Shown: positions 1 to 64,000 of the stretch, piece after piece
Position numbering within the stretch: position 1 is the first letter of the stretch
Layout of the letters: every line of letters starts with the position of its first letter
Position numbers and translations under genes: made by a program
Origin: Candidatus Pacearchaeota archaeon
Lineage (GTDB): Archaea > Nanobdellota > Nanobdellia > Pacearchaeales > GW2011-AR1
Assembly: GCA_041649045.1 (NCBI GenBank)
Contig: JBAZNV010000001.1
Span: 19,756 to 83,755 of the forward strand
Direction: 5' to 3'
DNA: 64,000 nt
Notes under the pieces: model-generated
Databases searched by the model: none
The model's input: the letters and a program-made list of their open reading frames with translations, nothing else
What the model was told of the DNA's origin: nothing

Positions 1-795
1 CCAATTGTCGGCCTTAAGCCTAATTATAAAAGATTAAGGGAGCTTTCAAAAGAGGGGATTTTGGCCTTTGTTGTTGATTCGCTTTATTCCGGGTCAGAAA
101 GAAAAACTCCATCAGAAAAAATTGCGAGAGCACTTTTGCAGGAAGTTTTGCTTACAATTCAAAATAGAAATGCCGGGATGATTGTTACAACATTTTCGTC
201 ACATATTGCTCGCCTGAAAAGTATTGTGGAATTTGGAAAGCAGTTAGATAGAGAAGTGGTTTTTTTGGGGAGGAGTTTGGATAAATATTCTACTGCGGCA
301 AAAAATGCGAAGCTTGCTCCATTTTTATCCAATATCTGGATTTCTAAATATAGAAGACAAGTTGAAAAAACTTTAGATAAAGTTCAGAAAAAAAGAAAAG
401 ACTACCTTGTTGTTTGCACGGGTCATCAGGGAGAGCCGGGTTCAATTCTTGAAAGGCTTTCGAGAAATCAACTTCCGTTTAAGATAAGCAAAGACGACAA
501 TATAATATTTTCTTCGAGTGTTATTCCAACCGAAGTGAATAGGGAACAATTTGCGAAAATGGAATCAAGACTTAAAAAAAGCAAGCCAAGGATATTCCGA
601 GACGCGCATGTTTCGGGGCATGCCGGGAGAGAAGATTTAAGAGATATAATGCAAATACTTTCTCCAGAACATGTCATTCCGTCGCACGGCGGCTTGGACA
701 AGACGAGGCCAATGTCCAATTTAGTTAAAGATCTTGGGTATAAATTGGGGAAGAATTGTCATTTGATGCAAGATGGAGGAATTTTGAAATTATAA
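1..795 (+). CDS. beta-CASP metallo-beta-lactamase ribonuclease (RNase J / aCPSF-like), C-terminal part; frame is open to window start, so the 5' end lies outside the window
   Basis: beta-CASP motif C HVSGHAGRED and terminal HVIPSHGG motif; frame open from nt 1 with no stop. Confidence 0.7.
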   Translation, partial: PIVGLKPNYKRLRELSKEGILAFVVDSLYSGSERKTPSEKIARALLQEVLLTIQNRNAGMIVTTFSSHIARLKSIVEFGKQLDREVVFLGRSLDKYSTAAKNAKLAPFLSNIWISKYRRQVEKTLDKVQKKRKDYLVVCTGHQGEPGSILERLSRNQLPFKISKDDNIIFSSSVIPTEVNREQFAKMESRLKKSKPRIFRDAHVSGHAGREDLRDIMQILSPEHVIPSHGGLDKTRPMSNLVKDLGYKLGKNCHLMQDGGILKL

Positions 796-1118
796 TGGAA
801 AATTTTGAAGAGGATTTGACTGGTGCAATAAGAAATGGGATAGAAAGAGGTCAGACGTTGGAATCCGTGAAAGCGTCTTTGGTTAATGCAGGGTATAATC
901 TTAAAAAAATCGAAGAAGCAGTGCAGAAAGATCCAGAATTAGCGGTCAAAATTCAAGTCAACACACCTCAAAATTTTGTAGAAGAAGTTAGCAGACCTTT
1001 TATTCCAATAAAACCAAAAAGAATATCAAAGATGATGATAATATATATTTTAATTTTTATTTCGATTTTAGCGATCGGAGGGGTTTTGTTTTTAATATTC
1101 AAAGATTCCTTATTTTAA
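795..1118 (+). CDS. hypothetical protein with C-terminal transmembrane anchor
   Basis: ATG at 795 overlaps upstream stop (TAATG); hydrophobic C-terminus MMIIYILIFISILAIGGVLFLIF. Confidence 0.45.
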   Translation: MENFEEDLTGAIRNGIERGQTLESVKASLVNAGYNLKKIEEAVQKDPELAVKIQVNTPQNFVEEVSRPFIPIKPKRISKMMIIYILIFISILAIGGVLFLIFKDSLF

Positions 1119-1119
1119 A

Positions 1120-1644
1120 ATGAACGAAATTTATCAGCCTTCAGATGACTCCTATTTTTTTTCAAATTTTTTAGGAGATTATTTGAAAGATAAACCACAA
1201 ATTAAATATTTAGATATGGGAGCGGGCAGTGGAATACTTTCAGAGAAAGCGTCGGAGTTTATTGATAAAAAAAATATTTTGGCCGTAGACGTGAACCATG
1301 GGTCAGTTAAACTCTTGCGAGAAAAAGGATTTAATTCTATAAAATCCGATCTTTTTCAAAAGGTAAAAGGATGGTTTGATTTGATAACTTTCAATGCGCC
1401 GTATCTTCCGGAGGACGAAAGGGAGCCGAAAGATTCTGTTGTCGCAACAACTGGGGGGAAGCGTGGGGATGAAATTTCAGTGAAATTTTTGAGACAAGCA
1501 AAAAAACATTTAAATAAAGAGGGCAGAATTTTTTTGTTAATTTCTTCTTTTACTCCGCTTGAGAAAATAAAAAAATTCAATCCGAAAATCGTTGCGCGAA
1601 AAAAAATATTTTTTGAAGAGTTAATGATTTTAGAGATTATGTAG
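1120..1644 (+). CDS. class I SAM-dependent methyltransferase, Mtq2/HemK-like (release-factor glutamine N5-methyltransferase family)
   Basis: SAM motif I DMGAGSG and NPPY-type motif FNAPY; size 174 aa typical of archaeal Mtq2. Confidence 0.65.
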   Translation: MNEIYQPSDDSYFFSNFLGDYLKDKPQIKYLDMGAGSGILSEKASEFIDKKNILAVDVNHGSVKLLREKGFNSIKSDLFQKVKGWFDLITFNAPYLPEDEREPKDSVVATTGGKRGDEISVKFLRQAKKHLNKEGRIFLLISSFTPLEKIKKFNPKIVARKKIFFEELMILEIM

Positions 1645-1759
1645 CTATTTTTAAAGTACAACGGACGAAAAGTTTTAAATTAATAAAAGGTTGTCTCAAG
1701 GCAATAATTAGATCCTCATCACAATCATATTTATATAATATCATATAGATATTTGGGGA

Positions 1760-2956
1760 ATGGTAAAATTTGCACATCTTGCAGACTGCCATCTCGGGGG
1801 GTGGAGACAGGAGGAGCTTCAGAGTTTAAATTTCAAATCTTTTCAAAAGGTTGTGGAAATTTGTATATTAGAAAAGGTAGATTTTGTATTAATTTCAGGG
1901 GATCTTTTCGATTCAGCATATCCTCCCATAGAGGTTTTGAAAGAAACGTTTGCAGAATTTAAAAAATTTAAAGACGCCAATATTCCCATTTATCTTATTG
2001 CGGGGAGCCATGACTTTTCAGCCTCAGGAAAAACGTTTTTAGATGTTTTAGAAAAAGCAGGATTTTGCAAAAATGTTGGAAATTTTGAAATTCAGGAAGA
2101 TGGAAAAATAAAAATTTATCCATCTTTTTTTGGAGATATTGCAATTTTTGGATATCCAGGGAAGAAATCCGGGATGGAAGTCGAAGATTTAAAAAAAATT
2201 TTTTTTAGCTCCCTGCATCCATTTACGATTTTCATGTTTCACAGTACTGTCAAAGAGGTGGTAGGTAATCTTCCTGTGGATTTTATCGAAAAACAAAAAT
2301 TACCTCTTGCGAATTATTACGCGATGGGGCACATACATCAGGTTTTTGAAAAAAATGAAAGTGGTGTTTTTTATGTTTATCCAGGTCCATCTTTTCCAAA
2401 TAATTTTCAGGAGTTAGTTGATTTGAAGTGCGGAAGTTTTCAATTAGTAGAAGAATCATGCGGAAAAATAAAAACTAAAAATATAAAGATTCCTTTAAAA
2501 GAAGTTGTGTTTTTAGAGATAGAACTCAAAGAGAGTTTGACAGCGACGCAAAAAATAATTTCAGAAATAGATAAAATAAATTTGAATGATAAAATTTTTC
2601 TTTTAAAGCTCAAGGGGGTTTTGATGCAAGGCAAAACAGGCGATATCCATTTTAATGAAATTGAAGAATTTATTGCGAAAAAAGGCACTTTTTCTTTTTT
2701 AAGGAATATATCTTCGATAAAAATTCAGGAAACCGAATTGGATATATCTTCGTCTTCGGAAAACGTTGAAAATATGGAGAGGAAAATTATTGGCGAATAC
2801 TCTTCTAAAAATCCCGCTGATTTCAATAAATTTCTTCCTCAATTAATGGATGTGCTTTCCATGGAAAAAAACGAAGAGGAAAAGTCAATGATTTTCGAAG
2901 AAAGATTGGTGTCGGAATTAAAAAATATTTTAGAAATTAATAGTGTTTTGACATGA
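1760..2956 (+). CDS. mre11: DNA double-strand break repair nuclease Mre11
   Basis: Calcineurin-like phosphoesterase motifs (HLADCHLG, GDLFD, GSHD, GHIH); immediately upstream of rad50 with a 4-nt overlap. Confidence 0.85.
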   Translation: MVKFAHLADCHLGGWRQEELQSLNFKSFQKVVEICILEKVDFVLISGDLFDSAYPPIEVLKETFAEFKKFKDANIPIYLIAGSHDFSASGKTFLDVLEKAGFCKNVGNFEIQEDGKIKIYPSFFGDIAIFGYPGKKSGMEVEDLKKIFFSSLHPFTIFMFHSTVKEVVGNLPVDFIEKQKLPLANYYAMGHIHQVFEKNESGVFYVYPGPSFPNNFQELVDLKCGSFQLVEESCGKIKTKNIKIPLKEVVFLEIELKESLTATQKIISEIDKINLNDKIFLLKLKGVLMQGKTGDIHFNEIEEFIAKKGTFSFLRNISSIKIQETELDISSSSENVENMERKIIGEYSSKNPADFNKFLPQLMDVLSMEKNEEEKSMIFEERLVSELKNILEINSVLT

Positions 2957-4998
2957 TTATAAAAAAATTAATTATACAAAATATAAGAAGTTACGAGAAC
3001 CTCGAGATAGAATTTTCAAATGGAGCGACTCTTTTATCGGGAGATATAGGCTGCGGGAAAACATCGATCCTTTTGGGTTTGCAATTTGCTCTTTTCGGTC
3101 TTCAGCCGGGGCAGCGTGGGAGTTCTATTCTTAGACAGGGTACCGATTCGGCCTTTGTATCTTTGGAAATTGACATAGATGGGACAGTAATCAAACTTGA
3201 CAGAACACTGAAGAAATCAAAAAATGGCAGCATAACACAAGATTCTAATATTATTTATCTTGGAGATTCCAAAGAAGAACTTTCGACATCAGAAATGAAG
3301 GATAGAATAATAAAAATTTTAAACTATCCGAAAGAGTTTGCCAAAAAATCAAATTTACTTTACAAATATACGGTTTATACTCCACAGGAAGAAATGAAAT
3401 CGATAATACAAGAAAAGGCCGATGTCAGGCTTGATACCTTAAGGCACATTTTTGGAATTGACAGGTATAAAAGAATAAAGGAAAATTCACAAATATTTTT
3501 GCAAAAAATCAAAGATTCGATAAAGATTAAAGAAATTCTTTTTGCAGAATTAAATTTATTGAAAGAGAAAATGAACATGGAAAACGAAAAAAGAATATCG
3601 ATAGTACGGGAAGTAAATAACTTGAATTTTGAATATCAAAAATTATTGGACCAAAAAAATATGCTTGATGAAAAATCAAAACTTTATCAAAAAAAACTTG
3701 ATGAAAAAAAAGAGCTTGATTCGAAAATCTCGAACATGGAAGTTTTGATTCAGGGGAAAAAAGATTTTGAATCGAGAATGAAAAAAGAAATAACCTTGAT
3801 GCAAAAACAAATCAATGAAGAAATAGATTTTTCAGAAGATAAACTTCGAAACACGATAGAACTTTTGGATAAGCATAAAGTTCTTTTTGATGAAATTAAT
3901 TCAAATTTCTTGAAAATTAATTCACAAATTTCCGTCCTTAAATCCAAAAAAGAAGAACCTGTCCGACTTGGCGAAAGAATATCCTCGCTTGAAAATTGTC
4001 CCACATGTTTTCAGGTTGTAGGATATGAGCATAAGGAAAAAATTTCAAAAAGAATTCGTTTCGACATAGAAGATATTAATAGAGAACTTGAACAAAAAAT
4101 AATTGAAAGAGAAAATCTGAACAAAGAAATTGAAAGAGAGAAAGAAGTAATTCTTGGTTATGAAAAAGACAAGAGTGTTTTTCAACAGAATAAAATTAAG
4201 TTTGAGCATCAGCAGATGATTAAAACAAAAATCAAAAGCGATTCCTTTGTTTTAGACAGGACTTGCAACGAAATTTTTTCATTGACGCAGCAAATTAACG
4301 AAGAAAAAAATAGGCTTGAAATTTTTTCCAGAGAAATTGATCTTTTTGCCGGAATAATGGAGGAATTTCAGCAGATAAACGATCTTGTGAGAAAAAAAGA
4401 AATTTTGATTGCTACAAAAAAGAAGGAACTTGATTTGCTTGTAATAAAACTTGAAGAAATTCAATCTGAAATAAGTTCGAAAGAAAAAATAAGAGAGCAG
4501 GTGACTTATCTAATGGGGCTTGCCGATTGGATAGGAGACAAGTTTTTGAACATGATATTACTCACGGAAAAAAATGTTATGGCGAAGCTGAGGTCGGAGT
4601 TCTCGTCTATTTTTAGCGAATGGTTTTCTATGTTGGCTCCGGTTTCGTTATCGGTCAGGCTTGACGAGGAATTTACGCCGATAATTACAAATCAGGATTA
4701 TGAGATAGATTATGAATTTCTTTCCGGTGGCGAAAGAACAGCTGTAGCACTCGCGTACAGACTTGCCTTAAATCAGGTACTCAATTCTCTTTTGTCGAAA
4801 ATCAAGACAAAGGATTTGGTAATTCTCGATGAGCCAACGGATGGTTTTGCGTCAGAACAATTAGATAAAATGAGAGATATTTTTCAACAGCTGAATATGA
4901 AACAAATAATACTTGTGAGCCATGAGCAGAAAATCGAGGGGTTTGTTGATCATGTGATTCGCATAAAGAAAGATCATGTGAGTAAAATAGAAAAATAA
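2953..4998 (+). CDS. rad50: DNA double-strand break repair ATPase Rad50 (short form, 681 aa)
   Basis: Walker A GDIGCGKTS, central zinc hook CPTC within coiled coil, signature LSGGERTAVALAYRLAL, Walker B LVILDEPTDG. Confidence 0.85.
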   Translation: MIIKKLIIQNIRSYENLEIEFSNGATLLSGDIGCGKTSILLGLQFALFGLQPGQRGSSILRQGTDSAFVSLEIDIDGTVIKLDRTLKKSKNGSITQDSNIIYLGDSKEELSTSEMKDRIIKILNYPKEFAKKSNLLYKYTVYTPQEEMKSIIQEKADVRLDTLRHIFGIDRYKRIKENSQIFLQKIKDSIKIKEILFAELNLLKEKMNMENEKRISIVREVNNLNFEYQKLLDQKNMLDEKSKLYQKKLDEKKELDSKISNMEVLIQGKKDFESRMKKEITLMQKQINEEIDFSEDKLRNTIELLDKHKVLFDEINSNFLKINSQISVLKSKKEEPVRLGERISSLENCPTCFQVVGYEHKEKISKRIRFDIEDINRELEQKIIERENLNKEIEREKEVILGYEKDKSVFQQNKIKFEHQQMIKTKIKSDSFVLDRTCNEIFSLTQQINEEKNRLEIFSREIDLFAGIMEEFQQINDLVRKKEILIATKKKELDLLVIKLEEIQSEISSKEKIREQVTYLMGLADWIGDKFLNMILLTEKNVMAKLRSEFSSIFSEWFSMLAPVSLSVRLDEEFTPIITNQDYEIDYEFLSGGERTAVALAYRLALNQVLNSLLSKIKTKDLVILDEPTDGFASEQLDKMRDIFQQLNMKQIILVSHEQKIEGFVDHVIRIKKDHVSKIEK

Positions 4999-5033
4999 TT
5001 GATTTTCTCAGGCTTTGACGAAATTGTTTTCCT

Positions 5034-5555
5034 TTGACCATGATGATTCACAAGGTTTATAAATTTTGGTTATTATTAGTTTTCATGAAAAAGTGCTTGA
5101 TAGTTATTTTTTTAATTTTTTTAATTTTTGGTTGTTTTTTTGTATCTGCTGACGAAATAATGACTGTTGAGGCTAATATATTCAAGTCGGTATTTGAACC
5201 GGAAATTTCAATTCAAGTTCCAGATTATTTATTTTTTGGGAATTTAACAAGAGGCGAAAAATCTGAAGAATTAAAAGTTATTGTTAATAATACCGGGAAT
5301 GTCGATGTTATCATAACTCCTACTCTTGCGGATTTTGATGAAGAATTTTTTAATTATTCTTATTTTAGATTGAGAAAGACCAGCGGCAACGCCACAGTGC
5401 CATTTGAAAAAATCGGAGATTTTAGTTTTTCTGTTGACGAATCGGATAATGAGTATTGTTATATGACTTTGGACCTAACGGATTATCAAAAAGAAATTGA
5501 GAGTGATTTAATTGGTTATCGCGCTGATATTAAGTTCATAGCAATGGCAAAATAA
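5034..5555 (+). CDS. hypothetical secreted protein (signal peptide)
   Basis: N-terminal hydrophobic signal; no recognisable domain. Confidence 0.4.
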   Translation: MTMMIHKVYKFWLLLVFMKKCLIVIFLIFLIFGCFFVSADEIMTVEANIFKSVFEPEISIQVPDYLFFGNLTRGEKSEELKVIVNNTGNVDVIITPTLADFDEEFFNYSYFRLRKTSGNATVPFEKIGDFSFSVDESDNEYCYMTLDLTDYQKEIESDLIGYRADIKFIAMAK

Positions 5556-6070
5556 TGAAGATTTTAATTTTAATTTTAATTTTAAGTTCATCTGTTTTTG
5601 CGAATAGCATCGGGATTAGTCCATCTCAAATCAATTTTTCGGGGAATGCCAATGAAAAAATTTGCAATAATATAACAATATTTGGCGATGGTTCTTTTTT
5701 AGGAGAAGATAAGTGGAGTATTATTAAAACGAGGAATATGGGGAATTACGTTTTAGACGCAGAATATTTTGGGATAAAAATGTATTATCTTAAAGATTTA
5801 AATTTGACCGAGAAAGAGAATGTAGAAATTTGTGTTGTTTCAAAGAATGAAGGTGTTTTTTATGGTTCAATTTTTTATGGTCAAAATTATGCCGCTGTGG
5901 GCTCTTGGATTGTAGTGCAAATCGAGAGTTATGATAATTTTCTTACGGGTTCAGTTGTAAATTCTTCTTTGGAGGATACAAATCTATCATTAAAGATAAT
6001 TGGGATTTTTGTTTTGGCAACGATATTATTCTTTTTGGTTATAGATAATTATTTAAAAAAGCGTTCATAA
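5555..6070 (+). CDS. hypothetical cell-surface protein (signal peptide, C-terminal TM anchor); N-terminal SIGISP motif shared with 60384..61523
   Basis: Signal peptide then NSIGISPSQINF; C-terminal TM plus basic tail. Confidence 0.45.
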   Translation: MKILILILILSSSVFANSIGISPSQINFSGNANEKICNNITIFGDGSFLGEDKWSIIKTRNMGNYVLDAEYFGIKMYYLKDLNLTEKENVEICVVSKNEGVFYGSIFYGQNYAAVGSWIVVQIESYDNFLTGSVVNSSLEDTNLSLKIIGIFVLATILFFLVIDNYLKKRS

Positions 6071-6078
6071 TTTTATTT

Positions 6079-6672
6079 ATGGCAAAAAAGTTTAGGATAC
6101 TTGCTGCGGCGGACTTGCATGGCAGCGTTGATATCGCAAAAAAATTATCCGAGAAGGCGAAGAAAGGGAAGGTGGATTTGGTTATTCTTGCAGGAGACAT
6201 AAATGGAGCGACAGAAGGTGACGAGAGAATTCTTTTGCCCTTCATGAAAGCAAATCAAAAGGTTGCATTCATTCCCGGGAATTGGGATTTTGACAAAGAG
6301 AGTTTAGCATTAAAAGCTCATGGGAAAAATATCGATAATTATTATATCTCTTATGGGGACATTGGAATTGCTGGCATTGGAAACGCAAATTGGAAAACGA
6401 ATTTGAAATATGAAGATTTTGAATTATTAAGAGCAAATTTCAAGAGGATGAAGCCAAAGAAAAGGATTCTTGTTTCGCACGTACATGCAAAAGGGACGAT
6501 GGCCGAATTTTCAGGGTTCCCCGGGGATAAAATTTTAAGGAAAGCGGTAGAAGAATTTAAACCCGATTTGTTAATTTCTGCTCATATCCATGAAGCTGAA
6601 GGGATTGAGGATAAAATAGGAAACACGAGAATTATTCAAGTCGGAAGAAATGGGACAATTATTGAAGTTTAA
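6079..6672 (+). CDS. metallophosphoesterase (calcineurin-like)
   Basis: AADLHGS, LAGDING, PGNWDF, VSHVHAKG motifs. Confidence 0.7.
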   Translation: MAKKFRILAAADLHGSVDIAKKLSEKAKKGKVDLVILAGDINGATEGDERILLPFMKANQKVAFIPGNWDFDKESLALKAHGKNIDNYYISYGDIGIAGIGNANWKTNLKYEDFELLRANFKRMKPKKRILVSHVHAKGTMAEFSGFPGDKILRKAVEEFKPDLLISAHIHEAEGIEDKIGNTRIIQVGRNGTIIEV

Positions 6673-7139
6673 ATTTTTTCAATCAAGCTTCCAACCAAGT
6701 GTGTAATAAAGATTACCAAAATTGCAAGAGTCAAATGTTCCAAAATTGTTTTGTAAGCTTTGAGGTTTTGATGTTTTGCAATATAAAAACTAAATAAGGA
6801 TATCAAAAATAATCCCCATGCAATACTAATTAGTATTGCAAAATTCAAATCAAAAAGTAGAATCGGGACAATAAAAGTGATGGCGATTATGAATTTCGCA
6901 AAAAAAGTAGCAAAGGTAGATTCCCAAATTTTTTTGGCACTGTTTTTCCTTTCGGATTCTTCCGAGACGTGAATGCCCAATGCATCAGAAAGTGCGTCGG
7001 CAATCCCAATGATAAAGATTCCTCCAATAATTATCTTGAATGAGTGCGTGCTTGAATTTAAGCCTATAATTAAACCAAGAGTTGTTATTACGCCAGAAGT
7101 TATTCCAAAACCAAATCCTTTTTTTATTGATGCTCTCAT
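6669..7139 (-). CDS. VIT1/CCC1-family-like membrane protein (short form)
   Basis: Multi-TM; GIADALSDALGIHVSEES resembles VIT family signature. Confidence 0.45.
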   Translation of the reverse strand: MRASIKKGFGFGITSGVITTLGLIIGLNSSTHSFKIIIGGIFIIGIADALSDALGIHVSEESERKNSAKKIWESTFATFFAKFIIAITFIVPILLFDLNFAILISIAWGLFLISLFSFYIAKHQNLKAYKTILEHLTLAILVIFITHLVGSLIEKI

Positions 7140-7184
7140 TTTACAAGTAAAAAATTATCATTTAAGTATATTTAGTTTATTGGG

Positions 7185-7643
7185 TCATATAATTCTTTTG
7201 GAAATTTTTCCAGTTGAGATTAGATTAATTCCAATTTCTTCCTTTTGATATGTTATGGAAATATCTCCCTTAATGCTTTCTCCTTCCAGCAGGGGATGTT
7301 CGTTGTCGCATTCTATTATAATTTCCATTGTATCATCCAGTCCGATTTGATGTTGCAAGTTTTTTTGTATTCCACAGTTAGAAATAGTAACACTTTGAAT
7401 GTTATAATTTTCTTCGCCGTTGTTTTTAATTAATAATTGAACACCTCCATTTAATCCATAACTTTCTTTGGCATTTGCTTCTTCGATGTAAAAAGGTGAA
7501 TCAATAATAGCGTTACCTGTCATGTTTTTACCTGGGCTGAAAACGCCAAAATATGCAAGAACGCCGATTGTAACTATCGCAGCGAGAATAACCCAACCGT
7601 ATGCCAACAAAAATTCTGCGGTTACTTGTACTTTTCTCCCCAT
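7185..7643 (-). CDS. archaeal type IV pilin-like protein (class III signal peptide)
   Basis: N-terminus MGRKVQ/VTAEFLLAYGWVILAAIV: short basic leader followed by hydrophobic helix. Confidence 0.45.
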   Translation of the reverse strand: MGRKVQVTAEFLLAYGWVILAAIVTIGVLAYFGVFSPGKNMTGNAIIDSPFYIEEANAKESYGLNGGVQLLIKNNGEENYNIQSVTISNCGIQKNLQHQIGLDDTMEIIIECDNEHPLLEGESIKGDISITYQKEEIGINLISTGKISKRII

Positions 7644-7749
7644 CTTGTTTTTTCAAATTTATAATTATTAATTTATTAACAAGTTTATAAATATTATGCA
7701 AAAATATCAAATAGAAAAAATATAAAAGACTAATTAATTTTTATAATTT

Positions 7750-9978
7750 ATGCCTAAAGAAAAGACGACGCTTATTATTACCGAAAAACCGCAGGCGGCC
7801 GAAAAAATCGCGTCTGCGCTTAGCAATGCCAGTGATGAAAAAATAAACACAAAGGACAGGATTTCGTATTATGAGTTTTATAAAAACGACAGGCATTACA
7901 TTGTCGGCTGTGCTGTTGGTCATCTTTTTGGGATTGGGCAGATTGCCCAGAGGGGGCCTTTCCCTAATTTTGAAGTTGAATGGCAGCCATCTTATAAAAA
8001 GAAATCAAGTGCATTTACAAAAAAATATTTAGAATTGCTAAAAAAATTAGCGAAAGATGCAGATGAATATATAGTCGCAACAGACTTTGATGTTGAAGGA
8101 GAAGTGATTGGGTGGAATGTTGTCAGATTTTTATGCAATCAAAAGGACGCAAAAAGAATGAAATTTTCTTCGTTAACAAAAGATTCTCTTCAGAATAGTT
8201 TTGAAAATTTAATGCCGCATTTAAATTGGGGGGCAGCCATTGCCGGTGAAACCAGACATTATGTTGATTGGTTTTATGGAATAAATTTATCGCGTGGGCT
8301 CATGAAAGCGCTATCGAAAACCGGGACTTTTAGAATTTTATCTATCGGGAGAGTGCAGGGTCCTGCTTTAAAAATTGTTTATGATAGAGAAAAGGAAATT
8401 AATGATTTTAGGGCAGAAAAATTTTGGCAGATTTTTTTGCAAATAAAGGATATTAAAAATCAGAAAATTGAGGTGAAATATCCAAAAGATATTTTTAATG
8501 AATCCGAGCTTTTGAAATTTAAGCATCTAAAGGGGAAGCAGGGGTTTGCTGAAACGACGATCAAAGAAGAAAAAATTTCTGCGCCCATTCCCTTTGATTT
8601 AACCACGTTGCAAACTGAGGCATACAGATACCATGGATTTACTCCGTCGCAGACTCTTAAAATTGCTCAATCGCTTTATCTTGAAGGAGTAATTTCGTAT
8701 CCAAGAACTTCCAGCCAAAAATATCCGCAAGGAATCGGTTATGACAATATTTTAAGAAATTTAAAGAAGTATACAACGCTTACAAAATATGTCACAAAAC
8801 AGAAACCTACAGAAGGCAAAAAAGACGATCCTGCTCATCCAGCAATTTATCCTACTGGCGAGATAAAAAAAATAAACGAATCTGATAAAAAAATTTATGA
8901 TTTAATTGTGAAAAGATTTATTTCTTGTTTTTGCGACGACGCAATCGTCGAAAATAAAAAAGTGCTTGTTGATGTTAATGGAATAAAGTTTTCAGCAAAA
9001 GGAGTGAAAATAAAAGACAGGGGCTGGATGAATGTTTATCCTTCTGCGTTGAAAGAAATTGATGTCCCCACGATTAACGGGAGTGTTGATGTTTTGGAAA
9101 TAAGAACGGAAGAAAAAATGACGCAGCCGCCTAAAAGATATTCGGCTGCTTCGCTTGTAAAAGAACTTGAAAAAAGAGGTCTTGGGACAAAGGCAACTCG
9201 TGCATCAATTGTTGAAACGCTTTATTCTCGCGGGTATGTCAAGGACAAAGCCATAATGGTTACTGAATTGGGAATGCGCATGGTTGACACTCTTGAAAAA
9301 TATTCTCCTATAATTTTGGAAGAAAAATTGACAAAGGAAATGAATGAAGAGCTTGAGGAAATTGAAACTTCCAAAAAAATTGATTTGCAGGGCGAAAAAG
9401 AAAAAATTCTCGACGAAGCTAAAAGTGAAATTGTTAAAATTGCAGAAGACATGAATAAAAACATGGATGCAATGGGGAAAAATCTTGCTGATGCCAATGC
9501 CATGGTTTGGAAAGAGGAGCGGGAATCAAATACGATGACTGAATGCCCCGTGTGCCATAAGGGGAAACTTAGAGTAATGTATGGGAAAAGATTTTCAAGG
9601 TATTTTGTTTCATGCGATGACTATCCGAAATGTAAGACGATATATTCTCTTCCGCCAAAAGGTTTAATGAAACCCTCAAGAGATAAATCTGGGAATCTTG
9701 AGATTTGTTCGGAGTGCGGCTTTCCTTTTGTTGTGTCTTTTCAAAAAGGCAGATCTCCATGGAAAATTTGTTTTAATCCCGAATGCCCTTCAAATTCAGA
9801 TTTACAAAAAAAGAAAGAGGAGTTTAAAGAAAAACTTGCGAAGGGAGAAATTGAAATTAACAGAGATGGCAAAATAATTGATCATACAAAAAAAGAGGAA
9901 GCAAAAGAAAATAAAGCCAAGGGGAAGAAAGTCATAAATAAAAGAAAGAGAACAACGAAGAAGGACGGTGGGATTTAA
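7750..9978 (+). CDS. topA: DNA topoisomerase IA with C-terminal zinc ribbons and lysine-rich tail
   Basis: TOPRIM LIITEKP and DxDxEGE (TDFDVEGE), Cys4 ribbons CPVCHKGKL...CDDYPKC and CSECGFPF...CFNPEC. Confidence 0.85.
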
Positions 9979-10174
9979 ACTGCGACTCCTACAGCTTCGG
10001 AAATATTTCTAAGTCTATCTTGTTCGAGTAATCTTACAAGTCCTTTATTAATTTCTCTGACTATTCCTGGGCCTCTGTAAATCATTCCTGTATAAATTTC
10101 TATCAACTTCGCTCCTGCTTTGATTTTTTCGTATGCATCTTCTGCTCTAAAAATTCCGCCGACGCCAATTATTG
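9975..10174 (-). pseudogene. pyrD: C-terminal remnant (about 66 aa) of dihydroorotate dehydrogenase-like FMN TIM-barrel protein
   Basis: Minus-strand translation [49 protein letters not shown] matches PyrD C-terminus; stop codon immediately upstream, no room for rest of gene. Confidence 0.55.
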
Positions 10175-10188
10175 GCTTTGAGTATATA

Positions 10189-10926
10189 TTAAAATAATCC
10201 TTTTCTTCTTATTCCATTATTCACAATTTCGAATGAAAATTCTTTTTCTGGAATTGACCGATGTTTTCGAAGAATAATTTTTCTTTTTCCATGGAAATTT
10301 TGAAGTTCAATCAAGCATTTGCTCCAGTATTTTAACAAGTCTCCTCCGACCATCGAAACTTGTTTTTCGAGATTTTTTTCTTCTTCGTTTTGAATGAATG
10401 ATGCATATACCTGGTTTGTGACTATTATTGGAATATTTTGTTTTCGAGCTATTTCGTTTAAAGTTCTGAGTTGATTCGCTAATTTTCGGTTTACTTCGGA
10501 AATTTTCTGTATTTCGCCGGAACTTATTGCGAATCCGAGCTCGAGACGATAAAGCATCGCAATACTATCGATTATAATGAGGGAAACGTCTCCTTTTTTT
10601 ACGTGAGAAAGCAGTATTCCGAAAGATTTTTCTTGTTCTTCAAATGAAGTGGGCTTAAGCAAAAGAATTTTTTCAAGTGATTTTTCAATTTCTTCTTTTG
10701 TTCCTTGATGAATTTGTTTGAATCTATCGGTTGAAAAACCTCCTTCGCTGTCAATAAAAATAACTTTATTTCCTTTTTTGGCCTGTGAAACGGCAGCTAT
10801 AGCACAAAAATTGGATTTTCCGGAACCGCCTGGGCCATAGAGCGTGGTAATTATGTCATTCTCGTAACCGCCTTCAAGAAATTTATTTAAATCGTAAGAT
10901 CCTGATGAAATTTTCAATTCTGTCAT
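10189..10926 (-). CDS. radB: DNA repair and recombination protein RadB (RecA-family)
   Basis: Walker [10 protein letters not shown], about 245 aa with no N-terminal HhH domain. Confidence 0.75.
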
Positions 10927-10965
10927 AAAATTTTAAAATTAAGAAGTATTTAATAATTTAGATAA

Positions 10966-11220
10966 TTATTTTAATTTTTTGAAGGAGTCAATGGCCGAAT
11001 CAATTTCTTTTTCAAGTTGTGCGATTGCGTCTTTGAGCGTTTTTTTCGCGTTATCAGATTCTATATGTAATATTGGATTTTTAGATGGATGGTCTCTTCT
11101 CCATGTCGCAATTTTGGCATCGTTTTTGTTGAGGTATGCTCTTAAAACTTCTGCGATTGTAAGACTTCCAAGCTCGATATCAAGTTCAGTTTTTTCGTCT
11201 TTAAGTATTTTGATTTCCAT
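10966..11220 (-). CDS. rpoL: DNA-directed RNA polymerase subunit L (Rpo11)
   Basis: MEIKILKDEKTELDIEL...HPSKNPILHIESD pattern of RpoL; start reassigned to internal Met to avoid overlap. Confidence 0.7.
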   Translation of the reverse strand: MEIKILKDEKTELDIELGSLTIAEVLRAYLNKNDAKIATWRRDHPSKNPILHIESDNAKKTLKDAIAQLEKEIDSAIDSFKKLK

Positions 11221-11273
11221 TAATATATGGAATAAAATTGGTTTAAAAGCGTTTTGGTTTATGGGGCTTTGTC

Positions 11274-13700
11274 GTGGTTTACCAAACAATTTTTAAAGAT
11301 AATGCCATCTATTTTTCTATGCAATCGCTTAGAGAAACAAAAAATTGGAGTGTTGAAATAGAAAAAGAAATTACCGAGAAATGGAAAAATTCAGAATTGT
11401 TTAATTTTAATTTAGAGACAAAGAAAAAAATTTATTCGATTGACACACCGCCACCTTATATTAATGCGCCGATTCATATTGGGCAGGCGATAACGTATTG
11501 TTTCATGGATATGTTTGCACGGTTCAGGAGAATGAAAGGTTATGAAGTGATTTTCCCCTTGGGGCTCGACAGAAATGGACTTCCAATAGAAGTAGGTGCT
11601 GAAAAAAAATATAAAATTTCGGCTTTTGACATGAAAAGAAAAGAATTTATAGAATATTGCTACAAACTTTTGGAGGAAACCGCTGGCGAATCAATTGATT
11701 CATTTTCTCGTCTTGGAATTTCTTTTTCTTCTTATAAAGAAGGGGATAGTGTTGGGGCTATCTATAAAACGGATTCTCCGAGTTATCGGTCATTAACGCA
11801 AAAAACATTTATTGAGCTTTTTAAAAGAGGACTGATTTATGAAGATACAAGAATAAATAATTGGGATTCAAAATTAAGGACAACAATTGCTGATTCGGAG
11901 ATTGAATACAAGGATGTGCCGTCAACGTTTAATTATGTGAAGTGGAAAGTAAAAGAAAGCGGAGAGGAAATTGTCATTGGGACAACCAGACCCGAGCTTA
12001 TTTGTACATGCGGGATGGTGATATTTAATCCTGATGACGATAGATTTAAGCATCTGGACGGTAAAATTGCGATAACGCCTTTATTTGGGAAGGAAGTTCC
12101 AATCAAGGCTCATCCACTTGCCCAGACAGATAAGGGAACTGGTATTGCGATGATGTGCTCGGCCGGAGATTTATCTGACATACAGTTTTTTCGTGAGGAA
12201 GGATTGAAGCCAGAGATTGCCATAGATAAAGAAGGGAGGATGAATGAAAAGGCCGGTAAGTTTGCCGGATTAAAAGTAAAAGAAGCTCGGGACAAAATAA
12301 TAGAAACTCTCAAAGAAAAAAATCTTCTCGAGAGGCAAGAAAAAATAATTCATAGGACTCCGATTTCAGAAAGGTCGGGTGTTGAAATAGAATTTATTGA
12401 AATGTCGGAGTTTTATCTCAAGCAATTAGAATTAAAAGAAAATATAAAAAAAATTTCTAATAAAATGAATTTTTACCCTGACTTTTCGAAAAAGATTTTA
12501 TTTAGTTGGATAGACTCGATTTCAATTGATTGGCCGATTTCGAGACGAAGATTTTATGCGACGGAAATTCCTTTGTGGTATTCTGAAAAAGACGGGGAAA
12601 AATTGGTCGCGATTCCGACTGAAATAGGTTATTATCAGCCATGGAAACAATCTCCTCCGCAAACTTCAGAAGTTTATTCTAATGGGGAAAGGGTTGGGAA
12701 CTTTGGTGATTTTGAAAACTTGGACTGGATAGGCGAAGAAAGAGTCTTGGATACATGGATGGATTCTTCGATTTCAGAATTAGTAATATTAAAATACAAA
12801 CGTGATGACGAATTTTTCAAGAAAGCCTTTCCGTCGTCGCTACGACCCCAGGGGAAAGATATAATTCGTACATGGCTTTATTATACAATTCTTAGAGGAT
12901 ATCTTGAAACTGGCAAGGCTTGTTTTGAAGATGTTTGGATTCACCAACATATTGTCGATGCAAATGGCAATAAAATGAGCAAGAGCAAGGGAAATGTTAT
13001 TGACCCGCACATGCTTTTGGAGAAATATGGTGCCGAAGCAATAAGACTTTGGGCATCAACAGAAGGAGATTTATCTCAACAGGACTTTAAATGTTCCGAA
13101 AATAGGATTGAAGGCGAGAAAAAAACTTTAAACAAGCTGCTTAATGTTTCTAAATTTGTCATGATGTTTGAAAAACCACAGAAGATAAAATTGAATTCTT
13201 TAGACAAACTTTTTGTGGATTATATGGAAAATTTAACAAAAAGAACAGAAGAATTTTTTTCTAAGTATGATTTTAATCATCCTGCTCAGGAATTAAGGCA
13301 ATTTCTTTGGGATATTTTTGCGTCAAATTATATAGAACTTGTCAAAAGCAGGGCATATAATGAGGAAGATAAATTCACAAAAGAAGAATCGGCCTCGGCA
13401 AAATACACGTTGCATTATTTGCTTGAGAGATTAATATTGCTTTTATATCCGATTATTCCTCAGATTACATCATTTATTTCTAACGAAAAAGGGATTGATT
13501 TGATTAAAAGTGAGTGGCCAAAAGTTAAAGTTTCAAAAAGTGACTTGACAAAAGTAAGCAAGATAATAGAATTCAATAGTTTTATTTGGAAGACAAAAAA
13601 AGAAAGAGGGATTTCATTAAAAGGATCAATTGAAGGAATAGACATCCCAGAAGAACTTAAAGAATTTGAGAAAGATTTGAAGGCTGCTCATAATATATAG
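11274..13700 (+). CDS. leuS: leucyl-tRNA synthetase (class I; archaeal type); HIGH motif reads HIGQ
   Basis: PIHIGQA...ARFRRMKGYEVIFPLG, DTWMDSS, KMSKSKGN; resembles archaeal LeuRS N-terminus; true start may be internal Met at 11319. Confidence 0.65.
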   Translation: MVYQTIFKDNAIYFSMQSLRETKNWSVEIEKEITEKWKNSELFNFNLETKKKIYSIDTPPPYINAPIHIGQAITYCFMDMFARFRRMKGYEVIFPLGLDRNGLPIEVGAEKKYKISAFDMKRKEFIEYCYKLLEETAGESIDSFSRLGISFSSYKEGDSVGAIYKTDSPSYRSLTQKTFIELFKRGLIYEDTRINNWDSKLRTTIADSEIEYKDVPSTFNYVKWKVKESGEEIVIGTTRPELICTCGMVIFNPDDDRFKHLDGKIAITPLFGKEVPIKAHPLAQTDKGTGIAMMCSAGDLSDIQFFREEGLKPEIAIDKEGRMNEKAGKFAGLKVKEARDKIIETLKEKNLLERQEKIIHRTPISERSGVEIEFIEMSEFYLKQLELKENIKKISNKMNFYPDFSKKILFSWIDSISIDWPISRRRFYATEIPLWYSEKDGEKLVAIPTEIGYYQPWKQSPPQTSEVYSNGERVGNFGDFENLDWIGEERVLDTWMDSSISELVILKYKRDDEFFKKAFPSSLRPQGKDIIRTWLYYTILRGYLETGKACFEDVWIHQHIVDANGNKMSKSKGNVIDPHMLLEKYGAEAIRLWASTEGDLSQQDFKCSENRIEGEKKTLNKLLNVSKFVMMFEKPQKIKLNSLDKLFVDYMENLTKRTEEFFSKYDFNHPAQELRQFLWDIFASNYIELVKSRAYNEEDKFTKEESASAKYTLHYLLERLILLLYPIIPQITSFISNEKGIDLIKSEWPKVKVSKSDLTKVSKIIEFNSFIWKTKKERGISLKGSIEGIDIPEELKEFEKDLKAAHNI

Positions 13701-13747
13701 ATTTTGTTTTATTGTTGGCATTTTGGATATTATTAATCCCGTCTTTG

Positions 13748-14932
13748 TTAAATTATCTTCAAATTTTTTAAAACTTCAGAAAAAAGTTCACTTGGAATTG
13801 ATTTGCCCATTTTTGGTGGGCATCCACAATTAAAAATCCCAGCTCTTTTACAATTTTCGGAATTAATCCAAATTTCTTTTAACGGTTTCTCCCAAATGTT
13901 TCCAAAAATTGTAACATCGTCGCCAGGACATCTTAAAACTGTTCCAGTTAAAGTCACATACATTCCGCACGCAACTTGATTGCAAGGATGTGCGCCCGCA
14001 TAAGATGAAATCCCTTCATCTTCAATTTGTTTTAATGTTTGGATTCCTCTCTCTATATTAAACTGATAAATTTTTGTGTAAAGCTCAATCAATTTTTCTT
14101 TTGAGGGAGTTATTTTTTTCCAATCTTCTTCTTTCGCACATCTTCCGCTAACCATCGTCGGGCAGACAATGACATAAATATTTCTGACTCTTGCCCATTT
14201 GTAAATTTCCAAAATTTCGTTATAATTGTCTTTTGTGATTGGATTTGCCGCCAGACAAAGATGAGTTGGATTCGTTTTATTAAATCCTTCCTTAACGAAA
14301 AGAGTTAAAGCTTTATTTCTTTTTTCTGTATAACCATTTATACCACCAACCATTTTATCTTGAATTTCAGAATCAAAAGAATTAAACCCCAATAAAATAC
14401 TAACATTAAGTTTTTTTAATTCCTTAACAAGTTCTTCGCCAGTATGAATTCCATAACTGGAATAATATCTTTCTACTAATTTATCGTCGCCGATAACATG
14501 ACCTTTCGTAAATATCGCAGGAGTTATATCTAAGTTTTTTAATTCTCTTAAAAATTGCAAAAAATTTTTATCTTCGAATGGCTCTCCAGCCCCAAGAAAT
14601 TTTACGGTTTTAAGTCCAAGTTTTTTTGCTTCTTTAATCATGCTCACAATAGAATCATAATCCATCAATTTTTGGTTGCCTAAATCAACTTTATTATTTC
14701 TTCTGAAACAATGAGGACAATTTAAAGAACAAATATTTCCAAAATCAATATCTATGCCGAGTAATTTTCCTTTGTTTTTTTCTAAAATTTCTTTGGGGAA
14801 AGAACCCCATCCATTAACATCATTAATAAAATTTTTTGGGAATTTATTTTTATATAAAATAGGAATTTCTGGAATAATTTTCATAAAATTAATAAGAAAT
14901 CTTATTAATAAAGTTAACTTGAAATTACTCAA
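13748..14932 (-). CDS. radical SAM protein with C-terminal Cys-rich (SPASM/twitch-like) domain
   Basis: CxxxCxxC (CSLNCPHC) plus C-terminal CNQVAC...RCPGDD...CKRAGIFNCGC. Confidence 0.6.
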   Translation of the reverse strand: MSNFKLTLLIRFLINFMKIIPEIPILYKNKFPKNFINDVNGWGSFPKEILEKNKGKLLGIDIDFGNICSLNCPHCFRRNNKVDLGNQKLMDYDSIVSMIKEAKKLGLKTVKFLGAGEPFEDKNFLQFLRELKNLDITPAIFTKGHVIGDDKLVERYYSSYGIHTGEELVKELKKLNVSILLGFNSFDSEIQDKMVGGINGYTEKRNKALTLFVKEGFNKTNPTHLCLAANPITKDNYNEILEIYKWARVRNIYVIVCPTMVSGRCAKEEDWKKITPSKEKLIELYTKIYQFNIERGIQTLKQIEDEGISSYAGAHPCNQVACGMYVTLTGTVLRCPGDDVTIFGNIWEKPLKEIWINSENCKRAGIFNCGCPPKMGKSIPSELFSEVLKNLKII

Positions 14933-15019
14933 ATAAAATTACTTATTTAACAAGAGCTACTTATTTAACAAAGCCATTAATCCCGAAGCTCTTTTAAACC
15001 CTTCAAACTTTCTTATTTA

Positions 15020-16120
15020 ATGGTATTAAGCGAAGCACAAAAATTTGAATTAGAGAATTTAATTGAAGAGCTCGAGAAATATCGTGGTCGGCACACAGAA
15101 TTGATTACGGTGATGGTCCCAGCTGGGGCTACGCTTACTCAAACAACAAAGCAGCTTGAGGACGAAAAGGGTACGGCAACAAATATCAAATCTACAGGGA
15201 CACGTAAAAATGTTATCAATGCGTTAGAGAGAGCAATTAGAAAATTGAAAGAAATCGGGAGAACTCCTGAAAACGGACTGGCAGTTTTTTCTGGGAACAT
15301 TTCTGATGTCGAAGGTCAGGAAGATTTAAGAATTTGGGCAATTGAACCTCCAAAAAAATTGAGGGTTAAAATTTATAGATGTGATCAAACTTTTGTTTTA
15401 GATCCGTTAAAGGAAATGCTTGAAACTGAAGAGGTATATGGACTTTTAATTATTGAAAGGAATGAAGCCTCAATTGGGATTCTTGACGGGAAACATATCA
15501 AGTTGTTGCAAAATTTGACTTCGGGAATTCCTGGCAAGACAAGAGCGGGCGGTCAGTCGGCAGCAAGATTTGGAAGGATTCGGGAGTCGCTTGCCAAAGA
15601 ATTTTTCAAAAGAGTTGCCGAGGCAATGAAAGTTCATTTTTTTGAGAATAAAAAATTGAAAGGGATTTTGATTGGTGGCCCGATTCCTACGAAAGAAGAG
15701 TTTTTAGAACAAGGCCAGCTTGTAACCGCCTTGAAAGAAAAGGTTATTGCAGTTAAAGATTTAGGGGGGACTGAATTGCCGGGTTTGCAGGAATTAGTAG
15801 AACTTTCGCAGGATGTTTTGGCTGAACAAGAAATTACAAAGCAAAAGCAGATTCTTGACGAGTTTTTTACGAAACTTGCGAAGGAACCAGATAAAGTTTC
15901 GTATGGCGAAGCTGAGGTTGAAGATCGTCTTAATCGCGGCGCTGTCGAAAAATTAGTTTTGTCAAAGTCGCTTGCCAAGGAAAAAATCAAAAAATTTGAG
16001 GAACTCGCGAAATCCTTTTCGTCCGAGATTCATATTGTCACAAAAGATACAACTCAGGGAGTCCAGTTTGATAATTTGGGCGGGGTTGGCGCTATTTTAA
16101 GGTTTATGGTTGTAGATTAA
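15020..16120 (+). CDS. prf1: peptide chain release factor aRF1
   Basis: NIKS motif (TATNIKS) and GGQ motif (TRAGGQSAARF). Confidence 0.85.
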   Translation: MVLSEAQKFELENLIEELEKYRGRHTELITVMVPAGATLTQTTKQLEDEKGTATNIKSTGTRKNVINALERAIRKLKEIGRTPENGLAVFSGNISDVEGQEDLRIWAIEPPKKLRVKIYRCDQTFVLDPLKEMLETEEVYGLLIIERNEASIGILDGKHIKLLQNLTSGIPGKTRAGGQSAARFGRIRESLAKEFFKRVAEAMKVHFFENKKLKGILIGGPIPTKEEFLEQGQLVTALKEKVIAVKDLGGTELPGLQELVELSQDVLAEQEITKQKQILDEFFTKLAKEPDKVSYGEAEVEDRLNRGAVEKLVLSKSLAKEKIKKFEELAKSFSSEIHIVTKDTTQGVQFDNLGGVGAILRFMVVD

Positions 16121-16534
16121 TTAAACATCAAGCACGGCTTCACAAACCCATTTGTTATCAATTTGTTTTATAATCATTTCATTGTAGGTTATGGCTTTCA
16201 CATCATTGGTAAATACATAGTTTTCGGCCTTGTCTCCTACAAAAGTTGCTTTGAGTATAAAATTATCTTTATCAATTGTCAGATTCCTAACAGAAGAAAC
16301 TAAAAAATCTTTAGAATCAAGCAAAATCAGGAATTCTTCTAAAAAATTGTACAATAAATTTTCCAGATCTTTGCCTGAAATTTCAATATTTTCCTCTTCT
16401 TGTTCTAATATTTTGATGTCTCCTCTTATTGTTTCATTAAGCGCATCAGCGGCAAAAACAAAAACTTCTTCCAGCGAGAACGCTTCTGCTCTAAACTTTA
16501 CGTCTGCAGTGTGTTCCAAAAAAATATAAGACAT
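16121..16534 (-). CDS. archease (RtcB activator)
   Basis: EHTADVKFRAEAFSLEEVF archease signature; 137 aa. Confidence 0.75.
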   Translation of the reverse strand: MSYIFLEHTADVKFRAEAFSLEEVFVFAADALNETIRGDIKILEQEEENIEISGKDLENLLYNFLEEFLILLDSKDFLVSSVRNLTIDKDNFILKATFVGDKAENYVFTNDVKAITYNEMIIKQIDNKWVCEAVLDV

Positions 16535-16677
16535 ATTTTTAATAAGAAAAATGAGTATTTATGTTTATTGATTTGCGAGAGTGTTGAGTTTTTGTGGCTT
16601 GAATAGCGGTGTTAATCGGGCGGCTTTAATGATTTTTGGGATGACCCGAGTCATTTTGTTCCATAAAGAAAATAGAA

Positions 16678-17301
16678 TTATTTTAATACTTTTCCTGTTT
16701 CAATGTACCATAGATAAAGATCGAGTTCGGCCAAGTTTAAGCAGACTTTTTTACCCAAATCTTCAAGAATTTTTTCAATTTCTAAATATTTTTTTTTATT
16801 TAGTGTTTCTTTGGATCTGTCAAATTCAATCAAACCTTCTCTTTTTAATAGGTCGACGATATGAAAATCGATGATTGCGATGTCCTTAAAGCCAATGTTT
16901 CTTAAAAAATGACTGGCTTCTTTCATGCCAAGTCCCTTAATATTTTTCACAAGTTTTTCTCTTCGTTCTTTTCCTTCGCCAATCATGTTTAACAAATCGT
17001 TTTCGCAGCTTCTTGCTTTGTAAATATAGTTTGCTCTTGCATTTGGGAAACGGTGTCCGTGTTTTTTAAGTTGGTTCGCCATTTCTTTTTCTGATAGCAG
17101 CGAAAAATCTCGTCCCATTTCTTTTTGTATACTAATGCATCTTTCGGCGGAAAAATTGGCGGTCAGCAGGCAAAAACAAAGTTCTCCAAAGACAGCATCT
17201 TTTTTCTTTTTCCCAAGTTCTTCAAATTCACGCATCCTTTCAGAAATAGTCTTGGCAATATCCTCTTTTTTGAGTTTATTTATTTGATTAATTAAATTCA
17301 T
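16678..17301 (-). CDS. ogg: N-glycosylase/DNA lyase, archaeal Ogg2-type (HhH-GPD)
   Basis: HhH GLGMKEASHFLRNIGFKDIAIIDFHIV; 207 aa typical of Ogg2. Confidence 0.7.
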   Translation of the reverse strand: MNLINQINKLKKEDIAKTISERMREFEELGKKKKDAVFGELCFCLLTANFSAERCISIQKEMGRDFSLLSEKEMANQLKKHGHRFPNARANYIYKARSCENDLLNMIGEGKERREKLVKNIKGLGMKEASHFLRNIGFKDIAIIDFHIVDLLKREGLIEFDRSKETLNKKKYLEIEKILEDLGKKVCLNLAELDLYLWYIETGKVLK

Positions 17302-17323
17302 AAGAAGAATAATCTTTTAATCT

Positions 17324-18232
17324 TTATATATTTTTAAAAATTAGAACTATGGATATAAGAATTAATATAACAAAAATAATCAAAACATAGTGAATCCAGC
17401 TCAAATTTTCGAAAAAATTTGAGGTTTGTGCTTCCTTGATTGCAGAATCCGAGTCGTTGCCCAAATTTATTGAAGAGCTTGTGGCTTTATTAGATGTAAA
17501 TATTACAGGGGTTTCATCTTCAATTTCTCTAACTACAGTTCTTTTAGAATCTGAAGTTGATTTTGACGTTTTTTCACTGTCGAAAATCGAATTTCCCAAA
17601 CTGCCATCGGAATTTATTATGAATAGTTTTATTGTGTAAATTTTATTTTCTTTCAAATTTTCTGCTTTGTATGAATTTTCTTCGCTTGACAAATTAACCT
17701 TGTTAATTTCATTGATATAGACGGCTATGCCGGAAAAATTTTCAGATGGGTTTTCCCATTCCCATAAAATCCATGATTTGGATTTGTCTGCAACTTTCAA
17801 GTTTGAGATTGTGAAATCCGCAGTTTCATTTTGTTGTTCGCTATATACATAAAAAGCAATCCCTTCAGGAGTCCAAACATTATTAGCATAAGTTTCAAGA
17901 ATATGATTTTTTTCATTTTCATCAGCTGTATAGAAATGTGAACTTGTCAATGGACTCCAAAACCTATACACCGGCACTGTATTCTCCTGTTGTTCGCTAT
18001 ATACATAAAAAGCAATCCCTTCAGGAGTCCAAACATTATTAGCATAAGTTTCAAGAATATGATTTTTTTCATTTTCATCAGCTGTATAGAAATGTGAACT
18101 TGTCAATGGACTCCAAAACCTATACACCGGCACTGTATTCTCCTGTGCAGAAACAGTCATCGCTCCTAAAACTAAAAAAAGCACCAACGCCAATACTGTT
18201 TTTGTTAACTTGTTTTCCATCTTAATTATCAC
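17324..18232 (-). CDS. secreted surface protein with two identical DUF5648-like (YRFW...HFYT) repeats and C-terminal TM anchor
   Basis: Signal peptide; 52-aa unit VYRFWSPLTSSHFYT...GIAFYVY repeated twice; C-terminal TM. Confidence 0.6.
   Translation of the reverse strand: MIIKMENKLTKTVLALVLFLVLGAMTVSAQENTVPVYRFWSPLTSSHFYTADENEKNHILETYANNVWTPEGIAFYVYSEQQENTVPVYRFWSPLTSSHFYTADENEKNHILETYANNVWTPEGIAFYVYSEQQNETADFTISNLKVADKSKSWILWEWENPSENFSGIAVYINEINKVNLSSEENSYKAENLKENKIYTIKLFIINSDGSLGNSIFDSEKTSKSTSDSKRTVVREIEDETPVIFTSNKATSSSINLGNDSDSAIKEAQTSNFFENLSWIHYVLIIFVILILISIVLIFKNI
17833..18144. repeat. perfect 156-bp tandem duplication (2 copies) inside surface-protein gene
   Basis: 17833..17988 identical to 17989..18144. 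Confidence 0.9.
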
Positions 18233-18321
18233 CAGAACTCTTTTTCCCTTAGGATAGAAAGTTATAGTTTTTTTTGTTTATAAACATTTCTATTCTGGGA
18301 AAAAAGGTATACCAACTTATA

Positions 18322-18654
18322 CTAATGTTGTATGTTATAGTTATTTGTTTTTTTCGTCGCTATAACAATGAAAATAAAAATTGATAGAAATAAAACGACA
18401 AAAAAACTTAAAATAGAATCTAAATTTCCTTTAGGAATATCAAAGTAAAATACGCTAAAAAAGTTAATTGCCAAAAATATAATTAACAAAATATATCCTT
18501 GCCATGTTATTGGAATCCAGCCATATCCAATGTCTTTTGAAAAAATTCCATTTCTTTTTCTAAACCATGGAGTTGGAATTTTTGGGGTTTGGGTCTCTTT
18601 TATTTTTTCTAAATTAATATTTTTAATTTTTTTTATGTTCTTTTTTTTTGCCAT
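18322..18654 (-). CDS. hypothetical membrane protein
   Basis: Lys-rich N-terminus and two predicted TM helices. Confidence 0.4.
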   Translation of the reverse strand: MAKKKNIKKIKNINLEKIKETQTPKIPTPWFRKRNGIFSKDIGYGWIPITWQGYILLIIFLAINFFSVFYFDIPKGNLDSILSFFVVLFLSIFIFIVIATKKTNNYNIQH

Positions 18655-18664
18655 TATCTACCTT

Positions 18665-19237
18665 TTAATAATTTTCTACCCACATTTCGTAATATTCTCT
18701 TTTGTGTTTGCATGCGGGACATACGACGGGGGCTTCGTCGCCTTCGTGTATATATCCGCAATTTCTACATTTCCATTTTACAGGACTTTCTTTTTTAAAA
18801 ACATTTCTCTTTTTAATGTTATCCAAAAGTTTTCTGTATCTTTTTTCGTGCTGTTCTTCAACCTCGGCAATTTCTTTGAAGGAATCTGCAATATCCTGGA
18901 AGCCTTCATTTCTTGCGATTTCCTCGAATTCGGGATATAACATTCCCCATTCCATTTTTTCTCCTTCAGCTGCTTCCAAGAGGTTTTCTTCCGTTGTCCC
19001 AATTTTCCCAGCGGGATAATTTGCCTGAATTTTTAATTCTCCTCCCTCAAGATATTTGAAAAAAATTTCTGCATGTTCTTTTTCGTTGTCTGCAGTTTCC
19101 AAAAAAAATCCTTCTATTTGTCGATATCCTTCTTTTCTCGCAACTGAAGCGAAGTACGTGTAACGGTTACGAGCCTGGCTCTCGCCAGCGAAGGACTTCA
19201 GAAGATTTTTTTCAGTTTCGCTTCCTTTAAAATCCAT
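18665..19237 (-). CDS. rbr: rubrerythrin
   Basis: Ferritin-like E...EXXH pairs and C-terminal rubredoxin CRNCG...CPAC. Confidence 0.8.
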   Translation of the reverse strand: MDFKGSETEKNLLKSFAGESQARNRYTYFASVARKEGYRQIEGFFLETADNEKEHAEIFFKYLEGGELKIQANYPAGKIGTTEENLLEAAEGEKMEWGMLYPEFEEIARNEGFQDIADSFKEIAEVEEQHEKRYRKLLDNIKKRNVFKKESPVKWKCRNCGYIHEGDEAPVVCPACKHKREYYEMWVENY

Positions 19238-19451
19238 AAACAGTTATGTCTCAAGAAGTTTAAAAATGTTTGCGGTTATAGGGCTTGCCGAAAAAATCCT
19301 TGGTAAATTTCTTCACTGGGGTTTATCTGGTAGCTTGCTGTGAAATGAAGCTAAGTTGAACGATGGTTATTGGTTGGTATTTTAATTTCTTATATTTTTA
19401 GACGGTATTATGCCAAAACTAGCAAACCCTTGAAAATGGTCAAAAAGGTAA

Positions 19452-19467
19452 ATAGCCCCTCCAGGAT
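19452..19467 (+). repeat. att-like direct repeat (distal copy of tRNA-Gln 3' end)
   Basis: Exact 16-mer match to tRNA-Gln 3' terminus. Confidence 0.6.
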
Positions 19468-19498
19468 GTCTGAGGATTTTGTATCAGTATTGTGGAAC

Positions 19499-20353
19499 TC
19501 ATATTTTTGTACCTTTTATTTTAAGTTCAGATTCAGGCCATTCTTTGAATATTTTTTCAGGATTTGCTTCCAAATTTTTGATCAAGTCTTTCGTTTGTTT
19601 AATCATATTTTTAAGATTATTGATTGCTTCCTTTTTTCTTGGATTTTTGCTTTTTTTAACATACTCCATGTATTTATTAAATCGGCGTATGTTTTCATAA
19701 AAACAATCTATTTTGTCATTATTAAGAGATTTATTAAAATATAATGACTTCCTTTTTTTGCGATTAGAATTTTTTTCAGTAAAATCATAACTTCCGTGAA
19801 ACAACCCGAAATCGTAAGGCTTGAAATTATTCTCCTCCTTATTCTCTCCGCGATATTTTTCAGTACACTTATCTATAATTCTTCTGCGATATTCTTCCCA
19901 TTCTGCCTCATTATTTTTTTCTGCTGAAGGATCAAGTTTTTTCAAAAATTCAGAATTAAATGACATAAAAACAATGTTGTTTATTTTTTCTAACGGAAAT
20001 TCCTCCTTAAGAAAGGTATATTTCGCCGGTAGGAAAAATATTTTTTGATTATTTTTAGGATGAAATTCATCAATCAAAAATTTCGGAAATGATTTTACTC
20101 CTAATGTGCCCGAATCGCCTCCAAGTTTAGATATTTTTTTATAATATTTAGAATTGTATTTTCCACCGTTCTTTTTGAATTCATCAAGTTGTTTTTGATC
20201 GCAGACCTTCTCTATAGATATGAGTTCGTCATCAAAATTTGAAAAAGCCAATAAATCCTTATGTTGCCATTTAATTTCGTTTAACATTTGTTTTGGAATT
20301 GTGAACATCTCTTGTTTTCCTCCTCTTTTCAATTTGCTTTCATTGGTGTACAT
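19499..20353 (-). CDS. hypothetical Lys-rich protein (element cargo)
   Basis: ORF only; no recognisable domain. Confidence 0.4.
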   Translation of the reverse strand: MYTNESKLKRGGKQEMFTIPKQMLNEIKWQHKDLLAFSNFDDELISIEKVCDQKQLDEFKKNGGKYNSKYYKKISKLGGDSGTLGVKSFPKFLIDEFHPKNNQKIFFLPAKYTFLKEEFPLEKINNIVFMSFNSEFLKKLDPSAEKNNEAEWEEYRRRIIDKCTEKYRGENKEENNFKPYDFGLFHGSYDFTEKNSNRKKRKSLYFNKSLNNDKIDCFYENIRRFNKYMEYVKKSKNPRKKEAINNLKNMIKQTKDLIKNLEANPEKIFKEWPESELKIKGTKI

Positions 20354-20463
20354 AATGTAGCTACATTGTGTCTATTTTTAAAACTTGCTATTTAGATACT
20401 TTTAGGATACTCACTATTCCGTTACGGCAAGTATTTTTAAAACAAAAAAACACAGAGGAGCTC

Positions 20464-20919
20464 ATGACGAAAGGACTTTATTCATTATTTCTGAGAAGAT
20501 TGTCAGAAATAAAATCCAGAAAAGAGATAATCCCTTTTCCGATGGTTTTTTCAAAATTGTGCAGTTGTTTCTCGATTACAAAAGCAGAATGCTGGGAGAT
20601 TCTTTTCCTGCTCCGGGATGTAGAATTTATTGAGATCATTCGAGCGCATGGAGTAAAAATTTTAAATAAAGATTATGAGGAACGAAATATTTCTGAGTCC
20701 CAGAAGTATTGCATTAGCAAGTGTTCTAAATGTAATAAAAATTTCAGAGCAAAGATTGCTGTTCGGGAAACATGTAACGAATGTGAAGAAAAATGGAAAG
20801 ATGAATTGGAAAATAAAGTTAAAAAAAGATTAAAGGATGATGAGAAAAATGGATTCAAAAATCCCGAATGGATAATTAAGCTTCAGGAAATAATGAAGGA
20901 AAAAGGAAATGAGTTTTAA
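20464..20919 (+). CDS. hypothetical protein with putative winged helix and C-terminal Cys4 zinc ribbon
   Basis: CSKCNKN...CNECEE; start at ATG 20464 preceded by GGAG. Confidence 0.4.
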   Translation: MTKGLYSLFLRRLSEIKSRKEIIPFPMVFSKLCSCFSITKAECWEILFLLRDVEFIEIIRAHGVKILNKDYEERNISESQKYCISKCSKCNKNFRAKIAVRETCNECEEKWKDELENKVKKRLKDDEKNGFKNPEWIIKLQEIMKEKGNEF

Positions 20920-20990
20920 TTTTACGTCTACAGCATAAAGAAAAATTTAATCGGTATAGACATATCGTTATAGTATATCGTAGAGGATTA

Positions 20991-22241
20991 TCATCTCCAG
21001 AATTGTCTTATAGAAAGACCTTGCAGTCCTTTTTTACTTGGGTCATCTTTGTCCCCTACTCTTCGGGCATATAGGATTGGAGGAACTCTCTGACTTACAC
21101 TATTGTACCCTAACGAAAAAGCTCTTATTTGATAAAAATCATGATCTACATCTAAACCGACAGCAATACCTTTCTTTTCTGCAACTTCTTTTCCCCAGGC
21201 ATATCTAAACATTACTTCCAATACTGCTTTTCCTAAAAGAGTAGCACCTTGATTTTTAATAAATAATTCTTTTGCATCTTTCAAGTCTTTTTCGGAAAAA
21301 CTTTTCCGTCCATCAAGTTTACCGAATTTCATAAGTCTCATCATAACTTTTTGACAATCTTGCGCAATATCTCTAAAATCGCCAGAAATATTCTCTACAT
21401 CTAAATCTCTCCAGGAAACGCCAAATTCACTTAAACATAATTCTTCTGCACGCTGATAAGTAATTACCGCATCCCTTGGATAGACGGTCAATCCTTTTTC
21501 TGAAGAATCCTCTGCTATTCTTTCAAGATCTTTGAAATGGGTATTCATTGTATCTCTTAAATCCACAAGTCTTCCTTCTGAATAATATTTTAAAAAAACT
21601 TGAGGGAAAACCGAGTTCATTCCTCTTGGCTCCCCACTAAACTGGTGAATATTAATATTGCCCTGATGAGATGCCGAATTTCTTATTATTCCTTTCAAGA
21701 GATTTATTGCTCTTATCGAATAGACTGGGTCAATCTCTGGTCGGAGAGTATCTCTGCCTTTTTCTCTGCTTTGTTTATGTGCGCATAAATAAGTAGATAT
21801 ATTAACCGGATCTCCAGATAGGCATCTCTCAGTAAAAGAAACTAAATAAGAAAATGGATTTGTATCATTCCTGCTTATCCCATTATAATTTATTTTAAAT
21901 CCACTAATTAAATAAGGGAATAAACCAAAAATTTCCTCAAGACCAAGATTACTCCTTGTTCTCTTATCTAAACATTCAAACAAGTGTCGAGCAACTTTTA
22001 CTTCATCTCTCAACGGAATCTTCCCAGTAATCAACGCTACTATGGAAGACATTACCCTTTCCCACCTTTGGGGATTTTTTTGTGGAACTAAATTTAATTC
22101 AGAGATATCTCTTTTTGAAACCTGAAGATGCTCATTGCCGTATAGCAATTTGTTAGCTTCATTGATTGCCTCTTTAATATAAAGTTGTTGTGTTTCAAAT
22201 ACTGACCCGTCTGGCCTTAAGCTATAAATTGCCAAGCTCAT
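20991..22241 (-). CDS. hypothetical protein (416 aa), higher-GC block
   Basis: No recognisable motif; co-oriented and overlapping with HDAC-like gene. Confidence 0.45.
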   Translation of the reverse strand: MSLAIYSLRPDGSVFETQQLYIKEAINEANKLLYGNEHLQVSKRDISELNLVPQKNPQRWERVMSSIVALITGKIPLRDEVKVARHLFECLDKRTRSNLGLEEIFGLFPYLISGFKINYNGISRNDTNPFSYLVSFTERCLSGDPVNISTYLCAHKQSREKGRDTLRPEIDPVYSIRAINLLKGIIRNSASHQGNINIHQFSGEPRGMNSVFPQVFLKYYSEGRLVDLRDTMNTHFKDLERIAEDSSEKGLTVYPRDAVITYQRAEELCLSEFGVSWRDLDVENISGDFRDIAQDCQKVMMRLMKFGKLDGRKSFSEKDLKDAKELFIKNQGATLLGKAVLEVMFRYAWGKEVAEKKGIAVGLDVDHDFYQIRAFSLGYNSVSQRVPPILYARRVGDKDDPSKKGLQGLSIRQFWR

Positions 22242-23181
22242 TTAATTTTCCCTCCAATCGACCAATATTTAAATTGAATCTTGCTAAAACTTCTTTAGTG
22301 GAATAGGTTAGCTCTTCTGGCTTTGACTGTTTGCCATTTACTCCCTCAACAAAGGATTTCGCACAAATTAAAACATCTTCGTGATATCCTCCTTCTAATA
22401 CCGCAAAAATAGGATAACCCAACCGCGAGAGATTGAATCCAAACTGCATATACCCTGCAACACTATAATTCAAATCCAGCAATCTATCTTTAAAATATCC
22501 ATCAAATCCTGCAGAGACCCCGATTACATCTGGTTTAAATCTATCTATTTGTTTTTTAAAAAACTCTAAAGACCCTAAAAGAATATCGTCACCAGATTCT
22601 GGAGGAACTGGCAAATTTAAATTTAATCCTTTTGCTTCTCCATATCCTATACGAGTTATATCCCCACTGCGACTTGCATAACTTCTATCCTGGAAAACTG
22701 AACACAAGAGAAGATGAGGATTTTTATAAAAAATTTTTTCTGTCCCATTTCCATGATGACCATCTATATCTATTATGCAAACTCTCTTCCCAGAATCAAT
22801 TAACTTTTGAGCAGCTATTGCTATGTTGTTTAAAAAACAAAATCCTTCAGAGACGTCTCTACTGGCATGATGTCCCGGTGGGCGAGTTAGAGCAAACAGT
22901 CCTTCTTGAGACGCCTTAATTGCCTGTCTTACTGATGAATAAATTGCAGGAAGTGTTTTCTCATCAGGCAATATCTCCGCCAATCGGACTTTGGTTTTAC
23001 AATGACCTTTTATTTTTTTTAAAAGTGTTTGACTATGTACTCTCAAAATATCTTTCTCAACATTAGATTCTAAATGGACTCTTTCCGCTACTTTTTCTAC
23101 TCCATCTAAACGATAATTCCCATCAGCATTTTTTTCTTGAAAATTATATTCTAAGGAAAGAGGATCATAGATTAGTTTCAT
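22222..23181 (-). CDS. histone deacetylase-family amidohydrolase (HDAC/AcuC/APAH-like)
   Basis: RPPGHHA, IDIDGHHGNGT, EGGY motifs. Confidence 0.75.
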   Translation of the reverse strand: MKLIYDPLSLEYNFQEKNADGNYRLDGVEKVAERVHLESNVEKDILRVHSQTLLKKIKGHCKTKVRLAEILPDEKTLPAIYSSVRQAIKASQEGLFALTRPPGHHASRDVSEGFCFLNNIAIAAQKLIDSGKRVCIIDIDGHHGNGTEKIFYKNPHLLLCSVFQDRSYASRSGDITRIGYGEAKGLNLNLPVPPESGDDILLGSLEFFKKQIDRFKPDVIGVSAGFDGYFKDRLLDLNYSVAGYMQFGFNLSRLGYPIFAVLEGGYHEDVLICAKSFVEGVNGKQSKPEELTYSTKEVLARFNLNIGRLEGKLNELGNL

Positions 23182-25087
23182 CTTTTACAATCCTCCTCGC
23201 TAAAGCCTCTAAGCTTTCGGAATCGAAAGAAAAATGTTTTATTAGGTCTTCTATGCTCCCTGTTTCCCCAAAGTTAAATCCATGACCGTGAATTGTCGAA
23301 GGACGAGATATCCTATTGCCGAAAACTGCTGAAGCCACAAGGGATTTTAAAATCTCTGCGTTACCATTATAAACTGTTAAAACAGGCCGATCATTTTCTA
23401 TGAGGTTTAAAAATTTACTATTTTCCAAGCCTTTAAGGTTTATAGCATTAATCACTCTTGATCCTATGGCATGTCTTACTTCTAATTGTTTAGCTGCTTC
23501 TACTAAATTAGGCACAACAAAACCACTTCCAATAAGGGTAATATCTGGTTTGGAGTCACTCTCAAAAACTTTATAAAAATCAATATTACGCTCCTCCCTC
23601 TTTTCCCGAATTAAACGAGTCACATTGGCTTTATGAGTTCTCACAATAGTAAGGGCTTCATTTGTACTAAAAAAATGATCGAATACATTATACATGTCTT
23701 GAACATCTGCAGGTTCGTAGAATTTAGTTCCCGGCATAAATAATGGTACAGCTGAGACCCCAGATGCTTGATGGGTTTGCCCATTTTTTCCTTGAGTAAT
23801 TCCGCTTAATTCTGACAATAAAAGAAACTTACTTCTTCCTTGAGCAGCAGCATTAAGTTGATCTGATGCTCTGTATAGAAAAGCATCAAAATAATTTATA
23901 AATATCCTTGCGTTTTTGTCGGTTTGAGAGATCCCATGAGCCATAGCCACAGTGTGTTGCTCTCTCAACCCAGTATCAATGTAAGTACTTCCATCTCTCA
24001 ATCTTAAATCTTGTACATCTGATTCATGGATTAAATCGGGAGTAATAAAAAACAAAGGCATACCTTTTGATTTTGATTCAACCATCAATTTAAAAAAATA
24101 ATCTCCTTGCGCTGAGTCCATGTTTTTACTATTTTCGGGATTAATAGGTATACTTATTAGATATTCTCTGTTTTCATCGGGAATTCCCCTCGATGATTTT
24201 TTATTGAATTCCTTTCTTTTTTCTTGTAGTATTCTTTCCAATTTGCCCCTATCTGCTCTCATGCTTCCTAATTCAATCGCTGAAGAAAGAGCAGACACTT
24301 CTTTTAAGGCACCGATAGTATGAAAGCCATTAAAATGATTTTCACAACCGTCAATCAGGTAGCCTTTAGTTGTATTGGCGATAATAAAAACTGGTTTATT
24401 TCTTTTTCTTGCTAAGTCATAAGCCGAAAGAATTTCAGAAAAATCATGCCCATTTTCAATTCGTAAAACATCCCAGCCATACCCCTTCCAAACCATCCCA
24501 ACATCAGAAGAATCAACCTCATTAGTGGGTCGAGACAACTGCTTACCATTTTTATCGAGAATGCATATTATGTTGGGCAAACCTAAAGACCCAATATGCC
24601 TTGCTGCCTCGCTAACATTTCCTTCTTGTTCTTCCCCATCCCCTAAAAAAACATAGTGCATGGAAGGAAGACCCTTTTGGCGAGTTATTAGCGCAGATCC
24701 CGTCGCATAAGAAAGTAGCATTCCTAAAGACCCGCTGGGGCTCATATCAACTCCAGGCACAGAATGCATACATTCATGACCTTTAAGCCTGGACCCAAGA
24801 GTCCTATAGCCTGACAATTCTTCCTCATTTATCCAATTAAGAAGGGAAAAAATTTTATATCGCAATGGTCCAATATGACCTCTAACGTAAACCCTATCTC
24901 TTGAAGGATTCGAAGGATCATTAGGGTTATAATTTAAAATACCCCCAAAATATAATGCAGTCATTAACTCCACTGAAGAGGAGCAGGCACCAAGATGCCC
25001 GCTCTTTGCATTCCTTATTGTTTTGAAAGCATCGGCTCTTATTTCTCTTGACAAATCCTTTAAATATTCTAAATCCCTGATCGTCAT
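23165..25087 (-). CDS. tkt: transketolase (fused N- and C-terminal halves, bacterial-type, 640 aa)
   Basis: GHLGACSSSVEL...NPSRDRVYVRGH, LGSRLKGH, TPP motif GDGEEQEGNVSEA...ILDKNGKQLSRPT, C-terminal pyrimidine-binding domain. Confidence 0.75.
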   Translation of the reverse strand: MTIRDLEYLKDLSREIRADAFKTIRNAKSGHLGACSSSVELMTALYFGGILNYNPNDPSNPSRDRVYVRGHIGPLRYKIFSLLNWINEEELSGYRTLGSRLKGHECMHSVPGVDMSPSGSLGMLLSYATGSALITRQKGLPSMHYVFLGDGEEQEGNVSEAARHIGSLGLPNIICILDKNGKQLSRPTNEVDSSDVGMVWKGYGWDVLRIENGHDFSEILSAYDLARKRNKPVFIIANTTKGYLIDGCENHFNGFHTIGALKEVSALSSAIELGSMRADRGKLERILQEKRKEFNKKSSRGIPDENREYLISIPINPENSKNMDSAQGDYFFKLMVESKSKGMPLFFITPDLIHESDVQDLRLRDGSTYIDTGLREQHTVAMAHGISQTDKNARIFINYFDAFLYRASDQLNAAAQGRSKFLLLSELSGITQGKNGQTHQASGVSAVPLFMPGTKFYEPADVQDMYNVFDHFFSTNEALTIVRTHKANVTRLIREKREERNIDFYKVFESDSKPDITLIGSGFVVPNLVEAAKQLEVRHAIGSRVINAINLKGLENSKFLNLIENDRPVLTVYNGNAEILKSLVASAVFGNRISRPSTIHGHGFNFGETGSIEDLIKHFSFDSESLEALARRIVKDETNL

Positions 25088-25141
25088 ATAAAATAGGCAT
25101 AGATAGATCTTTAAATATTTATCTAATTATAAAGTAGTAAC

Positions 25142-26146
25142 ATGGATAAGAAAAACATTAAACTCTGGGAAACTAATATTAAAAGATTTATTTTTCATAA
25201 TAAATTATTTAAAAAAAATTTAAAAAAAGATGAAATTAAGATAAAACTTCTTGGCGAAGGCACGAGCACTTTAAACTTTTTAGTAGAGATAAATAAAAAT
25301 AAATTTGTTTTTAGATTTAATGTGAATAATTCTCGCTTAGATCATTTCAAGAAAGAATACAAGTTCTTTAATCTATTTAAAAAAAATAAATTTATTCCTC
25401 AATTGATCTATAAGGATTTAAGTTTAGAAAACATTTTCAAAAGACCATTTATGATTCTTCTTTATATAAAAGGAATTTCTCTCGCCAAAACCCATTACAA
25501 AATAAGTAGCAAGCTTATCAAAAATCTCGCCAAAGAAGTTTCGAATATTCATTTATTAAATAAAAATCCCTTGTTTCTAAAAGAGGAGTGCGTAAAAGAC
25601 AGGATAGAAAACAGGCTAATATTTTTAAAAAAAAGTCTTCCCGTAGAATCAATAAACTGCCTCAGAAAAATTTGTAGCCTATTGCCTGTAATTCCAATAT
25701 CAATAAAGAAAAAATTGATAATCCATAATAACATTTGGGAAGGTAACATTATTTATTATAAAGGAGGACTAAGAATTATTGATTATGAAACTGCCTGTTT
25801 TGGAGAACCTGCTCAGGAGATAGCCCATATATTTGTAGATTTTAAAACAGGATATTTATTTTCAAAAGAAGAACAAAATATTTTCATAAAGGAATATTTA
25901 AAATATGTTTCAGATAAAACTCTTCTTGAAAAAGTAAACTTCTTTATGAAATTTGAAGCATTTGATTCTTTTCTTAGAACTATAGAATACGATCTTGCCT
26001 CTAAAAACAAACTAAATAATCAAATCTTAAGAGATACTATGAAGAGTAATTCTGGCAGGAAAAAACTAAGAAGTTACTTTAATTTACTAAAAAAATTAGA
26101 AATTATTGATAAAAAATACTCTTTAAAGAAGATTTATCCTGTATAG
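25142..26146 (+). CDS. phosphotransferase-family protein (APH/choline-kinase-like fold); catalytic-loop Asp appears replaced (HNN instead of HxD)
   Basis: IHNNIWEGN ... IIDYE motif arrangement of APH-like kinases. Confidence 0.5.
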   Translation: MDKKNIKLWETNIKRFIFHNKLFKKNLKKDEIKIKLLGEGTSTLNFLVEINKNKFVFRFNVNNSRLDHFKKEYKFFNLFKKNKFIPQLIYKDLSLENIFKRPFMILLYIKGISLAKTHYKISSKLIKNLAKEVSNIHLLNKNPLFLKEECVKDRIENRLIFLKKSLPVESINCLRKICSLLPVIPISIKKKLIIHNNIWEGNIIYYKGGLRIIDYETACFGEPAQEIAHIFVDFKTGYLFSKEEQNIFIKEYLKYVSDKTLLEKVNFFMKFEAFDSFLRTIEYDLASKNKLNNQILRDTMKSNSGRKKLRSYFNLLKKLEIIDKKYSLKKIYPV

Positions 26147-26478
26147 ATTGCAAAAGATTTTGGAGTTTCCCAAAGTCTCAATTCATATAATCCCTTAAGC
26201 TTTTTTCTTAACCTTCCCCATATCCAGATGATAACATTCTCTACTGTGGGATTTGGAACATAGTCATTTAAACATTGGTGATCTAAGATAGAAATAGCTT
26301 CTTTATTAACAATTCCTTCTATTTCTTTTAAATCCATTAAGATACCCTTTTTATTCAATTTACCAGTTATAAAAACTTGAAGTCGATATGTATGCCCATG
26401 AAGATTTCTACACTTTCCTTCATGCCATTCAAGATGATGAGCCGAGTCAAATGTAAACTCTCTAACGAGACTAATCAT
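26134..26478 (-). CDS. queD: 6-pyruvoyl-tetrahydropterin synthase / QueD-family protein
   Basis: FTFDSAHHL...GKCRNLHGHTY signature. Confidence 0.7.
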   Translation of the reverse strand: MISLVREFTFDSAHHLEWHEGKCRNLHGHTYRLQVFITGKLNKKGILMDLKEIEGIVNKEAISILDHQCLNDYVPNPTVENVIIWIWGRLRKKLKGLYELRLWETPKSFAIYTG

Positions 26479-26965
26479 CCGAACTCTCCTCGATCTTATC
26501 CATTCCGTTCAGCATTAAAATAGCCTTTTCACACATCATCTTAATAAAATTCGTTTCTTCCGACGTCACTTTTTTCTTAGACAACAAAATTTCAAGAAAA
26601 TCTTCATTTAGAATACTTATTTTATCGGCAATCTGCATAATCTTTCCCTCTCTTGAATATGGATTTTTACCATTACCGTGATTAAGAATACAATCTTCAT
26701 CAACCTCATCCAAATAAATTTCTTCCTCTTTAAGAATCTTAAGGGAATTATCTGCGTGATTTTGCATATCATTAAGAAAATATCCAATATCATGAACCCA
26801 TGCTCGAGAAACCATTTTGTCCTCATTAAGTTTAAATCTCTTTGATAAAATTTTTACTGCAGAAACAACTCCCTGAGTATGAGCAAAGAAAAAATCTCCA
26901 TCAGTTGTTCTTTTATCTAAAAGATATTTTTTCGCAATTTTTTCAGCTCTCAATGGGTCTAACAT
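26471..26965 (-). CDS. HD-domain (HDIG) phosphohydrolase
   Basis: WVHDIGY motif, His/Asp pattern. Confidence 0.6.
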   Translation of the reverse strand: MLDPLRAEKIAKKYLLDKRTTDGDFFFAHTQGVVSAVKILSKRFKLNEDKMVSRAWVHDIGYFLNDMQNHADNSLKILKEEEIYLDEVDEDCILNHGNGKNPYSREGKIMQIADKISILNEDFLEILLSKKKVTSEETNFIKMMCEKAILMLNGMDKIEESSDD

Positions 26966-27022
26966 AAAAACATCTTATTTCTAATGATTAAATATCTTTT
27001 GTTTTCAACAGGGATGGCATGG

Positions 27023-27367
27023 TTAAATCCATTTTTTAAAACTCTCAATTATTGGACTCCACAAATCTCCATTTCCTATTTTTGAGATTATCTCGTTAAT
27101 CGGAGCATAAACAATTTTTTTTACTGATTCATTTTCTTCGATATACTCTTCGCTATCGTCTCCAATTTTTGCAAAACATATAATCTGTTTTTCTTTCTTG
27201 TTGTCATCAATTTTATTTATCATTAAAAATTTCAGCTCGCACCCTTGAATATTTTTTTTAATTTCCTCGATGCATTCTCGATTTGCCGTTTCAATAACTG
27301 ATTCACCTTCCTCGACATGTCCTCCAGGAAATCCCAAATATCTCTTTTTGAGCGTCAGTAAATGCAT
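27023..27367 (-). CDS. NUDIX hydrolase, probably N-terminally truncated
   Basis: Nudix box [25 protein letters not shown] begins at residue 12; closed frame immediately upstream. Confidence 0.55.
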
Positions 27368-27506
27368 CGGATATATATTTTAAAAAAATTAGCCCAAGAA
27401 CCACGTGCTTATATTCTGCAGCATCCATATTGCTTTGAAGCTTATCCGCTGCTTGCCAAAGCTTCTGCTCAAACCCGATTTCCCCATTCGTTTGCGACAT
27501 GTTCAA
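27303..27506 (-). pseudogene. hsdM: fragment: N-terminal domain of type I restriction-modification methylase HsdM
   Basis: [36 protein letters not shown] matches HsdM_N consensus; ORF then diverges and stops; no N6-MTase domain follows. Confidence 0.6.
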
Positions 27507-27603
27507 ACAAAAAATCCAAAGTTTTTATGGCTTTGCTTAATTTAATAAATGCGAAAAGTATATAAACCCTTTATGTCTTAAAAAGACATCAATAAGGAAT
27601 AAT

Positions 27604-28653
27604 TTGACATTTAAATGTCCGATCAACATTATGGAAATAAAATATACATTTTGGAACAATAAAGGAGGCACTGGGAAAACTAGCCTTGCTTTTCAGTCTA
27701 TTACAAGATATGCTGAAAAATACCCGGATAAAAAAATTTTAGCAATAGATATTTGCCCACAAGCCAATTTGTCTGAATTAATGTTAGGCGGATTAAACAA
27801 TCATGGTAGCGAGAGATTATTATATTGTCATGGACAGGTGCCGCGATGCAGCCTTGGGGGGTATTTTCAACTTCGTTTACCTTCTCCGTATATTCCACCA
27901 GATTTTAATGCTCATGATTTTATAACCAAACCGAGCACATATAATGGTGCGATACCTTCAAATATAGACTTGGTATGTGGAGATCCTTTATTAGAATTAC
28001 AATCAAATGCCGTAAATAGTTTAGCCAACAACTCTATACCTGGCACAAATACTTGGATTGGAGTTGTTGATTGGTTAAATGATTTTTTAAAAAAAATTAA
28101 AGATGACTATGATGTTGTTTTTATGGACTGCAATCCAAGTTTTTCTATGTATACGCAAATTGCATTAGCAACGACAGATAGAATTATTTTGCCTGTAATG
28201 GCAGACGATTCTTCACGTCGTGCAATTCAAAATGCATTATCTCTTGTATTCGGATTGAGGCTTCCTTCAGAGATATATGCTAATTACGCTTTCGCTACAA
28301 AACTCAAGGAATCAAAACGCAAGCTTCCAAAAGTACATTTAATAGTAAAGAATCGTTTAACTCAATACATGGTACCCGCATCCGCCTATGCTGCCGTATT
28401 GAATACAATTGAAAGTGATATCCGAGGATTATTATTAACAAATTCAGAAATTTTTTCATTTACAGACGTTAATGAAGGATTTGTAGAAATTAGAGATTTC
28501 CAAACTACTGGAGTTGTTGCATTTGCCAAGGGATTGCCATTTTCAAAAGTGGATATTGGAAAGCAAACTATTGGAGGACATAGAGTCCAAGTAAATCGAA
28601 ATTATTTAACAAATAGCAAGAATGCAATAGAGTTGTTAGTTAATAAATTATAA
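27604..28653 (+). CDS. ParA/MinD-family ATPase with about 100-aa C-terminal extension
   Basis: Deviant Walker A NKGGTGKTS, ILAIDICPQANLSE, DYDVVFMDCNPS; probable start at internal Met 27631. Confidence 0.65.
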   Translation: MTFKCPINIMEIKYTFWNNKGGTGKTSLAFQSITRYAEKYPDKKILAIDICPQANLSELMLGGLNNHGSERLLYCHGQVPRCSLGGYFQLRLPSPYIPPDFNAHDFITKPSTYNGAIPSNIDLVCGDPLLELQSNAVNSLANNSIPGTNTWIGVVDWLNDFLKKIKDDYDVVFMDCNPSFSMYTQIALATTDRIILPVMADDSSRRAIQNALSLVFGLRLPSEIYANYAFATKLKESKRKLPKVHLIVKNRLTQYMVPASAYAAVLNTIESDIRGLLLTNSEIFSFTDVNEGFVEIRDFQTTGVVAFAKGLPFSKVDIGKQTIGGHRVQVNRNYLTNSKNAIELLVNKL

Positions 28654-28914
28654 AATTAATTTTTTTGCTTCTTTCAAAACATCCTTGCCTTTTTTTGTTA
28701 TTTTATAAAACTTAAAAACTCTATCTCCGGGATTTTTACAAACAATAAGTTTTTTCTCAATTAATTCCTTTAATGCCCTTGACGTATGTGCCTTGTACAT
28801 CCCCGTTGTTTTCATTAGTTCTACTTGGCTTCTTTCTCTTTCGTTTAACAATTCTAATAACTCCAATCTCCTTTGTCCTCTCGCAACATAGCTAATCAAA
28901 CTTGAATCACCCAT
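28648..28914 (-). CDS. winged-helix transcriptional regulator (ArsR/MarR-like)
   Basis: RLELLELLNERERSQVELMKTTGMYKAHTSRALKELIEKKLI wHTH pattern. Confidence 0.55.
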   Translation of the reverse strand: MGDSSLISYVARGQRRLELLELLNERERSQVELMKTTGMYKAHTSRALKELIEKKLIVCKNPGDRVFKFYKITKKGKDVLKEAKKLIL

Positions 28915-29008
28915 ATACCAAACGAGTGACCAAATCTTTTATTATGGGGTTACCTTATGAGTTACCAATATTAACAACATTTAAAAAACCCAGAAACCTC
29001 AGAAACAT

Positions 29009-29473
29009 ATGCAAGAAAAAAATAAATCGTGGTTTCGACGACATAAAATTCTCGGATCAATAATTGGTTTTTTTCTTTTTGTTATTGGAATTGGGATAAT
29101 ATCAAATCTAAACTCAGAAAATTCTCCCACGCCTGAGCATAATTACATTTGCCCAGAACTTTCAAATTCAAAAATTTTAGCTTACGATAGTTTTGTTCAG
29201 TTATGGAATGTCGAAGTTTCTGTTTATAAAACTAATAACACCGAGGTAATTTATCCTTATAGTCTAACTTCAACTATAATTTATTGCAATCCGGCTACAG
29301 AAGAAGGTCAAAATGCCAACTGGGTTTATTGTGGAGATACCTTTAGACCTATTATCGCTCAATATACCGACAAATCAGGAAGTATCATTAGGAAACGAAG
29401 TGTGGAAATAATTCTTGACAAAAATACGAAAGAATACGTTTCTACAAAATGCGACAGTTATAATTTATTGTAA
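29009..29473 (+). CDS. hypothetical secreted/membrane-anchored protein
   Basis: N-terminal TM/signal; no domain. Confidence 0.4.
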   Translation: MQEKNKSWFRRHKILGSIIGFFLFVIGIGIISNLNSENSPTPEHNYICPELSNSKILAYDSFVQLWNVEVSVYKTNNTEVIYPYSLTSTIIYCNPATEEGQNANWVYCGDTFRPIIAQYTDKSGSIIRKRSVEIILDKNTKEYVSTKCDSYNLL

Positions 29474-29483
29474 ATTTGATTTT

Positions 29484-30437
29484 ATGGAAAATAAAATAAC
29501 ATTCAAAAAACTCGTGGAACTTGTTCTTGAAGAAGCAAAGCAACCATTAACGCCTTTGGAAATTTGGGGAAAGGCTCAGGAAATGCATTTAACTGAAAAA
29601 CTTGGAACCGTCGGTAAAACACCTCATCTGACAATTAGTGCTCAACTTTATGTCGATATTCGCGATAATCCGAAATCTCCTTTTTACCAATTCAGTAGTC
29701 GCCCTGGAAGATTTTTCCTTAAAAAATACAAATCCGGTTTTAAACCCGAGGAAATACCCCTCGAAGAAGAAACAGAAGAAACAAAAACAAAATACCACGA
29801 ACGCGACCTGCATCCTCTTCTTGTAAAATTTGTTAATTCCGCTCCAAACTTCAAAGCTCACGTAAAAACAATTTACCATGAAATAGCGATGAGAAATAAA
29901 AAGGGATTGAATAAATGGCTATATCCTGATTTGGTCGGTGTTCATCTACCATTCCTCGATTTTGATGTACATACATTACAAGTGCAGAAGGAACTTTACT
30001 GGACCGCAGTTCGTTTTTTTAGTTTCGAAATGAAAAAGGAATTAAACATTGGAAATCTCCGTGAATGTTATTTTCAGGCTGTCTCAAACTCTAACTGGGC
30101 AAATGAAGGCTATCTTGTTGTTCTTAACATAATTGATCAGGATGGTGAATTAATGTCGGAGCTTAGAAGATTAAATAATGCCTTTGGAATCGGAGTTATT
30201 CAACTAAATTCCATTGAAATAAATGAGAGCGAGATAATTCTTCCAGCCAAGATAAAACAGGAACTTGATTGGGATACAATTGATTTATTACTGAAAAAAA
30301 ACGGAAATTTCAAAGAGTTCATGGAAATCGTCAAAGGCGACATTACGCTTGGCAAAATTTCAAACAAAGACAATTATGACTCTATAATTCCGGATGAAGC
30401 TTTTCAAGAGTATATTGAGGAGAAGGGGATTGTTTAA
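29484..30437 (+). CDS. HARE-HTH domain fused to PD-(D/E)xK restriction-endonuclease-like nuclease domain
   Basis: HARE-HTH: LTPLEIWGKAQEM...GKTPHLTISAQLYVDIRDNPKSPFYQFSSRPGRFFL; nuclease motifs HERD, YPDLVGV, FEMKK. Confidence 0.6.
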   Translation: MENKITFKKLVELVLEEAKQPLTPLEIWGKAQEMHLTEKLGTVGKTPHLTISAQLYVDIRDNPKSPFYQFSSRPGRFFLKKYKSGFKPEEIPLEEETEETKTKYHERDLHPLLVKFVNSAPNFKAHVKTIYHEIAMRNKKGLNKWLYPDLVGVHLPFLDFDVHTLQVQKELYWTAVRFFSFEMKKELNIGNLRECYFQAVSNSNWANEGYLVVLNIIDQDGELMSELRRLNNAFGIGVIQLNSIEINESEIILPAKIKQELDWDTIDLLLKKNGNFKEFMEIVKGDITLGKISNKDNYDSIIPDEAFQEYIEEKGIV

Positions 30438-30525
30438 GTCAATATCCGACCAAAATTCCCGACCCCTGTGAACATTGAGAAATATCTGATTTTTTCATGT
30501 TTCATTCAATTCTACGCTGAAAAAA

Positions 30526-30544
30526 GCGAATATTCGCGAATATT
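30526..30544. promoter_or_regulatory. overlapping perfect palindromes (gcgaatattcgc / aatattcgcgaatatt) between convergent nuclease and methylase genes, followed by T-run
   Basis: Read directly from sequence; possible bidirectional terminator or operator. Confidence 0.4.
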
Positions 30545-30552
30545 TTCATTTT

Positions 30553-31200
30553 TTACCTCAGTTTCATTGGGTTGTTTAGTTCGTCTTTTGCTCTATTTCC
30601 TGTCAAATTTTCCCATCTTTCTATGATATGTGAGCAAAAATTGGGATCAATCTCTATTAAAAAGCAGTTTCTTTTCTTGTTTTCGCATGCTATTAGTGTT
30701 GAACCGCTACCGCCAAAAACATCAAGTACGTTTTCTTCTTGCCTTGTGCTGTTTATAATAAAGTGTTCTGCTAATTTTGCGGGTTTCTGGGTTGGATGGA
30801 TGTATGTGTTTGTCCCCTGTCCCCTCTGAATTTCTTTTCTTTGTAATAAAAATAAAGCATTGGCTCGTATTGTGAATGATAATCTCTTGTTGGTATTGAG
30901 AAGCCGTTCTTTACCCACATAATAAATGTTGGCCTGTATCCCAGGTTCTTCATACACCAAGGGTATATTTGTTCGATTTGATTTGTTCCGCAGCACATAT
31001 AAACTGCGCCTTTTACGATTCCTGTGTTGATTAAATCGAGCAATGTTGTTATCTGGAAGTTTACATCATTCATTATTCCGCCAAGCATATTTTTACTCCT
31101 TCCGCCTTTTCTTCTTGCTTCTGGTATGTAGTTTACGCTGTATGGCGGGTCTGTCCATCATATCTGCTTTCTGCCCGGAAGAAAGCTTCATTGCAGTTAT
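30553..31200 (-). pseudogene. beta-class (N6A/N4C) DNA methyltransferase disrupted by at least two frameshifts
   Basis: Motifs in three frames: DPPYS (upstream of annotated ATG, preceded by in-frame TGA), IMWVKNG...HSQYEPMLYF (frame A), HPTQKP...DVFGGSGST (frame B); shift within G-run agaggggacaggggac. Confidence 0.65.
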
Positions 31201-31274
31201 CTGCAAATTGAACAATGCAAAAATTGAACAGTAAACGTATAACTTATATGGAAACGTTAATAAAAATAAAAATT

Positions 31275-31775
31275 TTAAAATGGAGTGGTTATTTTTTGCT
31301 CTTTTTCTAATTTAAGTACCCAACTTATTATTTCAATATCTTTTCCAAGTTCGGTTAATATAAAATAGTGGGTCTTTGCTGCGAAATACTCCATTTGTCG
31401 CTTAGCCATTTTTGAACTCCATTCCTTAAATTTATCCATCACAATTTTATTATCTCCTTGTAAGTTGTCTACATTCCAAATATCCATTATCGAAATTTGT
31501 TTCAAAAGTCCTAATTCAATAAGGGAATAAAGATAATTATAAGCAGTGTTCTTTGACATAAATAATTTTGTTACAAATTCACCAATTCTTCCTGGAGAAT
31601 TATTAAGTAAAACTCCATACGTTTTCCTCAGTTTACTTTTCTCTTTTAACATTCTTTTAATTAACTCTTTTTTATAAGAATGACCTTCCATTGTTTCTTT
31701 GATTTCCAACGCAAGTTCTTCAAATGTCCTTGAGCCCTTCTCTCTTTTTTCAATTCTTATGTTTGGCACATCCAT
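31275..31775 (-). CDS. hypothetical protein with putative winged helix (element-encoded regulator/replication protein)
   Basis: Start at internal Met with GGAGG upstream; TAYNYLYSLIELGLLKQ helix. Confidence 0.4.
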   Translation of the reverse strand: MDVPNIRIEKREKGSRTFEELALEIKETMEGHSYKKELIKRMLKEKSKLRKTYGVLLNNSPGRIGEFVTKLFMSKNTAYNYLYSLIELGLLKQISIMDIWNVDNLQGDNKIVMDKFKEWSSKMAKRQMEYFAAKTHYFILTELGKDIEIISWVLKLEKEQKITTPF

Positions 31776-31831
31776 CTTCCTTGCCCTCCTTCTCCATAAT
31801 CTCAATCATCTTTTGCACAAGAGGATTCAGT

Positions 31832-31972
31832 TCACTTCTCTTCATCTCTACTATCCCCCTCTTCAATGAGAAATCTTATTGTGTCGCCTCGAGTTCGTCG
31901 AAATTTTTTTGCTAACCTGTCGAGCTTTTCTCTCGTTGCTGTATCTAACCTGAAATTAAATGTTGTATTCAT
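31832..31972 (-). CDS. ribbon-helix-helix (CopG/Arc family) protein, 46 aa
   Basis: Not in ORF track (below the 60-aa cutoff); MNTTFNFRLDTATREKLDRLAKKFRRTRGDTIRFLIEEGDSRDEEK fits beta-alpha-alpha RHH. Confidence 0.55.
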   Translation of the reverse strand: MNTTFNFRLDTATREKLDRLAKKFRRTRGDTIRFLIEEGDSRDEEK

Positions 31973-32025
31973 AATAATTACAAGGGAATATGGTATTTAC
32001 GGAGTTACAAACAAAAAGTATCTAA

Positions 32026-33243
32026 TTATTCCACCAGGTTAATAATTTGCTTTAGAGAGCTGACCACGTCCTTTCTTTCTCTTAAAAAACTCATCAGAGC
32101 TACTTCGGTGCTTTCAATTCTTGATTTGTTTACTTCAACTATTACCTCTCCTTCAAGTCTTCTGACCTCAAGTTGTTTTTCCATCTCTTGTTGCTTTCTA
32201 AGTAACTCTGCCATCGCCGAGCTTATAACATCAAGCTTTGTTTTCAATTCTTTGTTTTCATTCTCGGTTTTTACAAAATTATCTCCGGCAAGTTTTATTG
32301 TCTCATCATCTATCAATCCATTCATGTCAATATATCTATCTGGCATTTTTGATGATGCTGACCAGCCATATCTGTAAGAAATCTGAAATCTGTTAAGATG
32401 GTTCGCGTAATAAGTCGCTGATCCGTGCCTGAAAGTATGAGGTGAAATCATTCTACTAAGAAATTGTTTACCCATTCTGTTTGTATATTTTCTCAGGGTC
32501 CCGTAATTTATCGTACATAAAAAATCCTCTTCTCCAAATTTATTCATTTGCAGATATTCGTCAATTATTTTCGGATACAGCGGAAGATTTATTGTTCTCG
32601 GTTTAGTTTTTGAAATTCTTATTCTGACTTTGTAAACTCCATTTTCTTTCACGATGTCGCTCCTTTTGATGTTATAAAATTCTTCGATTCTTGCTCCACT
32701 GTCAAATAAAACAGCTAAAATAAATCGGTAAATTAATTTAGACGAATTTTCTATCAATCGGTCGTTCTCTTGTTTGCTCAAACTTCTGACTTCCGGCATT
32801 CTTGTACTTGTGTCGATGTATTGGACGAGTTTGGGATAATTCTCTTTGTCTCCGAGAAGATATTTGTAATATTTTCTGATAAACTTTTTTATTGTAGACT
32901 GCGTTTCCCATGTGTAAGGATTCCCTTTGGAAGATTTTACAATTCCTCTTTCAAGATTTAGAATAAATGTGTTCATATCGTCTTCTGTGACCTTATCGAA
33001 CGGTTTCTTTAACCACTCGCGATCCATATTCAAAAGTATACCAAGCATTCGCTGCAGCCTTCCAGGCTTGATTTTTCTCTTCTGTCCTTTAAGAATTGTC
33101 TTTCCGATTTCTGCGTCGTATAAAAACTGTAAAATCAAATTTCTGTTCTCAGGAATTAATAACCTGGTCGACCCTGATCTTAGTTTTTCCAACGATCGAT
33201 AATATTTATCTGGGTTTTGGAGTCTGACTATTTTGTCGTCCAT
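32026..33243 (-). CDS. int: tyrosine-type site-specific recombinase/integrase
   Basis: C-terminal catalytic residues: R...HTFRHGSAT...RYGW...Y; adjacent to tRNA gene. Confidence 0.8.
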   Translation of the reverse strand: MDDKIVRLQNPDKYYRSLEKLRSGSTRLLIPENRNLILQFLYDAEIGKTILKGQKRKIKPGRLQRMLGILLNMDREWLKKPFDKVTEDDMNTFILNLERGIVKSSKGNPYTWETQSTIKKFIRKYYKYLLGDKENYPKLVQYIDTSTRMPEVRSLSKQENDRLIENSSKLIYRFILAVLFDSGARIEEFYNIKRSDIVKENGVYKVRIRISKTKPRTINLPLYPKIIDEYLQMNKFGEEDFLCTINYGTLRKYTNRMGKQFLSRMISPHTFRHGSATYYANHLNRFQISYRYGWSASSKMPDRYIDMNGLIDDETIKLAGDNFVKTENENKELKTKLDVISSAMAELLRKQQEMEKQLEVRRLEGEVIVEVNKSRIESTEVALMSFLRERKDVVSSLKQIINLVE

Positions 33244-33327
33244 GGAATATTAACGAAAACCTCCGATATAGTTTTTTAGACTTGAAAAGTATCTAAAATG
33301 TTCCGCAAAACAGGGACAGAAACTTCC

Positions 33328-33343
33328 ATAGCCCCTCCAGGAT
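33328..33343 (+). repeat. att-like direct repeat (proximal copy, overlapping tRNA-Gln 3' end)
   Basis: Identical 16-mer to 19452..19467. Confidence 0.6.
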
Positions 33344-33401
33344 TCGAACCTGGGTCACGGGAGTCAGAGTCCCGTATCCTTGACCGCTAGACTAAAGGGC
33401 T
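33329..33401 (-). tRNA. tRNA-Gln (anticodon CUG)
   Basis: Manual fold: acceptor AGCCCUU/AGGGGCU, anticodon stem CGGGA/UCCCG loop CUCUGAC, T-loop GGUUCGAAUCC. Confidence 0.75.
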
Positions 33402-33556
33402 ATAGAAAATTCAGAAAAAGAAAGTTTAAAAGTTTAGTGGACCTTTAAATTCATTTGTAAAATTTTAGAGAAACTTGCTTGCGTGAATGGCAATGATTGT
33501 GAAAATTAGCGCATTCTTTTAAAAAACTTTATAATGTATGTTGGTTTTAATATTTC

Positions 33557-34078
33557 ATGAAAATTCAGGCGACGTTAATTTCTGAAAAGATAAGTTCAAA
33601 TTCAAGGGAGGCTTATGATTTATTCGAGAGCCAGAGGTTTGGTGAGAGAGACGGGGAAAAAGTAGTTTATATGCTTGTCGAGGCATTTTATTTATTTAAG
33701 GATAAGAAAATGGAAGTTATTGATAGCAAGAACAGGGTTTTTTCTGAGAAGGAAATTTTAAAGAAATTTGAAAAGATCGACAAGAAATTTTTGGTCAACT
33801 ATTATGTGTTTAGAGATTTGAGAAAGAAAGGTTATGTTGTAAAAACGGCTTTGAAATTTGGTGCAGAATTCAGGGTCTATGAAAGAGGGGAGAAGGTCGG
33901 TGAAGAGCATTCGAAATGGATTTGTTTCCCTGTTTCCGAGAATAAGACAATGACGTGGCATGATTTTTCTTCTAAAAACAGAGTTGCACATTCGACAAAA
34001 AAGAATCTTCTTATTGCAGTGGTTGATGAAGAAAACGATGTTACTTATTTTGAAATCAAATGGATGAGGGTTGGATAA
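33557..34078 (+). CDS. endA: tRNA-splicing (intron) endonuclease
   Basis: YYVFRDLRKKGYVVKTALKFGAEFRVYERG...HSKWICF catalytic domain. Confidence 0.7.
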   Translation: MKIQATLISEKISSNSREAYDLFESQRFGERDGEKVVYMLVEAFYLFKDKKMEVIDSKNRVFSEKEILKKFEKIDKKFLVNYYVFRDLRKKGYVVKTALKFGAEFRVYERGEKVGEEHSKWICFPVSENKTMTWHDFSSKNRVAHSTKKNLLIAVVDEENDVTYFEIKWMRVG

Positions 34079-34109
34079 AATTTAAAACCTTGATCGTTTT
34101 GTTTTTATC

Positions 34110-35012
34110 ATGATTGATGTCAAAGAAAAAAAAGAAAAAATTATTTCATTTCTTGAGGCTACGGGACCTTCGCTTCCTGTCAGGATTGCGGGAGTTATAC
34201 AAATGGAGGGGATGTTTGCGTCAGCAATTTTGTCTGAACTTTACAACGAAGGGAGAGTAAAGATGAGCAATATGAGGGTCGGTTCTTCCCAATTATTTTT
34301 TTTGCCGGGTCAGGAGAAGCGACTTGAAGAGCATATTGAAAATTTGAAGCCGGTCGAGAAAGAAGCTTACTCTATGATTAAGGATAAAAAAGTTTTGGAT
34401 GATGAGAAGTTGGAGCCTGCGATAAGGGTTGCTTTGTCGAGCATAAAAGATTTCGTTAAAAGTTTTGAGCACGAAGGCAAGTTGATGTGGAAGTATTCGT
34501 TTTTGACGGATGAGGAGTTAAATGAGGTTTTTCATTCGACGAATGAAGAGAGGGAAAATAAAAAGGAAAGTGAAAAGATTGATAAAGAAATGGTCGTGGC
34601 GGAAGAAAAGGCAGTGAAAAAGAAAGAAAAAAAAGTAAAGCCAAAGACGGAGTTTGAAGAGGTTGGTGTTGAGAAAAAAAATGAAGGGATTTTTGACGAG
34701 ATGAATATGGAGTTTTTTAATGAGGTGAAGAATTATCTCGCGAAAAAGGAAGTAAAAATATATGAGGAAATTCAGGTTGACAGGAAAGAGGTTGTTGCTA
34801 AAATTAGTTTTGAGGCCAAGATCGGCAGGTTTAATTTTTTATTGATAGCCAAAAATAAAAAAACAATATCCAAAGAAGAATTGAATATCGTGATGCAGAG
34901 AACGAATTATCATAAGATGCCATGTCTTTTGGTGACGAGGAAAGAACTTTCGAAGTCGGTTCAAAATTTGGTTAAAGATAATAATATGATAAAACTTGAG
35001 TTTTTGGGGTAG
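34110..35012 (+). CDS. hypothetical protein: N-terminal winged helix, Lys/Glu-rich coiled coil, C-terminal globular domain
   Basis: wH-like LPVRIAGVIQMEGMFASAILSELYNEGRV; no confident family. Confidence 0.4.
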   Translation: MIDVKEKKEKIISFLEATGPSLPVRIAGVIQMEGMFASAILSELYNEGRVKMSNMRVGSSQLFFLPGQEKRLEEHIENLKPVEKEAYSMIKDKKVLDDEKLEPAIRVALSSIKDFVKSFEHEGKLMWKYSFLTDEELNEVFHSTNEERENKKESEKIDKEMVVAEEKAVKKKEKKVKPKTEFEEVGVEKKNEGIFDEMNMEFFNEVKNYLAKKEVKIYEEIQVDRKEVVAKISFEAKIGRFNFLLIAKNKKTISKEELNIVMQRTNYHKMPCLLVTRKELSKSVQNLVKDNNMIKLEFLG

Positions 35013-35123
35013 TCTTAAAAGTTTTTGTAAATTTGATATAATTTTTCGAACAATTTATGAAATTTGTGCAAACGCATTTTTGGGAACCATAATGCTTTTA
35101 AACCCAAAATCGTAGTTTAAAAG

Positions 35124-35321
35124 ATGGGAAGAATAAAGTCCAAGTTAATCAAAAGAACAGCGAGGCAGCTTGTTGAAAAAACGCCGGAATCGTTTGATAA
35201 AACATTCGACAAAAATAAAAGATCTCTTGGGGACATACTTGAATCCAAGAAAACAAGGAATAAAATAGCGGGTTATATAACTCGAATAAAGAAGAACACG
35301 AAGAAAATAATTGAAGAATAA
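35124..35321 (+). CDS. rps17e: 30S ribosomal protein S17e
   Basis: MGRIKSKLIKRTARQLVEK...NKIAGYITRIKK. Confidence 0.8.
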   Translation: MGRIKSKLIKRTARQLVEKTPESFDKTFDKNKRSLGDILESKKTRNKIAGYITRIKKNTKKIIEE

Positions 35322-35619
35322 AATGGAGAAAAAAATAGAAGATAATACGATTTTTATTGGAGGAAAGCCTTTTATGAATTATGTGACCGGGGTGGTGGTT
35401 CAGTTTAATACAAAAGATGCGACAAAAGTTATCATTAAATCGAGAGGGAAATTTATTTCAAAAGCCGTTGATGTTGCTGAAGTATCAAAAAGAAAGTTTT
35501 TGAAGGATAAAAATATAGAAGTTGAACATGTAAGCATCGGGAGTGAAGAATTTGAGAACAAGGAAGGACGCATGGTTAATGTTTCTGTTTTGGAAATAGT
35601 TCTTAAGAGAAAAGATTAA
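35311..35619 (+). CDS. albA: DNA/RNA-binding protein Alba
   Basis: NTIFIGGKPFMNYVTGVVVQF...KSRGKFISKAVDVAEV...VSVLEIVLKR. Confidence 0.8.
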   Translation: MKNKMEKKIEDNTIFIGGKPFMNYVTGVVVQFNTKDATKVIIKSRGKFISKAVDVAEVSKRKFLKDKNIEVEHVSIGSEEFENKEGRMVNVSVLEIVLKRKD

Positions 35620-35838
35620 GATTGGATTTCTGGTTGTTTGATATCGATTTGGTATTTTGTTAATTTTATGCCTTGTTTTTCATAGAAGCCGATCTTCCCA
35701 AAATCTTTATAAAGCCGAAATTTTTAAGTAAAGGGTTAGAATACCTGGTATCATCACAATTATTATCACATTCATCTGGTGGTTGTCGAAGACAAACTAA
35801 GGTATAGTTCTAACTTTAACTAAATTAATAAGGAGAAA

Positions 35839-37002
35839 ATGGCAAAGATTAGTCCAACATCGATTAAATATTCGATTATTGCAGATTTCACGGCTGAGGG
35901 TCCGTTTCAAAAACCTGACGTGATTGGTGCTTTATTTGGCCAAACCGAGGGGCTTTTGGGTTCCGATATGGAACTTAGAGAGCTTCAGAAAGAGGGGAAG
36001 ATTGGCCGAATTGAAGTTGATTTAAGCACTGAGGGCGGGAAGACAACAGGAGAAATTATTATTCCATCGGCCTTGGATAAAACAGAGACGACAATAATAG
36101 CTGCGGCTCTTGAAACCATAGATAAGATAGGTCCAACTGATGCGAAAATTTCGATAAGAGAAATTGAGGATGTCAGGGGTTCGAAAAGAGATTATATTAT
36201 GGAAAGAGCAAAGGCATTACTTGCAAACATAAAAAATGAAGGCATGGATTCTATGGAAATAGGGAATGAACTTCGTGAATCTTCGAGGGTTGCGAAAGTT
36301 ATTGATTATGGCGAAGAGGGACTTTCGGCAGGACCAGACGTGGATTCTTCAAATGAAGTAATAGTTGTTGAAGGAAGGGCAGATGTTGTTAATATGTTAA
36401 GAAACGGTATCAAGAATGTAATCGGGATGCAGGGAACTCGTTTCCCTAAAACAATTACAAAGCTTGGCGAGTACAAGGAACTTACGTTATTTGTTGATGG
36501 AGACCGTGGAGGGAAATTGATTGCAAGAAATGTTTGCGACAATGCTAAGATAGTTTATATTGCGCAGGCTCCAGACGGGAAAGAAGTAGAAGAACTTGCC
36601 GGGAAAGAGTTATTGCAGGCGCTTAGGAAAAAAGTTCCTTCAAAAGAATTTTTCAAAAAGTTTGATATTCCAAGCTTTTCGAAAAATGAAACGAGAGAGG
36701 CTCCAGTAAAAGAAGTCAGCGAAAGAAGAAAACTTAATGATTCCGATGTGTCAAAGCTGAGGGAACTTTCTTCGGAGCTTAAGGGGAAGAATGTTTTGGT
36801 TTTGAATGAAAAATTAGAGATAGTTCAAAATGTTCCTTCTTCGAGACTCGGAGGAATTGATCCGCGTGACGCGTTCGTATTAATGATTTCTACTGCGACT
36901 GGTTCCGTTATCGAATCTGCTGAGAAATTAGGTGCGCGAGCGGTTGCTGCAAAAACTTTTAACAGAGTGGAAGGTGCAAATATAGAATTGATTTCATTGT
37001 AA
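35839..37002 (+). CDS. dnaG: archaeal DnaG primase (TOPRIM)
   Basis: N-terminus KPDVIGALFGQTEGLLGSDMELRELQKEGKIGRIEV and TOPRIM VIVVEGRADV...DGDRGG. Confidence 0.8.
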   Translation: MAKISPTSIKYSIIADFTAEGPFQKPDVIGALFGQTEGLLGSDMELRELQKEGKIGRIEVDLSTEGGKTTGEIIIPSALDKTETTIIAAALETIDKIGPTDAKISIREIEDVRGSKRDYIMERAKALLANIKNEGMDSMEIGNELRESSRVAKVIDYGEEGLSAGPDVDSSNEVIVVEGRADVVNMLRNGIKNVIGMQGTRFPKTITKLGEYKELTLFVDGDRGGKLIARNVCDNAKIVYIAQAPDGKEVEELAGKELLQALRKKVPSKEFFKKFDIPSFSKNETREAPVKEVSERRKLNDSDVSKLRELSSELKGKNVLVLNEKLEIVQNVPSSRLGGIDPRDAFVLMISTATGSVIESAEKLGARAVAAKTFNRVEGANIELISL

Positions 37003-37073
37003 AATTACAGGCTCATTGGAGCCTTTTTAATTTTTATTTAAATTTTATTTTTAGAAAACTTTTAAAAGTCTTT

Positions 37074-37586
37074 TTGTTTATTATGCTTATGAAAAAAAGG
37101 GAAGAAAAAAAGAGATTAAGTTCAGGTTTTAGTTTTTTGATTTTGGTCGTGGTTTTGGTTTTGTTGGGATTTTTTTTATGGAGGGCATATTATAGTGAAG
37201 AGAAGTGTATAAATTGGGAATGTTTTAACGCTAACCTTGAGAAATGTGATAGGACAAAGTTTATTGGCGGGACCGAGATGATATTTGAGTATACCATTCT
37301 TGGAAATTCAGAAAAAATGTGTCGAATCGACGTGAAACTTTTGCAGGGAGAGTTGAATAATCAGGATTCTATAAAGCTTGAAGGGAAAAGTATGATTTGC
37401 GAATTGCCTTCTGGGTCTGTTGCGATTCCGGAAAAAAATATAAAAAATTGCCATGGTATATTAAAAGAAGGATTGCAGGAGTTATTTATAATAAAATTAC
37501 ATACGTATATTGTCCAAAATCTTGGGAAGATAAATTTAGAAACGATGAATATCCCCGAAGAGTTGATGAATGGAACAAGGAGGTAA
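37074..37586 (+). CDS. hypothetical membrane-anchored protein
   Basis: N-terminal signal anchor; Cys-containing extracellular part. Confidence 0.4.
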   Translation: MFIMLMKKREEKKRLSSGFSFLILVVVLVLLGFFLWRAYYSEEKCINWECFNANLEKCDRTKFIGGTEMIFEYTILGNSEKMCRIDVKLLQGELNNQDSIKLEGKSMICELPSGSVAIPEKNIKNCHGILKEGLQELFIIKLHTYIVQNLGKINLETMNIPEELMNGTRR

Positions 37587-37608
37587 ATAGTTTGTATCCT
37601 TTTTTGTC

Positions 37609-38388
37609 ATGGCGAAAATAAAATTTGGGCCAGGAGGATTGGGTTCAATAAAAGATGCGATTGTTAATTTGTATGAATATCATCGGCTGGGAATTAATGC
37701 GTGCGAGGTTGAGTTCGTATACCGAGTTTATATAAATAAAGAACAGGCAATTGAAATTGGGAAGACGGCGAAGAATTTAGGGATAGGTCTTTCGGTGCAC
37801 TGTCCGTATTATATAAATTTGAATTCTGCTGATTTTGAAAAAATAGAAGCATCAAAAAAAAGAATTTTAAATTGCTGTGAAATTGGGCACTATCTCGGAG
37901 CAAAAAAAATAGTTTTTCATTCGGGATTTTATGGCAACAGGGATTATGAAGAAACTTACGCAAATATCCACAACGCAATTGTTGAAATAAAAAAAGGAAT
38001 AGAAAAAAATAAATGGGACGTCGAACTTTGTCCCGAAATAATGGGCAAGGCGAATGTCTTTGGCTCAATTGAAGATATACAGAGACTTGTGGTTGAGACG
38101 GGTTGTAGTTTTTGCATAGATTTTGCTCATATTCTTGCAAGGTATGGAGAAAATAAATTTAATGAGGTCGCTAAAGCATTTCCACAGGAAAGTTGGCATT
38201 GCCATTTCTCGGGGATTGTATACGGAGAGAAGGGAGAGAAGAATCATATCAAGACGAGCGAAAAAGAATGGGAGGAGTTGTTGAATTTTTTGAAAACTTT
38301 AGATAAAGATGTTGTGATAATTAATGAAAGTCCGACGCCGGTGGAAGATAGCGTGATGGGCAAGAAAGTTTTTGGGGAATTAGATTAA
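37609..38388 (+). CDS. nfo: endonuclease IV (AP endonuclease family 2)
   Basis: HCPYYINLNS, ELCPEIMGK, CIDFAH motifs. Confidence 0.7.
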   Translation: MAKIKFGPGGLGSIKDAIVNLYEYHRLGINACEVEFVYRVYINKEQAIEIGKTAKNLGIGLSVHCPYYINLNSADFEKIEASKKRILNCCEIGHYLGAKKIVFHSGFYGNRDYEETYANIHNAIVEIKKGIEKNKWDVELCPEIMGKANVFGSIEDIQRLVVETGCSFCIDFAHILARYGENKFNEVAKAFPQESWHCHFSGIVYGEKGEKNHIKTSEKEWEELLNFLKTLDKDVVIINESPTPVEDSVMGKKVFGELD

Positions 38389-38604
38389 TTTTTCGAACTC
38401 CTCTTTTGATAAATTAATTTGTTTTAATATTTCAAGCAAAAGTCCTTTTCCTAAGTCTTCATTATTGTGAACTGGCACAACTGTTCTTCTGCCGTCGGGA
38501 TGCTTGAATCTGATATGACTTCCTTTGCCATAAATTTTTTCAAAACCAATTTTTTCTAATACTTTGCACATCTCTTTTCCAGAAACTTTCTTAAGTTTTG
38601 TCAT
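38380..38604 (-). CDS. hicA: HicA toxin (mRNA interferase)
   Basis: KVLEKIGFEKIYGKGSHIRFKHPDGRRTVVPVH...ILKQ. Confidence 0.75.
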   Translation of the reverse strand: MTKLKKVSGKEMCKVLEKIGFEKIYGKGSHIRFKHPDGRRTVVPVHNNEDLGKGLLLEILKQINLSKEEFEKLI

Positions 38605-38605
38605 T

Positions 38606-38836
38606 TTAATTTTCTCGAGGTTTTTCAACTTGAACTCTTTGAATCCCAACAAATTTCATTGGTTTTACATCTTCTTGATCCGCTTCGAGACAAGTCTCAA
38701 TTGCCTCTTTGATTCTTTCTGTGACTTCTTGCAAAGTTTTTCCTTGAGTGTAGCATCCTTCGATTTCGGGAACTTTCGCTACAAAAATTCCATCTTCGTC
38801 TTCCTGGATTATTACATCAAATGTTTCTTTTCCCAT
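38606..38836 (-). CDS. hicB: HicB antitoxin (N-terminal domain only, 76 aa)
   Basis: FDVIIQEDEDGIFVAKVPEIEGCYTQGKTLQEVTERIKEAIETCLE. Confidence 0.7.
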   Translation of the reverse strand: MGKETFDVIIQEDEDGIFVAKVPEIEGCYTQGKTLQEVTERIKEAIETCLEADQEDVKPMKFVGIQRVQVEKPREN

Positions 38837-39002
38837 ATTGTATCTAACAAAAGATTCTATTTAAAATTATTCATTGTGATTTTGCCTAAGTTGGGAGAAG
38901 AAAGAGATTAATCGTAACTACTTATAAAATACAACAGACGAAAAGTTTAAATAGTTATTTAATTAGTAAAAAAATTATTCAGAGAATATCTTACATTTAG
39001 AA

Positions 39003-39287
39003 TTATTCTCTCCCGTTCTCTTTTTCCAAATCCTCTGCCCGTTCTTTTTCTTCTTCAATCATTCGCTGTCGAACTTCACTGATTTTTTCAAGAATTCTCT
39101 TTGCTTTTTCCGGTTCTTCTCGCAACACATTTAAAACATACAAAACTTTTTTTAAAATATCGTCGTAAGATTCTTTTTTGTGTTCACGAAGTTTCTCAAT
39201 TCTATTTTTTGTTTCTTCGAGAAGTTTTATTGTCGTTATTTTGGAATTATTTTCGGCTGAAAGTTTTGCAGATTTTTTGGCTGCCAT
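39003..39287 (-). CDS. putative ribbon-helix-helix regulator, co-oriented upstream of hicBA
   Basis: ITTIKLLEETKNRIEKL...SYDDILKKVL RHH-like pattern. Confidence 0.4.
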   Translation of the reverse strand: MAAKKSAKLSAENNSKITTIKLLEETKNRIEKLREHKKESYDDILKKVLYVLNVLREEPEKAKRILEKISEVRQRMIEEEKERAEDLEKENGRE

Positions 39288-39408
39288 TATACCTTGTATA
39301 CGTAAGTATACTTTTTAAATCTTTTGTCCTTTCAAAATTACAACAAAGGATAAGATTTAAATAGTTTTGATTTTTAGTACTTTTAACTAAACTTTTTAAA
39401 ATGAAAAA

Positions 39409-40605
39409 ATGAAAAGAAATTTGCTTTTTGTTCCTTTCGTCGCAGTTTTGACTCTTTTTGTTGTTGGTGCTTCGGCGGCTGAACTTGCGAATAGTGACTT
39501 TGAAACAACATTCAATGGTGTTGAATTATCTGATGATGTTCTCTTCGCGGGGATGGTCGGAGATTCGGTGCCAGTGAGAGTAACTTTCAATGCACTTGAA
39601 GATTCGAGTAATGTTCGTGTAAGGATCAGAATGGAAGGCATAAGGGAAGACATATCTGCTTCGACTGAAAGATTTGATATTATCAGCGGAGTAACGTATA
39701 CAAAGTCTTTAACTTTAGAACTTCCAAGTGATTTGGCGGACACTGATAAGGAGTATACTCTTTATGTTGAAATAGTTTCGGCTGACGGCAGAACTGAAAG
39801 AATGTACTCGATTGTTATGCAAAGAGAATCGTACGAAGTTGAAATTTTGGCTGTTGACTATAACTCAAGAGTTGCGGGCAACGAAGTTGTTCCTGTATCT
39901 GTTGTTGTTAAGAATTCCGGCTTTAATCGATTAGATGATGTTTTCGTTTTGGTTTCTATTCCTGAACTTGGGATAATGTCAAGAGGTTACCTTGGTGACT
40001 TAATTCCAGTAGAAGATTATAGTGACGATTACGAAGATGAAGAAGATTCTGTATCGAAAACTGTTTATTTCAGAGCTCCAGAAAATGTCAAGAGCGGCAT
40101 TTACGAAATGGAAATAATAGTTTACAATGACGATTTCGAAACATCTGTCAAGAGATTGATAAGTGTTGGAGAAGATGGCGTCGTAAATGTTATTGCAGCC
40201 GTAAAGAACAAGGATTTAAAAGCAGGAGAAACTGTAACTTACGATTTGATTATCGTGAATTCTGCAGACAATGTTAGGGTTTTCAACTTGGAAGAAATTT
40301 CAGGAAATGATTTGACTGTTGTTGTTCCTTCGGTAATTACCGTTGGTCCAAAATCCAGTGAAACCGTTTCAATTAGCGTGACAGCTGATGAGAATGCTGA
40401 AGTTGGGACACGAACGTTTTCGGTAGAAGTTGATGGCGAATCTGTAGTCTTCGGTGCTAATGTTGTTGAAGATGGTTATTCGACATCCGTAGTCGCCTTG
40501 ACTGTGATACTTGTTATCGTGTTCATTGTTCTTCTTGCTGTGCTAATAATTCTTCTTACGAGAAAGGAAAAGCCAATGGAAGAAGTAGAAACGAGCTACT
40601 ATTAA
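39409..40605 (+). CDS. cell-surface protein (signal peptide, Ig-like beta-rich ectodomain, C-terminal TM anchor)
   Basis: MKRNLLFVPFVAVLTLFVVGASAA signal; C-terminal VVALTVILVIVFIVLLAVLIILL. Confidence 0.55.
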   Translation: MKRNLLFVPFVAVLTLFVVGASAAELANSDFETTFNGVELSDDVLFAGMVGDSVPVRVTFNALEDSSNVRVRIRMEGIREDISASTERFDIISGVTYTKSLTLELPSDLADTDKEYTLYVEIVSADGRTERMYSIVMQRESYEVEILAVDYNSRVAGNEVVPVSVVVKNSGFNRLDDVFVLVSIPELGIMSRGYLGDLIPVEDYSDDYEDEEDSVSKTVYFRAPENVKSGIYEMEIIVYNDDFETSVKRLISVGEDGVVNVIAAVKNKDLKAGETVTYDLIIVNSADNVRVFNLEEISGNDLTVVVPSVITVGPKSSETVSISVTADENAEVGTRTFSVEVDGESVVFGANVVEDGYSTSVVALTVILVIVFIVLLAVLIILLTRKEKPMEEVETSYY

Positions 40606-40647
40606 TTTTTTTAATTCCTCTTTAATTTTTGAGGATTTTTTGTTTTA

Positions 40648-40840
40648 GCAAGCTTTTTAGAAAAAAGTTTGCTGGGTAAAAACTTAGGGTGCGAAATCTT
40701 CGATTTCGTATTTAATGCGAGAAAAATTATCTTCACGGTTTCGTGTGAAGACGCGTCGGTCATTGCATTTGCCACGACACTCGCCGCTCAAAATTTTATC
40801 TCGCTCGTATTTCGCTCTTCGTGCGCGAGCAGACGCGTAA
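40648..40840 (+). repeat. GC-rich structured intergenic element, copy A (3-member family)
   Basis: Shares 5' about 75 nt with copy C and about 150 nt (about 85% identity) with copy B; conserved core cgtatttaatgcgagaaaaatt followed by hairpins. Confidence 0.6.
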
Positions 40841-40843
40841 AAT

Positions 40844-41302
40844 ATGGAGAAAATGGAAAGACAAAGAATAATACAACCAGAGAAAGAAATTATAATTTAT
40901 CATATTGGAAAATACGAAGATGGGGGACGGGGGCATTTTGGACGAGAATTTGGAGTGTGGTCGCAAATATATCCGTGTCATCTAGAACCTGATAATAAGG
41001 GAGGGTTGATTTATGTTTTGGGAAAGGGCAGTAGGGTGGGCAATTTTTCGGGCAATTTTTTTAGACAAGAATTAATGGGGGCTCTTAGGGCTTTATACAA
41101 TGAACCTTCCCTATCAGTATTAAGAATGTATAGGGTCTGGGATGCAGACTCTTATATTTCTGTAGAAGAAGAGGATAAACTAATTTCGCCAGGGAAAGAA
41201 TTTGTTGATGAGTTATTGGAAACTTCTGCAGTTAGTTTAAAATTAAGAACTGAACCAGTAGGTCAATTAATTAAGGAGGGGTTGATAGAGTTAGCTAGAT
41301 AA
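40844..41302 (+). CDS. hypothetical protein (152 aa)
   Basis: ORF immediately downstream of element A; first of a five-gene co-oriented block. Confidence 0.4.
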   Translation: MEKMERQRIIQPEKEIIIYHIGKYEDGGRGHFGREFGVWSQIYPCHLEPDNKGGLIYVLGKGSRVGNFSGNFFRQELMGALRALYNEPSLSVLRMYRVWDADSYISVEEEDKLISPGKEFVDELLETSAVSLKLRTEPVGQLIKEGLIELAR

Positions 41303-41341
41303 GATGGGAGAAAATTTAGAAAGAGAAATTGGGAGAGAAAA

Positions 41342-41599
41342 ATGAAGAGAAAAATATCTGGAAATTTTAGAAGAGAAGAAACTGGGGCAGATATTGTTGC
41401 CGATGTAGTTTTTAGAGTGTTATTGCCCGCAGCGTTTTTAATTGGAACTAACTATTTTACTAGATGTATGGTCGAAAGAGAAATGAGAAGTTTTTATGAA
41501 CCAATTATAAATTCATCTACTCCAGAAATCGTTCATTCCGACGATAGACTTTATGAACAAATAAGGAATTGGTATAAAAGAGAAAATGGTAGAAAATAA
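41342..41599 (+). CDS. hypothetical protein (85 aa)
   Basis: ORF, part of co-oriented block. Confidence 0.35.
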   Translation: MKRKISGNFRREETGADIVADVVFRVLLPAAFLIGTNYFTRCMVEREMRSFYEPIINSSTPEIVHSDDRLYEQIRNWYKRENGRK

Positions 41600-41605
41600 A
41601 AGAAA

Positions 41606-41932
41606 ATGATACATAGATTATATAGAAATGGAATAAGGAAAATAACTATTATAGATGGCAATGATTTTGTTGGAAGAATAGAAGGAAATATTGAAACAAA
41701 AACGGTGCAAAGGGGAATTTATCATGGAAGAAGGGAATCTGATACCTTATATTATTTAAATACAAAAGACGAGAAGTTGAGAATTTCATTTTGTGGTCGT
41801 GGAAGAATAAGGGATATTAGATCATTTTTTCAGTCCTCAATGTCTGAGTATTATTGGGTAATTAATTTAAAGGCTTTGCAAAATTTAAATCCGAATTACA
41901 AAATATCCAGTCATTTACGGCAAATCAAATAA
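41606..41932 (+). CDS. hypothetical protein (108 aa)
   Basis: ORF, part of co-oriented block. Confidence 0.35.
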   Translation: MIHRLYRNGIRKITIIDGNDFVGRIEGNIETKTVQRGIYHGRRESDTLYYLNTKDEKLRISFCGRGRIRDIRSFFQSSMSEYYWVINLKALQNLNPNYKISSHLRQIK

Positions 41933-41937
41933 ATAAA

Positions 41938-42330
41938 ATGAGAAAAGTAATAGACTATCAAATTGGAAGGTTAGAGGGGGATTTGACGAAGAATCACAAA
42001 TTTATAGTGGAAGAAAGAGACTCTGTCGATGGTTTGGTTTTGGTTTATCATTCTCATATTGTTGATAATTTTGGACAACCTCTTCATAAAAAAATTGTAA
42101 AAATATTCAGTATAAAAAAAGATAGTATATTGGGAGGCGGGTTTGTATTCACTGATGCCTCAATCTTAAATTTTTGTGACTATTCGACAGATTTTGGTGC
42201 TGTTCCGCAATCGGTTCTTGAAAAGTTTGGAGGATTACTTTTACCAAGATATCAAAACGTAGGAATTGAGAGAATTAAAATTGATGTCGATGAAAGAGAT
42301 TTAATGGATTGGTGGAAGGAGATTGTGTGA
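41938..42330 (+). CDS. hypothetical protein (130 aa)
   Basis: ORF, part of co-oriented block. Confidence 0.35.
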   Translation: MRKVIDYQIGRLEGDLTKNHKFIVEERDSVDGLVLVYHSHIVDNFGQPLHKKIVKIFSIKKDSILGGGFVFTDASILNFCDYSTDFGAVPQSVLEKFGGLLLPRYQNVGIERIKIDVDERDLMDWWKEIV

Positions 42331-42596
42331 AGATGGAAGATTGGTGGGGATATCGAGTTATGGAAATGGAAAAAGCAGTTAGAGATATGGGGGTTAGTTC
42401 TGCATTTTTGGCGCATTATTCTCAATTAAGAGGATTAGTCAAGGGAGACGTCGAGAATCTAGAATTAAAAATAGCTATTCAAAGATACAGGGCTTTTAGA
42501 AGTTTATATGAAGTTAAGAATAGTGGAAGGTTGGCAATGTTTGATGGGCAAGTTTCTGCGTTGACTAAAGGATTGAGTAGAATTTGTTTAATATAA
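42309..42596 (+). CDS. hypothetical protein (95 aa)
   Basis: ORF overlapping previous by 22 nt. Confidence 0.35.
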   Translation: MVEGDCVKMEDWWGYRVMEMEKAVRDMGVSSAFLAHYSQLRGLVKGDVENLELKIAIQRYRAFRSLYEVKNSGRLAMFDGQVSALTKGLSRICLI

Positions 42597-42771
42597 AATG
42601 AATGAGCATTGGTGACCCGATTTTCGCAATCAAATTTTTGTTATCAAAGGTGACCCGATTTTTCGCGATGATCAAGTTTTCGCGTGTTTCCCGCCCGCCC
42701 CGAATTAATCGCTTCGCTCCAAAGTTGTAATATGGGGAGTTAAAATACTAACAGTAAAAGAAAAACTTAAG
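42597..42771. repeat. GC-rich segment between convergent genes with tandem ggtgacccgatttt(t)cgc repeats
   Basis: ggtgacccgattttcgc at 42612 and ggtgacccgatttttcgcg at 42651; similar gatgacccgagtcattttg at 16640. Confidence 0.45.
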
Positions 42772-45636
42772 TTATACCTTCAAACTTACAACTTTAGAAA
42801 TATTTTCTTGCATTGAGACTCCGTACAAGCTTGTGGCTTCGGAGATTAGTGTATCGTTATGTGTGATAATTATATACTGACCTGTCGTTTTATATTTTTT
42901 TATAAGGGCTGCGAGAAGTTCTGAGTTATGTTTGTCGAGGGCTGCGTCAATCTCATCAAAGATATAAAATGAATATGGGCTATATTCCTGAATTGCGAAA
43001 ATAAGAGATAGGGCGACGAGAGTTTTTTCTCCTCCTGACAAACTTGTAACGTCGAAATATTTTCCCCTGGAAACTTTTACTAAAATATTTAATCCTCCTT
43101 GAAATGGTTCTTTTTTATTTTCTATCTCAAGAAATACTTCTCCTTTTTTTGAGAGTTGTTTGAAATTCCTGGTGAAAAACTCGTTTACTGAGTTTAAGGT
43201 GCCAAAGAAAGCCTTTTTTTTCTTTTTATCAATTTCTGAAATAATATTTTGAATTTTTGATTTTTCGTTTTCGATTGTTTCGACTTTTTTCTTTATCGAT
43301 TCACATTGCTCCTGAACTTGTTCAAAAATTTCCAGGGCTCTCATATTTACGCTTCCGAGCTGCGAAATTTTGAATTGTGCTTTTTGAAGCCGATCTTTTA
43401 TTTCTTCTATTGGGAACTGAAAAATTTCGACATTTCCGAATTCGGATATTTCGGATTTCAATGATTCCATTTGGGCTGAAAACTGAGCCTTTTGTATTTT
43501 GTTGGAATTAGTCTTGTCTTCGAGGTTTTTAATTGTGTGTGACAATCCAATAATATCAGTTTCAATCGCTTTTTGTTTATCTTGGATTTCGTTTTTTTGA
43601 GAAAAGAATTTCTGGAATTTTTCGTAAAGTTGTTGTTCTTCGTTTTCTTTTTTTGCAAGAAGTTTTTCTTTTTCAGAAATTAGTATAGAAATTTTTTTTA
43701 TTTCAACGAGAGAGTCCTCGATGTCCCTTATGGTTTTTTTCATGTCAACGGTCAACCTGTTTATTTCGCGTTCCTTGACGGTGACTTCTGTATCAATATT
43801 AATATCCTGAAATGAAATTTCCTGAAGTTTAAGTCTTGCTTCGTCATACTTTTCTTCAACGTCTTTAAGTTTTTCAAAATCATTCTTCAAATTTTGTAGT
43901 TTTTCTTTTTGTCTGGAAATTTCATTCCTATTTTCTTCAATTTCTTTACGAATTTTTTCAATCTGATTTTTTTTGTCATCAATATTTTTTATTTTTATTT
44001 TATCAATGTTTAATTCATTAATTTTGAAATTTAATTTTGAAATTTCTTCTTTTAGTGATGAAATTTTATTTTTATCCTCTTCTTTTGTTTCAAGATTTTT
44101 TGCGAGTTCTTTTTTTGCATTCAAAATTTTTTCATTGGCTTCGAAGGAAATTTTATGCTTGTGATCTTGCGTGACTTCTTGTTTGCATATTGGGCAGTTT
44201 TGAAGTTTTATGACATCTTCCCTTAATTTTTCTTCTCGTTCAATTTCTTTTTCAAGGATAGCATTATTTTTTTCTTTTTCCAAAATTTCTTTTTCTGACT
44301 CAGCAAAAGATTGTTCAATTTTTTTCATTCTTTGGAGGGCTTCTTCTTTTATCTTTTCAATTTGGTTAATATCTTTTTCATATTTTATTTCATTGGCGAG
44401 GGATTCAATATTGTTTTTTAATAACTTTATTTCCTGTTCATTTTCTATGATTGATTTTTCTTTTTCTTCTTTTTTATTTTCGAAGGTTGAAATTTCCGAT
44501 TTTAACATGTAAAATTTTCTTCTTTGTTGTTCCAGAATATCAAATTTTTCTTGCAAATTCTTTGAAAGTTCTTTTTGTTTTTTTATTTCAGGAGAATTTT
44601 TTTGTATTTGGGAAATTTCTTCATTTAATTTGCTGATTTTTTCTTTAATTTGGGAAATTTTTTCATTTCCCTGAATTTTTCTATTCTCGTAGTTTTCAAG
44701 CCTTACCGTGAGTCCAGCCAAATCCGCCTTTAAATCTGAAAGTTCTTTGTGAAGATTTTCTTGTTCATTACTTGTTGAAGATTGTATTTGTTTATTTATT
44801 ACATATATTTTATTTTGCAATTCTTCGACGGCAAGATTCTTCATATTAATTTCTTTTTTTATTTTATCGATTTCTTTTTCATAATTTTCTATTATTTTAT
44901 TTATTCCCCAGATTTCTTTTTCTTTTTCTTTTATATTCTTTGAAATTATTGTAGCTTTGCATTTTTTTATTGTTTCTTCGAGTTTTTGATGAGAAATCGC
45001 TTCTTGTTTTTCTTTCTCCAAGTTTTTTAGGAAAGCGTTTCTTTCTCTTAAAATTGCCGAGACTTCTTTCAGGCTTTCTTCGGCTTTTTCAAGTTCTCGC
45101 AAACTTTTATGTTTTCTTGTTTCATATATGGAAATTCCGGCGACTTCTTCTATTATTTGTCTTCTTTCTTCGGACGTTGATTTCACGAGAGATTGTATTT
45201 CTCCCTGCAAAACAATGTTGAACCCGTTCGGGTCAATTCCTCCTTGCGCCAAAAGCTCGATTAATTCCTGTCTTGTTTTAGTTTCGTTGTTTATTTTGTA
45301 TATAGATAGCCCATTTTTTCTTACAATTCTTTTTATTGTAAGTTCGTTAGAATTTATAGAGAACGTCTTGTCGGTGTTATCGAAAATGATTTCAACAAAA
45401 GCTTCGTTTGAGCCTTTGTAATTTTTGTTTCCCGAGAAAAGGAGATTTGCGGCTTTTGCGGCCCTTATGGATTTAATAGAAAGCCTTCCCAGGACGAAGC
45501 ATAATGCGTCTGTGATATTAGATTTTCCTGAGCCATTTGGTCCGACAATAATATTCATTGAATTTTCGAGAGGGATTTCGGTTTTCCTTGCAAAACTTTT
45601 GAAACCTTGCATCACAATCTTTTTTATGTAAGTCAT
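42772..45636 (-). CDS. SMC-type ATPase (954 aa) with Rad50-like CxxC zinc hook at coiled-coil midpoint instead of a hinge
   Basis: SMC-type head motifs FKSF, IVGPNGSGKSNITDALCFVLG, LSGGEKTLVALSLIFAIQ, FYIFDEIDAALD; CPIC at residue 481 of 954. Confidence 0.7.
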   Translation of the reverse strand: MTYIKKIVMQGFKSFARKTEIPLENSMNIIVGPNGSGKSNITDALCFVLGRLSIKSIRAAKAANLLFSGNKNYKGSNEAFVEIIFDNTDKTFSINSNELTIKRIVRKNGLSIYKINNETKTRQELIELLAQGGIDPNGFNIVLQGEIQSLVKSTSEERRQIIEEVAGISIYETRKHKSLRELEKAEESLKEVSAILRERNAFLKNLEKEKQEAISHQKLEETIKKCKATIISKNIKEKEKEIWGINKIIENYEKEIDKIKKEINMKNLAVEELQNKIYVINKQIQSSTSNEQENLHKELSDLKADLAGLTVRLENYENRKIQGNEKISQIKEKISKLNEEISQIQKNSPEIKKQKELSKNLQEKFDILEQQRRKFYMLKSEISTFENKKEEKEKSIIENEQEIKLLKNNIESLANEIKYEKDINQIEKIKEEALQRMKKIEQSFAESEKEILEKEKNNAILEKEIEREEKLREDVIKLQNCPICKQEVTQDHKHKISFEANEKILNAKKELAKNLETKEEDKNKISSLKEEISKLNFKINELNIDKIKIKNIDDKKNQIEKIRKEIEENRNEISRQKEKLQNLKNDFEKLKDVEEKYDEARLKLQEISFQDINIDTEVTVKEREINRLTVDMKKTIRDIEDSLVEIKKISILISEKEKLLAKKENEEQQLYEKFQKFFSQKNEIQDKQKAIETDIIGLSHTIKNLEDKTNSNKIQKAQFSAQMESLKSEISEFGNVEIFQFPIEEIKDRLQKAQFKISQLGSVNMRALEIFEQVQEQCESIKKKVETIENEKSKIQNIISEIDKKKKKAFFGTLNSVNEFFTRNFKQLSKKGEVFLEIENKKEPFQGGLNILVKVSRGKYFDVTSLSGGEKTLVALSLIFAIQEYSPYSFYIFDEIDAALDKHNSELLAALIKKYKTTGQYIIITHNDTLISEATSLYGVSMQENISKVVSLKV

Positions 45637-45730
45637 GTTTATTGAAGCATAGAGGAGTTTTTAAGGATTAGGGGAAGATGATATTTAATAAATTCGCATA
45701 ATTTAAAAATAATTAATATATCAGTAAGCT

Positions 45731-46654
45731 GTGGGAAATGAAATAATACTGGTTGACATAGGGTCTTCGACTGTTAAAATGTATTTGGCTAACGAAAATC
45801 AAATTTTGCTTAAAAAAATAGAAAATATTTTCTTTAATGTTGAATTTTCGCCCGATGGATTAAGTCCAGATAACGAAAAAAAGTTAGTTGAATTTCTATT
45901 GAATTTAAAGAAGGATTACCCGTCGGTCCCAATTTTTATTTATGCAACTGCGGTTTTTAGAAAATTGAATGTAGAAGCCAGAAAAAAATTATCAGATAAA
46001 ATTTATGAGAAAACAGAACTAATTTTTAATTTGATTTCGCACGAGATGGAAAATTTTTATTTAGAACAGGCGCTGCTTGACAATTTTGACTTGAAAGAAC
46101 CGGTGCTTTTAATTAATGTCGGCGGAGGATCTACCGAATTTGTTGTCGTAAATAATAAAAAAAGTATTGAGAGAAAAAATATTGATATTGGCGTTGGCGC
46201 GTTGTTAAAAAAATTTCCTGAAGTTAATAACGAACTTTCGTCTATTGATAAAAAAATTATTATTGATTTTATAGAGCCTGAACTTCCCGATATAGAAAAC
46301 AAACCATCTAAAGCATTTTATACTGGAGGGGAACTAAGTTATATGCAACTTGCTAATTATCCTCTGAAGAAAAATATTTTTTTTAATGATTCTGCTCATC
46401 CGAGCGTTATAAGTTTTGAGGACTTTTCAATAAAGAATGATGAAGTTTTTTCTAAAATTAAACTTTCTGAACTTGAAAAATTAATGCCAGATTCTCCTAA
46501 GTGGATGCATGGAGCCAGAGTTTGTTCTGCCTTTGTCGAGGCAATCTGCAAGAAGTATAACATTGGGCATATAATTCCATCTGATTCAAATTTAATAGAC
46601 GGAATTTTTGCGCATCAATTTAAAGATAAGGCCTTGAGATTGTCAGGGGAATAG
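45731..46654 (+). CDS. Ppx/GppA-family phosphatase (ASKHA fold)
   Basis: ILVDIGSSTVKMYL and INVGGGSTEFVV phosphate-binding motifs. Confidence 0.55.
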   Translation: MGNEIILVDIGSSTVKMYLANENQILLKKIENIFFNVEFSPDGLSPDNEKKLVEFLLNLKKDYPSVPIFIYATAVFRKLNVEARKKLSDKIYEKTELIFNLISHEMENFYLEQALLDNFDLKEPVLLINVGGGSTEFVVVNNKKSIERKNIDIGVGALLKKFPEVNNELSSIDKKIIIDFIEPELPDIENKPSKAFYTGGELSYMQLANYPLKKNIFFNDSAHPSVISFEDFSIKNDEVFSKIKLSELEKLMPDSPKWMHGARVCSAFVEAICKKYNIGHIIPSDSNLIDGIFAHQFKDKALRLSGE

Positions 46655-46714
46655 GTTTAGAAATTGAGCTATCTAACATTAGAAAAGAATTTGTTTTATT
46701 TTTTGGGAGATAGT

Positions 46715-47368
46715 TTAGTATAATTTTTTCTGCTCCTTTTCTTTTTCTAATTTCTTTACAGTATCCCAAGAGAAACGAATTAAGTTTTTATATTTTGGAT
46801 TTTTATAATTTTCTTTGACGAATTTTTGTGTTTTAGGGTCGGACGGATAGCCGCTTCCAAAATCAATTCCATATTCTTTTTTCAATTTTTTTACTTCGGT
46901 TTCTCGCATTTCTTTGGCGACTATTGATGCTGCCGAAACAATCGGATGATTGAAATCGGCTTTGTGTTCGCATTTCATTGTTATTAGTTCTGTTTTTTTT
47001 AGCAATTTAAAAACATCCTCGTTCCATGCGATTAAATTTACCGAAGGGCAGTCCAGAATTATTTCAACTGGCTCGTCGATGTTCCCCATGAGCTTATTTA
47101 TAATTTTTGCAGCTTTTATAGCTTCAGTGTAGTTTAGGTTTGCAGAATTGTCAATTTCATTCGGGTGGGTTATCTCGAAATGGTATTTGTATTTTCTCTT
47201 TATTTTTTTGGAGAGCATTTTTCTTTTTTTAGGGGGAAGAAGTTTTGAATCTTTTGCGCCCCATTTTTTTAAAATATCGTTATCTTTTTTTTCTGCCAAA
47301 ACTCCTGATAGTATCATGGGACCCAAAACTGGTCCTCTGCCGGCGTCGTCAATTCCTATTATTTTCAT
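46715..47368 (-). CDS. rnhB: ribonuclease HII
   Basis: MKIIGIDDAGRGPVLGPM N-terminal catalytic motif. Confidence 0.8.
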   Translation of the reverse strand: MKIIGIDDAGRGPVLGPMILSGVLAEKKDNDILKKWGAKDSKLLPPKKRKMLSKKIKRKYKYHFEITHPNEIDNSANLNYTEAIKAAKIINKLMGNIDEPVEIILDCPSVNLIAWNEDVFKLLKKTELITMKCEHKADFNHPIVSAASIVAKEMRETEVKKLKKEYGIDFGSGYPSDPKTQKFVKENYKNPKYKNLIRFSWDTVKKLEKEKEQKKLY

Positions 47369-47421
47369 AAATATTCAAAATGGAGATATTTATAATGGTT
47401 TTGTAAGACGAGAAAATATTG

Positions 47422-47447
47422 ATAGCGGGGGTATTAAAGGAAAATAG
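47422..47447 (+). repeat. direct repeat copy 1 (atagcgggggtattaaaggaaaatag) flanking gene 47471..47989
   Basis: Matches 48054..48084 with one 4-nt and one 1-nt indel. Confidence 0.5.
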
Positions 47448-47470
47448 TTGAGGAGAATATAAGAATTATT

Positions 47471-47989
47471 TTATTTACGCTGTTTGACCCAAAAAAATCC
47501 AACAACTAGTCCGATAATAATTAAGCTTCCACCGACAATATTTCTGGCTGAAGTTGTTAAAGTTCCGATTGCGTTACCGGTAAAAGAAAAGGAAAGAAAA
47601 AAAAGACCAGAAAGAAAAGTTAGAATGGAAATAACTGAAGTAATATCTCTTAAAAAATTAAAACTTTTATTTCTTTGCGTTATGGGTAATCTATAATTTA
47701 AATCTCTTGACATTCGTGCACATCTTGTAGCATCGCTTCTGCTACCCTTTTCTTTATAAGTTTCGGCAAGCTGTTCAAAACATTCAGAGATTTCACGAAT
47801 CTCACCCGGACTTTTTTCAGTAGAATCTCTATATATTTCGGCCATAGAGCTAAAACCTCCATCTTTACTAAGAATTGTTTTACTTTCGGCTTCAGGATGT
47901 TCAAAATCTTCTCCCGAAAGAAGTTCTATCCAAGTTTTTTTATCTTGCCCTTCTTTTTCTTTTCCTCCAGGGTATTCTTTTTTACTCAT
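47471..47989 (-). CDS. hypothetical protein with C-terminal TM helices
   Basis: ORF; flanked by direct repeats. Confidence 0.4.
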   Translation of the reverse strand: MSKKEYPGGKEKEGQDKKTWIELLSGEDFEHPEAESKTILSKDGGFSSMAEIYRDSTEKSPGEIREISECFEQLAETYKEKGSRSDATRCARMSRDLNYRLPITQRNKSFNFLRDITSVISILTFLSGLFFLSFSFTGNAIGTLTTSARNIVGGSLIIIGLVVGFFWVKQRK

Positions 47990-48053
47990 TTATTTTTTAA
48001 TTTAGATTTCTTAATAAACATTTCCAAATAGCCATCGCGGAAAATTTATAGTC

Positions 48054-48084
48054 ATAGCGGGGGCAAGTATTAAAGGAAAAGTAG
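48054..48084 (+). repeat. direct repeat copy 2 (atagcgggggcaagtattaaaggaaaagtag)
   Basis: See copy 1. Confidence 0.5.
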
Positions 48085-48235
48085 CGAACGAGGCTATAAG
48101 AAAAGAAAAAATTATTCATTATAAATCAAATGCAATTAAATTGTATTTTAATAACCTTTTTTCTTATTAAATATTTTATCTTTTTTCTTTAATAAGAAAA
48201 GAAATATTTATATAGCAACGTAAGTAATCTTTATT

Positions 48236-49390
48236 ATGGAGATTTCTGAGTTTAAGGGCTCTTTTGGAAAACTTGTTGAAAAAGAAGACAAGGAACATGG
48301 GAAATATACTTCTTTTATCCCAAGCAAATTACCTCCAAAGTTTGAATACACTCCTGCATTAGTTTTAGCTCTTTCAAAAGCAGATAGTACTTTAAGTAAA
48401 CTTTCTGGAGCCGGCCTCCTTCTCCCAAATCCAGAATTATTAATCATTCCATATTTAAAAAAAGAAGCACTATCAAGTTCAAGGATAGAAGGGACTCAAA
48501 TTTCTCTTTCAGAATATTTTTTATCTGAGGCGAAAGGAATAACAAAGGAGGATATTGAGGCTACGGAAGTAGGGAATTATATTCAAGCAATTAGACACAC
48601 ATTGAAAGAAATTGAAACGAAACCAATTACCTCGGATTTAATTAAAGAAATGCATAAAATTTTACTTAAAGGAGTAAGGGGAGACGAGCTTCTTCCCGGA
48701 AATTTTAGACCTGTACAAAATTGGATAGGTCCAAAAAATACTAAAATCAAAGATGCAACCTTTGTACCTCCGCCAAAAGAAGAAGTGGAAAGATTAATTC
48801 AAGAATTAATAGACTATCTTAATACCAATGATGAAGTCCCATTATTAATAAAATGTGCTTTAATGCACTATCAATTTGAAACAATTCATCCATTTTGTGA
48901 CGGAAACGGAAGAATTGGAAGAGCACTAATTACTCTTTATCTTTGTAAAAAAAATAAAATTTCAAAACCTCTACTTTACGCAAGTGATTATTTCGAGAAA
49001 CATCGAAGAGATTATTATGATATACTTTTGACTGCAAATAAAACCGGAAAGTTTGAGATTTGGATTAATTTTTTTTTAGAGGCTATTAAAGTTCAATCAG
49101 AAGATGCCTTAGAAAGAACAATTAAAATTCAAAAACTTCGAGAAGATTATCAGAAAAAAATAAAAAATCATAAGCAAGCAGTTAATCTTCTTAATGTAGT
49201 TGATGCTTTATTCCTGAATCCTTTTGCTCAAATTAATCAAATATCTTCAACGCTGGATGTTACTTATCCAACAGCAAAAAAAGCTGTTGATAATTTAATT
49301 AAGCTTGGAATATTGAAGTCAGTTAATAATGAAACTGAGAGAAATAAGCTTTTTGTTGCTCACGAAATACTTGAAATAATTACATTGTAG
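48236..49390 (+). CDS. fic: Fic-family protein (AMPylator-like) with inhibitory S-x-x-I-E-G helix and C-terminal winged helix
   Basis: HPFCDGNGRIGR Fic motif; SSRIEGT inhibitory motif upstream. Confidence 0.8.
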   Translation: MEISEFKGSFGKLVEKEDKEHGKYTSFIPSKLPPKFEYTPALVLALSKADSTLSKLSGAGLLLPNPELLIIPYLKKEALSSSRIEGTQISLSEYFLSEAKGITKEDIEATEVGNYIQAIRHTLKEIETKPITSDLIKEMHKILLKGVRGDELLPGNFRPVQNWIGPKNTKIKDATFVPPPKEEVERLIQELIDYLNTNDEVPLLIKCALMHYQFETIHPFCDGNGRIGRALITLYLCKKNKISKPLLYASDYFEKHRRDYYDILLTANKTGKFEIWINFFLEAIKVQSEDALERTIKIQKLREDYQKKIKNHKQAVNLLNVVDALFLNPFAQINQISSTLDVTYPTAKKAVDNLIKLGILKSVNNETERNKLFVAHEILEIITL

Positions 49391-49436
49391 GAATAGGGCA
49401 GTAAGAGGCTATAAAAGTAATAAAAAATAAAATAAA

Positions 49437-49817
49437 TTATTGTTTTGGCAGCATATAACTAACCTTTCCACGGTCTTCAATCCGCGTGAGACCAAAATTA
49501 TCAAAATCCTTTTCCACTCTTTGAGCTAAATCAAAATAATGTTTCTCATTACTTTTGCCTTTGTATATTTTATGTTTTACAATAGTCCAGCGTCGAGAAC
49601 GCGCTCCATCATACTCTCTAAAATGGTCTTCTAAGTATTCCATCGCTTCATGAGGATTTAATGTTTCATCTTTAGAATAGGTTTCTGCATCGTACTCTAT
49701 CCTTACTTTTACCGAATCTTCTAACCCCGAAAGAGTCTCTAAAAGATTTTTCAATTTTATTGATTCATCTTTTACTTTCTTTCTTCCTGCAAGCGCATTT
49801 GAAATTGTTCTTATCAT
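49437..49817 (-). CDS. hypothetical protein (126 aa), convergent with fic; weak HEPN-like Rx5H (RRWTIVKH)
   Basis: ORF only. Confidence 0.35.
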   Translation of the reverse strand: MIRTISNALAGRKKVKDESIKLKNLLETLSGLEDSVKVRIEYDAETYSKDETLNPHEAMEYLEDHFREYDGARSRRWTIVKHKIYKGKSNEKHYFDLAQRVEKDFDNFGLTRIEDRGKVSYMLPKQ

Positions 49818-49936
49818 TTTACTTTACCTCCTTACATTTATTGTAAGTATTTTGTAATAGTAACAAATTAAAATATTATTTAAATATTATTTGTCTAATT
49901 TAGACGAATTTAAATAGTAGAAATTTATAAAATATA

Positions 49937-50665
49937 ATGAAAAAATTAGACGAATTAAAAGAACTTGGACTTGACGAGAATGAAATAAAAATTTATCTTG
50001 CATGTCTTAGTGAAGGAGGTTCTAATGTTCTTGAAATTTCTAAAAAATCAGGGTTAATTAGAACTACGGTTTATGGTGTTTTGCAATCACTATTAAAAAA
50101 GGGGCTTGTCGCTAAAATAAATAAAGATGGAATAAAATTTTTTTCAGCGGCTTCTCCGATAGAATTACTTAATATTTTAGATCAAAAAAAAGAAAAAATA
50201 AATATAATAATTCCCGAACTTGAAAAAATAAGAAGCTCTTTTAATAAAATTTATAGCATAGAATCTTTTGAAGGTAAAAATGGAGTTAAAACAATTACAA
50301 ATGATATAATTTCAATTCCTAATCAAATAGTCAAAGTAATAGGAGCAGGAAAAAAATGGGTAGAATTTTCTGAAACATTCTCAATGATTTATTATAGAAA
50401 AAAGAAAGAAAATAATGTAAAGACAAAGACAATTCTTTCAAATTTGCCAGAAGAAAAAGAGTTTATTAAAAATAAGGAAGTAAAAAATTCTGAATTCAAA
50501 TTTTTAAAAAGAATTGATGTAACAAAAACTGCCACATTTATTTATCATGATAAAGTCGCTTTTGTAAGTTATGAAGAAAACCCAAGGGGATTTATAATAA
50601 AAGACAAAGAATTTAATGAAATTCAAAACATATTCTTCGATAATTTATGGAAAATAGCTAAATAG
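49937..50665 (+). CDS. TrmB-family transcriptional regulator
   Basis: N-terminal wHTH LGLDENEIKIYLACLSEGGSNVLEISKKSGLIRTTVYGVLQSLLKKGLV. Confidence 0.65.
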   Translation: MKKLDELKELGLDENEIKIYLACLSEGGSNVLEISKKSGLIRTTVYGVLQSLLKKGLVAKINKDGIKFFSAASPIELLNILDQKKEKINIIIPELEKIRSSFNKIYSIESFEGKNGVKTITNDIISIPNQIVKVIGAGKKWVEFSETFSMIYYRKKKENNVKTKTILSNLPEEKEFIKNKEVKNSEFKFLKRIDVTKTATFIYHDKVAFVSYEENPRGFIIKDKEFNEIQNIFFDNLWKIAK

Positions 50666-50700
50666 TAATCGTATAGCCACAGCTTCTACTTTTGGTCCGA

Positions 50701-50776
50701 TAGCGGGGGCAGGATTTGAACCATGCGACCTCGAGGTTATGGGCCTCGCGAGCTGACCAGACTGCTCCACCCCGCT
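50701..50776 (-). tRNA. tRNA with CAU anticodon (Met or Ile2); A1:U72, C33, one-nt bulge in T-stem
   Basis: Manual fold: AGCGGGG acceptor, anticodon loop CCCAUAA, T-loop UUCAAAU. Confidence 0.6.
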
Positions 50777-50845
50777 ATATAATTTAGGGCATTTTCAGGC
50801 TTTTAAAGATTTTGAAATGTGAGAAATTTAATTTGAGTGGCTTTT

Positions 50846-50864
50846 GTATGTGGGGGGAGGATTC
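50846..50864 (+). repeat. partial duplicate of tRNA-Leu 3' end (gtatgtggggggaggattc)
   Basis: 18/19 match to 51009..51028. Confidence 0.5.
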
Positions 50865-50869
50865 TACTC

Positions 50870-50930
50870 GCATTCGCATTTTCTCCTATATAGTTTTAAT
50901 ATTTACAAGAAAAGTCGAAAATGCGAATGC
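50870..50930. repeat. 14-bp perfect inverted repeat (gcattcgcattttc / gaaaatgcgaatgc) with 33-nt spacer
   Basis: Read directly. Confidence 0.6.
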
Positions 50931-51011
50931 TCGCCCCCGTAATAAATCAGCTTTCGGTTGTCATCGTTACTTCGATAATCATCCACGGTTCTCACTTTGT
51001 TCGAACCCGTA

Positions 51012-51095
51012 TGTGAGGGGGAGGATTCGAACCCCCGTAGGCATAAAGCCACAGGATCTTAAGTCCTGCCCGTTTGGCCACTCCGGCACCCTCAC
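51012..51095 (-). tRNA. tRNA-Leu (anticodon UAA), type II with long variable arm
   Basis: Acceptor GUGAGGG/CCCUCAC, anticodon stem CAGGA/UCCUG loop CUUAAGA, variable arm GGCUUUAUGCC, T-loop GGUUCGAAUCC. Confidence 0.75.
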
Positions 51096-51205
51096 ATAAA
51101 AATATTCAAGAATAATAGTATAAAAGATTATCTAAAGAATAGATTTTTGTTAAAATGTCTTCGCTGTTAAGGATAGCTTTTTATAATCTTTTGATGTAAA
51201 TTTAT

Positions 51206-51682
51206 ATGAAAAATAGGAATGTTGGGATTTTGATCGTCGGGATTTCGGTTGTGATTATCGCGATTATATTTTTGTTTAACTCTGGTTTGCAGGAAATTGT
51301 CAGTCAGACCTGTGATCATGGGTCGACTTGTTCTATGTATAGCACGATTTCGATGCAAACGAAGTTGAGTTTGGCGATTGCCGGGCTTGTTTTCATAATT
51401 GGAGTTTTTTTAATTTTTTCCAAAGAAAGTGAAAAAATTATTTTTAGAACAAGGAAAGTAATAGAAAAAAGAAAACCGATAAATCTTGACGGACTAGATA
51501 AGAATGAGAAAGAGGTCGTGAAAATTTTGCAGACAGAAAATGGCGCGATGTTTCAGTCGGCTTTAATGGAAAAGTTGGGAATTGGGAAAGTTGGAATGAC
51601 GAGATTGCTTGACAAGTTAGAAGCTAAGCAGATTATTGAAAGAAAGCGACGGGGAATGAATAATATAATTGTTTTGAGGTGA
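51206..51682 (+). CDS. membrane-anchored winged-helix transcriptional regulator
   Basis: Two N-terminal TM helices then wHTH ALMEKLGIGKVGMTRLLDKLEAKQIIERKR. Confidence 0.5.
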   Translation: MKNRNVGILIVGISVVIIAIIFLFNSGLQEIVSQTCDHGSTCSMYSTISMQTKLSLAIAGLVFIIGVFLIFSKESEKIIFRTRKVIEKRKPINLDGLDKNEKEVVKILQTENGAMFQSALMEKLGIGKVGMTRLLDKLEAKQIIERKRRGMNNIIVLR

Positions 51683-51753
51683 TGAAACTAGTTTCGCCAA
51701 AGTCGTTATAATAAGAGTTCTTTTAAGATAGGTAATTAAATGGAGGCAAAAAA

Positions 51754-51963
51754 ATGAAAATTTGGATGATTGCTTTGGCGTTGGGATTGCTGCTCGTTGT
51801 TGGGTTTGTGGTGGCTGACAGTTTGTTAGTCGAAGAAACCGAGGCTGAGACGGTAGTTGCTCCTTCCTGCGGAAGTTGTAATGGCGGATGCAGTGTTGGG
51901 AACTCGTGCTCAAATCCTTCTTGCGGAATTAATTCCGGTGGCTCTTGCGGCTGTAAAAGGTAA
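51754..51963 (+). CDS. small secreted Cys/Gly-rich peptide (9 Cys in 31-residue core)
   Basis: Signal peptide MKIWMIALALGLLLVVGFVVA then CGSCNGGCSVGNSCSNPSCGINSGGSCGCKR; RBS-like GGAGG upstream. Confidence 0.5.
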   Translation: MKIWMIALALGLLLVVGFVVADSLLVEETEAETVVAPSCGSCNGGCSVGNSCSNPSCGINSGGSCGCKR

Positions 51964-52036
51964 GGAGTAAGAAAATTTATTTTATTTTTATTTTATTTTG
52001 TGACGTTCAGAATTGGATTGTTTGATCTCGAGTATA

Positions 52037-52109
52037 AGCCTGTGGAGGGGATTGAACCCTCGACTTTCGGTTTACGAAACCGATACTCTACCAACTGAGT
52101 TACACAGGC
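52037..52109 (-). tRNA. tRNA-Thr (anticodon CGU)
   Basis: Acceptor GCCUGUG/CACAGGC, anticodon stem UCGGU/ACCGA loop UUCGUAA, T-arm GAGGG UUCAAUC CCCUC. Confidence 0.75.
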
Positions 52110-52163
52110 GTGAATTTTTTAATGTAGATAGTTTTATAAAATCTTTGAATTTAAATTATTTTC

Positions 52164-52367
52164 ATGGACGGGCTTGATTTGAGAAAATTTCAGGAAGGTG
52201 ATGGGCAAAAACAGGTTGCTGGGATTTTGGGTAAAATTCTTTCTGGACGTGATGGTTATGAAGCGGTGATTGAGAAGAGGAAAGAGATTAGAAGATGTTT
52301 GAAGTGCAATTGGGTTTTGGAAGGCGGTGAGAAATTTTGTCCGGAATGTGGTAGCAAACAAACCTAA
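52164..52367 (+). CDS. small zinc-ribbon protein
   Basis: CLKC...CPEC. Confidence 0.4.
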   Translation: MDGLDLRKFQEGDGQKQVAGILGKILSGRDGYEAVIEKRKEIRRCLKCNWVLEGGEKFCPECGSKQT

Positions 52368-52393
52368 GGTTTTTTTGCTGCATTTTCTTCAGA

Positions 52394-52540
52394 TAGCGAA
52401 ATCTGGCGATTTCGTATTTAATGCAAGACAAAATTATCTTCACCTCTGGTGAAGACGCGACTGTCATTGCGTTCGCAACGACACTGTCGCTCAAAATTTT
52501 GTCTTGCGGGGAATTTATTGCGCGCTTCGGGCGCGCCTAT
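52394..52540 (+). repeat. GC-rich structured intergenic element, copy B
   Basis: About 85% identical to copy A over about 150 nt; contains GCGCGC-UUCGG-GCGCGC hairpin. Confidence 0.6.
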
Positions 52541-52723
52541 CGTTTGAGTGTGTCAAGATGCTTAAGAAGAAAAATTTAAAAATAATTTTAAATTATTTTT
52601 TATTGAAAAAGAGTTCTGATAACTTAAGATGAAAAAAGTTCAACAAGGAATTTATGTGGCAGGTGGCGAATTAAAGATTGCTGTTTTACTTAACTTTAAA
52701 ATCTCTTTTTATTGTTTATAATT

Positions 52724-54436
52724 ATGAAGTTAGCTATAGTTCATCATGAAAAATGCAAGCCGGCCCTGTGCGGACACGAGTGCAAGAAATATTGTCCGAT
52801 TGAAAAAAAGGAAATGGATAGCTGTGTGACTATTGGTGGCAAGGCGAAAATAGAAGAAAAAACTTGCATCGGTTGTACGATTTGTCAGAAAAGATGTCCT
52901 TTTGAGGCGATTGATATTATTAATTTGCCGTCAGTGAAGGATGAGGATTTAGTTTATAGATATGGAGAAAATGGGTTTGCGTTGTATGGGCTTCCGACGC
53001 CGCGAGAAGGAAATGTTCTTGGACTTCTTGGAAGAAATGGAATAGGGAAATCAACGGCGATAAAGATTTTAGCAGGGCAAGAAAAATTACGAATTAGGGG
53101 AAGCGAGATTGAACCGATAGAGTTTTTCAAGGCAAGCGAACTTGGGACTTATTTTGAGAGTTTGAAAAAAAAGAAAGTAAGTTACAAGCCGCAAAATCTT
53201 TCAAAGCTTTCGGCGAATATAAAGGTAATTGATTTATTAAAACAGAGAGGGGCTGAGAAAGAAATTTTGAAATTTGCCGAGAAGTTAGGCGTAAGTCAGA
53301 TTCTTGAAAATAAAATGGACAAGCTTTCGGGAGGAGAGCTTCAAAAAATTGCGATTATTGCTGCTTCGCTCGGGGAGTCGGATATTTATTTTTTTGATGA
53401 ACCTCTTGCATATCTTGATATTAGTGAAAGACTTAGGGTTTCTGATTTTATCAAAGAAATCGGAGTGGATAAGTCGGTTATTGTTGTTGAACATGACTTG
53501 CTGATTTTAGATTATTTGACAGATAATTTGAATTTATTTTTTGGAAGCGTTGGAGCTTTCGGGTTAGTTAGTGATGTGAAAACTTCAAAATATGGAGTGA
53601 ATTCTTATTTACAAGGTTTTTTGAAAGAAGAAAATTTGCGAATTCGGGACAAGGAACTTAATTTTAATTTTAGCAGAAATTCTTCTTTGGGTGGTCATAG
53701 AATTTCTTCGTGGCCCGATTTTAAATTGAAATTTGAGTCGGGGTTTGAGCTTGAGGCCAAGGGCGGAGAAATAAGGCAGAATCATGTGACGGGTATTTTG
53801 GGACGAAATGGGACAGGGAAAACTACATTTGTGAAAGCGATAGTCGGGGAAATTGATACAAATAGCGGGAAATTAGATTTGAATTTAGACATAAGCTATA
53901 AGTCGCAATATCTACTTTCAGATTCAAATGAAATTGTCAGAGATATTTGTTTTAGGGAGAAAATAAACAAGAAGATGATGAGTCTTTTTAATTTAGGAGT
54001 TTTGTTACATAAAAAAATAAATGAACTTTCGGGAGGAGAGCTTCAGCGATTTAGCATTGCAAGGTGTCTTTCGAAAGAAGCTGATATTTATTTGATTGAT
54101 GAGCCGAGCGCTTATCTTGATGTCGAGGAAAGAATTTCGGTTGCCAAGGTAATAAAAGACATGATGATAGAAAAAGAGAAAACGGCTTTTGTTGTAGACC
54201 ATGATTTGCTTTTGGTTTCGTACCTTGCAGATTCTATCATAAATTTTGAAGGGGAGCCGGGTGTTAGGGGGATGTCAAGTGAAATCAAAAGTTTCGAGGA
54301 AGGGATTGGCGAGCTTTTGAAAAATTTAGATATTACGTTAAGAAAAGACAAGGACAGTGGACGACCGAGAATAAACAAGCGGGGTTCGGTACTCGATAGA
54401 GAACAAAAAGAAAAAGGGGAATGGGCAGTGTTTTAA
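52724..54436 (+). CDS. abce1: ABCE1 / RNase L inhibitor (ribosome recycling ATPase) with N-terminal Fe-S domain
   Basis: N-terminal Cys clusters, two ABC cassettes (GRNGIGKST, LSGGELQ; GRNGTGKTT, LSGGELQR). Confidence 0.85.
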   Translation: MKLAIVHHEKCKPALCGHECKKYCPIEKKEMDSCVTIGGKAKIEEKTCIGCTICQKRCPFEAIDIINLPSVKDEDLVYRYGENGFALYGLPTPREGNVLGLLGRNGIGKSTAIKILAGQEKLRIRGSEIEPIEFFKASELGTYFESLKKKKVSYKPQNLSKLSANIKVIDLLKQRGAEKEILKFAEKLGVSQILENKMDKLSGGELQKIAIIAASLGESDIYFFDEPLAYLDISERLRVSDFIKEIGVDKSVIVVEHDLLILDYLTDNLNLFFGSVGAFGLVSDVKTSKYGVNSYLQGFLKEENLRIRDKELNFNFSRNSSLGGHRISSWPDFKLKFESGFELEAKGGEIRQNHVTGILGRNGTGKTTFVKAIVGEIDTNSGKLDLNLDISYKSQYLLSDSNEIVRDICFREKINKKMMSLFNLGVLLHKKINELSGGELQRFSIARCLSKEADIYLIDEPSAYLDVEERISVAKVIKDMMIEKEKTAFVVDHDLLLVSYLADSIINFEGEPGVRGMSSEIKSFEEGIGELLKNLDITLRKDKDSGRPRINKRGSVLDREQKEKGEWAVF

Positions 54437-54470
54437 AAAGATTTTATAATGATAAAATTATTGATTTAGC

Positions 54471-55037
54471 ATGAAAGAAATAAGTTATGAAGAAGCTGAA
54501 AAATTATTATTAAAACATTTAGAAAAACAGAAGCAAAAAAATAAGGATGCGATAATTAGTCATTCCAGAATTGTTTCGGATTTTTTGCTTTCGATTTGTT
54601 TGAGGCTTAATGAATTACATTCAGAATTCAATATTGATTGTGAAAAAATGCGAATAGCTGGATTGCTGCATGATATTGGCAAGAATGGGATTGATCCGGA
54701 TTTTTTTCATGCAGAAACTGGATGGAAAATTTTGAGCGATGAAGGATTGAATGAAATGGCAAAGATAGTTCGAACTCACACTATCGCAAAAGAATCTGCA
54801 GAATCAGAGGGACGAGAGGGTTTCGAACCGATTACTTTAGAGGAAAAATTATTAACTTATGCTGATTCTCATGTTAAGCATGATAAAGTTGTAACTTTTG
54901 ATGAAAGATTTAATGATGTGATAGAAAGAAGTCGAGATAATATAAAAAAATGCAATGCATTAATTTTTGCTCGTGAAAGAATTCGAAGGATAGTTGATGA
55001 AGTTGATGCTCTTTTGGAAAATAAAAAAAATAATTAA
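54471..55037 (+). CDS. HD-domain (HDIG) phosphohydrolase
   Basis: LLHDIGK motif. Confidence 0.6.
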   Translation: MKEISYEEAEKLLLKHLEKQKQKNKDAIISHSRIVSDFLLSICLRLNELHSEFNIDCEKMRIAGLLHDIGKNGIDPDFFHAETGWKILSDEGLNEMAKIVRTHTIAKESAESEGREGFEPITLEEKLLTYADSHVKHDKVVTFDERFNDVIERSRDNIKKCNALIFARERIRRIVDEVDALLENKKNN

Positions 55038-55064
55038 AAAAAGAAAGAATAAAACTTTGATTAT

Positions 55065-55640
55065 TTATTTGCCCCAGGCAGCGATTCCTACGAAGACAAA
55101 GTGTGAGATTATTGCCAATAGGAAAATTATCAGCCCTAAGGTTTGAGAGAGATACATTAGAATGACCCCCAGGATTACTCCTAAAATTGGGATCAACGCA
55201 AACCATCCTTTTTTGTCAACCGCTTCATAAGTTTTCCAGTGCCATGTTGTGATCATCGCGATTGCCATTATTATTGTTGCTGTCAATACAATCAGGCCTA
55301 AAGTAAGAGAGGTTGAATTTCCATTAGTTATTGCTGATAATAGCCCGTTTGCCGTTAGAAGATACGCGATGGCATATCCTATCAATCCAACTAAAAATGG
55401 CCACCAGTGAGCTTTTGCTGTTTCAAAAATTGTTGCGATGGGTCCCCAAAAAGGCATCCATGCAATGCCAGGATTGTTTAATTTGGTTTTGCTCCCGATT
55501 TTCGAGTATGCTAAAGATGCGTATATGTAGATGACAAAAATAATAAGCAACCCAATAATCAAAATTCCCATTGATTTTCCTCCTGCTAAGTTCATCATAT
55601 TCACATCGGGCATCATACTCAAGGTTTCTAAAAACACCAT
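55065..55640 (-). CDS. hypothetical polytopic membrane protein
   Basis: About 6 predicted TM helices. Confidence 0.45.
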   Translation of the reverse strand: MVFLETLSMMPDVNMMNLAGGKSMGILIIGLLIIFVIYIYASLAYSKIGSKTKLNNPGIAWMPFWGPIATIFETAKAHWWPFLVGLIGYAIAYLLTANGLLSAITNGNSTSLTLGLIVLTATIIMAIAMITTWHWKTYEAVDKKGWFALIPILGVILGVILMYLSQTLGLIIFLLAIISHFVFVGIAAWGK

Positions 55641-55730
55641 TTAATATCACCTCCTTTCAATCTTACGAGCATGCAATTTAATGGGTTTGATGTTTATAAA
55701 GATTTTTAAATCAAGAGAATTTGTAATTAT

Positions 55731-55910
55731 ATGAGAAATAAAAAAGAAGTGAAGCACAAAGAAGATAACACGGGACTTTTTATTCCTGCAGGGCTTTTTA
55801 TTGGTCTCGGAACTGGCGGGATTTTAGGTCATTGGGGCGCAGGACTTTTGCTTGGGCTGGGTATTGGGTTTTTACTTATGGCTATCACTAAGTTATTGAA
55901 GGGGAAATAG
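55731..55910 (+). CDS. small membrane protein (59 aa, Gly-zipper-like)
   Basis: Not in ORF track (59 aa); GLFIGLGTGGILGHWGAGLLLGLGIGFLL. Confidence 0.35.
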   Translation: MRNKKEVKHKEDNTGLFIPAGLFIGLGTGGILGHWGAGLLLGLGIGFLLMAITKLLKGK

Positions 55911-55913
55911 GTA

Positions 55914-56531
55914 TTATTTTTTACTTACCCATTTATTTTCTTTAATGTAGAATCTGTGCGGAAGTTCTTTCCCTTTGGATATCCCAATTCTCGTTGTTTG
56001 GATGATTTTGAAATTTGAAGAGCAGGATGTTTTTAATTTTTGATTGAAGATTTTTTCATTTTCATTTCTCATTATTTTAAGCGGCGAGTTTTTATCAAGC
56101 AGGTTTATGCCGTTCAACTTTTTATCGATACCCAGTGCGATTGTGAGTTTTGCGGGCCCGTTTGATAAATTTTTTTCATCGATAATTTTTCTGTTTTTTT
56201 TCATAAGCTTTACGCCATCTATGGGTTCAATTGCTCGAATCAGAACTGCTTCTCCGATGCCTTTTTTGTTTGTGACGATATTGAAACAATGATACATCCC
56301 GTAGGTGAAATATACGTAAGAGGTTCCTGGTTTTTCGAACATGGGCGAGTTGCGTTTTGTTAGACCGCAAAATGAATGGGATGCTGGGTCGTCTTTTAGA
56401 TAGGCTTCGGTTTCGACGATTTTTCCTATAATTTTTCCTTGCGAGGTTTCATTTATTATTAATTTTCCAAGTAGTTTTTTTGCGATTTCGATTGTCGATT
56501 TTTTAAAAAAAGATTTAGACAGGGGTTTCAT
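55914..56531 (-). CDS. mpg: DNA-3-methyladenine glycosylase (Mpg/AAG family)
   Basis: [11 protein letters not shown]...GKIVETEAY...[35 protein letters not shown]. Confidence 0.75.
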
Positions 56532-56591
56532 ATTTCAAAATAATTAAAATTATATATAAATGTTTATAAAGAAAAAAGTATATTATATTAA

Positions 56592-56924
56592 ATGGAAAAA
56601 GATTTGGGCAGAATAAAGAAAAATCCGGAGACCGAGATCTTGGTCCGAATTGATGATTTTGGGGGGAAGCCTGGCTTGACGATTCGAGAATTTGTTACGT
56701 CTGAAAAATATACAGGGTTTACAAAATCTGGGACGAGAATTCCGGTTGAAAGTTTTGAAGCTTTCAAAAAAATGATTAATTCGGTTAAGCCGGGGGATTT
56801 TGGAAACGCGGGTGAAGTGAAACAGGAAAAACTTCCGGTTAAAAAAATTCTTCAAAAAAAGGAAGATTTAGATTTGGACGAGGAATTTGATGATTCCGGG
56901 ATAGATGACGAAGGACTAATTTAA
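56592..56924 (+). CDS. PC4/Sub1-like ssDNA-binding transcriptional cofactor with acidic tail
   Basis: ILVRIDDFGGKPGLTIREFVTSEKYTGFTKSGTRIPVESFEAF resembles PC4 C-terminal domain. Confidence 0.5.
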   Translation: MEKDLGRIKKNPETEILVRIDDFGGKPGLTIREFVTSEKYTGFTKSGTRIPVESFEAFKKMINSVKPGDFGNAGEVKQEKLPVKKILQKKEDLDLDEEFDDSGIDDEGLI

Positions 56925-56927
56925 GCT

Positions 56928-57112
56928 AAACTTTTAGAAAAAGTTTGGCTGGATTAAAACTTATGTTGCGGAACTTCGTTCCGTATTTACTGCGAGAAAA
57001 ATTTTCTCGCGAATTGAGTTCGCGAGCCGATTCCCCCAAACTTTGTTTGGGTCCGGAATCGGACAAATTTTTACTCGCGGGAAATTTGTTGCGCGCTTTA
57101 GACTCGCGCAGT
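56928..57112 (+). repeat. GC-rich structured intergenic element, copy C
   Basis: Shares 5' about 75 nt with copy A (cttttagaaaaagtttggctgg...cgtatttactgcgagaaaaatt), then different hairpins. Confidence 0.55.
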
Positions 57113-57203
57113 GTTTGAAACGTGGTAGATATTTGAAAAAGATAATTATTTTTGTTTTATTGATTTTTGTTTATTCCGCCATCTTTAAATATTCTCTCTT
57201 CTC

Positions 57204-58514
57204 TTGATTTTCATGGGTGATGTTTCGGGATTTTTTGATGCTCGGGTTTTTGCGGTAGTTGGGGCGTCGCGTGATAAAAATAAGGTTGGGCATACGATTT
57301 TTCGGAATCTTCTTACGTCGGAGAGGAGAGTTGTGCCGGTAAATCCGAATGCGAAAGAAATTCTTGGACAGAAATGTTATAGCGATTTGCTTGAAATTCC
57401 TTACGAGATTGATTGTGTTGTGATTTGTGTGCCGGCGAAACTTGTTCCGTTGATTTTGAGAAACGCACAGACGAAGAGAATTAAGAATGTGATTATAACG
57501 AGCGCGGGATTTTCTGAAAACGGGAATGGCGAACTCGAAAAAAGAATTTTGCAAATTGCTGACGAAGCTGGAATGAAAATTTTAGGACCGAATTCTTATG
57601 GGATGATCGATGTTCATAATAAAATTAATTCTACGTATTTTGATAAACTTCCCAAGGAAGGACATGTAGCTTTTATTTCGCAGTCGGGGGCGATTGGTTC
57701 AGCGGTTTTAGACAGGCAGGAAAGACTTTCAAAATTTGTTTCCGTTGGAAATTCGTCACAGATTGATTTTAGCGATTTTATTGAGTATTTTTCAAACGAT
57801 GAGAAAACGAAGGTCATAGCGTTATATATGGAATCATTGAAAGAAGGACGCGGGAAAAGGTTTATTGAAGTTTGCAGGAAATGCAGAAAGCCGATAGTTG
57901 TTTTGAAGGCGGGGAAATCTAAAGAAGGACAGAAGGCGGCGAAATCACACACAGCTGCTTTAGCGTCGGAACAAGGCGTTTATTCGGGTGCTTTTAAACA
58001 GGCAAGGATAATAGAAGTGGATTCAATAAAGCAACTTTTTGATGTCGCGAATATTTTGGAAAAATACGGGAAGATTGGAGATAAGGGGATGATAGTTACA
58101 AACGCGGGCGGACTGGGGGTTTTGACGACGGACGGGTGCGAGGGAAATAGAGTCAAGATTGCAGAGTTAAGCGAAAAGAAAATTAAGGAATTGGATAAGG
58201 TTCTGAATTCGAATTGGAGCAAGAGAAATCCGGTTGATTTAATTGGTGATGCAATGGCGGAAGATTATGAAAAGGCGATAGGTGTTTTAGAAAATGAAAA
58301 ATTTGATTTCTTTATGATTTTGTTAACGCCGCAAAAAATGACACAAATCATGGAAACGGCGAAATTACTTTTGAAAATAAAGAGACCAGTTTTTGCTTGT
58401 TTTGTTGGCGGAGAACAAATTTATAGTGCGAAAGAATTTTTAGATAGATTTGGAATAATTAATTTCGACGATCCTAAAGAAATGTGTGATGCCGTGGGGA
58501 AAGTGATAAAATGA
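57204..58514 (+). CDS. acetyl-CoA synthetase (ADP-forming) alpha subunit / CoA-binding domain protein
   Basis: N-terminal CoA-binding FAVVGASRDKNKVGHTI, succinyl-CoA-synthetase-like domains. Confidence 0.7.
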   Translation: MIFMGDVSGFFDARVFAVVGASRDKNKVGHTIFRNLLTSERRVVPVNPNAKEILGQKCYSDLLEIPYEIDCVVICVPAKLVPLILRNAQTKRIKNVIITSAGFSENGNGELEKRILQIADEAGMKILGPNSYGMIDVHNKINSTYFDKLPKEGHVAFISQSGAIGSAVLDRQERLSKFVSVGNSSQIDFSDFIEYFSNDEKTKVIALYMESLKEGRGKRFIEVCRKCRKPIVVLKAGKSKEGQKAAKSHTAALASEQGVYSGAFKQARIIEVDSIKQLFDVANILEKYGKIGDKGMIVTNAGGLGVLTTDGCEGNRVKIAELSEKKIKELDKVLNSNWSKRNPVDLIGDAMAEDYEKAIGVLENEKFDFFMILLTPQKMTQIMETAKLLLKIKRPVFACFVGGEQIYSAKEFLDRFGIINFDDPKEMCDAVGKVIK

Positions 58515-58924
58515 AAATTCATGTTGCACTTGTTATAAAAAATTCCGAAGGAGAAGTTTTATTTATTCAGAGATCATTGAAGAAAAAAAGCTTGCCCGGG
58601 GCTTGGTCTTTTGCTTCAGGAACGGTCGAGGAGGGCGAAGAGTATTTTCAAACAGCAAGAAGAGAAGCCATGGAAGAATTAGGAATCGAGATTAATCCTG
58701 TGAAAATTTTGGGAGAAGTTAATCTTGATGAATTTTCGGTTAAGTTAGTTTTTGTTTTATGCGAAATTATTAACGGAATTCCATTTGTGAAACAGTCGGA
58801 AGAAATAGAAAAGTTTGAGTGGATGGGTTTTGATGATTTTTTTGCCAGGTTTTCTGATGACAAAATCGGGCACGGATTAATTTGGTTAAGAAAGAATAGG
58901 GAAATTTTAAACGAAATAAATTAG
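58511..58924 (+). CDS. NUDIX hydrolase
   Basis: Nudix box GAWSFASGTVEEGEEYFQTARREAMEELGIE. Confidence 0.7.
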   Translation: MKIHVALVIKNSEGEVLFIQRSLKKKSLPGAWSFASGTVEEGEEYFQTARREAMEELGIEINPVKILGEVNLDEFSVKLVFVLCEIINGIPFVKQSEEIEKFEWMGFDDFFARFSDDKIGHGLIWLRKNREILNEIN

Positions 58925-59508
58925 TTTTTCAATTCGATTCTGGCGTCGACAATTTTAACATTCTTTTCGCTGATTATGACAGGATTAAGATCAAGTTCTT
59001 TGATATTTAATTTTTCTCCAAGGTATGCAACCTTTTCCACCAAAGTTGTGAATTTTTTTAAATCGTATTTTTTCCCTCTTGCATTAAAAATTTTAAATCC
59101 TTTTAGTTCTTTTATCATTGATGAAACATCATTTCTTGATATCGGCAGAATTCTAAAAGAAGTATCTTTTTTTATTTCGGTAAAAATTCCGCCGAATCCT
59201 AAAACAAGAACTTTGCCAAAAATTTTATCTTCCTTGATCCCGATTATCATTTCTATTCCTTCGGAATTCTCTTGAATAATTATTTCATTATTTGGGAAAT
59301 TTTTTTTTAAGGTTTTGAAATTTTTTTTTGTATCGTTTATATTGATGCATTTTAGAACGGCATTGGCTTCGGTTTTGTGGCCAGAGATATTTGCTTTCAT
59401 ATAGAAAGGAAATTGGAAGTTTTTTAGCTCTTCCAGGTTATTTGCGATTTTCCATTTTGCCACAGGAAGATTCTCAAGTAATTCAAAACTTTCTCTTAAA
59501 TTTAGCAT
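58921..59508 (-). CDS. acetyl-CoA synthetase (ADP-forming) beta subunit (ATP-grasp)
   Basis: ATP-grasp pattern, KELDLNPV. Confidence 0.55.
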   Translation of the reverse strand: MLNLRESFELLENLPVAKWKIANNLEELKNFQFPFYMKANISGHKTEANAVLKCININDTKKNFKTLKKNFPNNEIIIQENSEGIEMIIGIKEDKIFGKVLVLGFGGIFTEIKKDTSFRILPISRNDVSSMIKELKGFKIFNARGKKYDLKKFTTLVEKVAYLGEKLNIKELDLNPVIISEKNVKIVDARIELKN

Positions 59509-59558
59509 TATAAGTAAATCATAATAAAGTTTATAAATACTTTTGATTGTGATTTGCT

Positions 59559-59762
59559 ATGAATAAAAAGATGAGGTTGATACTTTTAATTATAATTGCT
59601 ATTGCACTCATTGTTGTTGCGGTTGCCTTACAATATTCTGATTCAGAAGAAATTTCGACAAAGAGGAATTCTGATTTCGTACCCCATGGGACAGGGCAGG
59701 TTGGCTTATCTGTTCTTCCTGCTGATGTTGAGGATAGACTATCGGAACAGGAAAATGAATAA
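59559..59762 (+). CDS. small hypothetical membrane/secreted protein (67 aa)
   Basis: N-terminal hydrophobic segment; overlaps next gene by 8 nt. Confidence 0.3.
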   Translation: MNKKMRLILLIIIAIALIVVAVALQYSDSEEISTKRNSDFVPHGTGQVGLSVLPADVEDRLSEQENE

Positions 59763-60357
59763 TATTAAACGGAATAAATTTGATTTTACTGATGCCATTG
59801 GGTATCTTGCCATAGTTTCTATTGTCGTTTCTTTATTTTTTATTGGGTTTAAAATAACAGGGTTTGCTTCTCAAAGTAATGCGACTGTAAATGTCACAGT
59901 TAGTGAGCTTGAACAAATAAATTTTACAACGAATTCTGTTAATTTTGGCACTGGAGCTGTTTCAAGCGGTTATCCCGGAGCTAATTTAACGACAGAAGGT
60001 GAAGTTACGGGCGGAACTTGGGGCGCTGTAAGTACACCATTGGTTTTACAGAATATCGGGAATGTGAATGTTTCCCTGAATCTTACATCAAATATGAATG
60101 CAACGACATTTATTGGTTCTGGTGCAGACTTTGAGGTTAAAATAACTGATACCTCTGGGCATACAGGTGCTTGTACAATTGCGAATGGTTTTAATAATTA
60201 TAAGGATATAACAACTACGACACAGATGGTTTGTTCAGTTCTTAAGTTTGGTGCTGTGAGAAGCATAGATGTGGATGTAAAGTTATATATACCTTCGACT
60301 TCATCGCAAGGCACGAAGAGTGCGATTATTACTGCTACGGGAACTGCTGTTTCTTAG
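59755..60357 (+). CDS. secreted Thr/Ser/Asn-rich surface protein (possibly pilin-like), start reassigned to internal Met
   Basis: MNNIKRNKFDFTDAIGYLAIVSIVVSLFFIGF basic leader then hydrophobic helix. Confidence 0.4.
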   Translation: MNNIKRNKFDFTDAIGYLAIVSIVVSLFFIGFKITGFASQSNATVNVTVSELEQINFTTNSVNFGTGAVSSGYPGANLTTEGEVTGGTWGAVSTPLVLQNIGNVNVSLNLTSNMNATTFIGSGADFEVKITDTSGHTGACTIANGFNNYKDITTTTQMVCSVLKFGAVRSIDVDVKLYIPSTSSQGTKSAIITATGTAVS

Positions 60358-60383
60358 TGAGAATTTATAAATAATAATTTATT

Positions 60384-61523
60384 TTGTTTAAAATGGGAAA
60401 GAGGTTTATATTTTTTACAGTGATAGTTGTTTTTTTGATTGCTGAGGTTTTAGCGAGTTCAATTGGAATTAGCCCGGCTCATTATAAGAATTTTTTCACG
60501 CCAAACTTTGAAGAAACTTATGAGTTTTATGTTTCGTGTTCAGATGCTAAGGGCAATATGACTATATATGCCAGAGGCGATTTGGAGGAATATGTGAAAT
60601 TGTCGAAGAAGCATATTACGGGAGAGGGTTACTTTGACGTTGAAATTGATTTGCCAAAAAATCTTAGTGTTCCCGGGAATCATCCAATATATGTGGGGGC
60701 TATTGAGGCAAAGGATTTTGGCAATGTGAGCATTGGAGGATTAGCTGCAGTTGAAGCGAGGATAGATATATTCGTTCCTTATCCCGGAATTTATTTAGAA
60801 TCAAGTTTTAATATCGATAATGTAAATGTGGGCGAGAATATCGTTTATGAAATTATATTAAAAAATCTCGGGACGGAGGACATTTCGGTTGAGCCGACTA
60901 TTAATTTATTTGAAGAGAATGAATCGATAAAGGTTTTTTCTAAAGCTTTGGGTAAAATAAATTTGAGTTCGAAACATGATATAGAAATAAAAAATGAAAT
61001 TAATGCCATGAGTTTTAAGCCTGGGAAATATTTCGCTACATTAACGTTGGATTACGAAGGAAAATCTGATAAAATAAGAAAGGATTTCAGAATCGGCGAG
61101 TTTATTGTAGAGATAGTTGATTATTCTTATTTATTTGAAAAAGGGAAAATAAATCCATTTAGAATAGAAATTGAGAGCAAATGGAACACGCCGATTGATA
61201 CAGTGTATGCTGATGTGAAAATCACAGACGAAGGGAATGTAGTGGAACAATTAAGAACGTCTTTTACTGGTTTGGGCCCGTGGGAAATAAAAAATTTAAC
61301 AGGTTATTTAGATGCAACAAAATTAGAATCGAAAAGGTATATTGCGAGCATAGATCTTTTTTATGGAGATGTTATAAAAAATAAATTGGTTGCTGTTTAT
61401 GTCCAGGATCGGCCAGAGAAAGAGACGACGATTTTTATAATTATTGGAATTGTCCTGCTGATTGCCTTGGTTGCGATTTTGTTTTTAATTATTAAAATCA
61501 AAAAATTGAAAAGTGAGAAATAA
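60384..61523 (+). CDS. cell-surface protein (signal peptide, SIGISP motif, C-terminal TM anchor)
   Basis: ASSIGISPAHY after signal; C-terminal IFIIIGIVLLIALVAILFLII + KIKKLKSEK. Confidence 0.5.
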   Translation: MFKMGKRFIFFTVIVVFLIAEVLASSIGISPAHYKNFFTPNFEETYEFYVSCSDAKGNMTIYARGDLEEYVKLSKKHITGEGYFDVEIDLPKNLSVPGNHPIYVGAIEAKDFGNVSIGGLAAVEARIDIFVPYPGIYLESSFNIDNVNVGENIVYEIILKNLGTEDISVEPTINLFEENESIKVFSKALGKINLSSKHDIEIKNEINAMSFKPGKYFATLTLDYEGKSDKIRKDFRIGEFIVEIVDYSYLFEKGKINPFRIEIESKWNTPIDTVYADVKITDEGNVVEQLRTSFTGLGPWEIKNLTGYLDATKLESKRYIASIDLFYGDVIKNKLVAVYVQDRPEKETTIFIIIGIVLLIALVAILFLIIKIKKLKSEK

Positions 61524-61917
61524 AAAAGTTTACCTATTATTAATTGTCGTGATTTTGGTCATGATTATATTTGTTTGTTCTGATTTTACCGATAAAAGAG
61601 TTGTGCCTGTCAGAGTTTTTATTTCGAATGCGACGGGTTTTGATTTTGAATATAATGGCTTGTCTTTTGGGCAGCTGCAAATTAATCAGAGCGCATCGAG
61701 AGACATGAGAATTGAAAACACGCAGGGTGTTAAAATAAAGGTGATGGTTAAATCGTCTGGTGAAATTTCTAAAAATATAATAGTTTCAGAAAATAATTTT
61801 TACTTAAATCCCGGCGAAGTGAAGAATCTAACTTTTTCTTTTTATGCGGATGGACTTAGCGAGTATAGGGAATATAAGGGTGAAGTCGAAATTGTTACGA
61901 AAAAATGGTGGATATGA
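61513..61917 (+). CDS. hypothetical membrane-anchored protein
   Basis: N-terminal TM; overlaps previous gene. Confidence 0.4.
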   Translation: MRNKKVYLLLIVVILVMIIFVCSDFTDKRVVPVRVFISNATGFDFEYNGLSFGQLQINQSASRDMRIENTQGVKIKVMVKSSGEISKNIIVSENNFYLNPGEVKNLTFSFYADGLSEYREYKGEVEIVTKKWWI

Positions 61918-61952
61918 CTAACATTTAAATAAACTAATTCACATAAACGAAG

Positions 61953-63482
61953 ATGAGGTTGAGTGTTTTGATTGGCGGTTCTGCCGGGCAAGGAATAAAT
62001 AAAGTTTCAGAAATATTGTCTAAGGTTTTAACAAGTTATGGTTATTTTATTTTTAATTACAGAGATTATCAGTCTTTGATTAGAGGCGGGCATAATTTTA
62101 ATATTTTGTCTTTTTCTGACGAGTGGATTGGAAGTCATGAGTCCGGTGTTGATTTTTTGATTGCACTTGATGGCGAAACTATTTTGAAACATAGAGGTGA
62201 ATTGAAAAAATCTGGGATTATTTTATCCTATGAAAAGTTTGAAAATTTTGGCAAAAATTTGAATGTGGCATTGGCGGGAGCGTTGATAAGAATTTTGGGA
62301 ATAGATGAAAAATATTTACTTGATGAAATAAGAAAGGAATTTGGGAATGAAGAGTCGCTTAATGTCGCGAAGAAGGGTTTTGATTCCCAATTCAAAAAAT
62401 ATGATTTGAAAAAATTGAATAATAAAATTGAAATCTTGACTGGTTCGAAAGGAAGCGCGATTGGCGCGGTGAATTCTGATTCGAATCTTTACATAACTTA
62501 TCCGATGACGCCGGCCACGGGATTGATGAATGAACTTGCTAATTATGAGATTAAAAGCAAGGATTTAATTGTCTTTCAGTCGGAGAGCGAGGTTGCTGCG
62601 ATTAATCAGGCACTTGGTGCGAGTTTTGCCGGGGCGATTACGATGACGGGAACCAGTGGCGGCGGATTTGATTTGATGACCGAAGGACTTTCCATGCAAG
62701 GTCAATCAGAGATTCCAATGGTTGTTTATCTTGCTTCAAGGCCCGGACCATCTACGGGAATTCCAACTTATACTTCTCAGGATGATTTAAATGTTGCTTT
62801 GAGAGGAGGGCATGGAGAATTTCCGAGAATTGTTGTAGCTCCAGGTGACCCGCTTGAATGCGTTGAGAAAACGAATGAAGCTTTTTATTTATCGGAGAAA
62901 TACGGTACGCTTTCAATAGTTTTAACCGATAAGCATTTGGCGGAATCAGAGTATTCTATAAACAAAAAACCTAATAAAATTTTAGATGTAAAATTAAAGA
63001 GAAAAATTCCTGGCAAGGACTTGGTTAAAACAAGTTCGTATGAACACATTAGAGATGATTTTGCCGAGAGCACGGAGTCTGCAGAGATTGCGAAAAAAAA
63101 TAATTTGTACAGAATTGAGAAATATCAAAGAATAAAAAAAGAAATTGAGAAGCTTGAGCCGATAAAAATTTATGGAAAGAAATCAAAAAATTTGGTTGTC
63201 TCTTTCGGAAGTACGAAAGGTGCAATTTTAGATGCAATAAAAAATTTGGATTGCCAGTTCTTGCAGATTTTATATTTGAAGCCGATGTCCACGAAGATAA
63301 AGAAAATTATTGAAGGAAAAAATTTGATTTTGGTCGAGCAAAATATTTCGGGGCAACTTGGAAGATTAATCAGGGAAAAAACAGGAGTTGAGATTCCTGA
63401 AAAAAATAGAATTTTAAAACATAATGGTAGACCTTTTACGAGCGATGAATTGGAGAAGGAGATTGGGAGGAGAGGGAAATGA
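61953..63482 (+). CDS. 2-oxoacid:ferredoxin oxidoreductase fused gamma/alpha subunit
   Basis: Gamma-type N-terminus IGGSAGQGINKVSEIL...NYRDYQSLIRGGHNFNILSF; alpha-type YPMTPATGLMNELANY; no beta subunit downstream. Confidence 0.6.
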   Translation: MRLSVLIGGSAGQGINKVSEILSKVLTSYGYFIFNYRDYQSLIRGGHNFNILSFSDEWIGSHESGVDFLIALDGETILKHRGELKKSGIILSYEKFENFGKNLNVALAGALIRILGIDEKYLLDEIRKEFGNEESLNVAKKGFDSQFKKYDLKKLNNKIEILTGSKGSAIGAVNSDSNLYITYPMTPATGLMNELANYEIKSKDLIVFQSESEVAAINQALGASFAGAITMTGTSGGGFDLMTEGLSMQGQSEIPMVVYLASRPGPSTGIPTYTSQDDLNVALRGGHGEFPRIVVAPGDPLECVEKTNEAFYLSEKYGTLSIVLTDKHLAESEYSINKKPNKILDVKLKRKIPGKDLVKTSSYEHIRDDFAESTESAEIAKKNNLYRIEKYQRIKKEIEKLEPIKIYGKKSKNLVVSFGSTKGAILDAIKNLDCQFLQILYLKPMSTKIKKIIEGKNLILVEQNISGQLGRLIREKTGVEIPEKNRILKHNGRPFTSDELEKEIGRRGK

Positions 63483-64000
63483 AAGAACAGATTGGATTAA
63501 GAAAATTGAGAATTTCGGACGACAAAAGGCTTTTAAGTTTATTCGCAGATAAAAAGGTATTAAGAAATCTTGACACAAATTCTAAACCCGATGAGATAAC
63601 ACTTTCTCAAGAAAGAGTTTTTTTGAAAGAATCTATTAAAAATTATAGGTCAAAAAAACCAACAAAATATGATTTGGGAATTATCGCTGGAAATGAATTA
63701 ATTGGTGTAATAGGAACTCCTCGAGGAATAGATTATGAAAATTTAAATGTCGAAATAGGTTATTGGATAGGTGAAGAGTACTGGGGACAAGGAATCACTA
63801 CTGAAGCCGTAAGATTGTTTACCAGATTGCTTTTTGATAAATTTAAACTTGTAAGAATTTTTGCTTGTCCCTATACAAATAATCGAGCATCACAAAAGGT
63901 TCTTGAAAAGAATGGTTATGTGATGGAAGGAGTTAGAAGAAAAGTTTTCAGAAAAGGAAATAAATTTTATGACGATGTCATATATGCGAGGGTAAGATGA
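63479..64000 (+). CDS. GNAT-family N-acetyltransferase (RimJ/RimL-like)
   Basis: IGYWIGEEYWGQGITTEAVRLF acetyl-CoA binding motif. Confidence 0.65.
   Translation: MKEQIGLRKLRISDDKRLLSLFADKKVLRNLDTNSKPDEITLSQERVFLKESIKNYRSKKPTKYDLGIIAGNELIGVIGTPRGIDYENLNVEIGYWIGEEYWGQGITTEAVRLFTRLLFDKFKLVRIFACPYTNNRASQKVLEKNGYVMEGVRRKVFRKGNKFYDDVIYARVR

Follow-up and report, generated by a model that had tools for sequence, protein, structure and literature searches.

What kind of sequence is a hairpin-rich element that recurs between the genes of a DPANN archaeon? DPANN archaea have tiny, tightly packed genomes, and to our knowledge there is no characterized noncoding RNA or mobile repeat in any of them. The question is raised by a 64,000-nucleotide stretch of a Candidatus Pacearchaeota contig (JBAZNV010000001.1; hereafter called the window), in which an earlier note had pointed out three related GC-rich elements and had offered three explanations for them: a structured noncoding RNA, a family of cis-regulatory leaders with their own TATA-like box, or a MITE that targets the gaps between terminators and promoters. 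Here, we weigh these explanations by comparing the elements with each other, with their neighbors, and with the corresponding sites in related genomes.

Three related elements and two outside members

Reading, alignment, and a repeat search of the window all confirmed that three homologous elements lie on the plus strand at the places given in the earlier note, the repeat search returning the three copies as families D11, D12, and D20. Element A occupies positions 40647 to 40843 (197 nt), element B positions 52353 to 52547 (~196 nt), and element C positions 56924 to 57118 (195 nt). The right end of A was set by homology with a copy in another genome, copy W, whose own boundary is fixed by an empty site. 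A, B, and C recur unchanged in a second assembly from the same population. The identity between A and B, previously put at about 85% over some 150 nt, was measured as 83% over 170 aligned nt; A and C share 76% and B and C 77%. The description of the elements as islands of about 50% GC fits only their 80-nt peaks (51 to 55%), since the GC content across whole elements is 43 to 47%, compared with a window average of 34%. The part of this contig that was read, 83 kb, has 3 copies, and a covariance model scan found no further copy there.

Two members were found outside this genome. When 185,579 species genomes and the JGI metagenomes were scanned with a strict 20-nt pattern of the core, one true member emerged, the lineage of copy W, the other matches being due to chance. 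Copy W is 229 nt long and lies on the minus strand of L026 (3562 to 3790) in a MAG labeled Woesearchaeota (L008, L026, and L027 are the same). The other member, L037 5713 to 5834, was found by nhmmer (E 2.5e-13) with a profile built without L037, and the copy is cut by the contig end; L037 is the closest ABCE1 relative, with 78% ABCE1 identity. W and L037 are made of the same parts as A, B, and C, and MAFFT, nhmmer, and the covariance model together recover all five, giving a known size range of ~195 to 230 nt. BLAST against phages and plasmids showed no similarity, and two scans of viral contigs gave chance matches only. This is a real repeat family that does not arise by chance, and it matches no described RNA family.

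Parts shared by all copies

The order of parts is the same in all copies: a hairpin P0, a linker with AAAACTT, a hairpin P1, a single-stranded TATTTAMT, a helix P2 that encloses the hairpins P3 and P4, and a 3' tail with a GC hairpin, P5. In A, P0 (40647 to 40673) is a 12-bp palindromic hairpin, AGCAAGCTTTTT-AGA-AAAAAGTTTGCT, with a T5 run on the plus strand and a T6 run on the minus strand, and P0 of C (56924 to 56950) reads AGCTAAACTTTT-AGA-AAAAGTTTGGCT. The corresponding hairpin of B (52353 to 52379), AGCAAACAAACC-TAA-GGTTTTTTTGCT, has a T7 run in its stem, an inner stem that is flipped relative to A through compensatory changes, and a loop that is the stop codon (52365 to 52367) of the upstream Zn-ribbon gene. 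A run of T4 to T7 is found in P0 of every copy. The 5' hairpin, the AAAACTT stretch, and the conserved core CGTATTTAMTGCRAGA that had been described earlier are all present, the core in A, B, and C alike. The 5' module had been thought to be limited to A and C, which turned out to be incorrect: B is not 5' truncated and has a diverged P0 hairpin from 52353 onward.

P1 follows at 40691 to 40709 in A (GCGAAATC-TTC-GATTTCGT), at 52396 to 52415 in B, and at 56968 to 56984 in C, where GCGGAAC-TTC-GTTCCGT is compensated relative to A and B. The most conserved block, CGTATTTAATGCGAGAAAAATTATC (40707 to 40731), comprises the single-stranded TATTTAAT and the 5' strand of P2. P2 is a long-range helix that closes a three-way junction with P3 and P4. 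The P2 domain extends from 40717 to 40804 in A, with the helix GCGAGAAAAATT / AATTTT(A)TCTCGC; from 52423 to 52507 in B, with the perfect 13-bp helix GCAAGACAAAATT/AATTTTGTCTTGC; and from 56992 to 57078 in C. Inside it lie P3 (40730 to 40751 in A, 52437 to 52455 in B, and 57006 to 57026 in C, where the strands are CTCGCGAA/TTCGCGAG) and P4 (40753 to 40787 in A, 52457 to 52490 in B, and 57027 to 57062 in C, where it reads CCGATTCC-CCCAAAC/GTTTGGG-GGAATCGG). As had been noticed before, the hairpin after the core varies in sequence, being tcttcac/gtgaaga in A and B and ctcgcgaa/ttcgcgag in C, and in W both P3 and P4 have yet other sequences (tcgtgag/ctcacga and tgtccatt/aatggaca). The strands of the junction are short and not conserved. 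Sequence conservation is strongest internally, in the core and P2, and not at the ends of the element.

The 3' tail comes in two types. Type 1, common to A (40805 to 40843) and W, has a weak hairpin at 40822 to 40839 in A. Type 2, common to B and C, carries P5, which in B (52520 to 52536) is GCGCGC-TTCGG-GCGCGC followed by CTATCGTTTGA and in C (57091 to 57109) is GCGCG...CGCGC followed by AGTGTTTGA. The CGCGC-rich stem that was said to end each copy is clear in B and C but weak in A. Other parts are distributed in different combinations, with a canonical P0 in A, C, W, and L037 and a common P3 in A, B, and L037. These comparisons show the element to be modular, consisting of the P0 hairpin, a P1-to-P4 body, and one of two alternative 3' tails, and P0 can stand alone or diverge separately from the body.

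Compensatory changes in the helices

Compared with dinucleotide shuffles, the fold z-scores were -6.9 for B, -6.75 for C, and -2.5 for A, and those of B, C, and W ranged from -5.9 to -6.9. A and C both fold better on the plus strand than on the minus strand. For P0, the covariation was measured on a structure-blind MAFFT alignment, in which 95% of the cells are paired and 8 of 12 pairs are changed on both sides; none of 500 shuffles equaled this, and slid controls gave 38 to 62% pairing. For P1 to P5, the alignment was fitted to the covariance model, and 90% of the cells are paired compared to 33 to 50% with slid partners, and both partners have changed in 16 of 49 pairs. On the plus strand, G.T pairs outnumber A.C pairs by 12 to 3. 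Hairpins stay hairpins while their sequences change. P3 and P4 are swapped wholesale for other perfect hairpins; this swap resembles the outcome of selection on a functional RNA more than the decay of a repeat, and we count it against a mobile element.

The earlier note had proposed a covariance-model alignment as a check; among the five sequences, compensatory changes are seen in every helix, in P0 on the MAFFT alignment and in P1 to P5 on the alignment fitted to the model. The counts come from five sequences, of which about four are independent, and the compensatory changes that back every helix are suggestive rather than conclusive evidence of a conserved fold.

Neighbors and promoters

Each copy had been described as lying immediately upstream of a plus-strand gene. 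This holds for A, which reaches right up to the ATG at 40844 of an ORFan gene, but 176 nt separate the end of B from the ABCE1 ATG at 52724, and 94 nt separate the end of C from the ACS-alpha ATG at 57213. The three window copies do point toward the downstream gene, as stated earlier, and are co-oriented with it. The spacers downstream of B and C resemble each other only weakly, in an AT-rich and unconvincing way. All copies have the upstream rather than the downstream neighbor in common, namely, the 3' end of a protein gene or of the RNase P RNA gene. In the case of A, this is a 398-amino-acid gene whose stop codon (40603 to 40605) lies 41 nt before the start of the element; the first 15 nt of B also form the end of a 67-amino-acid Zn-ribbon gene (52164 to 52367), its last four codons plus the stop codon; and the first base of C is the last base of the stop codon (56922 to 56924) of a 110-amino-acid PC4-like gene. 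The L037 copy overlaps the ABCE1 stop codon, and W directly adjoins an RNase P RNA gene (match to RF00373 with 75 bits and E 1e-20) and runs into the stop codon of the convergent CarS gene, a real gene with 186 homologues, several of which are named CDP-archaeol synthase. All five P0 hairpins are thus located 0 to 41 nt past, or overlap, the 3' end of an upstream gene on the same strand. The left flanks are TTTTA (A and L037), TTTAA (C), TGGTA (B), and CCACT (W); the lack of a consistent target in them and the low copy number are two further observations that we count against mobility.

Most genes here have a TTTAWAWA box ending 19 nt upstream of the ATG, so that most mRNAs are leaderless. With a TATA scoring matrix trained on 34 promoters of the window (median of real promoters, 8.3 bits), we found canonical TATA boxes for ABCE1 (52695 to 52704, plus strand, 8.4 bits) and for ACS-alpha (57184 to 57193, plus strand, 8.2 bits), each 19 nt before its ATG and outside elements B and C, respectively. 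No canonical TATA box was found within the copies with this matrix, and the best plus-strand score inside B was 1.5 bits. The conserved TATTTAAT fails the matrix as a TATA box, and a transcript starting ~25 nt past it would begin in the loop of the covarying P3. The one TATA-like site is TTTAGAAAAA in P0 of A and C, with 5.4 bits (top 0.6% of window positions), which is below the median of 8.3 bits; it is absent in B. In A and C, it lies 19 nt, the canonical distance of this genome, from a conserved AAACTT|R just before P1.

Filled and empty sites in related genomes

Three orthologous sites were available for comparison. At the first, the gap between the Zn-ribbon gene and ABCE1 is 357 nt here, where it holds B, and 38 to 48 nt in relatives with 73 to 75% ABCE1 identity, in whose gap the covariance model scan detected no element. 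At the second, after the ABCE1 stop codon, L037 has a copy, and this genome has a plain 34-nt spacer. At the third, the 229-nt W fills the space from the 3' end of the RNase P RNA to the CarS stop codon, where sisters with 87% and 80% CarS identity have only ~8 nt, ACTTTTTA. In a sister with 92% CarS identity (L099), the P0 at this site, GCAATCTTTTTAGAAAAAAGTTTG, is identical, and what comes after it is unrelated DNA containing a 154-amino-acid ORFan gene; the break between W and L099 falls exactly at the 3' foot of P0. No copy was found in about 130 kb of syntenic DNA of relatives.

These comparisons show that the element is an insertion relative to close relatives and, hence, mobile. The family is patchy in Pacearchaeota- and Woesearchaeota-type DPANN archaea, lacks vertical inheritance, and behaves like an insertion spreading both within related DPANN genomes and from one to another.

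The insertions have neither of the marks of classical transposition that we looked for. The 5' end, AGCAAGC..., is not matched by its reverse complement at the 3' end in a single copy, which means that terminal inverted repeats are lacking; the element has just one long inverted repeat, P2, and this is internal. There is no target duplication in filled compared to empty sites (W against L097/L098 and L037 against the window). By these two findings, the element is not a classical MITE. Of the explanations offered earlier, a MITE in terminator-promoter gaps nevertheless comes closest, with respect to presence and absence at orthologous sites and location at 3' ends: the element is short, noncoding, multicopy, and insertion polymorphic, with three orthologous empty sites.

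Searches for a known identity

Several familiar identities were tried and rejected. No sequence in the window matched a known RNA family at the Rfam gathering score, the scope including riboswitches, ribozymes, HgcC-type archaeal RNAs, HEARO, the group II intron, 5S, SRP, and RNase P; in a permissive Rfam search, the best E-values were 1.4 to 8 on A, and nothing with an E-value of ≤5 was found over the body of B or C. ARAGORN gave no match to a tRNA-like gene. By reading, C/D box, H/ACA, bulge-helix-bulge, and 5S-like features are not present, and a guide-like RNA was rejected since there is no complementarity of at least 10 nt to the 16S rRNA, 23S rRNA, or RNase P RNA of the W genome. An integron attC site does not fit the ends, AGCAA... 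and ...GTTTGA or ...GTAGAT, which are not R''/R' cores, nor does it fit the several hairpins, and the only tyrosine recombinase is 7 kb off, beside tRNA-Gln. Protein coding was refuted, as no reading frame is common to the copies. The five ORFan genes after A gave no Pfam or PHROG matches and were rejected as the coding part of an autonomous element; the first of them has no homologues outside this organism, and the block has no element repeat at its far end and is unrelated to the ORFan gene of L099. The region from 42597 to 42771 was considered as a second structured RNA and proved unstructured (z = +1.1).

Discussion

The explanation that we prefer, with a probability of roughly 0.5, is that the family is a nonautonomous mobile element copied via a single-stranded intermediate, whose P0 supplies the gene upstream of the insertion with its terminator or 3'-end hairpin. 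The element would be copied or moved as a single strand, either of DNA, as in IS200/IS605-type transposons and their PATE derivatives, or of RNA, and an enzyme supplied in trans would recognize the hairpins and not their sequences. The inserted element would then be transcribed as the trailer of the upstream gene, and P0 with its T4-to-T7 run may serve that gene as an oligo-T terminator or 3'-end hairpin, which would render the insertion harmless. Such a role would also explain the survival of P0 alone in one relative, L099. Several observations speak against this explanation. Archaeal termination requires only a T run; the 83 kb examined yielded no transposase, reverse transcriptase, HUH/Rep, or TnpA/TnpB gene and a single recombinase, a tyrosine integrase at 32 kb next to tRNA-Gln; and we found no autonomous relative with the same ends. 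Nor does the AT-rich P0 resemble the GC-rich 3' hairpin in the way that the two palindromes of PATE/IS605 elements resemble each other.

The position of the window copies in front of genes had suggested a cis-regulatory 5' leader or promoter cassette of the downstream gene, and the co-orientation of all three with the next gene is what one would expect from it. A in particular reaches the start codon of an ORFan operon without a canonical TATA box and may lie in the 5' untranslated region of that operon. However, B and C are each followed by an AT-rich spacer in which ABCE1 or ACS-alpha, respectively, has its canonical TATA box at the distance typical of leaderless genes, and a gene with its own promoter, as ABCE1 has, does not take B as its leader. 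W faces the stop codon of a convergent gene, the L037 copy comes after ABCE1, and the genes downstream are functionally unrelated. The proposed TATA-like box, TATTTAAT, has no TATA score and would place the start in the P3 loop, and the short, unconserved strands of the three-way junction are unlike a ligand pocket. A 5' leader is contradicted by B, C, W, and L037, thus by every copy but A, and we regard it as extremely unlikely for the family. More can be said for a mobile family of small structured RNA genes of ~150 nt, comprising P1 to P5, that duplicate and transfer between genomes, which we consider possible, albeit on the doubtful side. Such RNAs would be expressed from the weak TATA-like site in P0 or by processing of the upstream 3' trailer, and the single-stranded UAUUUAAU would be a putative protein- or RNA-binding site. 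The covariation in every helix, with P3 and P4 exchanged for different perfect hairpins, the 12 G.T to 3 A.C pairs on the plus strand, the better plus-strand fold of A and C, and the internal peak of conservation in the core and P2 all speak for such genes, as does the 5.4-bit TTTAGAAAAA at the canonical 19 nt from AAACTT|R in A and C, and MITE-like small-RNA genes are documented in Pyrobaculum (PMC6009581). Nevertheless, B is the best-folded copy and has no TATA-like site at all, and 5.4 bits is less than what most real promoters score here. The absence from close relatives at three orthologous sites indicates no conserved cellular function, and there is no Rfam match, no complementarity of at least 10 nt to the rRNAs or RNase P RNA of the W genome, and, by reading, no C/D or H/ACA box feature. 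The structured noncoding RNA proposed earlier has the covariation and the bias in G.T pairs in its favor, but no copy has a canonical promoter, and the family is not vertically inherited.

Two other explanations take the L099 site and the ORF called on C as their starting points. P0 could be a recombination or integration site at a hot spot for variable cargo, either the structured body or ORFan genes. In L099, the P0 after the RNase P RNA carries an unrelated 154-amino-acid ORFan gene and not the body, with the break from W exactly at the 3' foot of P0, and five ORFan genes without a canonical promoter directly follow A. Yet no recombinase adjoins any copy, the ORFan proteins of L099 and the window are unrelated, the far end of the five-gene block has neither the element nor a P0 repeat, and B, C, L037, and W have no cargo genes. 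A 12-3-12 palindrome is also unlike the usual layout of the core sites of tyrosine recombinases, and taken together this makes a hot spot very unlikely. That the elements encode a small protein is hardly conceivable, although a 51-amino-acid ORF has been called on C in a strain assembly: this ORF (56963 to 57118) spans P1 to P5, and its ATG is 19 nt after the TATA-like site of P0, but the equivalent start in A, B, and W is followed by in-frame stop codons within 8 to 11 codons, the indels between copies are not multiples of three, and the frame in which the conserved core would be read is not the same in C as in L037. A bolder version of the preferred mobile element would make the body itself a functional RNA, either a guide or scaffold or self-processing, that promotes its own spread in a new archaeal mobile element homing to the 3' ends of transcription units and donating a terminator hairpin. 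We consider this version unlikely.

If the element is mobile in the way that we prefer, its landing at gene ends and the terminator-like hairpin that it leaves behind would show how compact genomes tolerate selfish DNA, possibly with co-option of the element for 3'-end formation, and it would serve to trace recent gene exchange between lineages of the Pacearchaeota and Woesearchaeota types. A body that is a functional RNA would constitute a new RNA family, clearly covarying and with a link to mobility that can be tested, and should it in addition drive its own movement, DPANN archaea would carry an RNA-centered transposition system without a recognizable transposase nearby. For annotation, the element accounts for contig breaks, L037 ending within a copy, and for the spurious 51-amino-acid ORF on C.

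Comparison with described systems places the element at different distances from each of them. Bacterial class C group II introns insert in the sense orientation just downstream of terminator hairpins. The sense-orientation insertion is shared by the element, but ~200 nt is far too small for a group II intron, and there is no Rfam match to domain V/VI and no reverse transcriptase. The BOX, ERIC, REP/BIME, and Correia elements of bacteria are modular intergenic repeats with tens to hundreds of copies per genome, several of them with inverted terminal repeats; BOX, ERIC, REP, and Correia are transcribed with their neighbors and can act as terminators or RNA stabilizers. Like these, the element is a mosaic of separable modules with stable hairpins, intergenic and often at 3' ends, but it is archaeal, has 3 copies in 83 kb, and shows no sequence relation to them. 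TnpB omega RNAs and IS110 bridge RNAs are guide RNAs at the ends of IS200/IS605 and IS110 elements. The resemblance to them lies in a structured RNA of ~150 to 200 nt within a mobile element that is kept by selection at the RNA level, and such selection would explain the covariation inside a mobile repeat; in contrast to these systems, no tnpB, iscB, or IS110 recombinase gene adjoins the copies, and there is no Rfam match. An archaeal repeat that may be both mobile and a source of structured RNA has a parallel in the MITE-like small-RNA elements of Pyrobaculum calidifontis, which are mobile, species restricted, and located in unstable regions far from genes, with C and D boxes and flanking conserved inverted repeats (PMC6009581). 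Unlike those, the element has no C/D boxes and no flanking inverted repeats and abuts gene ends.

The closest described class is that of the archaeal PATEs, transposase-free derivatives in haloarchaea of IS200/IS605-type transposons, which move as single strands; PATEs have no inverted terminal repeats and no target duplications, have near-terminal palindromes, and occur as sequence-heterogeneous copies (PMC3119063). The element is likewise short and noncoding, with palindromes near both ends, heterogeneous copies, no terminal inverted repeats, and no target duplication, and its insertions are strain or species specific and strand specific, as expected for single-strand transposition. It departs from PATEs and IS605 elements, in which the two palindromes resemble each other, in that P0 and the 3' hairpin are unrelated in sequence, and from the IS605 left end in that P0 starts at the first base, which leaves no room for 5' guide bases. 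Nor was an IS605-type transposon or a TnpA/TnpB gene found in the 83 kb, or a consistent target oligonucleotide, and PATEs do not have the large internal three-way-junction domain with covariation. Its membership among the PATEs is putative, given that the end hairpins differ, no partner transposon was found, and the target is inconsistent. The element is best filed among the small structured intergenic mobile repeats.

A possible alternative pairing in the repeat elements

The 5' palindromic hairpin (P0) of the hairpin-dense repeat elements has a possible alternative pairing, in which AAGTTT of its 3' half would pair with the linker's conserved AAACTT to form a helix of 6 bp (window 40666-40686 in copy A; 56942-56964 in copy C). 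The two structures are mutually exclusive. The alternative helix is conserved in A, in C, in copy W from a Woesearchaeota-labelled MAG and in the copy that follows ABCE1 in a relative (L037), and it is lost in B; no covariation was seen in this helix among A, C, W and L037.

P0 can also stand by itself. The slot after the RNase P RNA gene holds 8 nt in two sisters of the W genome (L097 and L098), the full element in the W genome itself (L026) and, in the third sister (L099), P0 alone followed by an ORFan gene. This solo P0 (L099 1273-1300, minus strand) lies directly 3' of the RNase P RNA gene and has the same sequence as P0 of W. In place of the structured body P1-P5, what comes next is a stretch of about 100 nt and then an ORFan gene of 154 aa (692-1156, minus strand), which has a TATA box of its own. 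The RNase P RNA gene of L026 (3791-4073, minus strand) shares its strand with the 16S-tRNA-23S cluster, which lies upstream of it. Default annotation would miss this RNase P RNA gene because its score of 75 bits is below the Rfam gathering score of 84.

Surroundings of the elements in the window

Directly after element A are five small ORFan genes (149, 85, 108, 130 and 94 aa; 40853-42596), none of which matched Pfam or PHROG. The first has no homologues beyond this organism and no canonical TATA box upstream. The convergent intergenic region between this block and the SMC stop codon (42597-42771) contains a direct repeat, GGTGACCCGATTTT (at 42611 and again at 42649), together with a cccgcccgcccc tract. 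This region is unrelated to the elements, and it did not score as a structured RNA on either strand (z = +1.1 for both). About 2 kb upstream of A is a HicA toxin/HicB antitoxin gene pair (38380-38836, minus strand).

Upstream of ABCE1, in the spacer that separates it from element B, is a strong orphan TATA-like site, TTTAAAAATA (52575-52584; 9.4 bits). No gene is evident 19 nt from this site, the usual distance; a possible 31-codon ORF starts at 52629.

Elsewhere, a minus-strand ORF with DUF5648 and fibronectin type III domains (17324-18232) contains a perfect tandem duplication of 156 nt (17832-18143; two copies, 100% identical). A tyrosine integrase gene (32026-33243, minus strand) immediately adjoins tRNA-Gln (33328-33402, minus strand), and farther from the tRNA gene are an N6/N4 methyltransferase gene (30553-30957, minus strand) and a HARE-HTH gene (29484-30437, plus strand). 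This region (30553-33402) is probably an integrated element.

Follow-up and report, generated by a model that had tools for sequence, protein, structure and literature searches.

A predicted accessory operon encoding a PHPT1/Janus-like protein in a variable interval of a Pacearchaeota genome

Introduction

Genomic islets and plasticity hotspots share an architecture in which fixed syntenic flanks enclose a content that is variable in size and unrelated, is enriched in ORFans and occasionally includes an IS element. The locus analyzed in this work, which lies between a gene coding for a 398-aa surface protein (S398) and an SMC gene in the genome of a Candidatus Pacearchaeota archaeon, exhibits the same features; unlike the islets and hotspots described, it is located between two convergent 3' ends, without tRNA, integrase or repeat signature, its cargo consists of five very small genes, and its host has a reduced DPANN genome.

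One of the five genes, ORF4, can be compared with the PHPT1/Janus-Ocnus family (PF05005), which includes the human 14-kDa phosphohistidine phosphatase (PDB 2nmm, 2hw4, 2ai6) and whose size (about 125-145 aa) is similar to that of the ORF4 product. In PHPT1, His53 is catalytic, Ser94 binds phosphate, and Lys21 and Arg78 anchor the substrate (PMC4817053). PHPT1 orthologues have been described in animals, whereas those members of the ORF4 family for which a genomic context or a name is available are archaeal (DPANN where named). The SixA protein belongs to the histidine-phosphatase (PGAM-like) superfamily and is unrelated to PHPT1. SixA has been described as a distinct prokaryotic phosphohistidine phosphatase, with NPr and Ndk as its targets in bacteria; the role proposed here for ORF4 would be the same, i.e., the removal of phosphate from phosphohistidine intermediates such as that of NDK, and the likeness is one of functional analogy only, since ORF4 has the PHPT1 fold.

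Lastly, small structured ncRNAs form GC-rich islands in AT-rich archaeal genomes. A repeat adjoining the five genes (element A) is likewise GC-richer than its surroundings, intergenic and endowed with covarying helices; it differs from such ncRNAs in being multi-copy and in having no Rfam family.

On the whole, we suggest, with a probability of about 0.62, that the five genes represent a lineage-specific accessory operon housed in the permissive, highly variable S398-SMC interval of this Pacearchaeota genome.

Organization and coding status of the five genes

The window (the whole stretch of 64,000 nt analyzed) contains, in and around the block, the following features:

39409..40605, + strand: S398 (left flank), a 398-aa surface protein with signal peptide, Ig-like repeats and C-terminal membrane anchor
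40606..40650, + strand: terminator-like hairpin CCTCTTTAATTTTTGAGG plus T-run, downstream of the S398 stop codon, 20% GC
40651..40843, + strand: element A, a structured-RNA-like repeat between the S398 terminator and ORF1
40844..41302, + strand: ORF1, 152 aa, acidic and soluble
41342..41599, + strand: ORF2, 85 aa, basic, with a hydrophobic membrane-helix-like segment at about residues 18-36
41606..41932, + strand: ORF3, 108 aa, very basic (pI 10.1)
41938..42330, + strand: ORF4, 130 aa, PHPT1/Janus-like, putative phosphohistidine or phosphoramidate phosphatase
42333..42596, + strand: ORF5, 87 aa from its ATG, basic
42597..42771, no strand assigned: spacer, 175 nt, 40% GC, unique to this genome
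42772..45636, - strand: SMC (right flank), convergent with the block, Pfam SMC_N

The first-pass annotation had described five co-oriented, tightly packed ORFs, and this description holds. Indeed, according to the ORF listing, the five + strand ORFs cover 97.5% of the interval 40844-42596, with 2-39 nt between adjacent genes, and 1000 dinucleotide-preserving shuffles yielded on average 0.07 ORFs of at least 80 aa (maximum 2) vs. the 5 observed. When scored with the host codon usage, each ORF obtains a positive value in its proper frame and negative values in the remaining five, the lowest scores being those of ORF3 (0.06) and ORF5 (0.14), about 2-3 SD under the reference mean. The five ORFs are thus genuine protein-coding genes that follow the codon usage of the host. 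Two of their products are annotated as hypothetical proteins of Candidatus Pacearchaeota (WC548_00355 and WC548_00370), and an identical gene organization is present in two independent assemblies. The claim that the block is richer in G than its neighbors proved marginal, its G content being 0.20-0.28 vs. 0.20 +/- 0.04 in 33 reference genes, and its overall GC (0.33) is host-like when compared with that of the genome and of the window (0.34).

ORF1, ORF2 and ORF3 lie in a common reading frame and are separated by single TAA stops. The idea that they are a single gene, either broken by these stops or read through them, was rejected, because the homologues of ORF1 and ORF2 are separate, complete genes with matching ends and because TAA is the main stop codon of the host.

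Regarding the single genes, the start of ORF1 at 40844 (MEKM...) is supported by the MEKKM start of its homologue, whereas gene callers place it at 40853 (149 aa). A search of 1.84 billion representative proteins retrieved a sole ORF1 homologue (P0007; 43% identity, E 3e-17), which is located at the same locus in another genome (L082); a two-sequence profile search added no further homologue, the AF2 model obtained from the two-sequence alignment is unusable (pLDDT 37), and no match was found in Pfam, PHROG, PADLOC, NCBIfam or PDB. ORF2, with a Kyte-Doolittle maximum of 1.97 (19-residue window), might encode a small membrane-anchored protein. It also has a sole homologue (P0041), found with an E value of 2.6e-4 in the whole-library search and aligned by pairwise BLASTP with 45% identity over 64 aa (E 6e-15); P0041 is the first gene of another run of small unannotated ORFs (L125). 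For ORF3 and ORF5, the same 1.84 billion proteins yielded self-matches only; ORF3 has no significant match in Pfam, PHROG, PADLOC or NCBIfam and none in PDB, and ORF5 has no match in any of these databases. An NPxY-like motif is common to ORF3 and three small paralogues beside the ORF2 homologue in L125; a relationship between ORF3 and these paralogues was rejected (hmmsearch E 1.3). ORF5 probably starts at the ATG at 42333, 3 nt past the ORF4 stop, rather than at the TTG at 42309, which would give 95 aa (42309-42596). ORF1, ORF3 and ORF5 may encode small proteins that evolve rapidly.

The S398-SMC interval in related genomes

The two flanking genes are widespread among the relatives sampled. 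SMC is 40-76% identical across 79 related loci, which come from species representatives whose SMC is at most 76% identical; S398, which gives a weak Pfam FixG_C Ig-like match, was found by tblastn in 57 of the 79 and adjoins SMC in most. None of the five block ORFs is present in the 79 loci and genomes sampled. In the 53 syntenic loci, the interval measures between 41 and 7984 nt, with 14 loci of at most 100 nt, 22 of 101-1000 nt, 12 of 1-3 kb and 5 above 3 kb, and its content extends from the bare shared terminator up to 8 kb of unrelated cargo, including Fic, an ABC transporter, an IS1595 transposase, a DRG GTPase, an M3/M32 peptidase, GNAT, MFS, PCMT and Ig-like surface proteins. The runs of small ORFs found at the same site in two of these loci (L029 and L031) have no detectable homology to the genes of the window. 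Since both interval size and cargo differ among the 53 syntenic relatives, the S398-SMC interval is a variable accessory-gene spot between convergent conserved genes. Cargo would accumulate there because insertions between two convergent 3' ends would disrupt no promoter.

At this locus, three other genomes do carry homologues of single block genes (ORF1 or ORF4), each next to different partners. In L083, S398 is followed by an ORF4 homologue (61% identity in the library search, 58-59% according to alignment and BLASTP), a 573-aa protein without assignment and SMC; in L085/L086, by a 94-aa protein, a Pyr_excise protein, an ORF4 homologue (51%) and SMC; in L082, the S398 terminator precedes the ORF1 homologue and a Pyr_excise-like protein. 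No other genome was found in which two of the five genes occur together. The cassette is therefore a mosaic and not a fixed unit.

The spacer on the right-hand side is less peculiar than the "GC-rich tandem-repeat segment" that had been proposed: it contains only two direct 14-nt copies of GGTGACCCGATTTT (42611-42624 and 42649-42662, 38 nt apart), and TRF detected no tandem repeat in 42597-42771. It has no counterpart downstream of SMC in the relatives, a blastn search against them being empty. The possibility that it is a structured RNA is unsupported, as neither strand folds better than its shuffles (z = +1.18); also rejected was the possibility that it is a duplicated (att-like) piece of element A, given that the two borders show no similarity.

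These data fit the idea of a "small uncharacterised operon" contained in the first-pass annotation: the genes are separated by 2-39 nt and no function can be assigned to four of them, which points to a predicted operon. A search for housekeeping homology and for conserved core synteny, either of which had been named as evidence to the contrary, revealed neither. The five genes would be co-transcribed, with transcription starting either by read-through from S398 or from an AT-rich box in the S398 terminator region.

The alternative that survives best, which we regard as rather unlikely, is that the block is the remnant or the cargo of an integrated mobile element (a small provirus, a plasmid or a site-specific recombination cassette). 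A "miniature mobile insert" had in fact been proposed, and the presence/absence pattern at a fixed site (absence in the 79 related loci) agrees with it, as do the mosaic gene content with small ORFans, the Pyr_excise gene of the homologous cassettes (T4 endonuclease V-like and common in viruses), the IS1595 transposase in the same interval of one relative, and the unique 175-nt spacer with its two direct repeats at the right border. However, neither the block nor its immediate surroundings contain an integrase, transposase or replication gene, the nearest integrase (32026-33243) being 7 kb away, beside tRNA-Gln and separated from the block by conserved genes; the two borders have no repeat or att-like sequence in common; GC and codon usage are those of the host rather than foreign; and phage and plasmid records gave no match (best PHROG E 0.011). 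The same is true for ORF4, which has no viral structure match (BFVD) and two distant family members of which (P0035 and P0044) sit among ordinary chromosomal archaeal genes.

ORF4 and the PHPT1/Janus superfamily

ORF4 is the gene of the block whose product can be assigned, and the statement that no ORF of the block shows a recognizable motif does not apply to it. Its product adopts the PHPT1 fold, in which counterparts of both the catalytic His53 and the phosphate-binding Ser94 are retained. Indeed, H50 aligns with PHPT1 His53 in both hmmsearch and hhalign and is retained by 49 of the 51 family members; S83 aligns with Ser94 and is invariant (51/51); and GGG66-68, near-invariant across the family, aligns with G75-77. 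K21 is shared by 41/51 members; its motif, HK21FIV, is similar to the FK21YVLI of PHPT1 but falls beyond the significant alignment. The position of Arg78 is occupied in ORF4 by F69 and varies across the family, so that ORF4 differs from PHPT1 in having no equivalent of this residue. In a further departure from PHPT1, P90 and the C-terminal W126 are also conserved.

The distance from PHPT1 is considerable (about 13% identity). ORF4 has no Pfam match, PF05005 included; PF05005 is matched by 12 of its 51 relatives (best E 1.2e-4), and for those members that were re-scanned one by one these matches scored 13-17 bits, below the gathering cutoff of 23. ORF4 is a distant, unannotated, superfamily-level relative of human PHPT1 and not a Pfam-defined member. 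It would hydrolyze an N-linked phosphate, be it phosphohistidine, phospholysine or phosphoramidate, carried by a protein or a small molecule, and candidate substrates in this archaeon might be the enzymes with phosphohistidine intermediates NDK and ADP-forming acyl-CoA synthetase; the genes for both are on the same contig as the block. Activity and substrate are uncertain because of the missing Arg78 equivalent, the lack of a PF05005 match and the sub-cutoff scores of the re-scanned relatives.

One might ask whether the five genes form one module built around a phosphohistidine phosphatase, that is, a small signaling, stress or anti-virus system. In such a system, ORF1, ORF2, ORF3 and ORF5 might be imagined as sensor, membrane or effector partners. 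The tight packing (2-39 nt gaps), the recurrence of ORF1 and ORF4 homologues at the same locus elsewhere and the membrane-anchored appearance of ORF2 are in agreement with this idea. We nevertheless consider it improbable: ORF4 homologues occur alone in varied contexts, no second genome was found to combine any two of these genes, ORF3 and ORF5 are without relatives, and the single PADLOC match of the block (ORF3, E 0.021, 11.9 bits) is weak and non-significant.

Element A

The presence of a GC-richer element directly upstream of the block was confirmed at 40651-40843, together with two further copies at 52391-52564 and 56963-57135. Element A is about 190 nt long, its three copies fall within 16.5 kb of the window, and its GC content is 43% (copies 43-46%) vs. 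34% in the window. It consists of 5' hairpins, a 13-bp stem around two hairpins and a 3' hairpin; 15 of 42 pairs show compensatory changes, and 90.4% of the alignment cells are paired vs. 31-52% in slid controls. It is intergenic and has UUCG-type loops, with G-U pairs on one strand only. No Rfam match was obtained at gathering thresholds or at E up to 10, nor did blastn against the relatives give any. A metagenome motif scan returned 32 loci; true copies are limited to L108 and L109 (one contig copy), and two matches on viral contigs are chance matches.

The S398 terminator hairpin is conserved in the window and in L082, L083 and L085, whereas element A is absent from these three homologous loci at this position. 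In L082, 15 nt separate the terminator from the start of the ORF1 homologue, compared with the approximately 193 nt of element A interposed in the window. As element A is multi-copy and one copy is clearly inserted relative to a homologous locus, it may be less a classical RNA gene than a mobile repeat. The view that the block is "launched" from element A can be kept in the sense that the element adjoins ORF1 upstream, but not in the sense of a common unit, the element being a separate repeat missing from L082, L083 and L085. It would serve the block as a 5' leader or a processed small RNA.

A bolder joint reading, no less doubtful than the single module, would be that ORF4 and its four orphan neighbors constitute a new DPANN phosphohistidine-regulating module and that element A is a new class of mobile structured RNA supplying the leader or promoter of any gene upstream of which it inserts. 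Such a module might, for instance, tune NDK or acyl-CoA synthetase during a host-dependent lifestyle. A corollary, weaker still, would be an unrecognized archaeal branch of the animal PHPT1/Janus fold.

Remaining alternatives

The proposal of a "defence or toxin cassette" is unsupported, and we consider it very unlikely that the block is a toxin-antitoxin or another defense system. The small size of the proteins, the variable site and the hicAB and Fic genes nearby in the window would be compatible with such a system; on the other hand, no significant toxin or antitoxin match was obtained with PADLOC, Pfam or NCBIfam, the best hits being that of ORF3 in PADLOC (E 0.021) and a weak one in PHROG (E 0.011), the sole assignable gene codes for a phosphatase-fold protein, and most of the cargo that relatives carry at this site is unrelated to defense.

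One might suspect that the ORFs, or part of them, arose by chance in non-coding or decaying DNA, given that ORF3 and ORF5 lack any homologue and have the lowest codon scores and that ORF1-ORF3 share a frame split only by single TAA stops. This is hardly credible in the face of the shuffles (never more than 2 such ORFs vs. 5), of codon scores positive in the proper frame only and of ORF1 and ORF2 homologues that are separate, complete genes with the same end points.

Conclusions

The block itself is not unusual, since lineage-specific clusters of small ORFs are common in such genomes; it is probably an ordinary accessory operon, and ORF4 is a useful new annotation. The S398-SMC interval represents a precise variable site that can be used to study gene gain and loss in reduced DPANN genomes, and element A is a covariation-supported structured repeat missing from Rfam. 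A putative biochemical role is proposed for ORF4 and for at least 50 unannotated proteins, which are archaeal wherever a genomic context or a name exists, and with this likely role histidine dephosphorylation in DPANN archaea becomes testable.

Organization and coding capacity of the block

The first-pass annotation had described five tightly packed genes, and five + strand ORFs (ORF1-ORF5, hereafter the block) do lie at those positions, filling 97.5% of 40844-42596. A 295-kb ENA contig and an independent second assembly both carry the block in identical gene order, and WC548_00355 and WC548_00370, hypothetical proteins of a Candidatus Pacearchaeota MAG, are the same proteins on record. The features discussed here are the following.

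Features of the block and its surroundings (window coordinates unless stated)
39409-40605, +, S398, 398-aa surface protein, left neighbour of the block
40651-40843 (also delimited as 40686-40848), +, element A, copy A
40844-42596, +, ORF1-ORF5
42597-42771, spacer between ORF5 and SMC, 175 nt, 40% GC, unique to this genome
42772-45636, -, SMC, right neighbour of the block, convergent with S398
52391-52564, +, element A, second copy
56963-57135 (also delimited as 56921-57135), +, element A, copy C
L108 3548-3790, -, one additional copy of element A, on metagenome contig L108/L109

In 1000 dinucleotide-preserving shuffles of 40844-42596, ORFs of at least 80 aa numbered 0.07 on average and 2 at most. 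Scored with a codon table built on 33 long genes from the window, all of ORF1-5 gave positive values in their proper frame (0.06-0.24, against 0.28 +/- 0.07 for the reference genes) and negative values in the remaining five; therefore, they are coding, with host-like codon usage. The supposed richness in G proved marginal (0.20-0.28 in the ORFs vs 0.20 +/- 0.04 in reference genes), and the overall GC of the block, 0.33, equals that of the genome. The successive intergenic gaps measure 39, 6, 5 and about 2 nt, ATG 42333 being most likely the start of ORF5. ORF1, ORF2 and ORF3 share one reading frame with single TAA stops between them, as a single broken gene might; this is ruled out because their relatives elsewhere are separate, complete genes.

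A variable site between S398 and SMC

A synteny scan with one genome per species covered 79 loci from Pacearchaeota, Woesearchaeota and Nanoarchaeota MAGs (SMC 40-76% identical). Most keep the order primase-like gene, 170-aa gene, endonuclease IV, DUF7557, S398, convergent SMC and RNase HII. Neither tblastn with ORF1-5 nor an HMM of the ORF4 family detected any match in these 79 loci. The core-genome synteny which would have refuted the first-pass proposal was not found. Among 53 syntenic loci, 14 have an S398-SMC interval of no more than 100 nt, 22 one of 101-1000 nt, 12 one of 1-3 kb and 5 one above 3 kb. Its cargo differs from genome to genome and is mutually unrelated, including Fic, ABC transporter, GNAT, MFS, HEAT-repeat and PCMT proteins, an IS1595 transposase with a DRG GTPase, M3/M32 peptidase, polyprenyl synthase, Ig-like surface proteins and further series of unannotated small ORFs. 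The absence of ORF1-5 from relatives, together with this variability in size and content, therefore identifies the site as a variable accessory-gene site.

In two relatives the interval holds a separate series of five small ORFs in one orientation (L029 13131-15253, 83-198 aa; L031 4988-6599, 86-136 aa), with no detectable homology to ORF1-5 or to each other. Two others, L006 (15265-18874) and L012, harbor there a large cysteine-rich secreted or membrane protein (about 1016-1035 aa, without Pfam match), in each case with a small partner gene (134-170 aa) placed 5' of it; in L012 the pair is duplicated (4953-8404 and 8711-12206).

Homologues of the five genes

An exhaustive HMMER search over 1.84 billion representative proteins returned one homologue for ORF1 (P0007, 43% identity), one for ORF2 (P0041), about 50 representatives for ORF4, and nothing beyond self-hits for ORF3 and ORF5. 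The homologous contexts are as follows.

Gene order at loci with homologues
L083: DUF7557, S398, ORF4 homologue (61% in the HMMER search, 58-59% by alignment and BLASTP), 573-aa unknown protein, convergent SMC (74.5%)
L085/L086: S398 (80%), 94-aa protein, Pyr_excise protein (T4 endonuclease V-like; 32.8 bits vs cutoff 23), ORF4 homologue (51%), convergent SMC (90% over a 125-residue C-terminal fragment on the contig)
L082: conserved post-S398 terminator at contig start, ORF1 homologue, Pyr_excise-like gene
L125: ORF2 homologue, first of six small ORFs that make up a different run

The contexts in L082, L083 and L085/L086 thus reveal that ORF1-like and ORF4-like genes occur repeatedly at the S398-SMC locus with differing partners; among the genomes found, none other joins two of the five genes. 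Within the L125 run (262-2286), three ORFs (89, 96 and 83 aa) look paralogous, with a common INP(N/K)Y motif, and the final gene resembles, by eye, an M14-type peptidase.

As for the individual products, ORF2 has one hydrophobic segment of typical membrane-helix type, ORF3 is very basic (pI 10.1) and structure prediction for ORF1 gave no usable model (pLDDT 37); PDB sequence searches with ORF1, ORF3 and ORF5 gave no meaningful match. The suggestion of a defence or toxin cassette, or of a mobile insert, finds no evidence: ORF1-5 themselves have no significant match in Pfam, PHROG, PADLOC or NCBIfam, and tblastn against phage and plasmid records was empty. The proposal of a small operon, on the other hand, fits: the block is a set of real genes, probably an accessory operon, at a variable site, made of one PHPT1-like gene and four orphan genes, and seen so far only in this lineage. 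Its kind is already known.

ORF4, a relative of PHPT1

Operation via phosphohistidine intermediates is a property of both NDK and ADP-forming acyl-CoA synthetase, which are encoded on the block's contig and are, by inference only, plausible candidate substrates of ORF4. Pfam PF05005 (Janus/Ocnus) is matched by 12 of the 51 ORF4-family members (best E-value 1.2e-4), individually re-scanned members scoring 13-17 bits, under the cutoff of 23. The family profile matches the structure sequences of human PHPT1, the 14-kDa phosphohistidine phosphatase, at E 0.06, and hhalign of the ORF4 family against PHPT1 gives E 1.2e-4, pairing H50 with His53, GGG66-68 with G75-77 and S83 with Ser94. The AF2 model of ORF4 is very confident (pLDDT 97.1, pTM 0.90) and matched no viral structure. 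In the family alignment G67, G68 and S83 are invariant, and H50 and G66 (49/51 each), P90 and W126 (48/51 each) and K21 (41/51) are widely shared. In PHPT1, His53, Ser94, Lys21 and Arg78 are implicated in catalysis and substrate anchoring (PMC4817053); ORF4 retains the equivalents of His53 and Ser94 and probably that of Lys21, whereas that of Arg78 is missing. On the basis of the PF05005 matches, hhalign, the AF2 model and the residues kept, ORF4 is therefore a PHPT1 relative at superfamily level, and probably a phosphatase acting on N-linked phosphate.

Named members of the family are "hypothetical proteins" of Pacearchaeota or Woesearchaeota without a precomputed Pfam domain. For two distant members, long contigs show an ordinary archaeal chromosomal setting, with Zip and a DRG GTPase as neighbours in one case and HTH_10 and GatD in the other.

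Borders of the block

The S398 stop and a terminator-like hairpin (CCTCTTTAAATTTTTTGAGG, then a T-run) are kept in the window, L082, L083 and L085. The terminator is 15 nt from the start of the ORF1 homologue in L082, as against about 193 nt of element A in the window; element A is thus an insertion 5' of ORF1, extrinsic to the cassette. The block, said to be launched from this GC-richer repeat, does adjoin it on the 5' side of ORF1, but element A is not an intrinsic part. Since no T-run intervenes, element A and ORF1 are probably co-transcribed, by inference. In L108 the gene 3' of the element is convergent, so there the element does not act as leader to a downstream gene in its own orientation. 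A search of the 18 kb adjoining the window and of 84 related loci (L001-L079, L082-L086) gave no further copy.

Element A comprises a 13-bp stem around two hairpins, plus 5' and 3' hairpins. Under a fold common to its four sequences, 90.4% of cells are paired (31-52% in slid controls), with compensatory changes in 15 of 42 pairs; none of 500 shuffles reached the observed values. An upstream hairpin with loop TTTTTAGAAAAAA is common to copies A, C and L108, its stem covarying as AGCAAGC/GTTTGCT, AGCTAAAC/GTTTGGCT and CTGCAATC/GTTTGCAG. G-U pairs and UUCG loops speak for a + strand RNA; Rfam contains no matching family.

At the right border, the reported tandem-repeat segment amounts to GGTGACCCGATTTT in two exact copies at a 38-nt interval (42611-42624 and 42649-42662), which extend into units of about 30 nt with roughly 85% identity and could be a protein-binding pair. 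The spacer 42597-42771 shows no fold signal and no similarity to element A, and no counterpart was found downstream of SMC in relatives.

Other accessory features

Accessory genes are scattered over the whole neighbourhood. Endonuclease IV and DUF7557 flank a hicA/hicB toxin-antitoxin pair (38380-38836) situated 2 kb from the block; since tblastn finds none in the 79 related loci, it is a second small lineage-specific insertion. On the far side of SMC (45731-46654 and 47471-49817) are Ppx-GppA, a 172-aa ORF, a Fic-domain gene and a 126-aa ORF, mostly missing from relatives (Ppx-GppA in only 2/79). At 32026-33402, tRNA-Gln (33328-33402) directly adjoins a 405-aa gene of the phage integrase family on the - strand, and an N6/N4 DNA methyltransferase is encoded further upstream. 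This region is possibly an integrated element; conserved genes lie between it and the block. A 156-nt sequence stands twice in tandem, with 100% identity, at 17832-18143, internal to a 302-aa - strand ORF (17324-18232); the duplication may represent a 52-aa repeat kept in frame or else an artefact of assembly.

The useful results are the description of the variable site, the structure of element A and the annotation of ORF4, which, judged from sequence and predicted structure, is a newly recognisable PHPT1-like gene within the block.

Follow-up and report, generated by a model that had tools for sequence, protein, structure and literature searches.

A probable natural condensin-type SMC with a Rad50-derived zinc hook in place of the hinge in a Pacearchaeota-type DPANN lineage

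What the hinge of SMC proteins does beyond joining the two arms has been debated for two decades, and roles as a DNA entry gate, in DNA binding and in signalling to the heads have been proposed. The main evidence that the fold of the hinge is irrelevant comes from one engineered chimera, Smc(Zh), in which the hinge of B. subtilis Smc was replaced by the zinc hook of P. furiosus Rad50 (Burmann et al., 2017, PMC5344682). B. subtilis grew normally with this protein, and the periodicity observed in the length of its arms was similar to that of the wild type (PMC5344682). Natural members of the SMC superfamily with no hinge have also been described. The archaeal ASRP family (ClsN/coalescin, Sph1/2; NF045487) carries a zinc-hook motif at its centre and no hinge (PMC9389158), and a cluster of 'hinge-less' SMCs from marine Actinobacteria has SMC-type heads and no hinge (Sussfeld et al., 2025, PMC12153180). 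An SMC-like protein with a hook has precedent, and what appears to be new at the locus described here is the presence of a hook on an orthologue of the canonical SMC. Full-text literature searches returned no report of a canonical SMC that bears a hook in nature, although a mention in subscription journals is possible. The exchange of a hinge for a Rad50 hook, so far made only by protein engineers, is here conserved across a whole archaeal lineage, and such a natural version would make the conclusion drawn from the chimera an evolutionary one.

The gene concerned, a hook-type smc, occupies positions 42772..45636 (minus strand) of the window, i.e., the whole 64-kb stretch of DNA that was analysed. 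Its open reading frame and translation show it to be complete, with 954 codons and a stop. The translation confirms the 954 aa and the CPIC motif at residues 481-484 reported by the first-pass annotation, while the nucleotide position proposed there for CPIC (about 44183-44194) has to be shifted by 2 nt, to 44185-44196. In NCBI, a MAG protein deposited as 'chromosome segregation SMC family protein [Candidatus Pacearchaeota archaeon]' has 100% identity to the product. We are confident, short of certainty, that it represents the canonical condensin-type SMC gene of a Pacearchaeota-type DPANN lineage, with the hinge swapped in place for a Rad50-derived zinc-hook module. Among the NCBIfam models, TIGR02169 (SMC_prok_A) gave 513.3 bits (cut-off 729.4) and TIGR02168 498.5 bits (cut-off 567.35), as opposed to 92.6 bits for the best of the Rad50 models (cut-off 700). 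The shortfall relative to the two SMC equivalog cut-offs fits the missing hinge. A PDB search matched Pyrococcus Smc heads at 4e-99 and Rad50 heads at only 4e-13. In addition, the best fold matches of the full-length AF2 model, which is mediocre in the heads (pLDDT 30-45 near Walker A), were condensin Smc4/Smc2, Smc5/6 and P. yayanosii Smc.

The protein has a complete ABC-ATPase head of the split SMC type, in which Walker A, the Q-loop, the signature motif, Walker B, the D-loop and the H-loop are all present, and both lobes of the head, encoded on the minus strand, could be aligned to Pyrococcus Smc heads. The N-terminal lobe (45133..45636; residues 1-168) carries FKSF at residue 12, Walker A GPNGSGKS (45520-45543; residues 32-39), Arg58 (45463-45465) and the Q-loop LQGE (45199-45210). 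The C-terminal lobe (42775..43236; residues 801-954) carries the signature LSGGE (43027-43041; residues 866-870), Walker B together with the D-loop, FYIFDEIDAALD (42934-42969; residues 890-901), and the H-loop THN (42856-42864). All head motifs quoted in the first-pass annotation are thus present, and its description of them as SMC-like rather than Rad50-like agrees with the model scores given above. Among 119 orthologues, K38, R58 and Q144 of the N-terminal lobe are invariant, as are S867, G868, G869, D894, E895, D897 and H926 of the C-terminal one. Some hook-SMC orthologues were also found to contain inteins in the P-loop.

The two head lobes are connected through two long arms, each supported by the AF2 model and by collinearity with the respective arm of hinge-bearing SMCs. 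The N-terminal arm (44209..45132, minus strand; residues 169-476, about 308 aa) is modelled as helices 169-288, 291-340, 354-416 and 423-476, and it has a conserved discontinuity at residues 341-353 (44578-44616, minus strand), where P349 is invariant. The C-terminal arm (43237..44169, minus strand; residues 490-800) is interrupted at residues 605-616 (43789-43824, minus strand). The distance from the hook to the break is about equal in the two arms, so the breaks probably pair. Arm length is closely maintained among relatives, with a spread of at most 4 residues in about 90% of them. Specifically, the distance from Walker A to the first cysteine of the hook is 445-449 in 211 of 237 relatives, and the distance from this cysteine to the signature motif is 385-386 in 200 of the same 237.

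With respect to the hinge, Pfam recognised SMC_N in the window SMC and returned no match to SMC_hinge. A profile of the hinge, derived from related SMCs that possess one, detected nearly all full-length SMCs of 1030-1200 aa at 1e-46 to 1e-89 and a few divergent hinges at 1e-19 to 1e-35 only, missing two proteins of 1124-1135 aa (P0255 and P0258). The same profile found nothing in the hook-type proteins compared with them, in line with the missing hinge pointed out in the first-pass annotation. Profile-profile alignment against hinge SMCs of Woesearchaeota was collinear (1-954 against 1-1156, E 4e-196), and placed at the hinge about 165 of the 202 residues by which the latter are longer.

The genomic context of smc is of a housekeeping type and is conserved across dozens of species. 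Upstream, on the same strand, lies a gene for RNase HII (46715..47368, minus strand; Pfam RNase_HII 1e-41), which was found in 52 of 79 related loci (in 43 of them at a distance of up to 1.5 kb from smc) and also upstream of a short hookless orthologue in locus L094. The convergent downstream neighbour (39409..40605, plus strand) has a Pfam match identifying it as a FixG_C/Ig-like protein gene; its product starts with a hydrophobic stretch that reads like a signal peptide and is probably secreted. Homologues of this gene are present in 57 of the 79 hook-SMC loci, downstream of the hinge-type SMC of L008 (the one hinge-type locus examined) and downstream of the short-type SMCs of L093 and L094, and it serves as a marker of positional orthology for smc. 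Other neighbours include a Ppx-like gene and further housekeeping genes. An integrase island is located about 10 kb from smc. The Mre11 gene of the window (1760-2956) adjoins not smc but the genuine, 681-aa resident Rad50 (2953..4998, plus strand), whose own CPTC hook (residues 349-352; nt 3997-4008) is as described in the first-pass annotation, and no Mre11 homologue was detected in the 79 related SMC loci.

Archaeal hook-bearing SMC-related proteins with separate roles do exist (ASRP/ClsN, PMC9389158), and the window SMC could in principle be such a specialised paralogue, either of ClsN/ASRP style or a repair factor, serving something other than bulk chromosome organisation beside an ordinary hinge Smc-ScpAB encoded elsewhere. 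We consider this unlikely. The ASRP model NF045487 reaches only 106.9 bits (cut-off 300) and covers only the C-terminal half of the protein, compared with the 513 bits of SMC_prok_A, and membership in the ASRP/ClsN family was rejected on this score. Moreover, both arms align collinearly with those of hinge SMCs over their full length, the downstream neighbour is shared with the one hinge-type locus examined, and among the nearest hinge SMCs those that have a source name mostly bear the label Woesearchaeota. Among the 79 loci no assembly holds two SMC loci, with the exception of one gene split over two contigs, but the patterns employed in this contig scan were specific to hook proteins and would have missed a hinge SMC of 37% identity. 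The shared arms and downstream neighbour also bear on the suggestion of a condensin substitute made in the first-pass annotation, since they indicate that the gene is the condensin-type SMC itself, modified in place.

A phylogeny of the heads, also suggested in the first-pass annotation, was computed as a neighbour-joining tree in which the window Rad50 served as outgroup. The hook proteins of a first sample grouped in a clade without any hinge SMC, with a bootstrap of 30/100, while in a larger sample the distant outgroup and one divergent hinge SMC (P0174) branched within the hook group, and the split setting the hinge SMCs apart received 26/60. The separation of hook-type from hinge-type heads is weak and only suggestive. 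Given this weak support, orthology was based on collinearity and synteny. Short positional orthologues of about 800 aa without a hook also exist, indicating that this clade may not strictly depend on an apex dimeriser.

The hook-like module at the apex extends over 44050..44331 (minus strand; residues 436-529) and consists of the apex hairpin and about 45 residues of coiled coil per side. The two arm helices are joined by the apex loop KLQNCPICKQEVT (44170..44208, minus strand; residues 477-489), which includes the CPIC motif (minus strand). The two cysteines of this motif are the putative zinc ligands contributed by each protomer, and CPIC is the sole CxxC of a protein with five cysteines overall. 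A hinge recognisable on alignment, or a CxxC that varies among orthologues, had been named in the first-pass annotation as grounds for refutation. No hinge was recognised, and both cysteines of CPxC were found in 237 of 237 relatives, down to about 33% identity. The proline is present in 233 of these, and CPxC occurs at every one of the 75 loci of GTDB species representatives in which the midpoint is covered, which speaks against a motif arisen by chance. As judged from sequence comparison, the apex of about 90 residues is homologous to the hook of the Rad50 of the same lineage. Alignment of the SMC apex with the hook region of Pacearchaeal Rad50 in hhalign gave Prob 98.7 and E 1.9e-16, and E was still 1.1e-10 when the CxxC was masked, as opposed to E >= 0.015 in off-register controls. 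Furthermore, BLASTP of the SMC hook against the window's own Rad50 gave 16/39 identities (E 5e-7), the best PDB sequence matches of the apex were the Pfu Rad50 hooks 6ZFF and 1L8D, and two hook-SMC orthologues carry a precomputed PF04423 annotation. The resident Rad50 family is the likely source of the module.

The structural models point in the same direction. An AF2 model of the apex fragment (pLDDT 91) contains helices at 2-58 and 71-125 of the fragment with a beta-bridged hairpin between them, and its best fold match is 1L8D_B, the Zn hook of Rad50 (TM 0.70/0.86, rmsd 2.2 A). Together with the arm helices modelled at 169-476 and 490-800, this supports the first-pass annotation in its proposal of a Rad50-style apical hook within a continuous antiparallel coiled coil. 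CPIC is followed by H492 and H494, which makes four potential ligands in one chain, and it could be argued that the motif forms an intramolecular C2H2-like zinc knuckle capping the arm of a monomer, with no intermolecular hook. In our opinion this is very improbable, and it was rejected: the second histidine occurs in only 79 of 237 relatives, whereas the first, eight residues past the second cysteine and present in 216 of 237, is spaced as in Pfu Rad50, and the homology to the Rad50 hook module reaches about 40 residues on either side of the hook. In the Pfu Rad50 hook itself (PDB 1L8D), zinc is bound by four cysteines coming from two chains.

Finally, the first-pass annotation raised the possibility of a second or stand-alone protein resembling those of Lamassu or Wadjet. 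Such a reading, in which the window SMC would be an SMC-like sensor of plasmids or phages comparable to LmuB or JetC, could draw on weak PADLOC matches (mad3 142 bits, LmuB 88, JetC about 23) and on the integrase island mentioned above, but was rejected as hardly credible, because these scores lie far under that for SMC and are ordinary superfamily cross-hits (the window Rad50 also matches LmuB, with 101 bits), there are no adjacent LmuA/LmuC or JetA/B/D-like genes or other effector or kleisin-like defence neighbours, and the housekeeping context is conserved in dozens of species, unlike patchy defence islands.

A Zn-bridged homodimer acting as a condensin, i.e., a natural counterpart of Smc(Zh), is the most likely reading. 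According to the models, each SMC chain would fold back on itself, its two long helices pairing antiparallel in a coiled-coil arm about 310 residues long. One end of the arm would be the SMC ABC-ATPase head, whose motifs are intact in the sequence, and the other end the CPxC hairpin, the sequence of which is observed and the fold predicted. By analogy with Rad50, one Zn2+ would be bound between two hairpins by four cysteines, two per chain, resulting in a constitutive homodimer. ATP-driven engagement of the heads, with a kleisin presumably closing the ring, would then organise and segregate the chromosome in the manner of Smc-ScpAB.

Concerning the kleisin, ScpA and ScpB (PF02616, PF04079) were found neither in the precomputed Pfam annotation of about 84 kb round smc on the source contig, nor by a motif scan of the 64-kb window, nor by a Pfam scan of 26 window ORFs and four ORFs of L008, and the N-terminal motif of ScpA was not found in 1.38 Mb of related loci; these searches covered about 10-20% of any one genome, which is too little for a claim of absence. 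An adjacent ScpA was also absent at both loci that a metagenome scan recovered with the hinge-type P0147. Neither the unannotated 247-aa neighbour in L008 nor a 300-aa ORF of the window (34110-35012) had a kleisin-like PDB match.

At the level of the lineage, we find the arguments about evenly balanced for a broader scenario, in which an order-level DPANN lineage (Pacearchaeota-type Nanoarchaeota) would run its chromosome organisation with a hinge-free SMC whose hook was captured from the resident Rad50 and later lost in some sublineages together with about 75 residues per arm. If no other SMC is present and the hook SMC still works with a kleisin, the roles proposed for the hinge beyond dimerisation, such as DNA binding or a DNA gate, would be dispensable, and selection would hold fixed the length of the arms and not the fold of the apex. 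The arrangement has been stable for a long time, as it is found in at least 75 species representatives and in relatives whose identity falls to about 33%, with an almost invariant arm length, and it clearly illustrates how two branches of the SMC superfamily can exchange a module. Material for testing is available in the form of apex fragments, whole proteins and mini-SMC relatives. A warning for annotation is also in order, as hook SMCs fall under the SMC equivalog cut-offs and public records give them generic SMC or SMC-family names only.

Compared with the systems described so far, the actinobacterial hinge-less SMCs differ in being bacterial and without a CxxC, and they are nearer to the hookless orthologues of about 800 aa than to the hook SMC. 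ASRP is a separate, shorter family (model length 593), and the window SMC is far closer to the canonical SMC. With the Rad50/SbcC hook (PDB 1L8D, 6ZFF, 5GOX; PF04423) it has in common the CPxC hairpin at the apex of a coiled coil, the histidine at +8, profile homology and the best PDB fold, while it differs in its SMC-type heads, in having no Mre11 neighbour and in arms longer than those of the resident 681-aa Rad50. Smc(Zh) presents the same combination of SMC heads, arms and a Rad50 hook; the window SMC, the function of which we infer, is natural and conserved in many species, and its hook apparently derives from the lineage's own Rad50. In relation to the canonical SMC (Smc-ScpAB; TIGR02169; Pyrococcus Smc, PDB 5XEI/4I99), it has a CPxC hook instead of a hinge, is about 200 aa shorter and scores under the TIGR02169 cut-off, whereas it shares the head sequence, the ATPase motifs, arms of about 310 residues with probably paired discontinuities, collinearity over the whole length except at the apex, and a housekeeping position in the genome.

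The smc open reading frame (42772..45636, minus strand) encodes a 954-aa protein, here termed the hook SMC, which shows 100% identity to an NCBI MAG protein of 'Candidatus Pacearchaeota archaeon' located on a 415-kb contig. The ORF and all the head motifs quoted in the first-pass annotation are present in the translation, namely FKSF at residue 12, Walker A (GPNGSGKS, residues 32-39), the signature LSGGE (residues 866-870) and Walker B with the D-loop (FYIFDEIDAALD, residues 890-901). The CPIC reported at the midpoint lies at residues 481-484 (nt 44185-44196, 2 nt off the original estimate) and is the sole CxxC of a protein with five cysteines overall. The genuine Rad50 was also found as described, its gene (2953-4998, CPTC at residues 349-352) lying beside that of Mre11 (1760-2956). 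Pfam matched SMC_N to the hook SMC at 2e-45 and found no hinge domain.

Among the NCBIfam models, TIGR02169 (archaeal-type SMC) scored 513 bits, with the best stretch covering residues 3-475 against model positions 1-465, while the archaea-specific SMC-related proteins (ASRP/ClsN) reached 107, Rad50 at most 93, RecN 43 and SbcC 28. Comparison with PDB sequences gave 4e-99 for Pyrococcus Smc heads vs 4e-13 for Rad50 heads, and all catalytic residues (K38, R58, Q144, S867/G868/G869, D894/E895, D897 and H926) are invariant in an alignment of 119 orthologues of 61-82% identity. The hook-family profile aligned end-to-end with that of 62 SMCs carrying a hinge (1-954 vs 1-1156, Prob 100, E 4e-196, 34% identity). 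The hinge family is longer by 202 residues, ~165 of which are placed between query residues 442 and 495 and correspond to the hinge, the rest being small arm gaps. A hinge profile made with jackhmmer matched nearly all full-length SMCs of 1030-1200 aa at 1e-46 to 1e-89 and a few divergent hinges at 1e-19 to 1e-35; it gave no match in two collected proteins (P0255 and P0258), nor in the hook-type proteins listed from sequence searches. Family scores, collinear profile alignment and the hinge-profile result together identify the hook SMC, at the level of sequence, as a canonical SMC with full-length arms and the hinge precisely missing. The antiparallel arms are predicted to span ~310 residues, and their helix breaks at 341-353 (P349 invariant) and 605-616, at a similar distance from the hook, probably pair with each other.

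What occupies the apex resembles the Rad50 zinc hook. The AF2 model built on the 119-sequence alignment (mean pLDDT 72.5) contains helices 423-476 and 490-588 with a short hairpin between them, and a 126-residue apex fragment modelled from 26 sequences (pLDDT 91) folds into a pair of long helices with CPIC in a beta-bridged hairpin. Against the whole PDB, the best match of this fragment was the P. furiosus Rad50 Zn hook (1L8D_B; TM 0.70/0.86, rmsd 2.2 Å, E 5e-3), followed by 1L8D_A and the human Rad50 hook 5GOX, so that the top three are all Rad50 hooks; as helical hairpins are a common fold, E-values remain modest. Searching PDB sequences with the central 126 residues returned solely Rad50 hooks as top matches (6ZFF and 1L8D, E 0.004), whose CPVC aligns with CPIC, and BLASTP against the Rad50 of the window aligned 'KLQNCPICKQEVTQDHKHKIS' to 'SLENCPTCFQVVGYEHKEKIS' (16/39 identities, E 5e-7). 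The clearest signal came from comparing whole families. When 141 SMC apexes were compared with 120 Pacearchaeal Rad50 apexes, taking 45 residues each side of CxxC, the match reached E 1.9e-16 (Prob 98.7, score 84), as opposed to E 0.015 or worse (scores 9-17) for ten off-register coiled-coil controls. The similarity persisted with the four CxxC columns masked (E 1.1e-10) and with the C-terminal (E 7e-9) or N-terminal flank (E 2e-5) alone, and is therefore due neither to coiled-coil composition nor to the motif alone. Judged from these alignments, the entire ~90-residue SMC apex module is homologous to the Rad50 hook. Thus, head scores, apex homology and the hinge profile bear out the proposal of an SMC-type head combined with a hook and no hinge. 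Q-x-V and HK-x-KI are common to the SMC apex and the resident Rad50 lineage and absent from P. furiosus Rad50, which is suggestive of a hook donor from within the lineage, although the positions are too few for proof. In precomputed Pfam annotation, PF04423 (Rad50_zn_hook) was assigned to orthologues P0471 and P0485, so the curated Rad50 model detects the hook in some family members; the window protein had no match at E <= 1.

All of the 120 closest clusters in the database have CPxC at the midpoint. An exhaustive representative search found it in all full-length (946-1023 aa), single-stretch, whole-length matches down to ~33% identity, with P0196 (968 aa, 34% identity) as the sole exception: this protein lacks CxxC and carries a divergent hinge. 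SMCs with a hinge start at 37% identity to the query. Both cysteines are conserved in 237/237 collected relatives and the proline in 233. A histidine eight residues past the second cysteine occurs in 216 of the 237, but a second histidine in only 79, which argues against an intramolecular C2H2 site. Scanning GTDB species representatives yielded 79 loci, labelled Pacearchaeota, Woesearchaeota, Nanoarchaeota or 'archaeon', with a single CPxC in all 75 that cover the midpoint and exactly 954 codons in 39 of 67 full-length genes. The Walker A-to-Cys1 distance is 445-449 in 211/237 relatives and the Cys1-to-signature distance 385-386 in 200/237; such near-fixed arm length fits the 'tuned arm' idea (PMC5344682). 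Three source labels are probably due to mis-binned DPANN contigs: 'Patescibacteria group bacterium' for the contig with a hook SMC of 55% identity to the query (L043, JBNMFJ010000021.1), Ignavibacteria for the Rad50 homologue P0339 and Nitrospiraceae for the hinge SMC P0170. In addition, inteins of ~530 aa were noted within Walker A of hook-type P0036, P0126 and P0131 and short-type P0417, inserted after the lysine (GPNGSGK/C...HN/S) or, in P0126, one residue on (GPNGSGKS/C...). PF14528 and PF14890 were precomputed by Pfam on P0036 and P0417; for P0126 and P0131 the ~530-aa insertion and the C...HN/S ends point to an intein. P-loop inteins fit smc being an essential housekeeping gene.

The other suggestion of the first-pass annotation, a second ATPase that may be standalone or defence-like, is not supported. 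PADLOC does return matches to mad3 (142 bits), LmuB of Lamassu (88) and JetC of Wadjet (~23), but these are superfamily-level only, the Rad50 of the window also matching LmuB (101 bits), and the gene position is shared with a hinge-type SMC. In orthologous contigs, RNase HII lies upstream of smc on the same strand and a convergent FixG_C/Ig-like gene, whose product is probably secreted, downstream, followed by a DUF7557 gene, adenylate kinase, AP endonuclease, a Toprim-domain (DnaG-like) gene and EF-1alpha/EF-2. Of the 79 loci, 43 have RNase HII within 1.5 kb of smc and 57 have the FixG_C-like gene; a homologue of the latter is also downstream of a hinge-type SMC (L008) and of short-type SMCs (L093 and L094). 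The source-named nearest hinge SMCs are mostly labelled Woesearchaeota. Our case for the hook SMC as an in-place modification of the ordinary SMC, orthologous to it and neither an added paralogue nor a defence gene, rests mainly on shared position and collinearity, although the positional argument is thin on the hinge side because it involves one hinge-type locus. A head-domain NJ tree separated hook-type from hinge-type proteins weakly (30/100 in a first sample, 26/60 in a second) and a distant outgroup disturbed its rooting, so orthology is not rested on it.

Several other features of the window were noted. A Ppx/GppA-family gene (45731-46654, plus strand), with a homologue in only 2/79 related loci, breaks the otherwise conserved RNase HII-smc adjacency, and the nearby Fic/DOC-family gene (48236-49390, plus; Fic_N, Fic and SoFic-like C-terminal domains) likewise has a homologue in only 2/79. 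Five small plus-strand ORFs (152, 85, 108, 130 and 95 aa; 40844-42596) between smc and the FixG_C-like gene had no Pfam match and no homologue in the 79 loci, and therefore have the appearance of an insertion specific to this strain. Next to the AP endonuclease gene is a toxin-antitoxin pair, HicA and HicB-like (~38380-38836, minus; precomputed Pfam annotation of locus L092). A probable integrated element (~27600-33402) adjoins tRNA-Gln (33328-33402, minus) and carries a tyrosine integrase (32026-33243, minus), a HARE-HTH protein (29415-30437), a ParA-like ATPase (27604-28653), a small MarR/HTH protein (28648-28914) and an N6/N4 DNA methyltransferase fragment.

Shorter proteins (~796-809 aa; P0139, P0402-P0413, P0410 and P0427) also occur in this clade; they have intact SMC heads, no hinge, no CxxC and an unconserved apex. 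One (L094, 3878-6277) occupies the same RNase HII-SMC-FixG_C-like-AP endonuclease position as the hook SMC, and another (L093, 957-3362) has the same downstream genes. These proteins appear to be positional orthologues, in effect natural 'mini-SMCs', from which the hook and ~75 residues per arm later disappeared, and suggest a progression in which the hinge gave way to a hook and the hook was then lost. They are also a caution that these cells may be able to do without an apex dimeriser.

The four-cysteine, two-chain Zn2+ geometry of the Rad50 hook (PDB 1L8D) is established. By analogy, two hook SMC protomers would share one Zn2+ via four cysteines in a constitutive dimer, as in Rad50; ATP would engage the heads, a kleisin would close the ring and the complex could organise and segregate the chromosome like Smc-ScpAB. 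No ScpA/ScpB was found in the annotated 84 kb around smc or adjoining smc in related loci. A 300-aa ORF (34110-35012, plus), flanked by the genes for tRNA-splicing endonuclease and Alba, was considered as a kleisin candidate; it had no Pfam or PDB sequence match, and nothing in these searches supports that role. We are fairly confident in the identity and architecture of a natural hinge-to-hook SMC; the further reading, of an only SMC that works together with a kleisin, seems to us evenly balanced.

Regarding known systems, the hook SMC falls outside strict canonical SMC on its missing hinge and the curated cut-off, outside Rad50 on its heads and its lack of Mre11 linkage, and outside ASRP/ClsN on score. 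In the full-text literature, with incomplete coverage, no natural canonical SMC bearing a zinc hook was found described. The word 'unusual' needs qualifying, because ASRPs are a known archaeal family combining SMC-related proteins with a hook (PMC9389158). The 'hinge-less SMC' of marine Actinobacteria described in 2025 has no CxxC, unlike the hook SMC (PMC12153180). In the converse swap, Rad50 was functional with its hook replaced by the MukB hinge (PMC6969161). Finally, the hook SMC would work like Smc(Zh), the engineered B. subtilis Smc chimera whose hinge was swapped for the P. furiosus Rad50 zinc hook and with which cells grow normally (PMC5344682), and experiment thus supports the feasibility of an SMC with a Rad50 hook.
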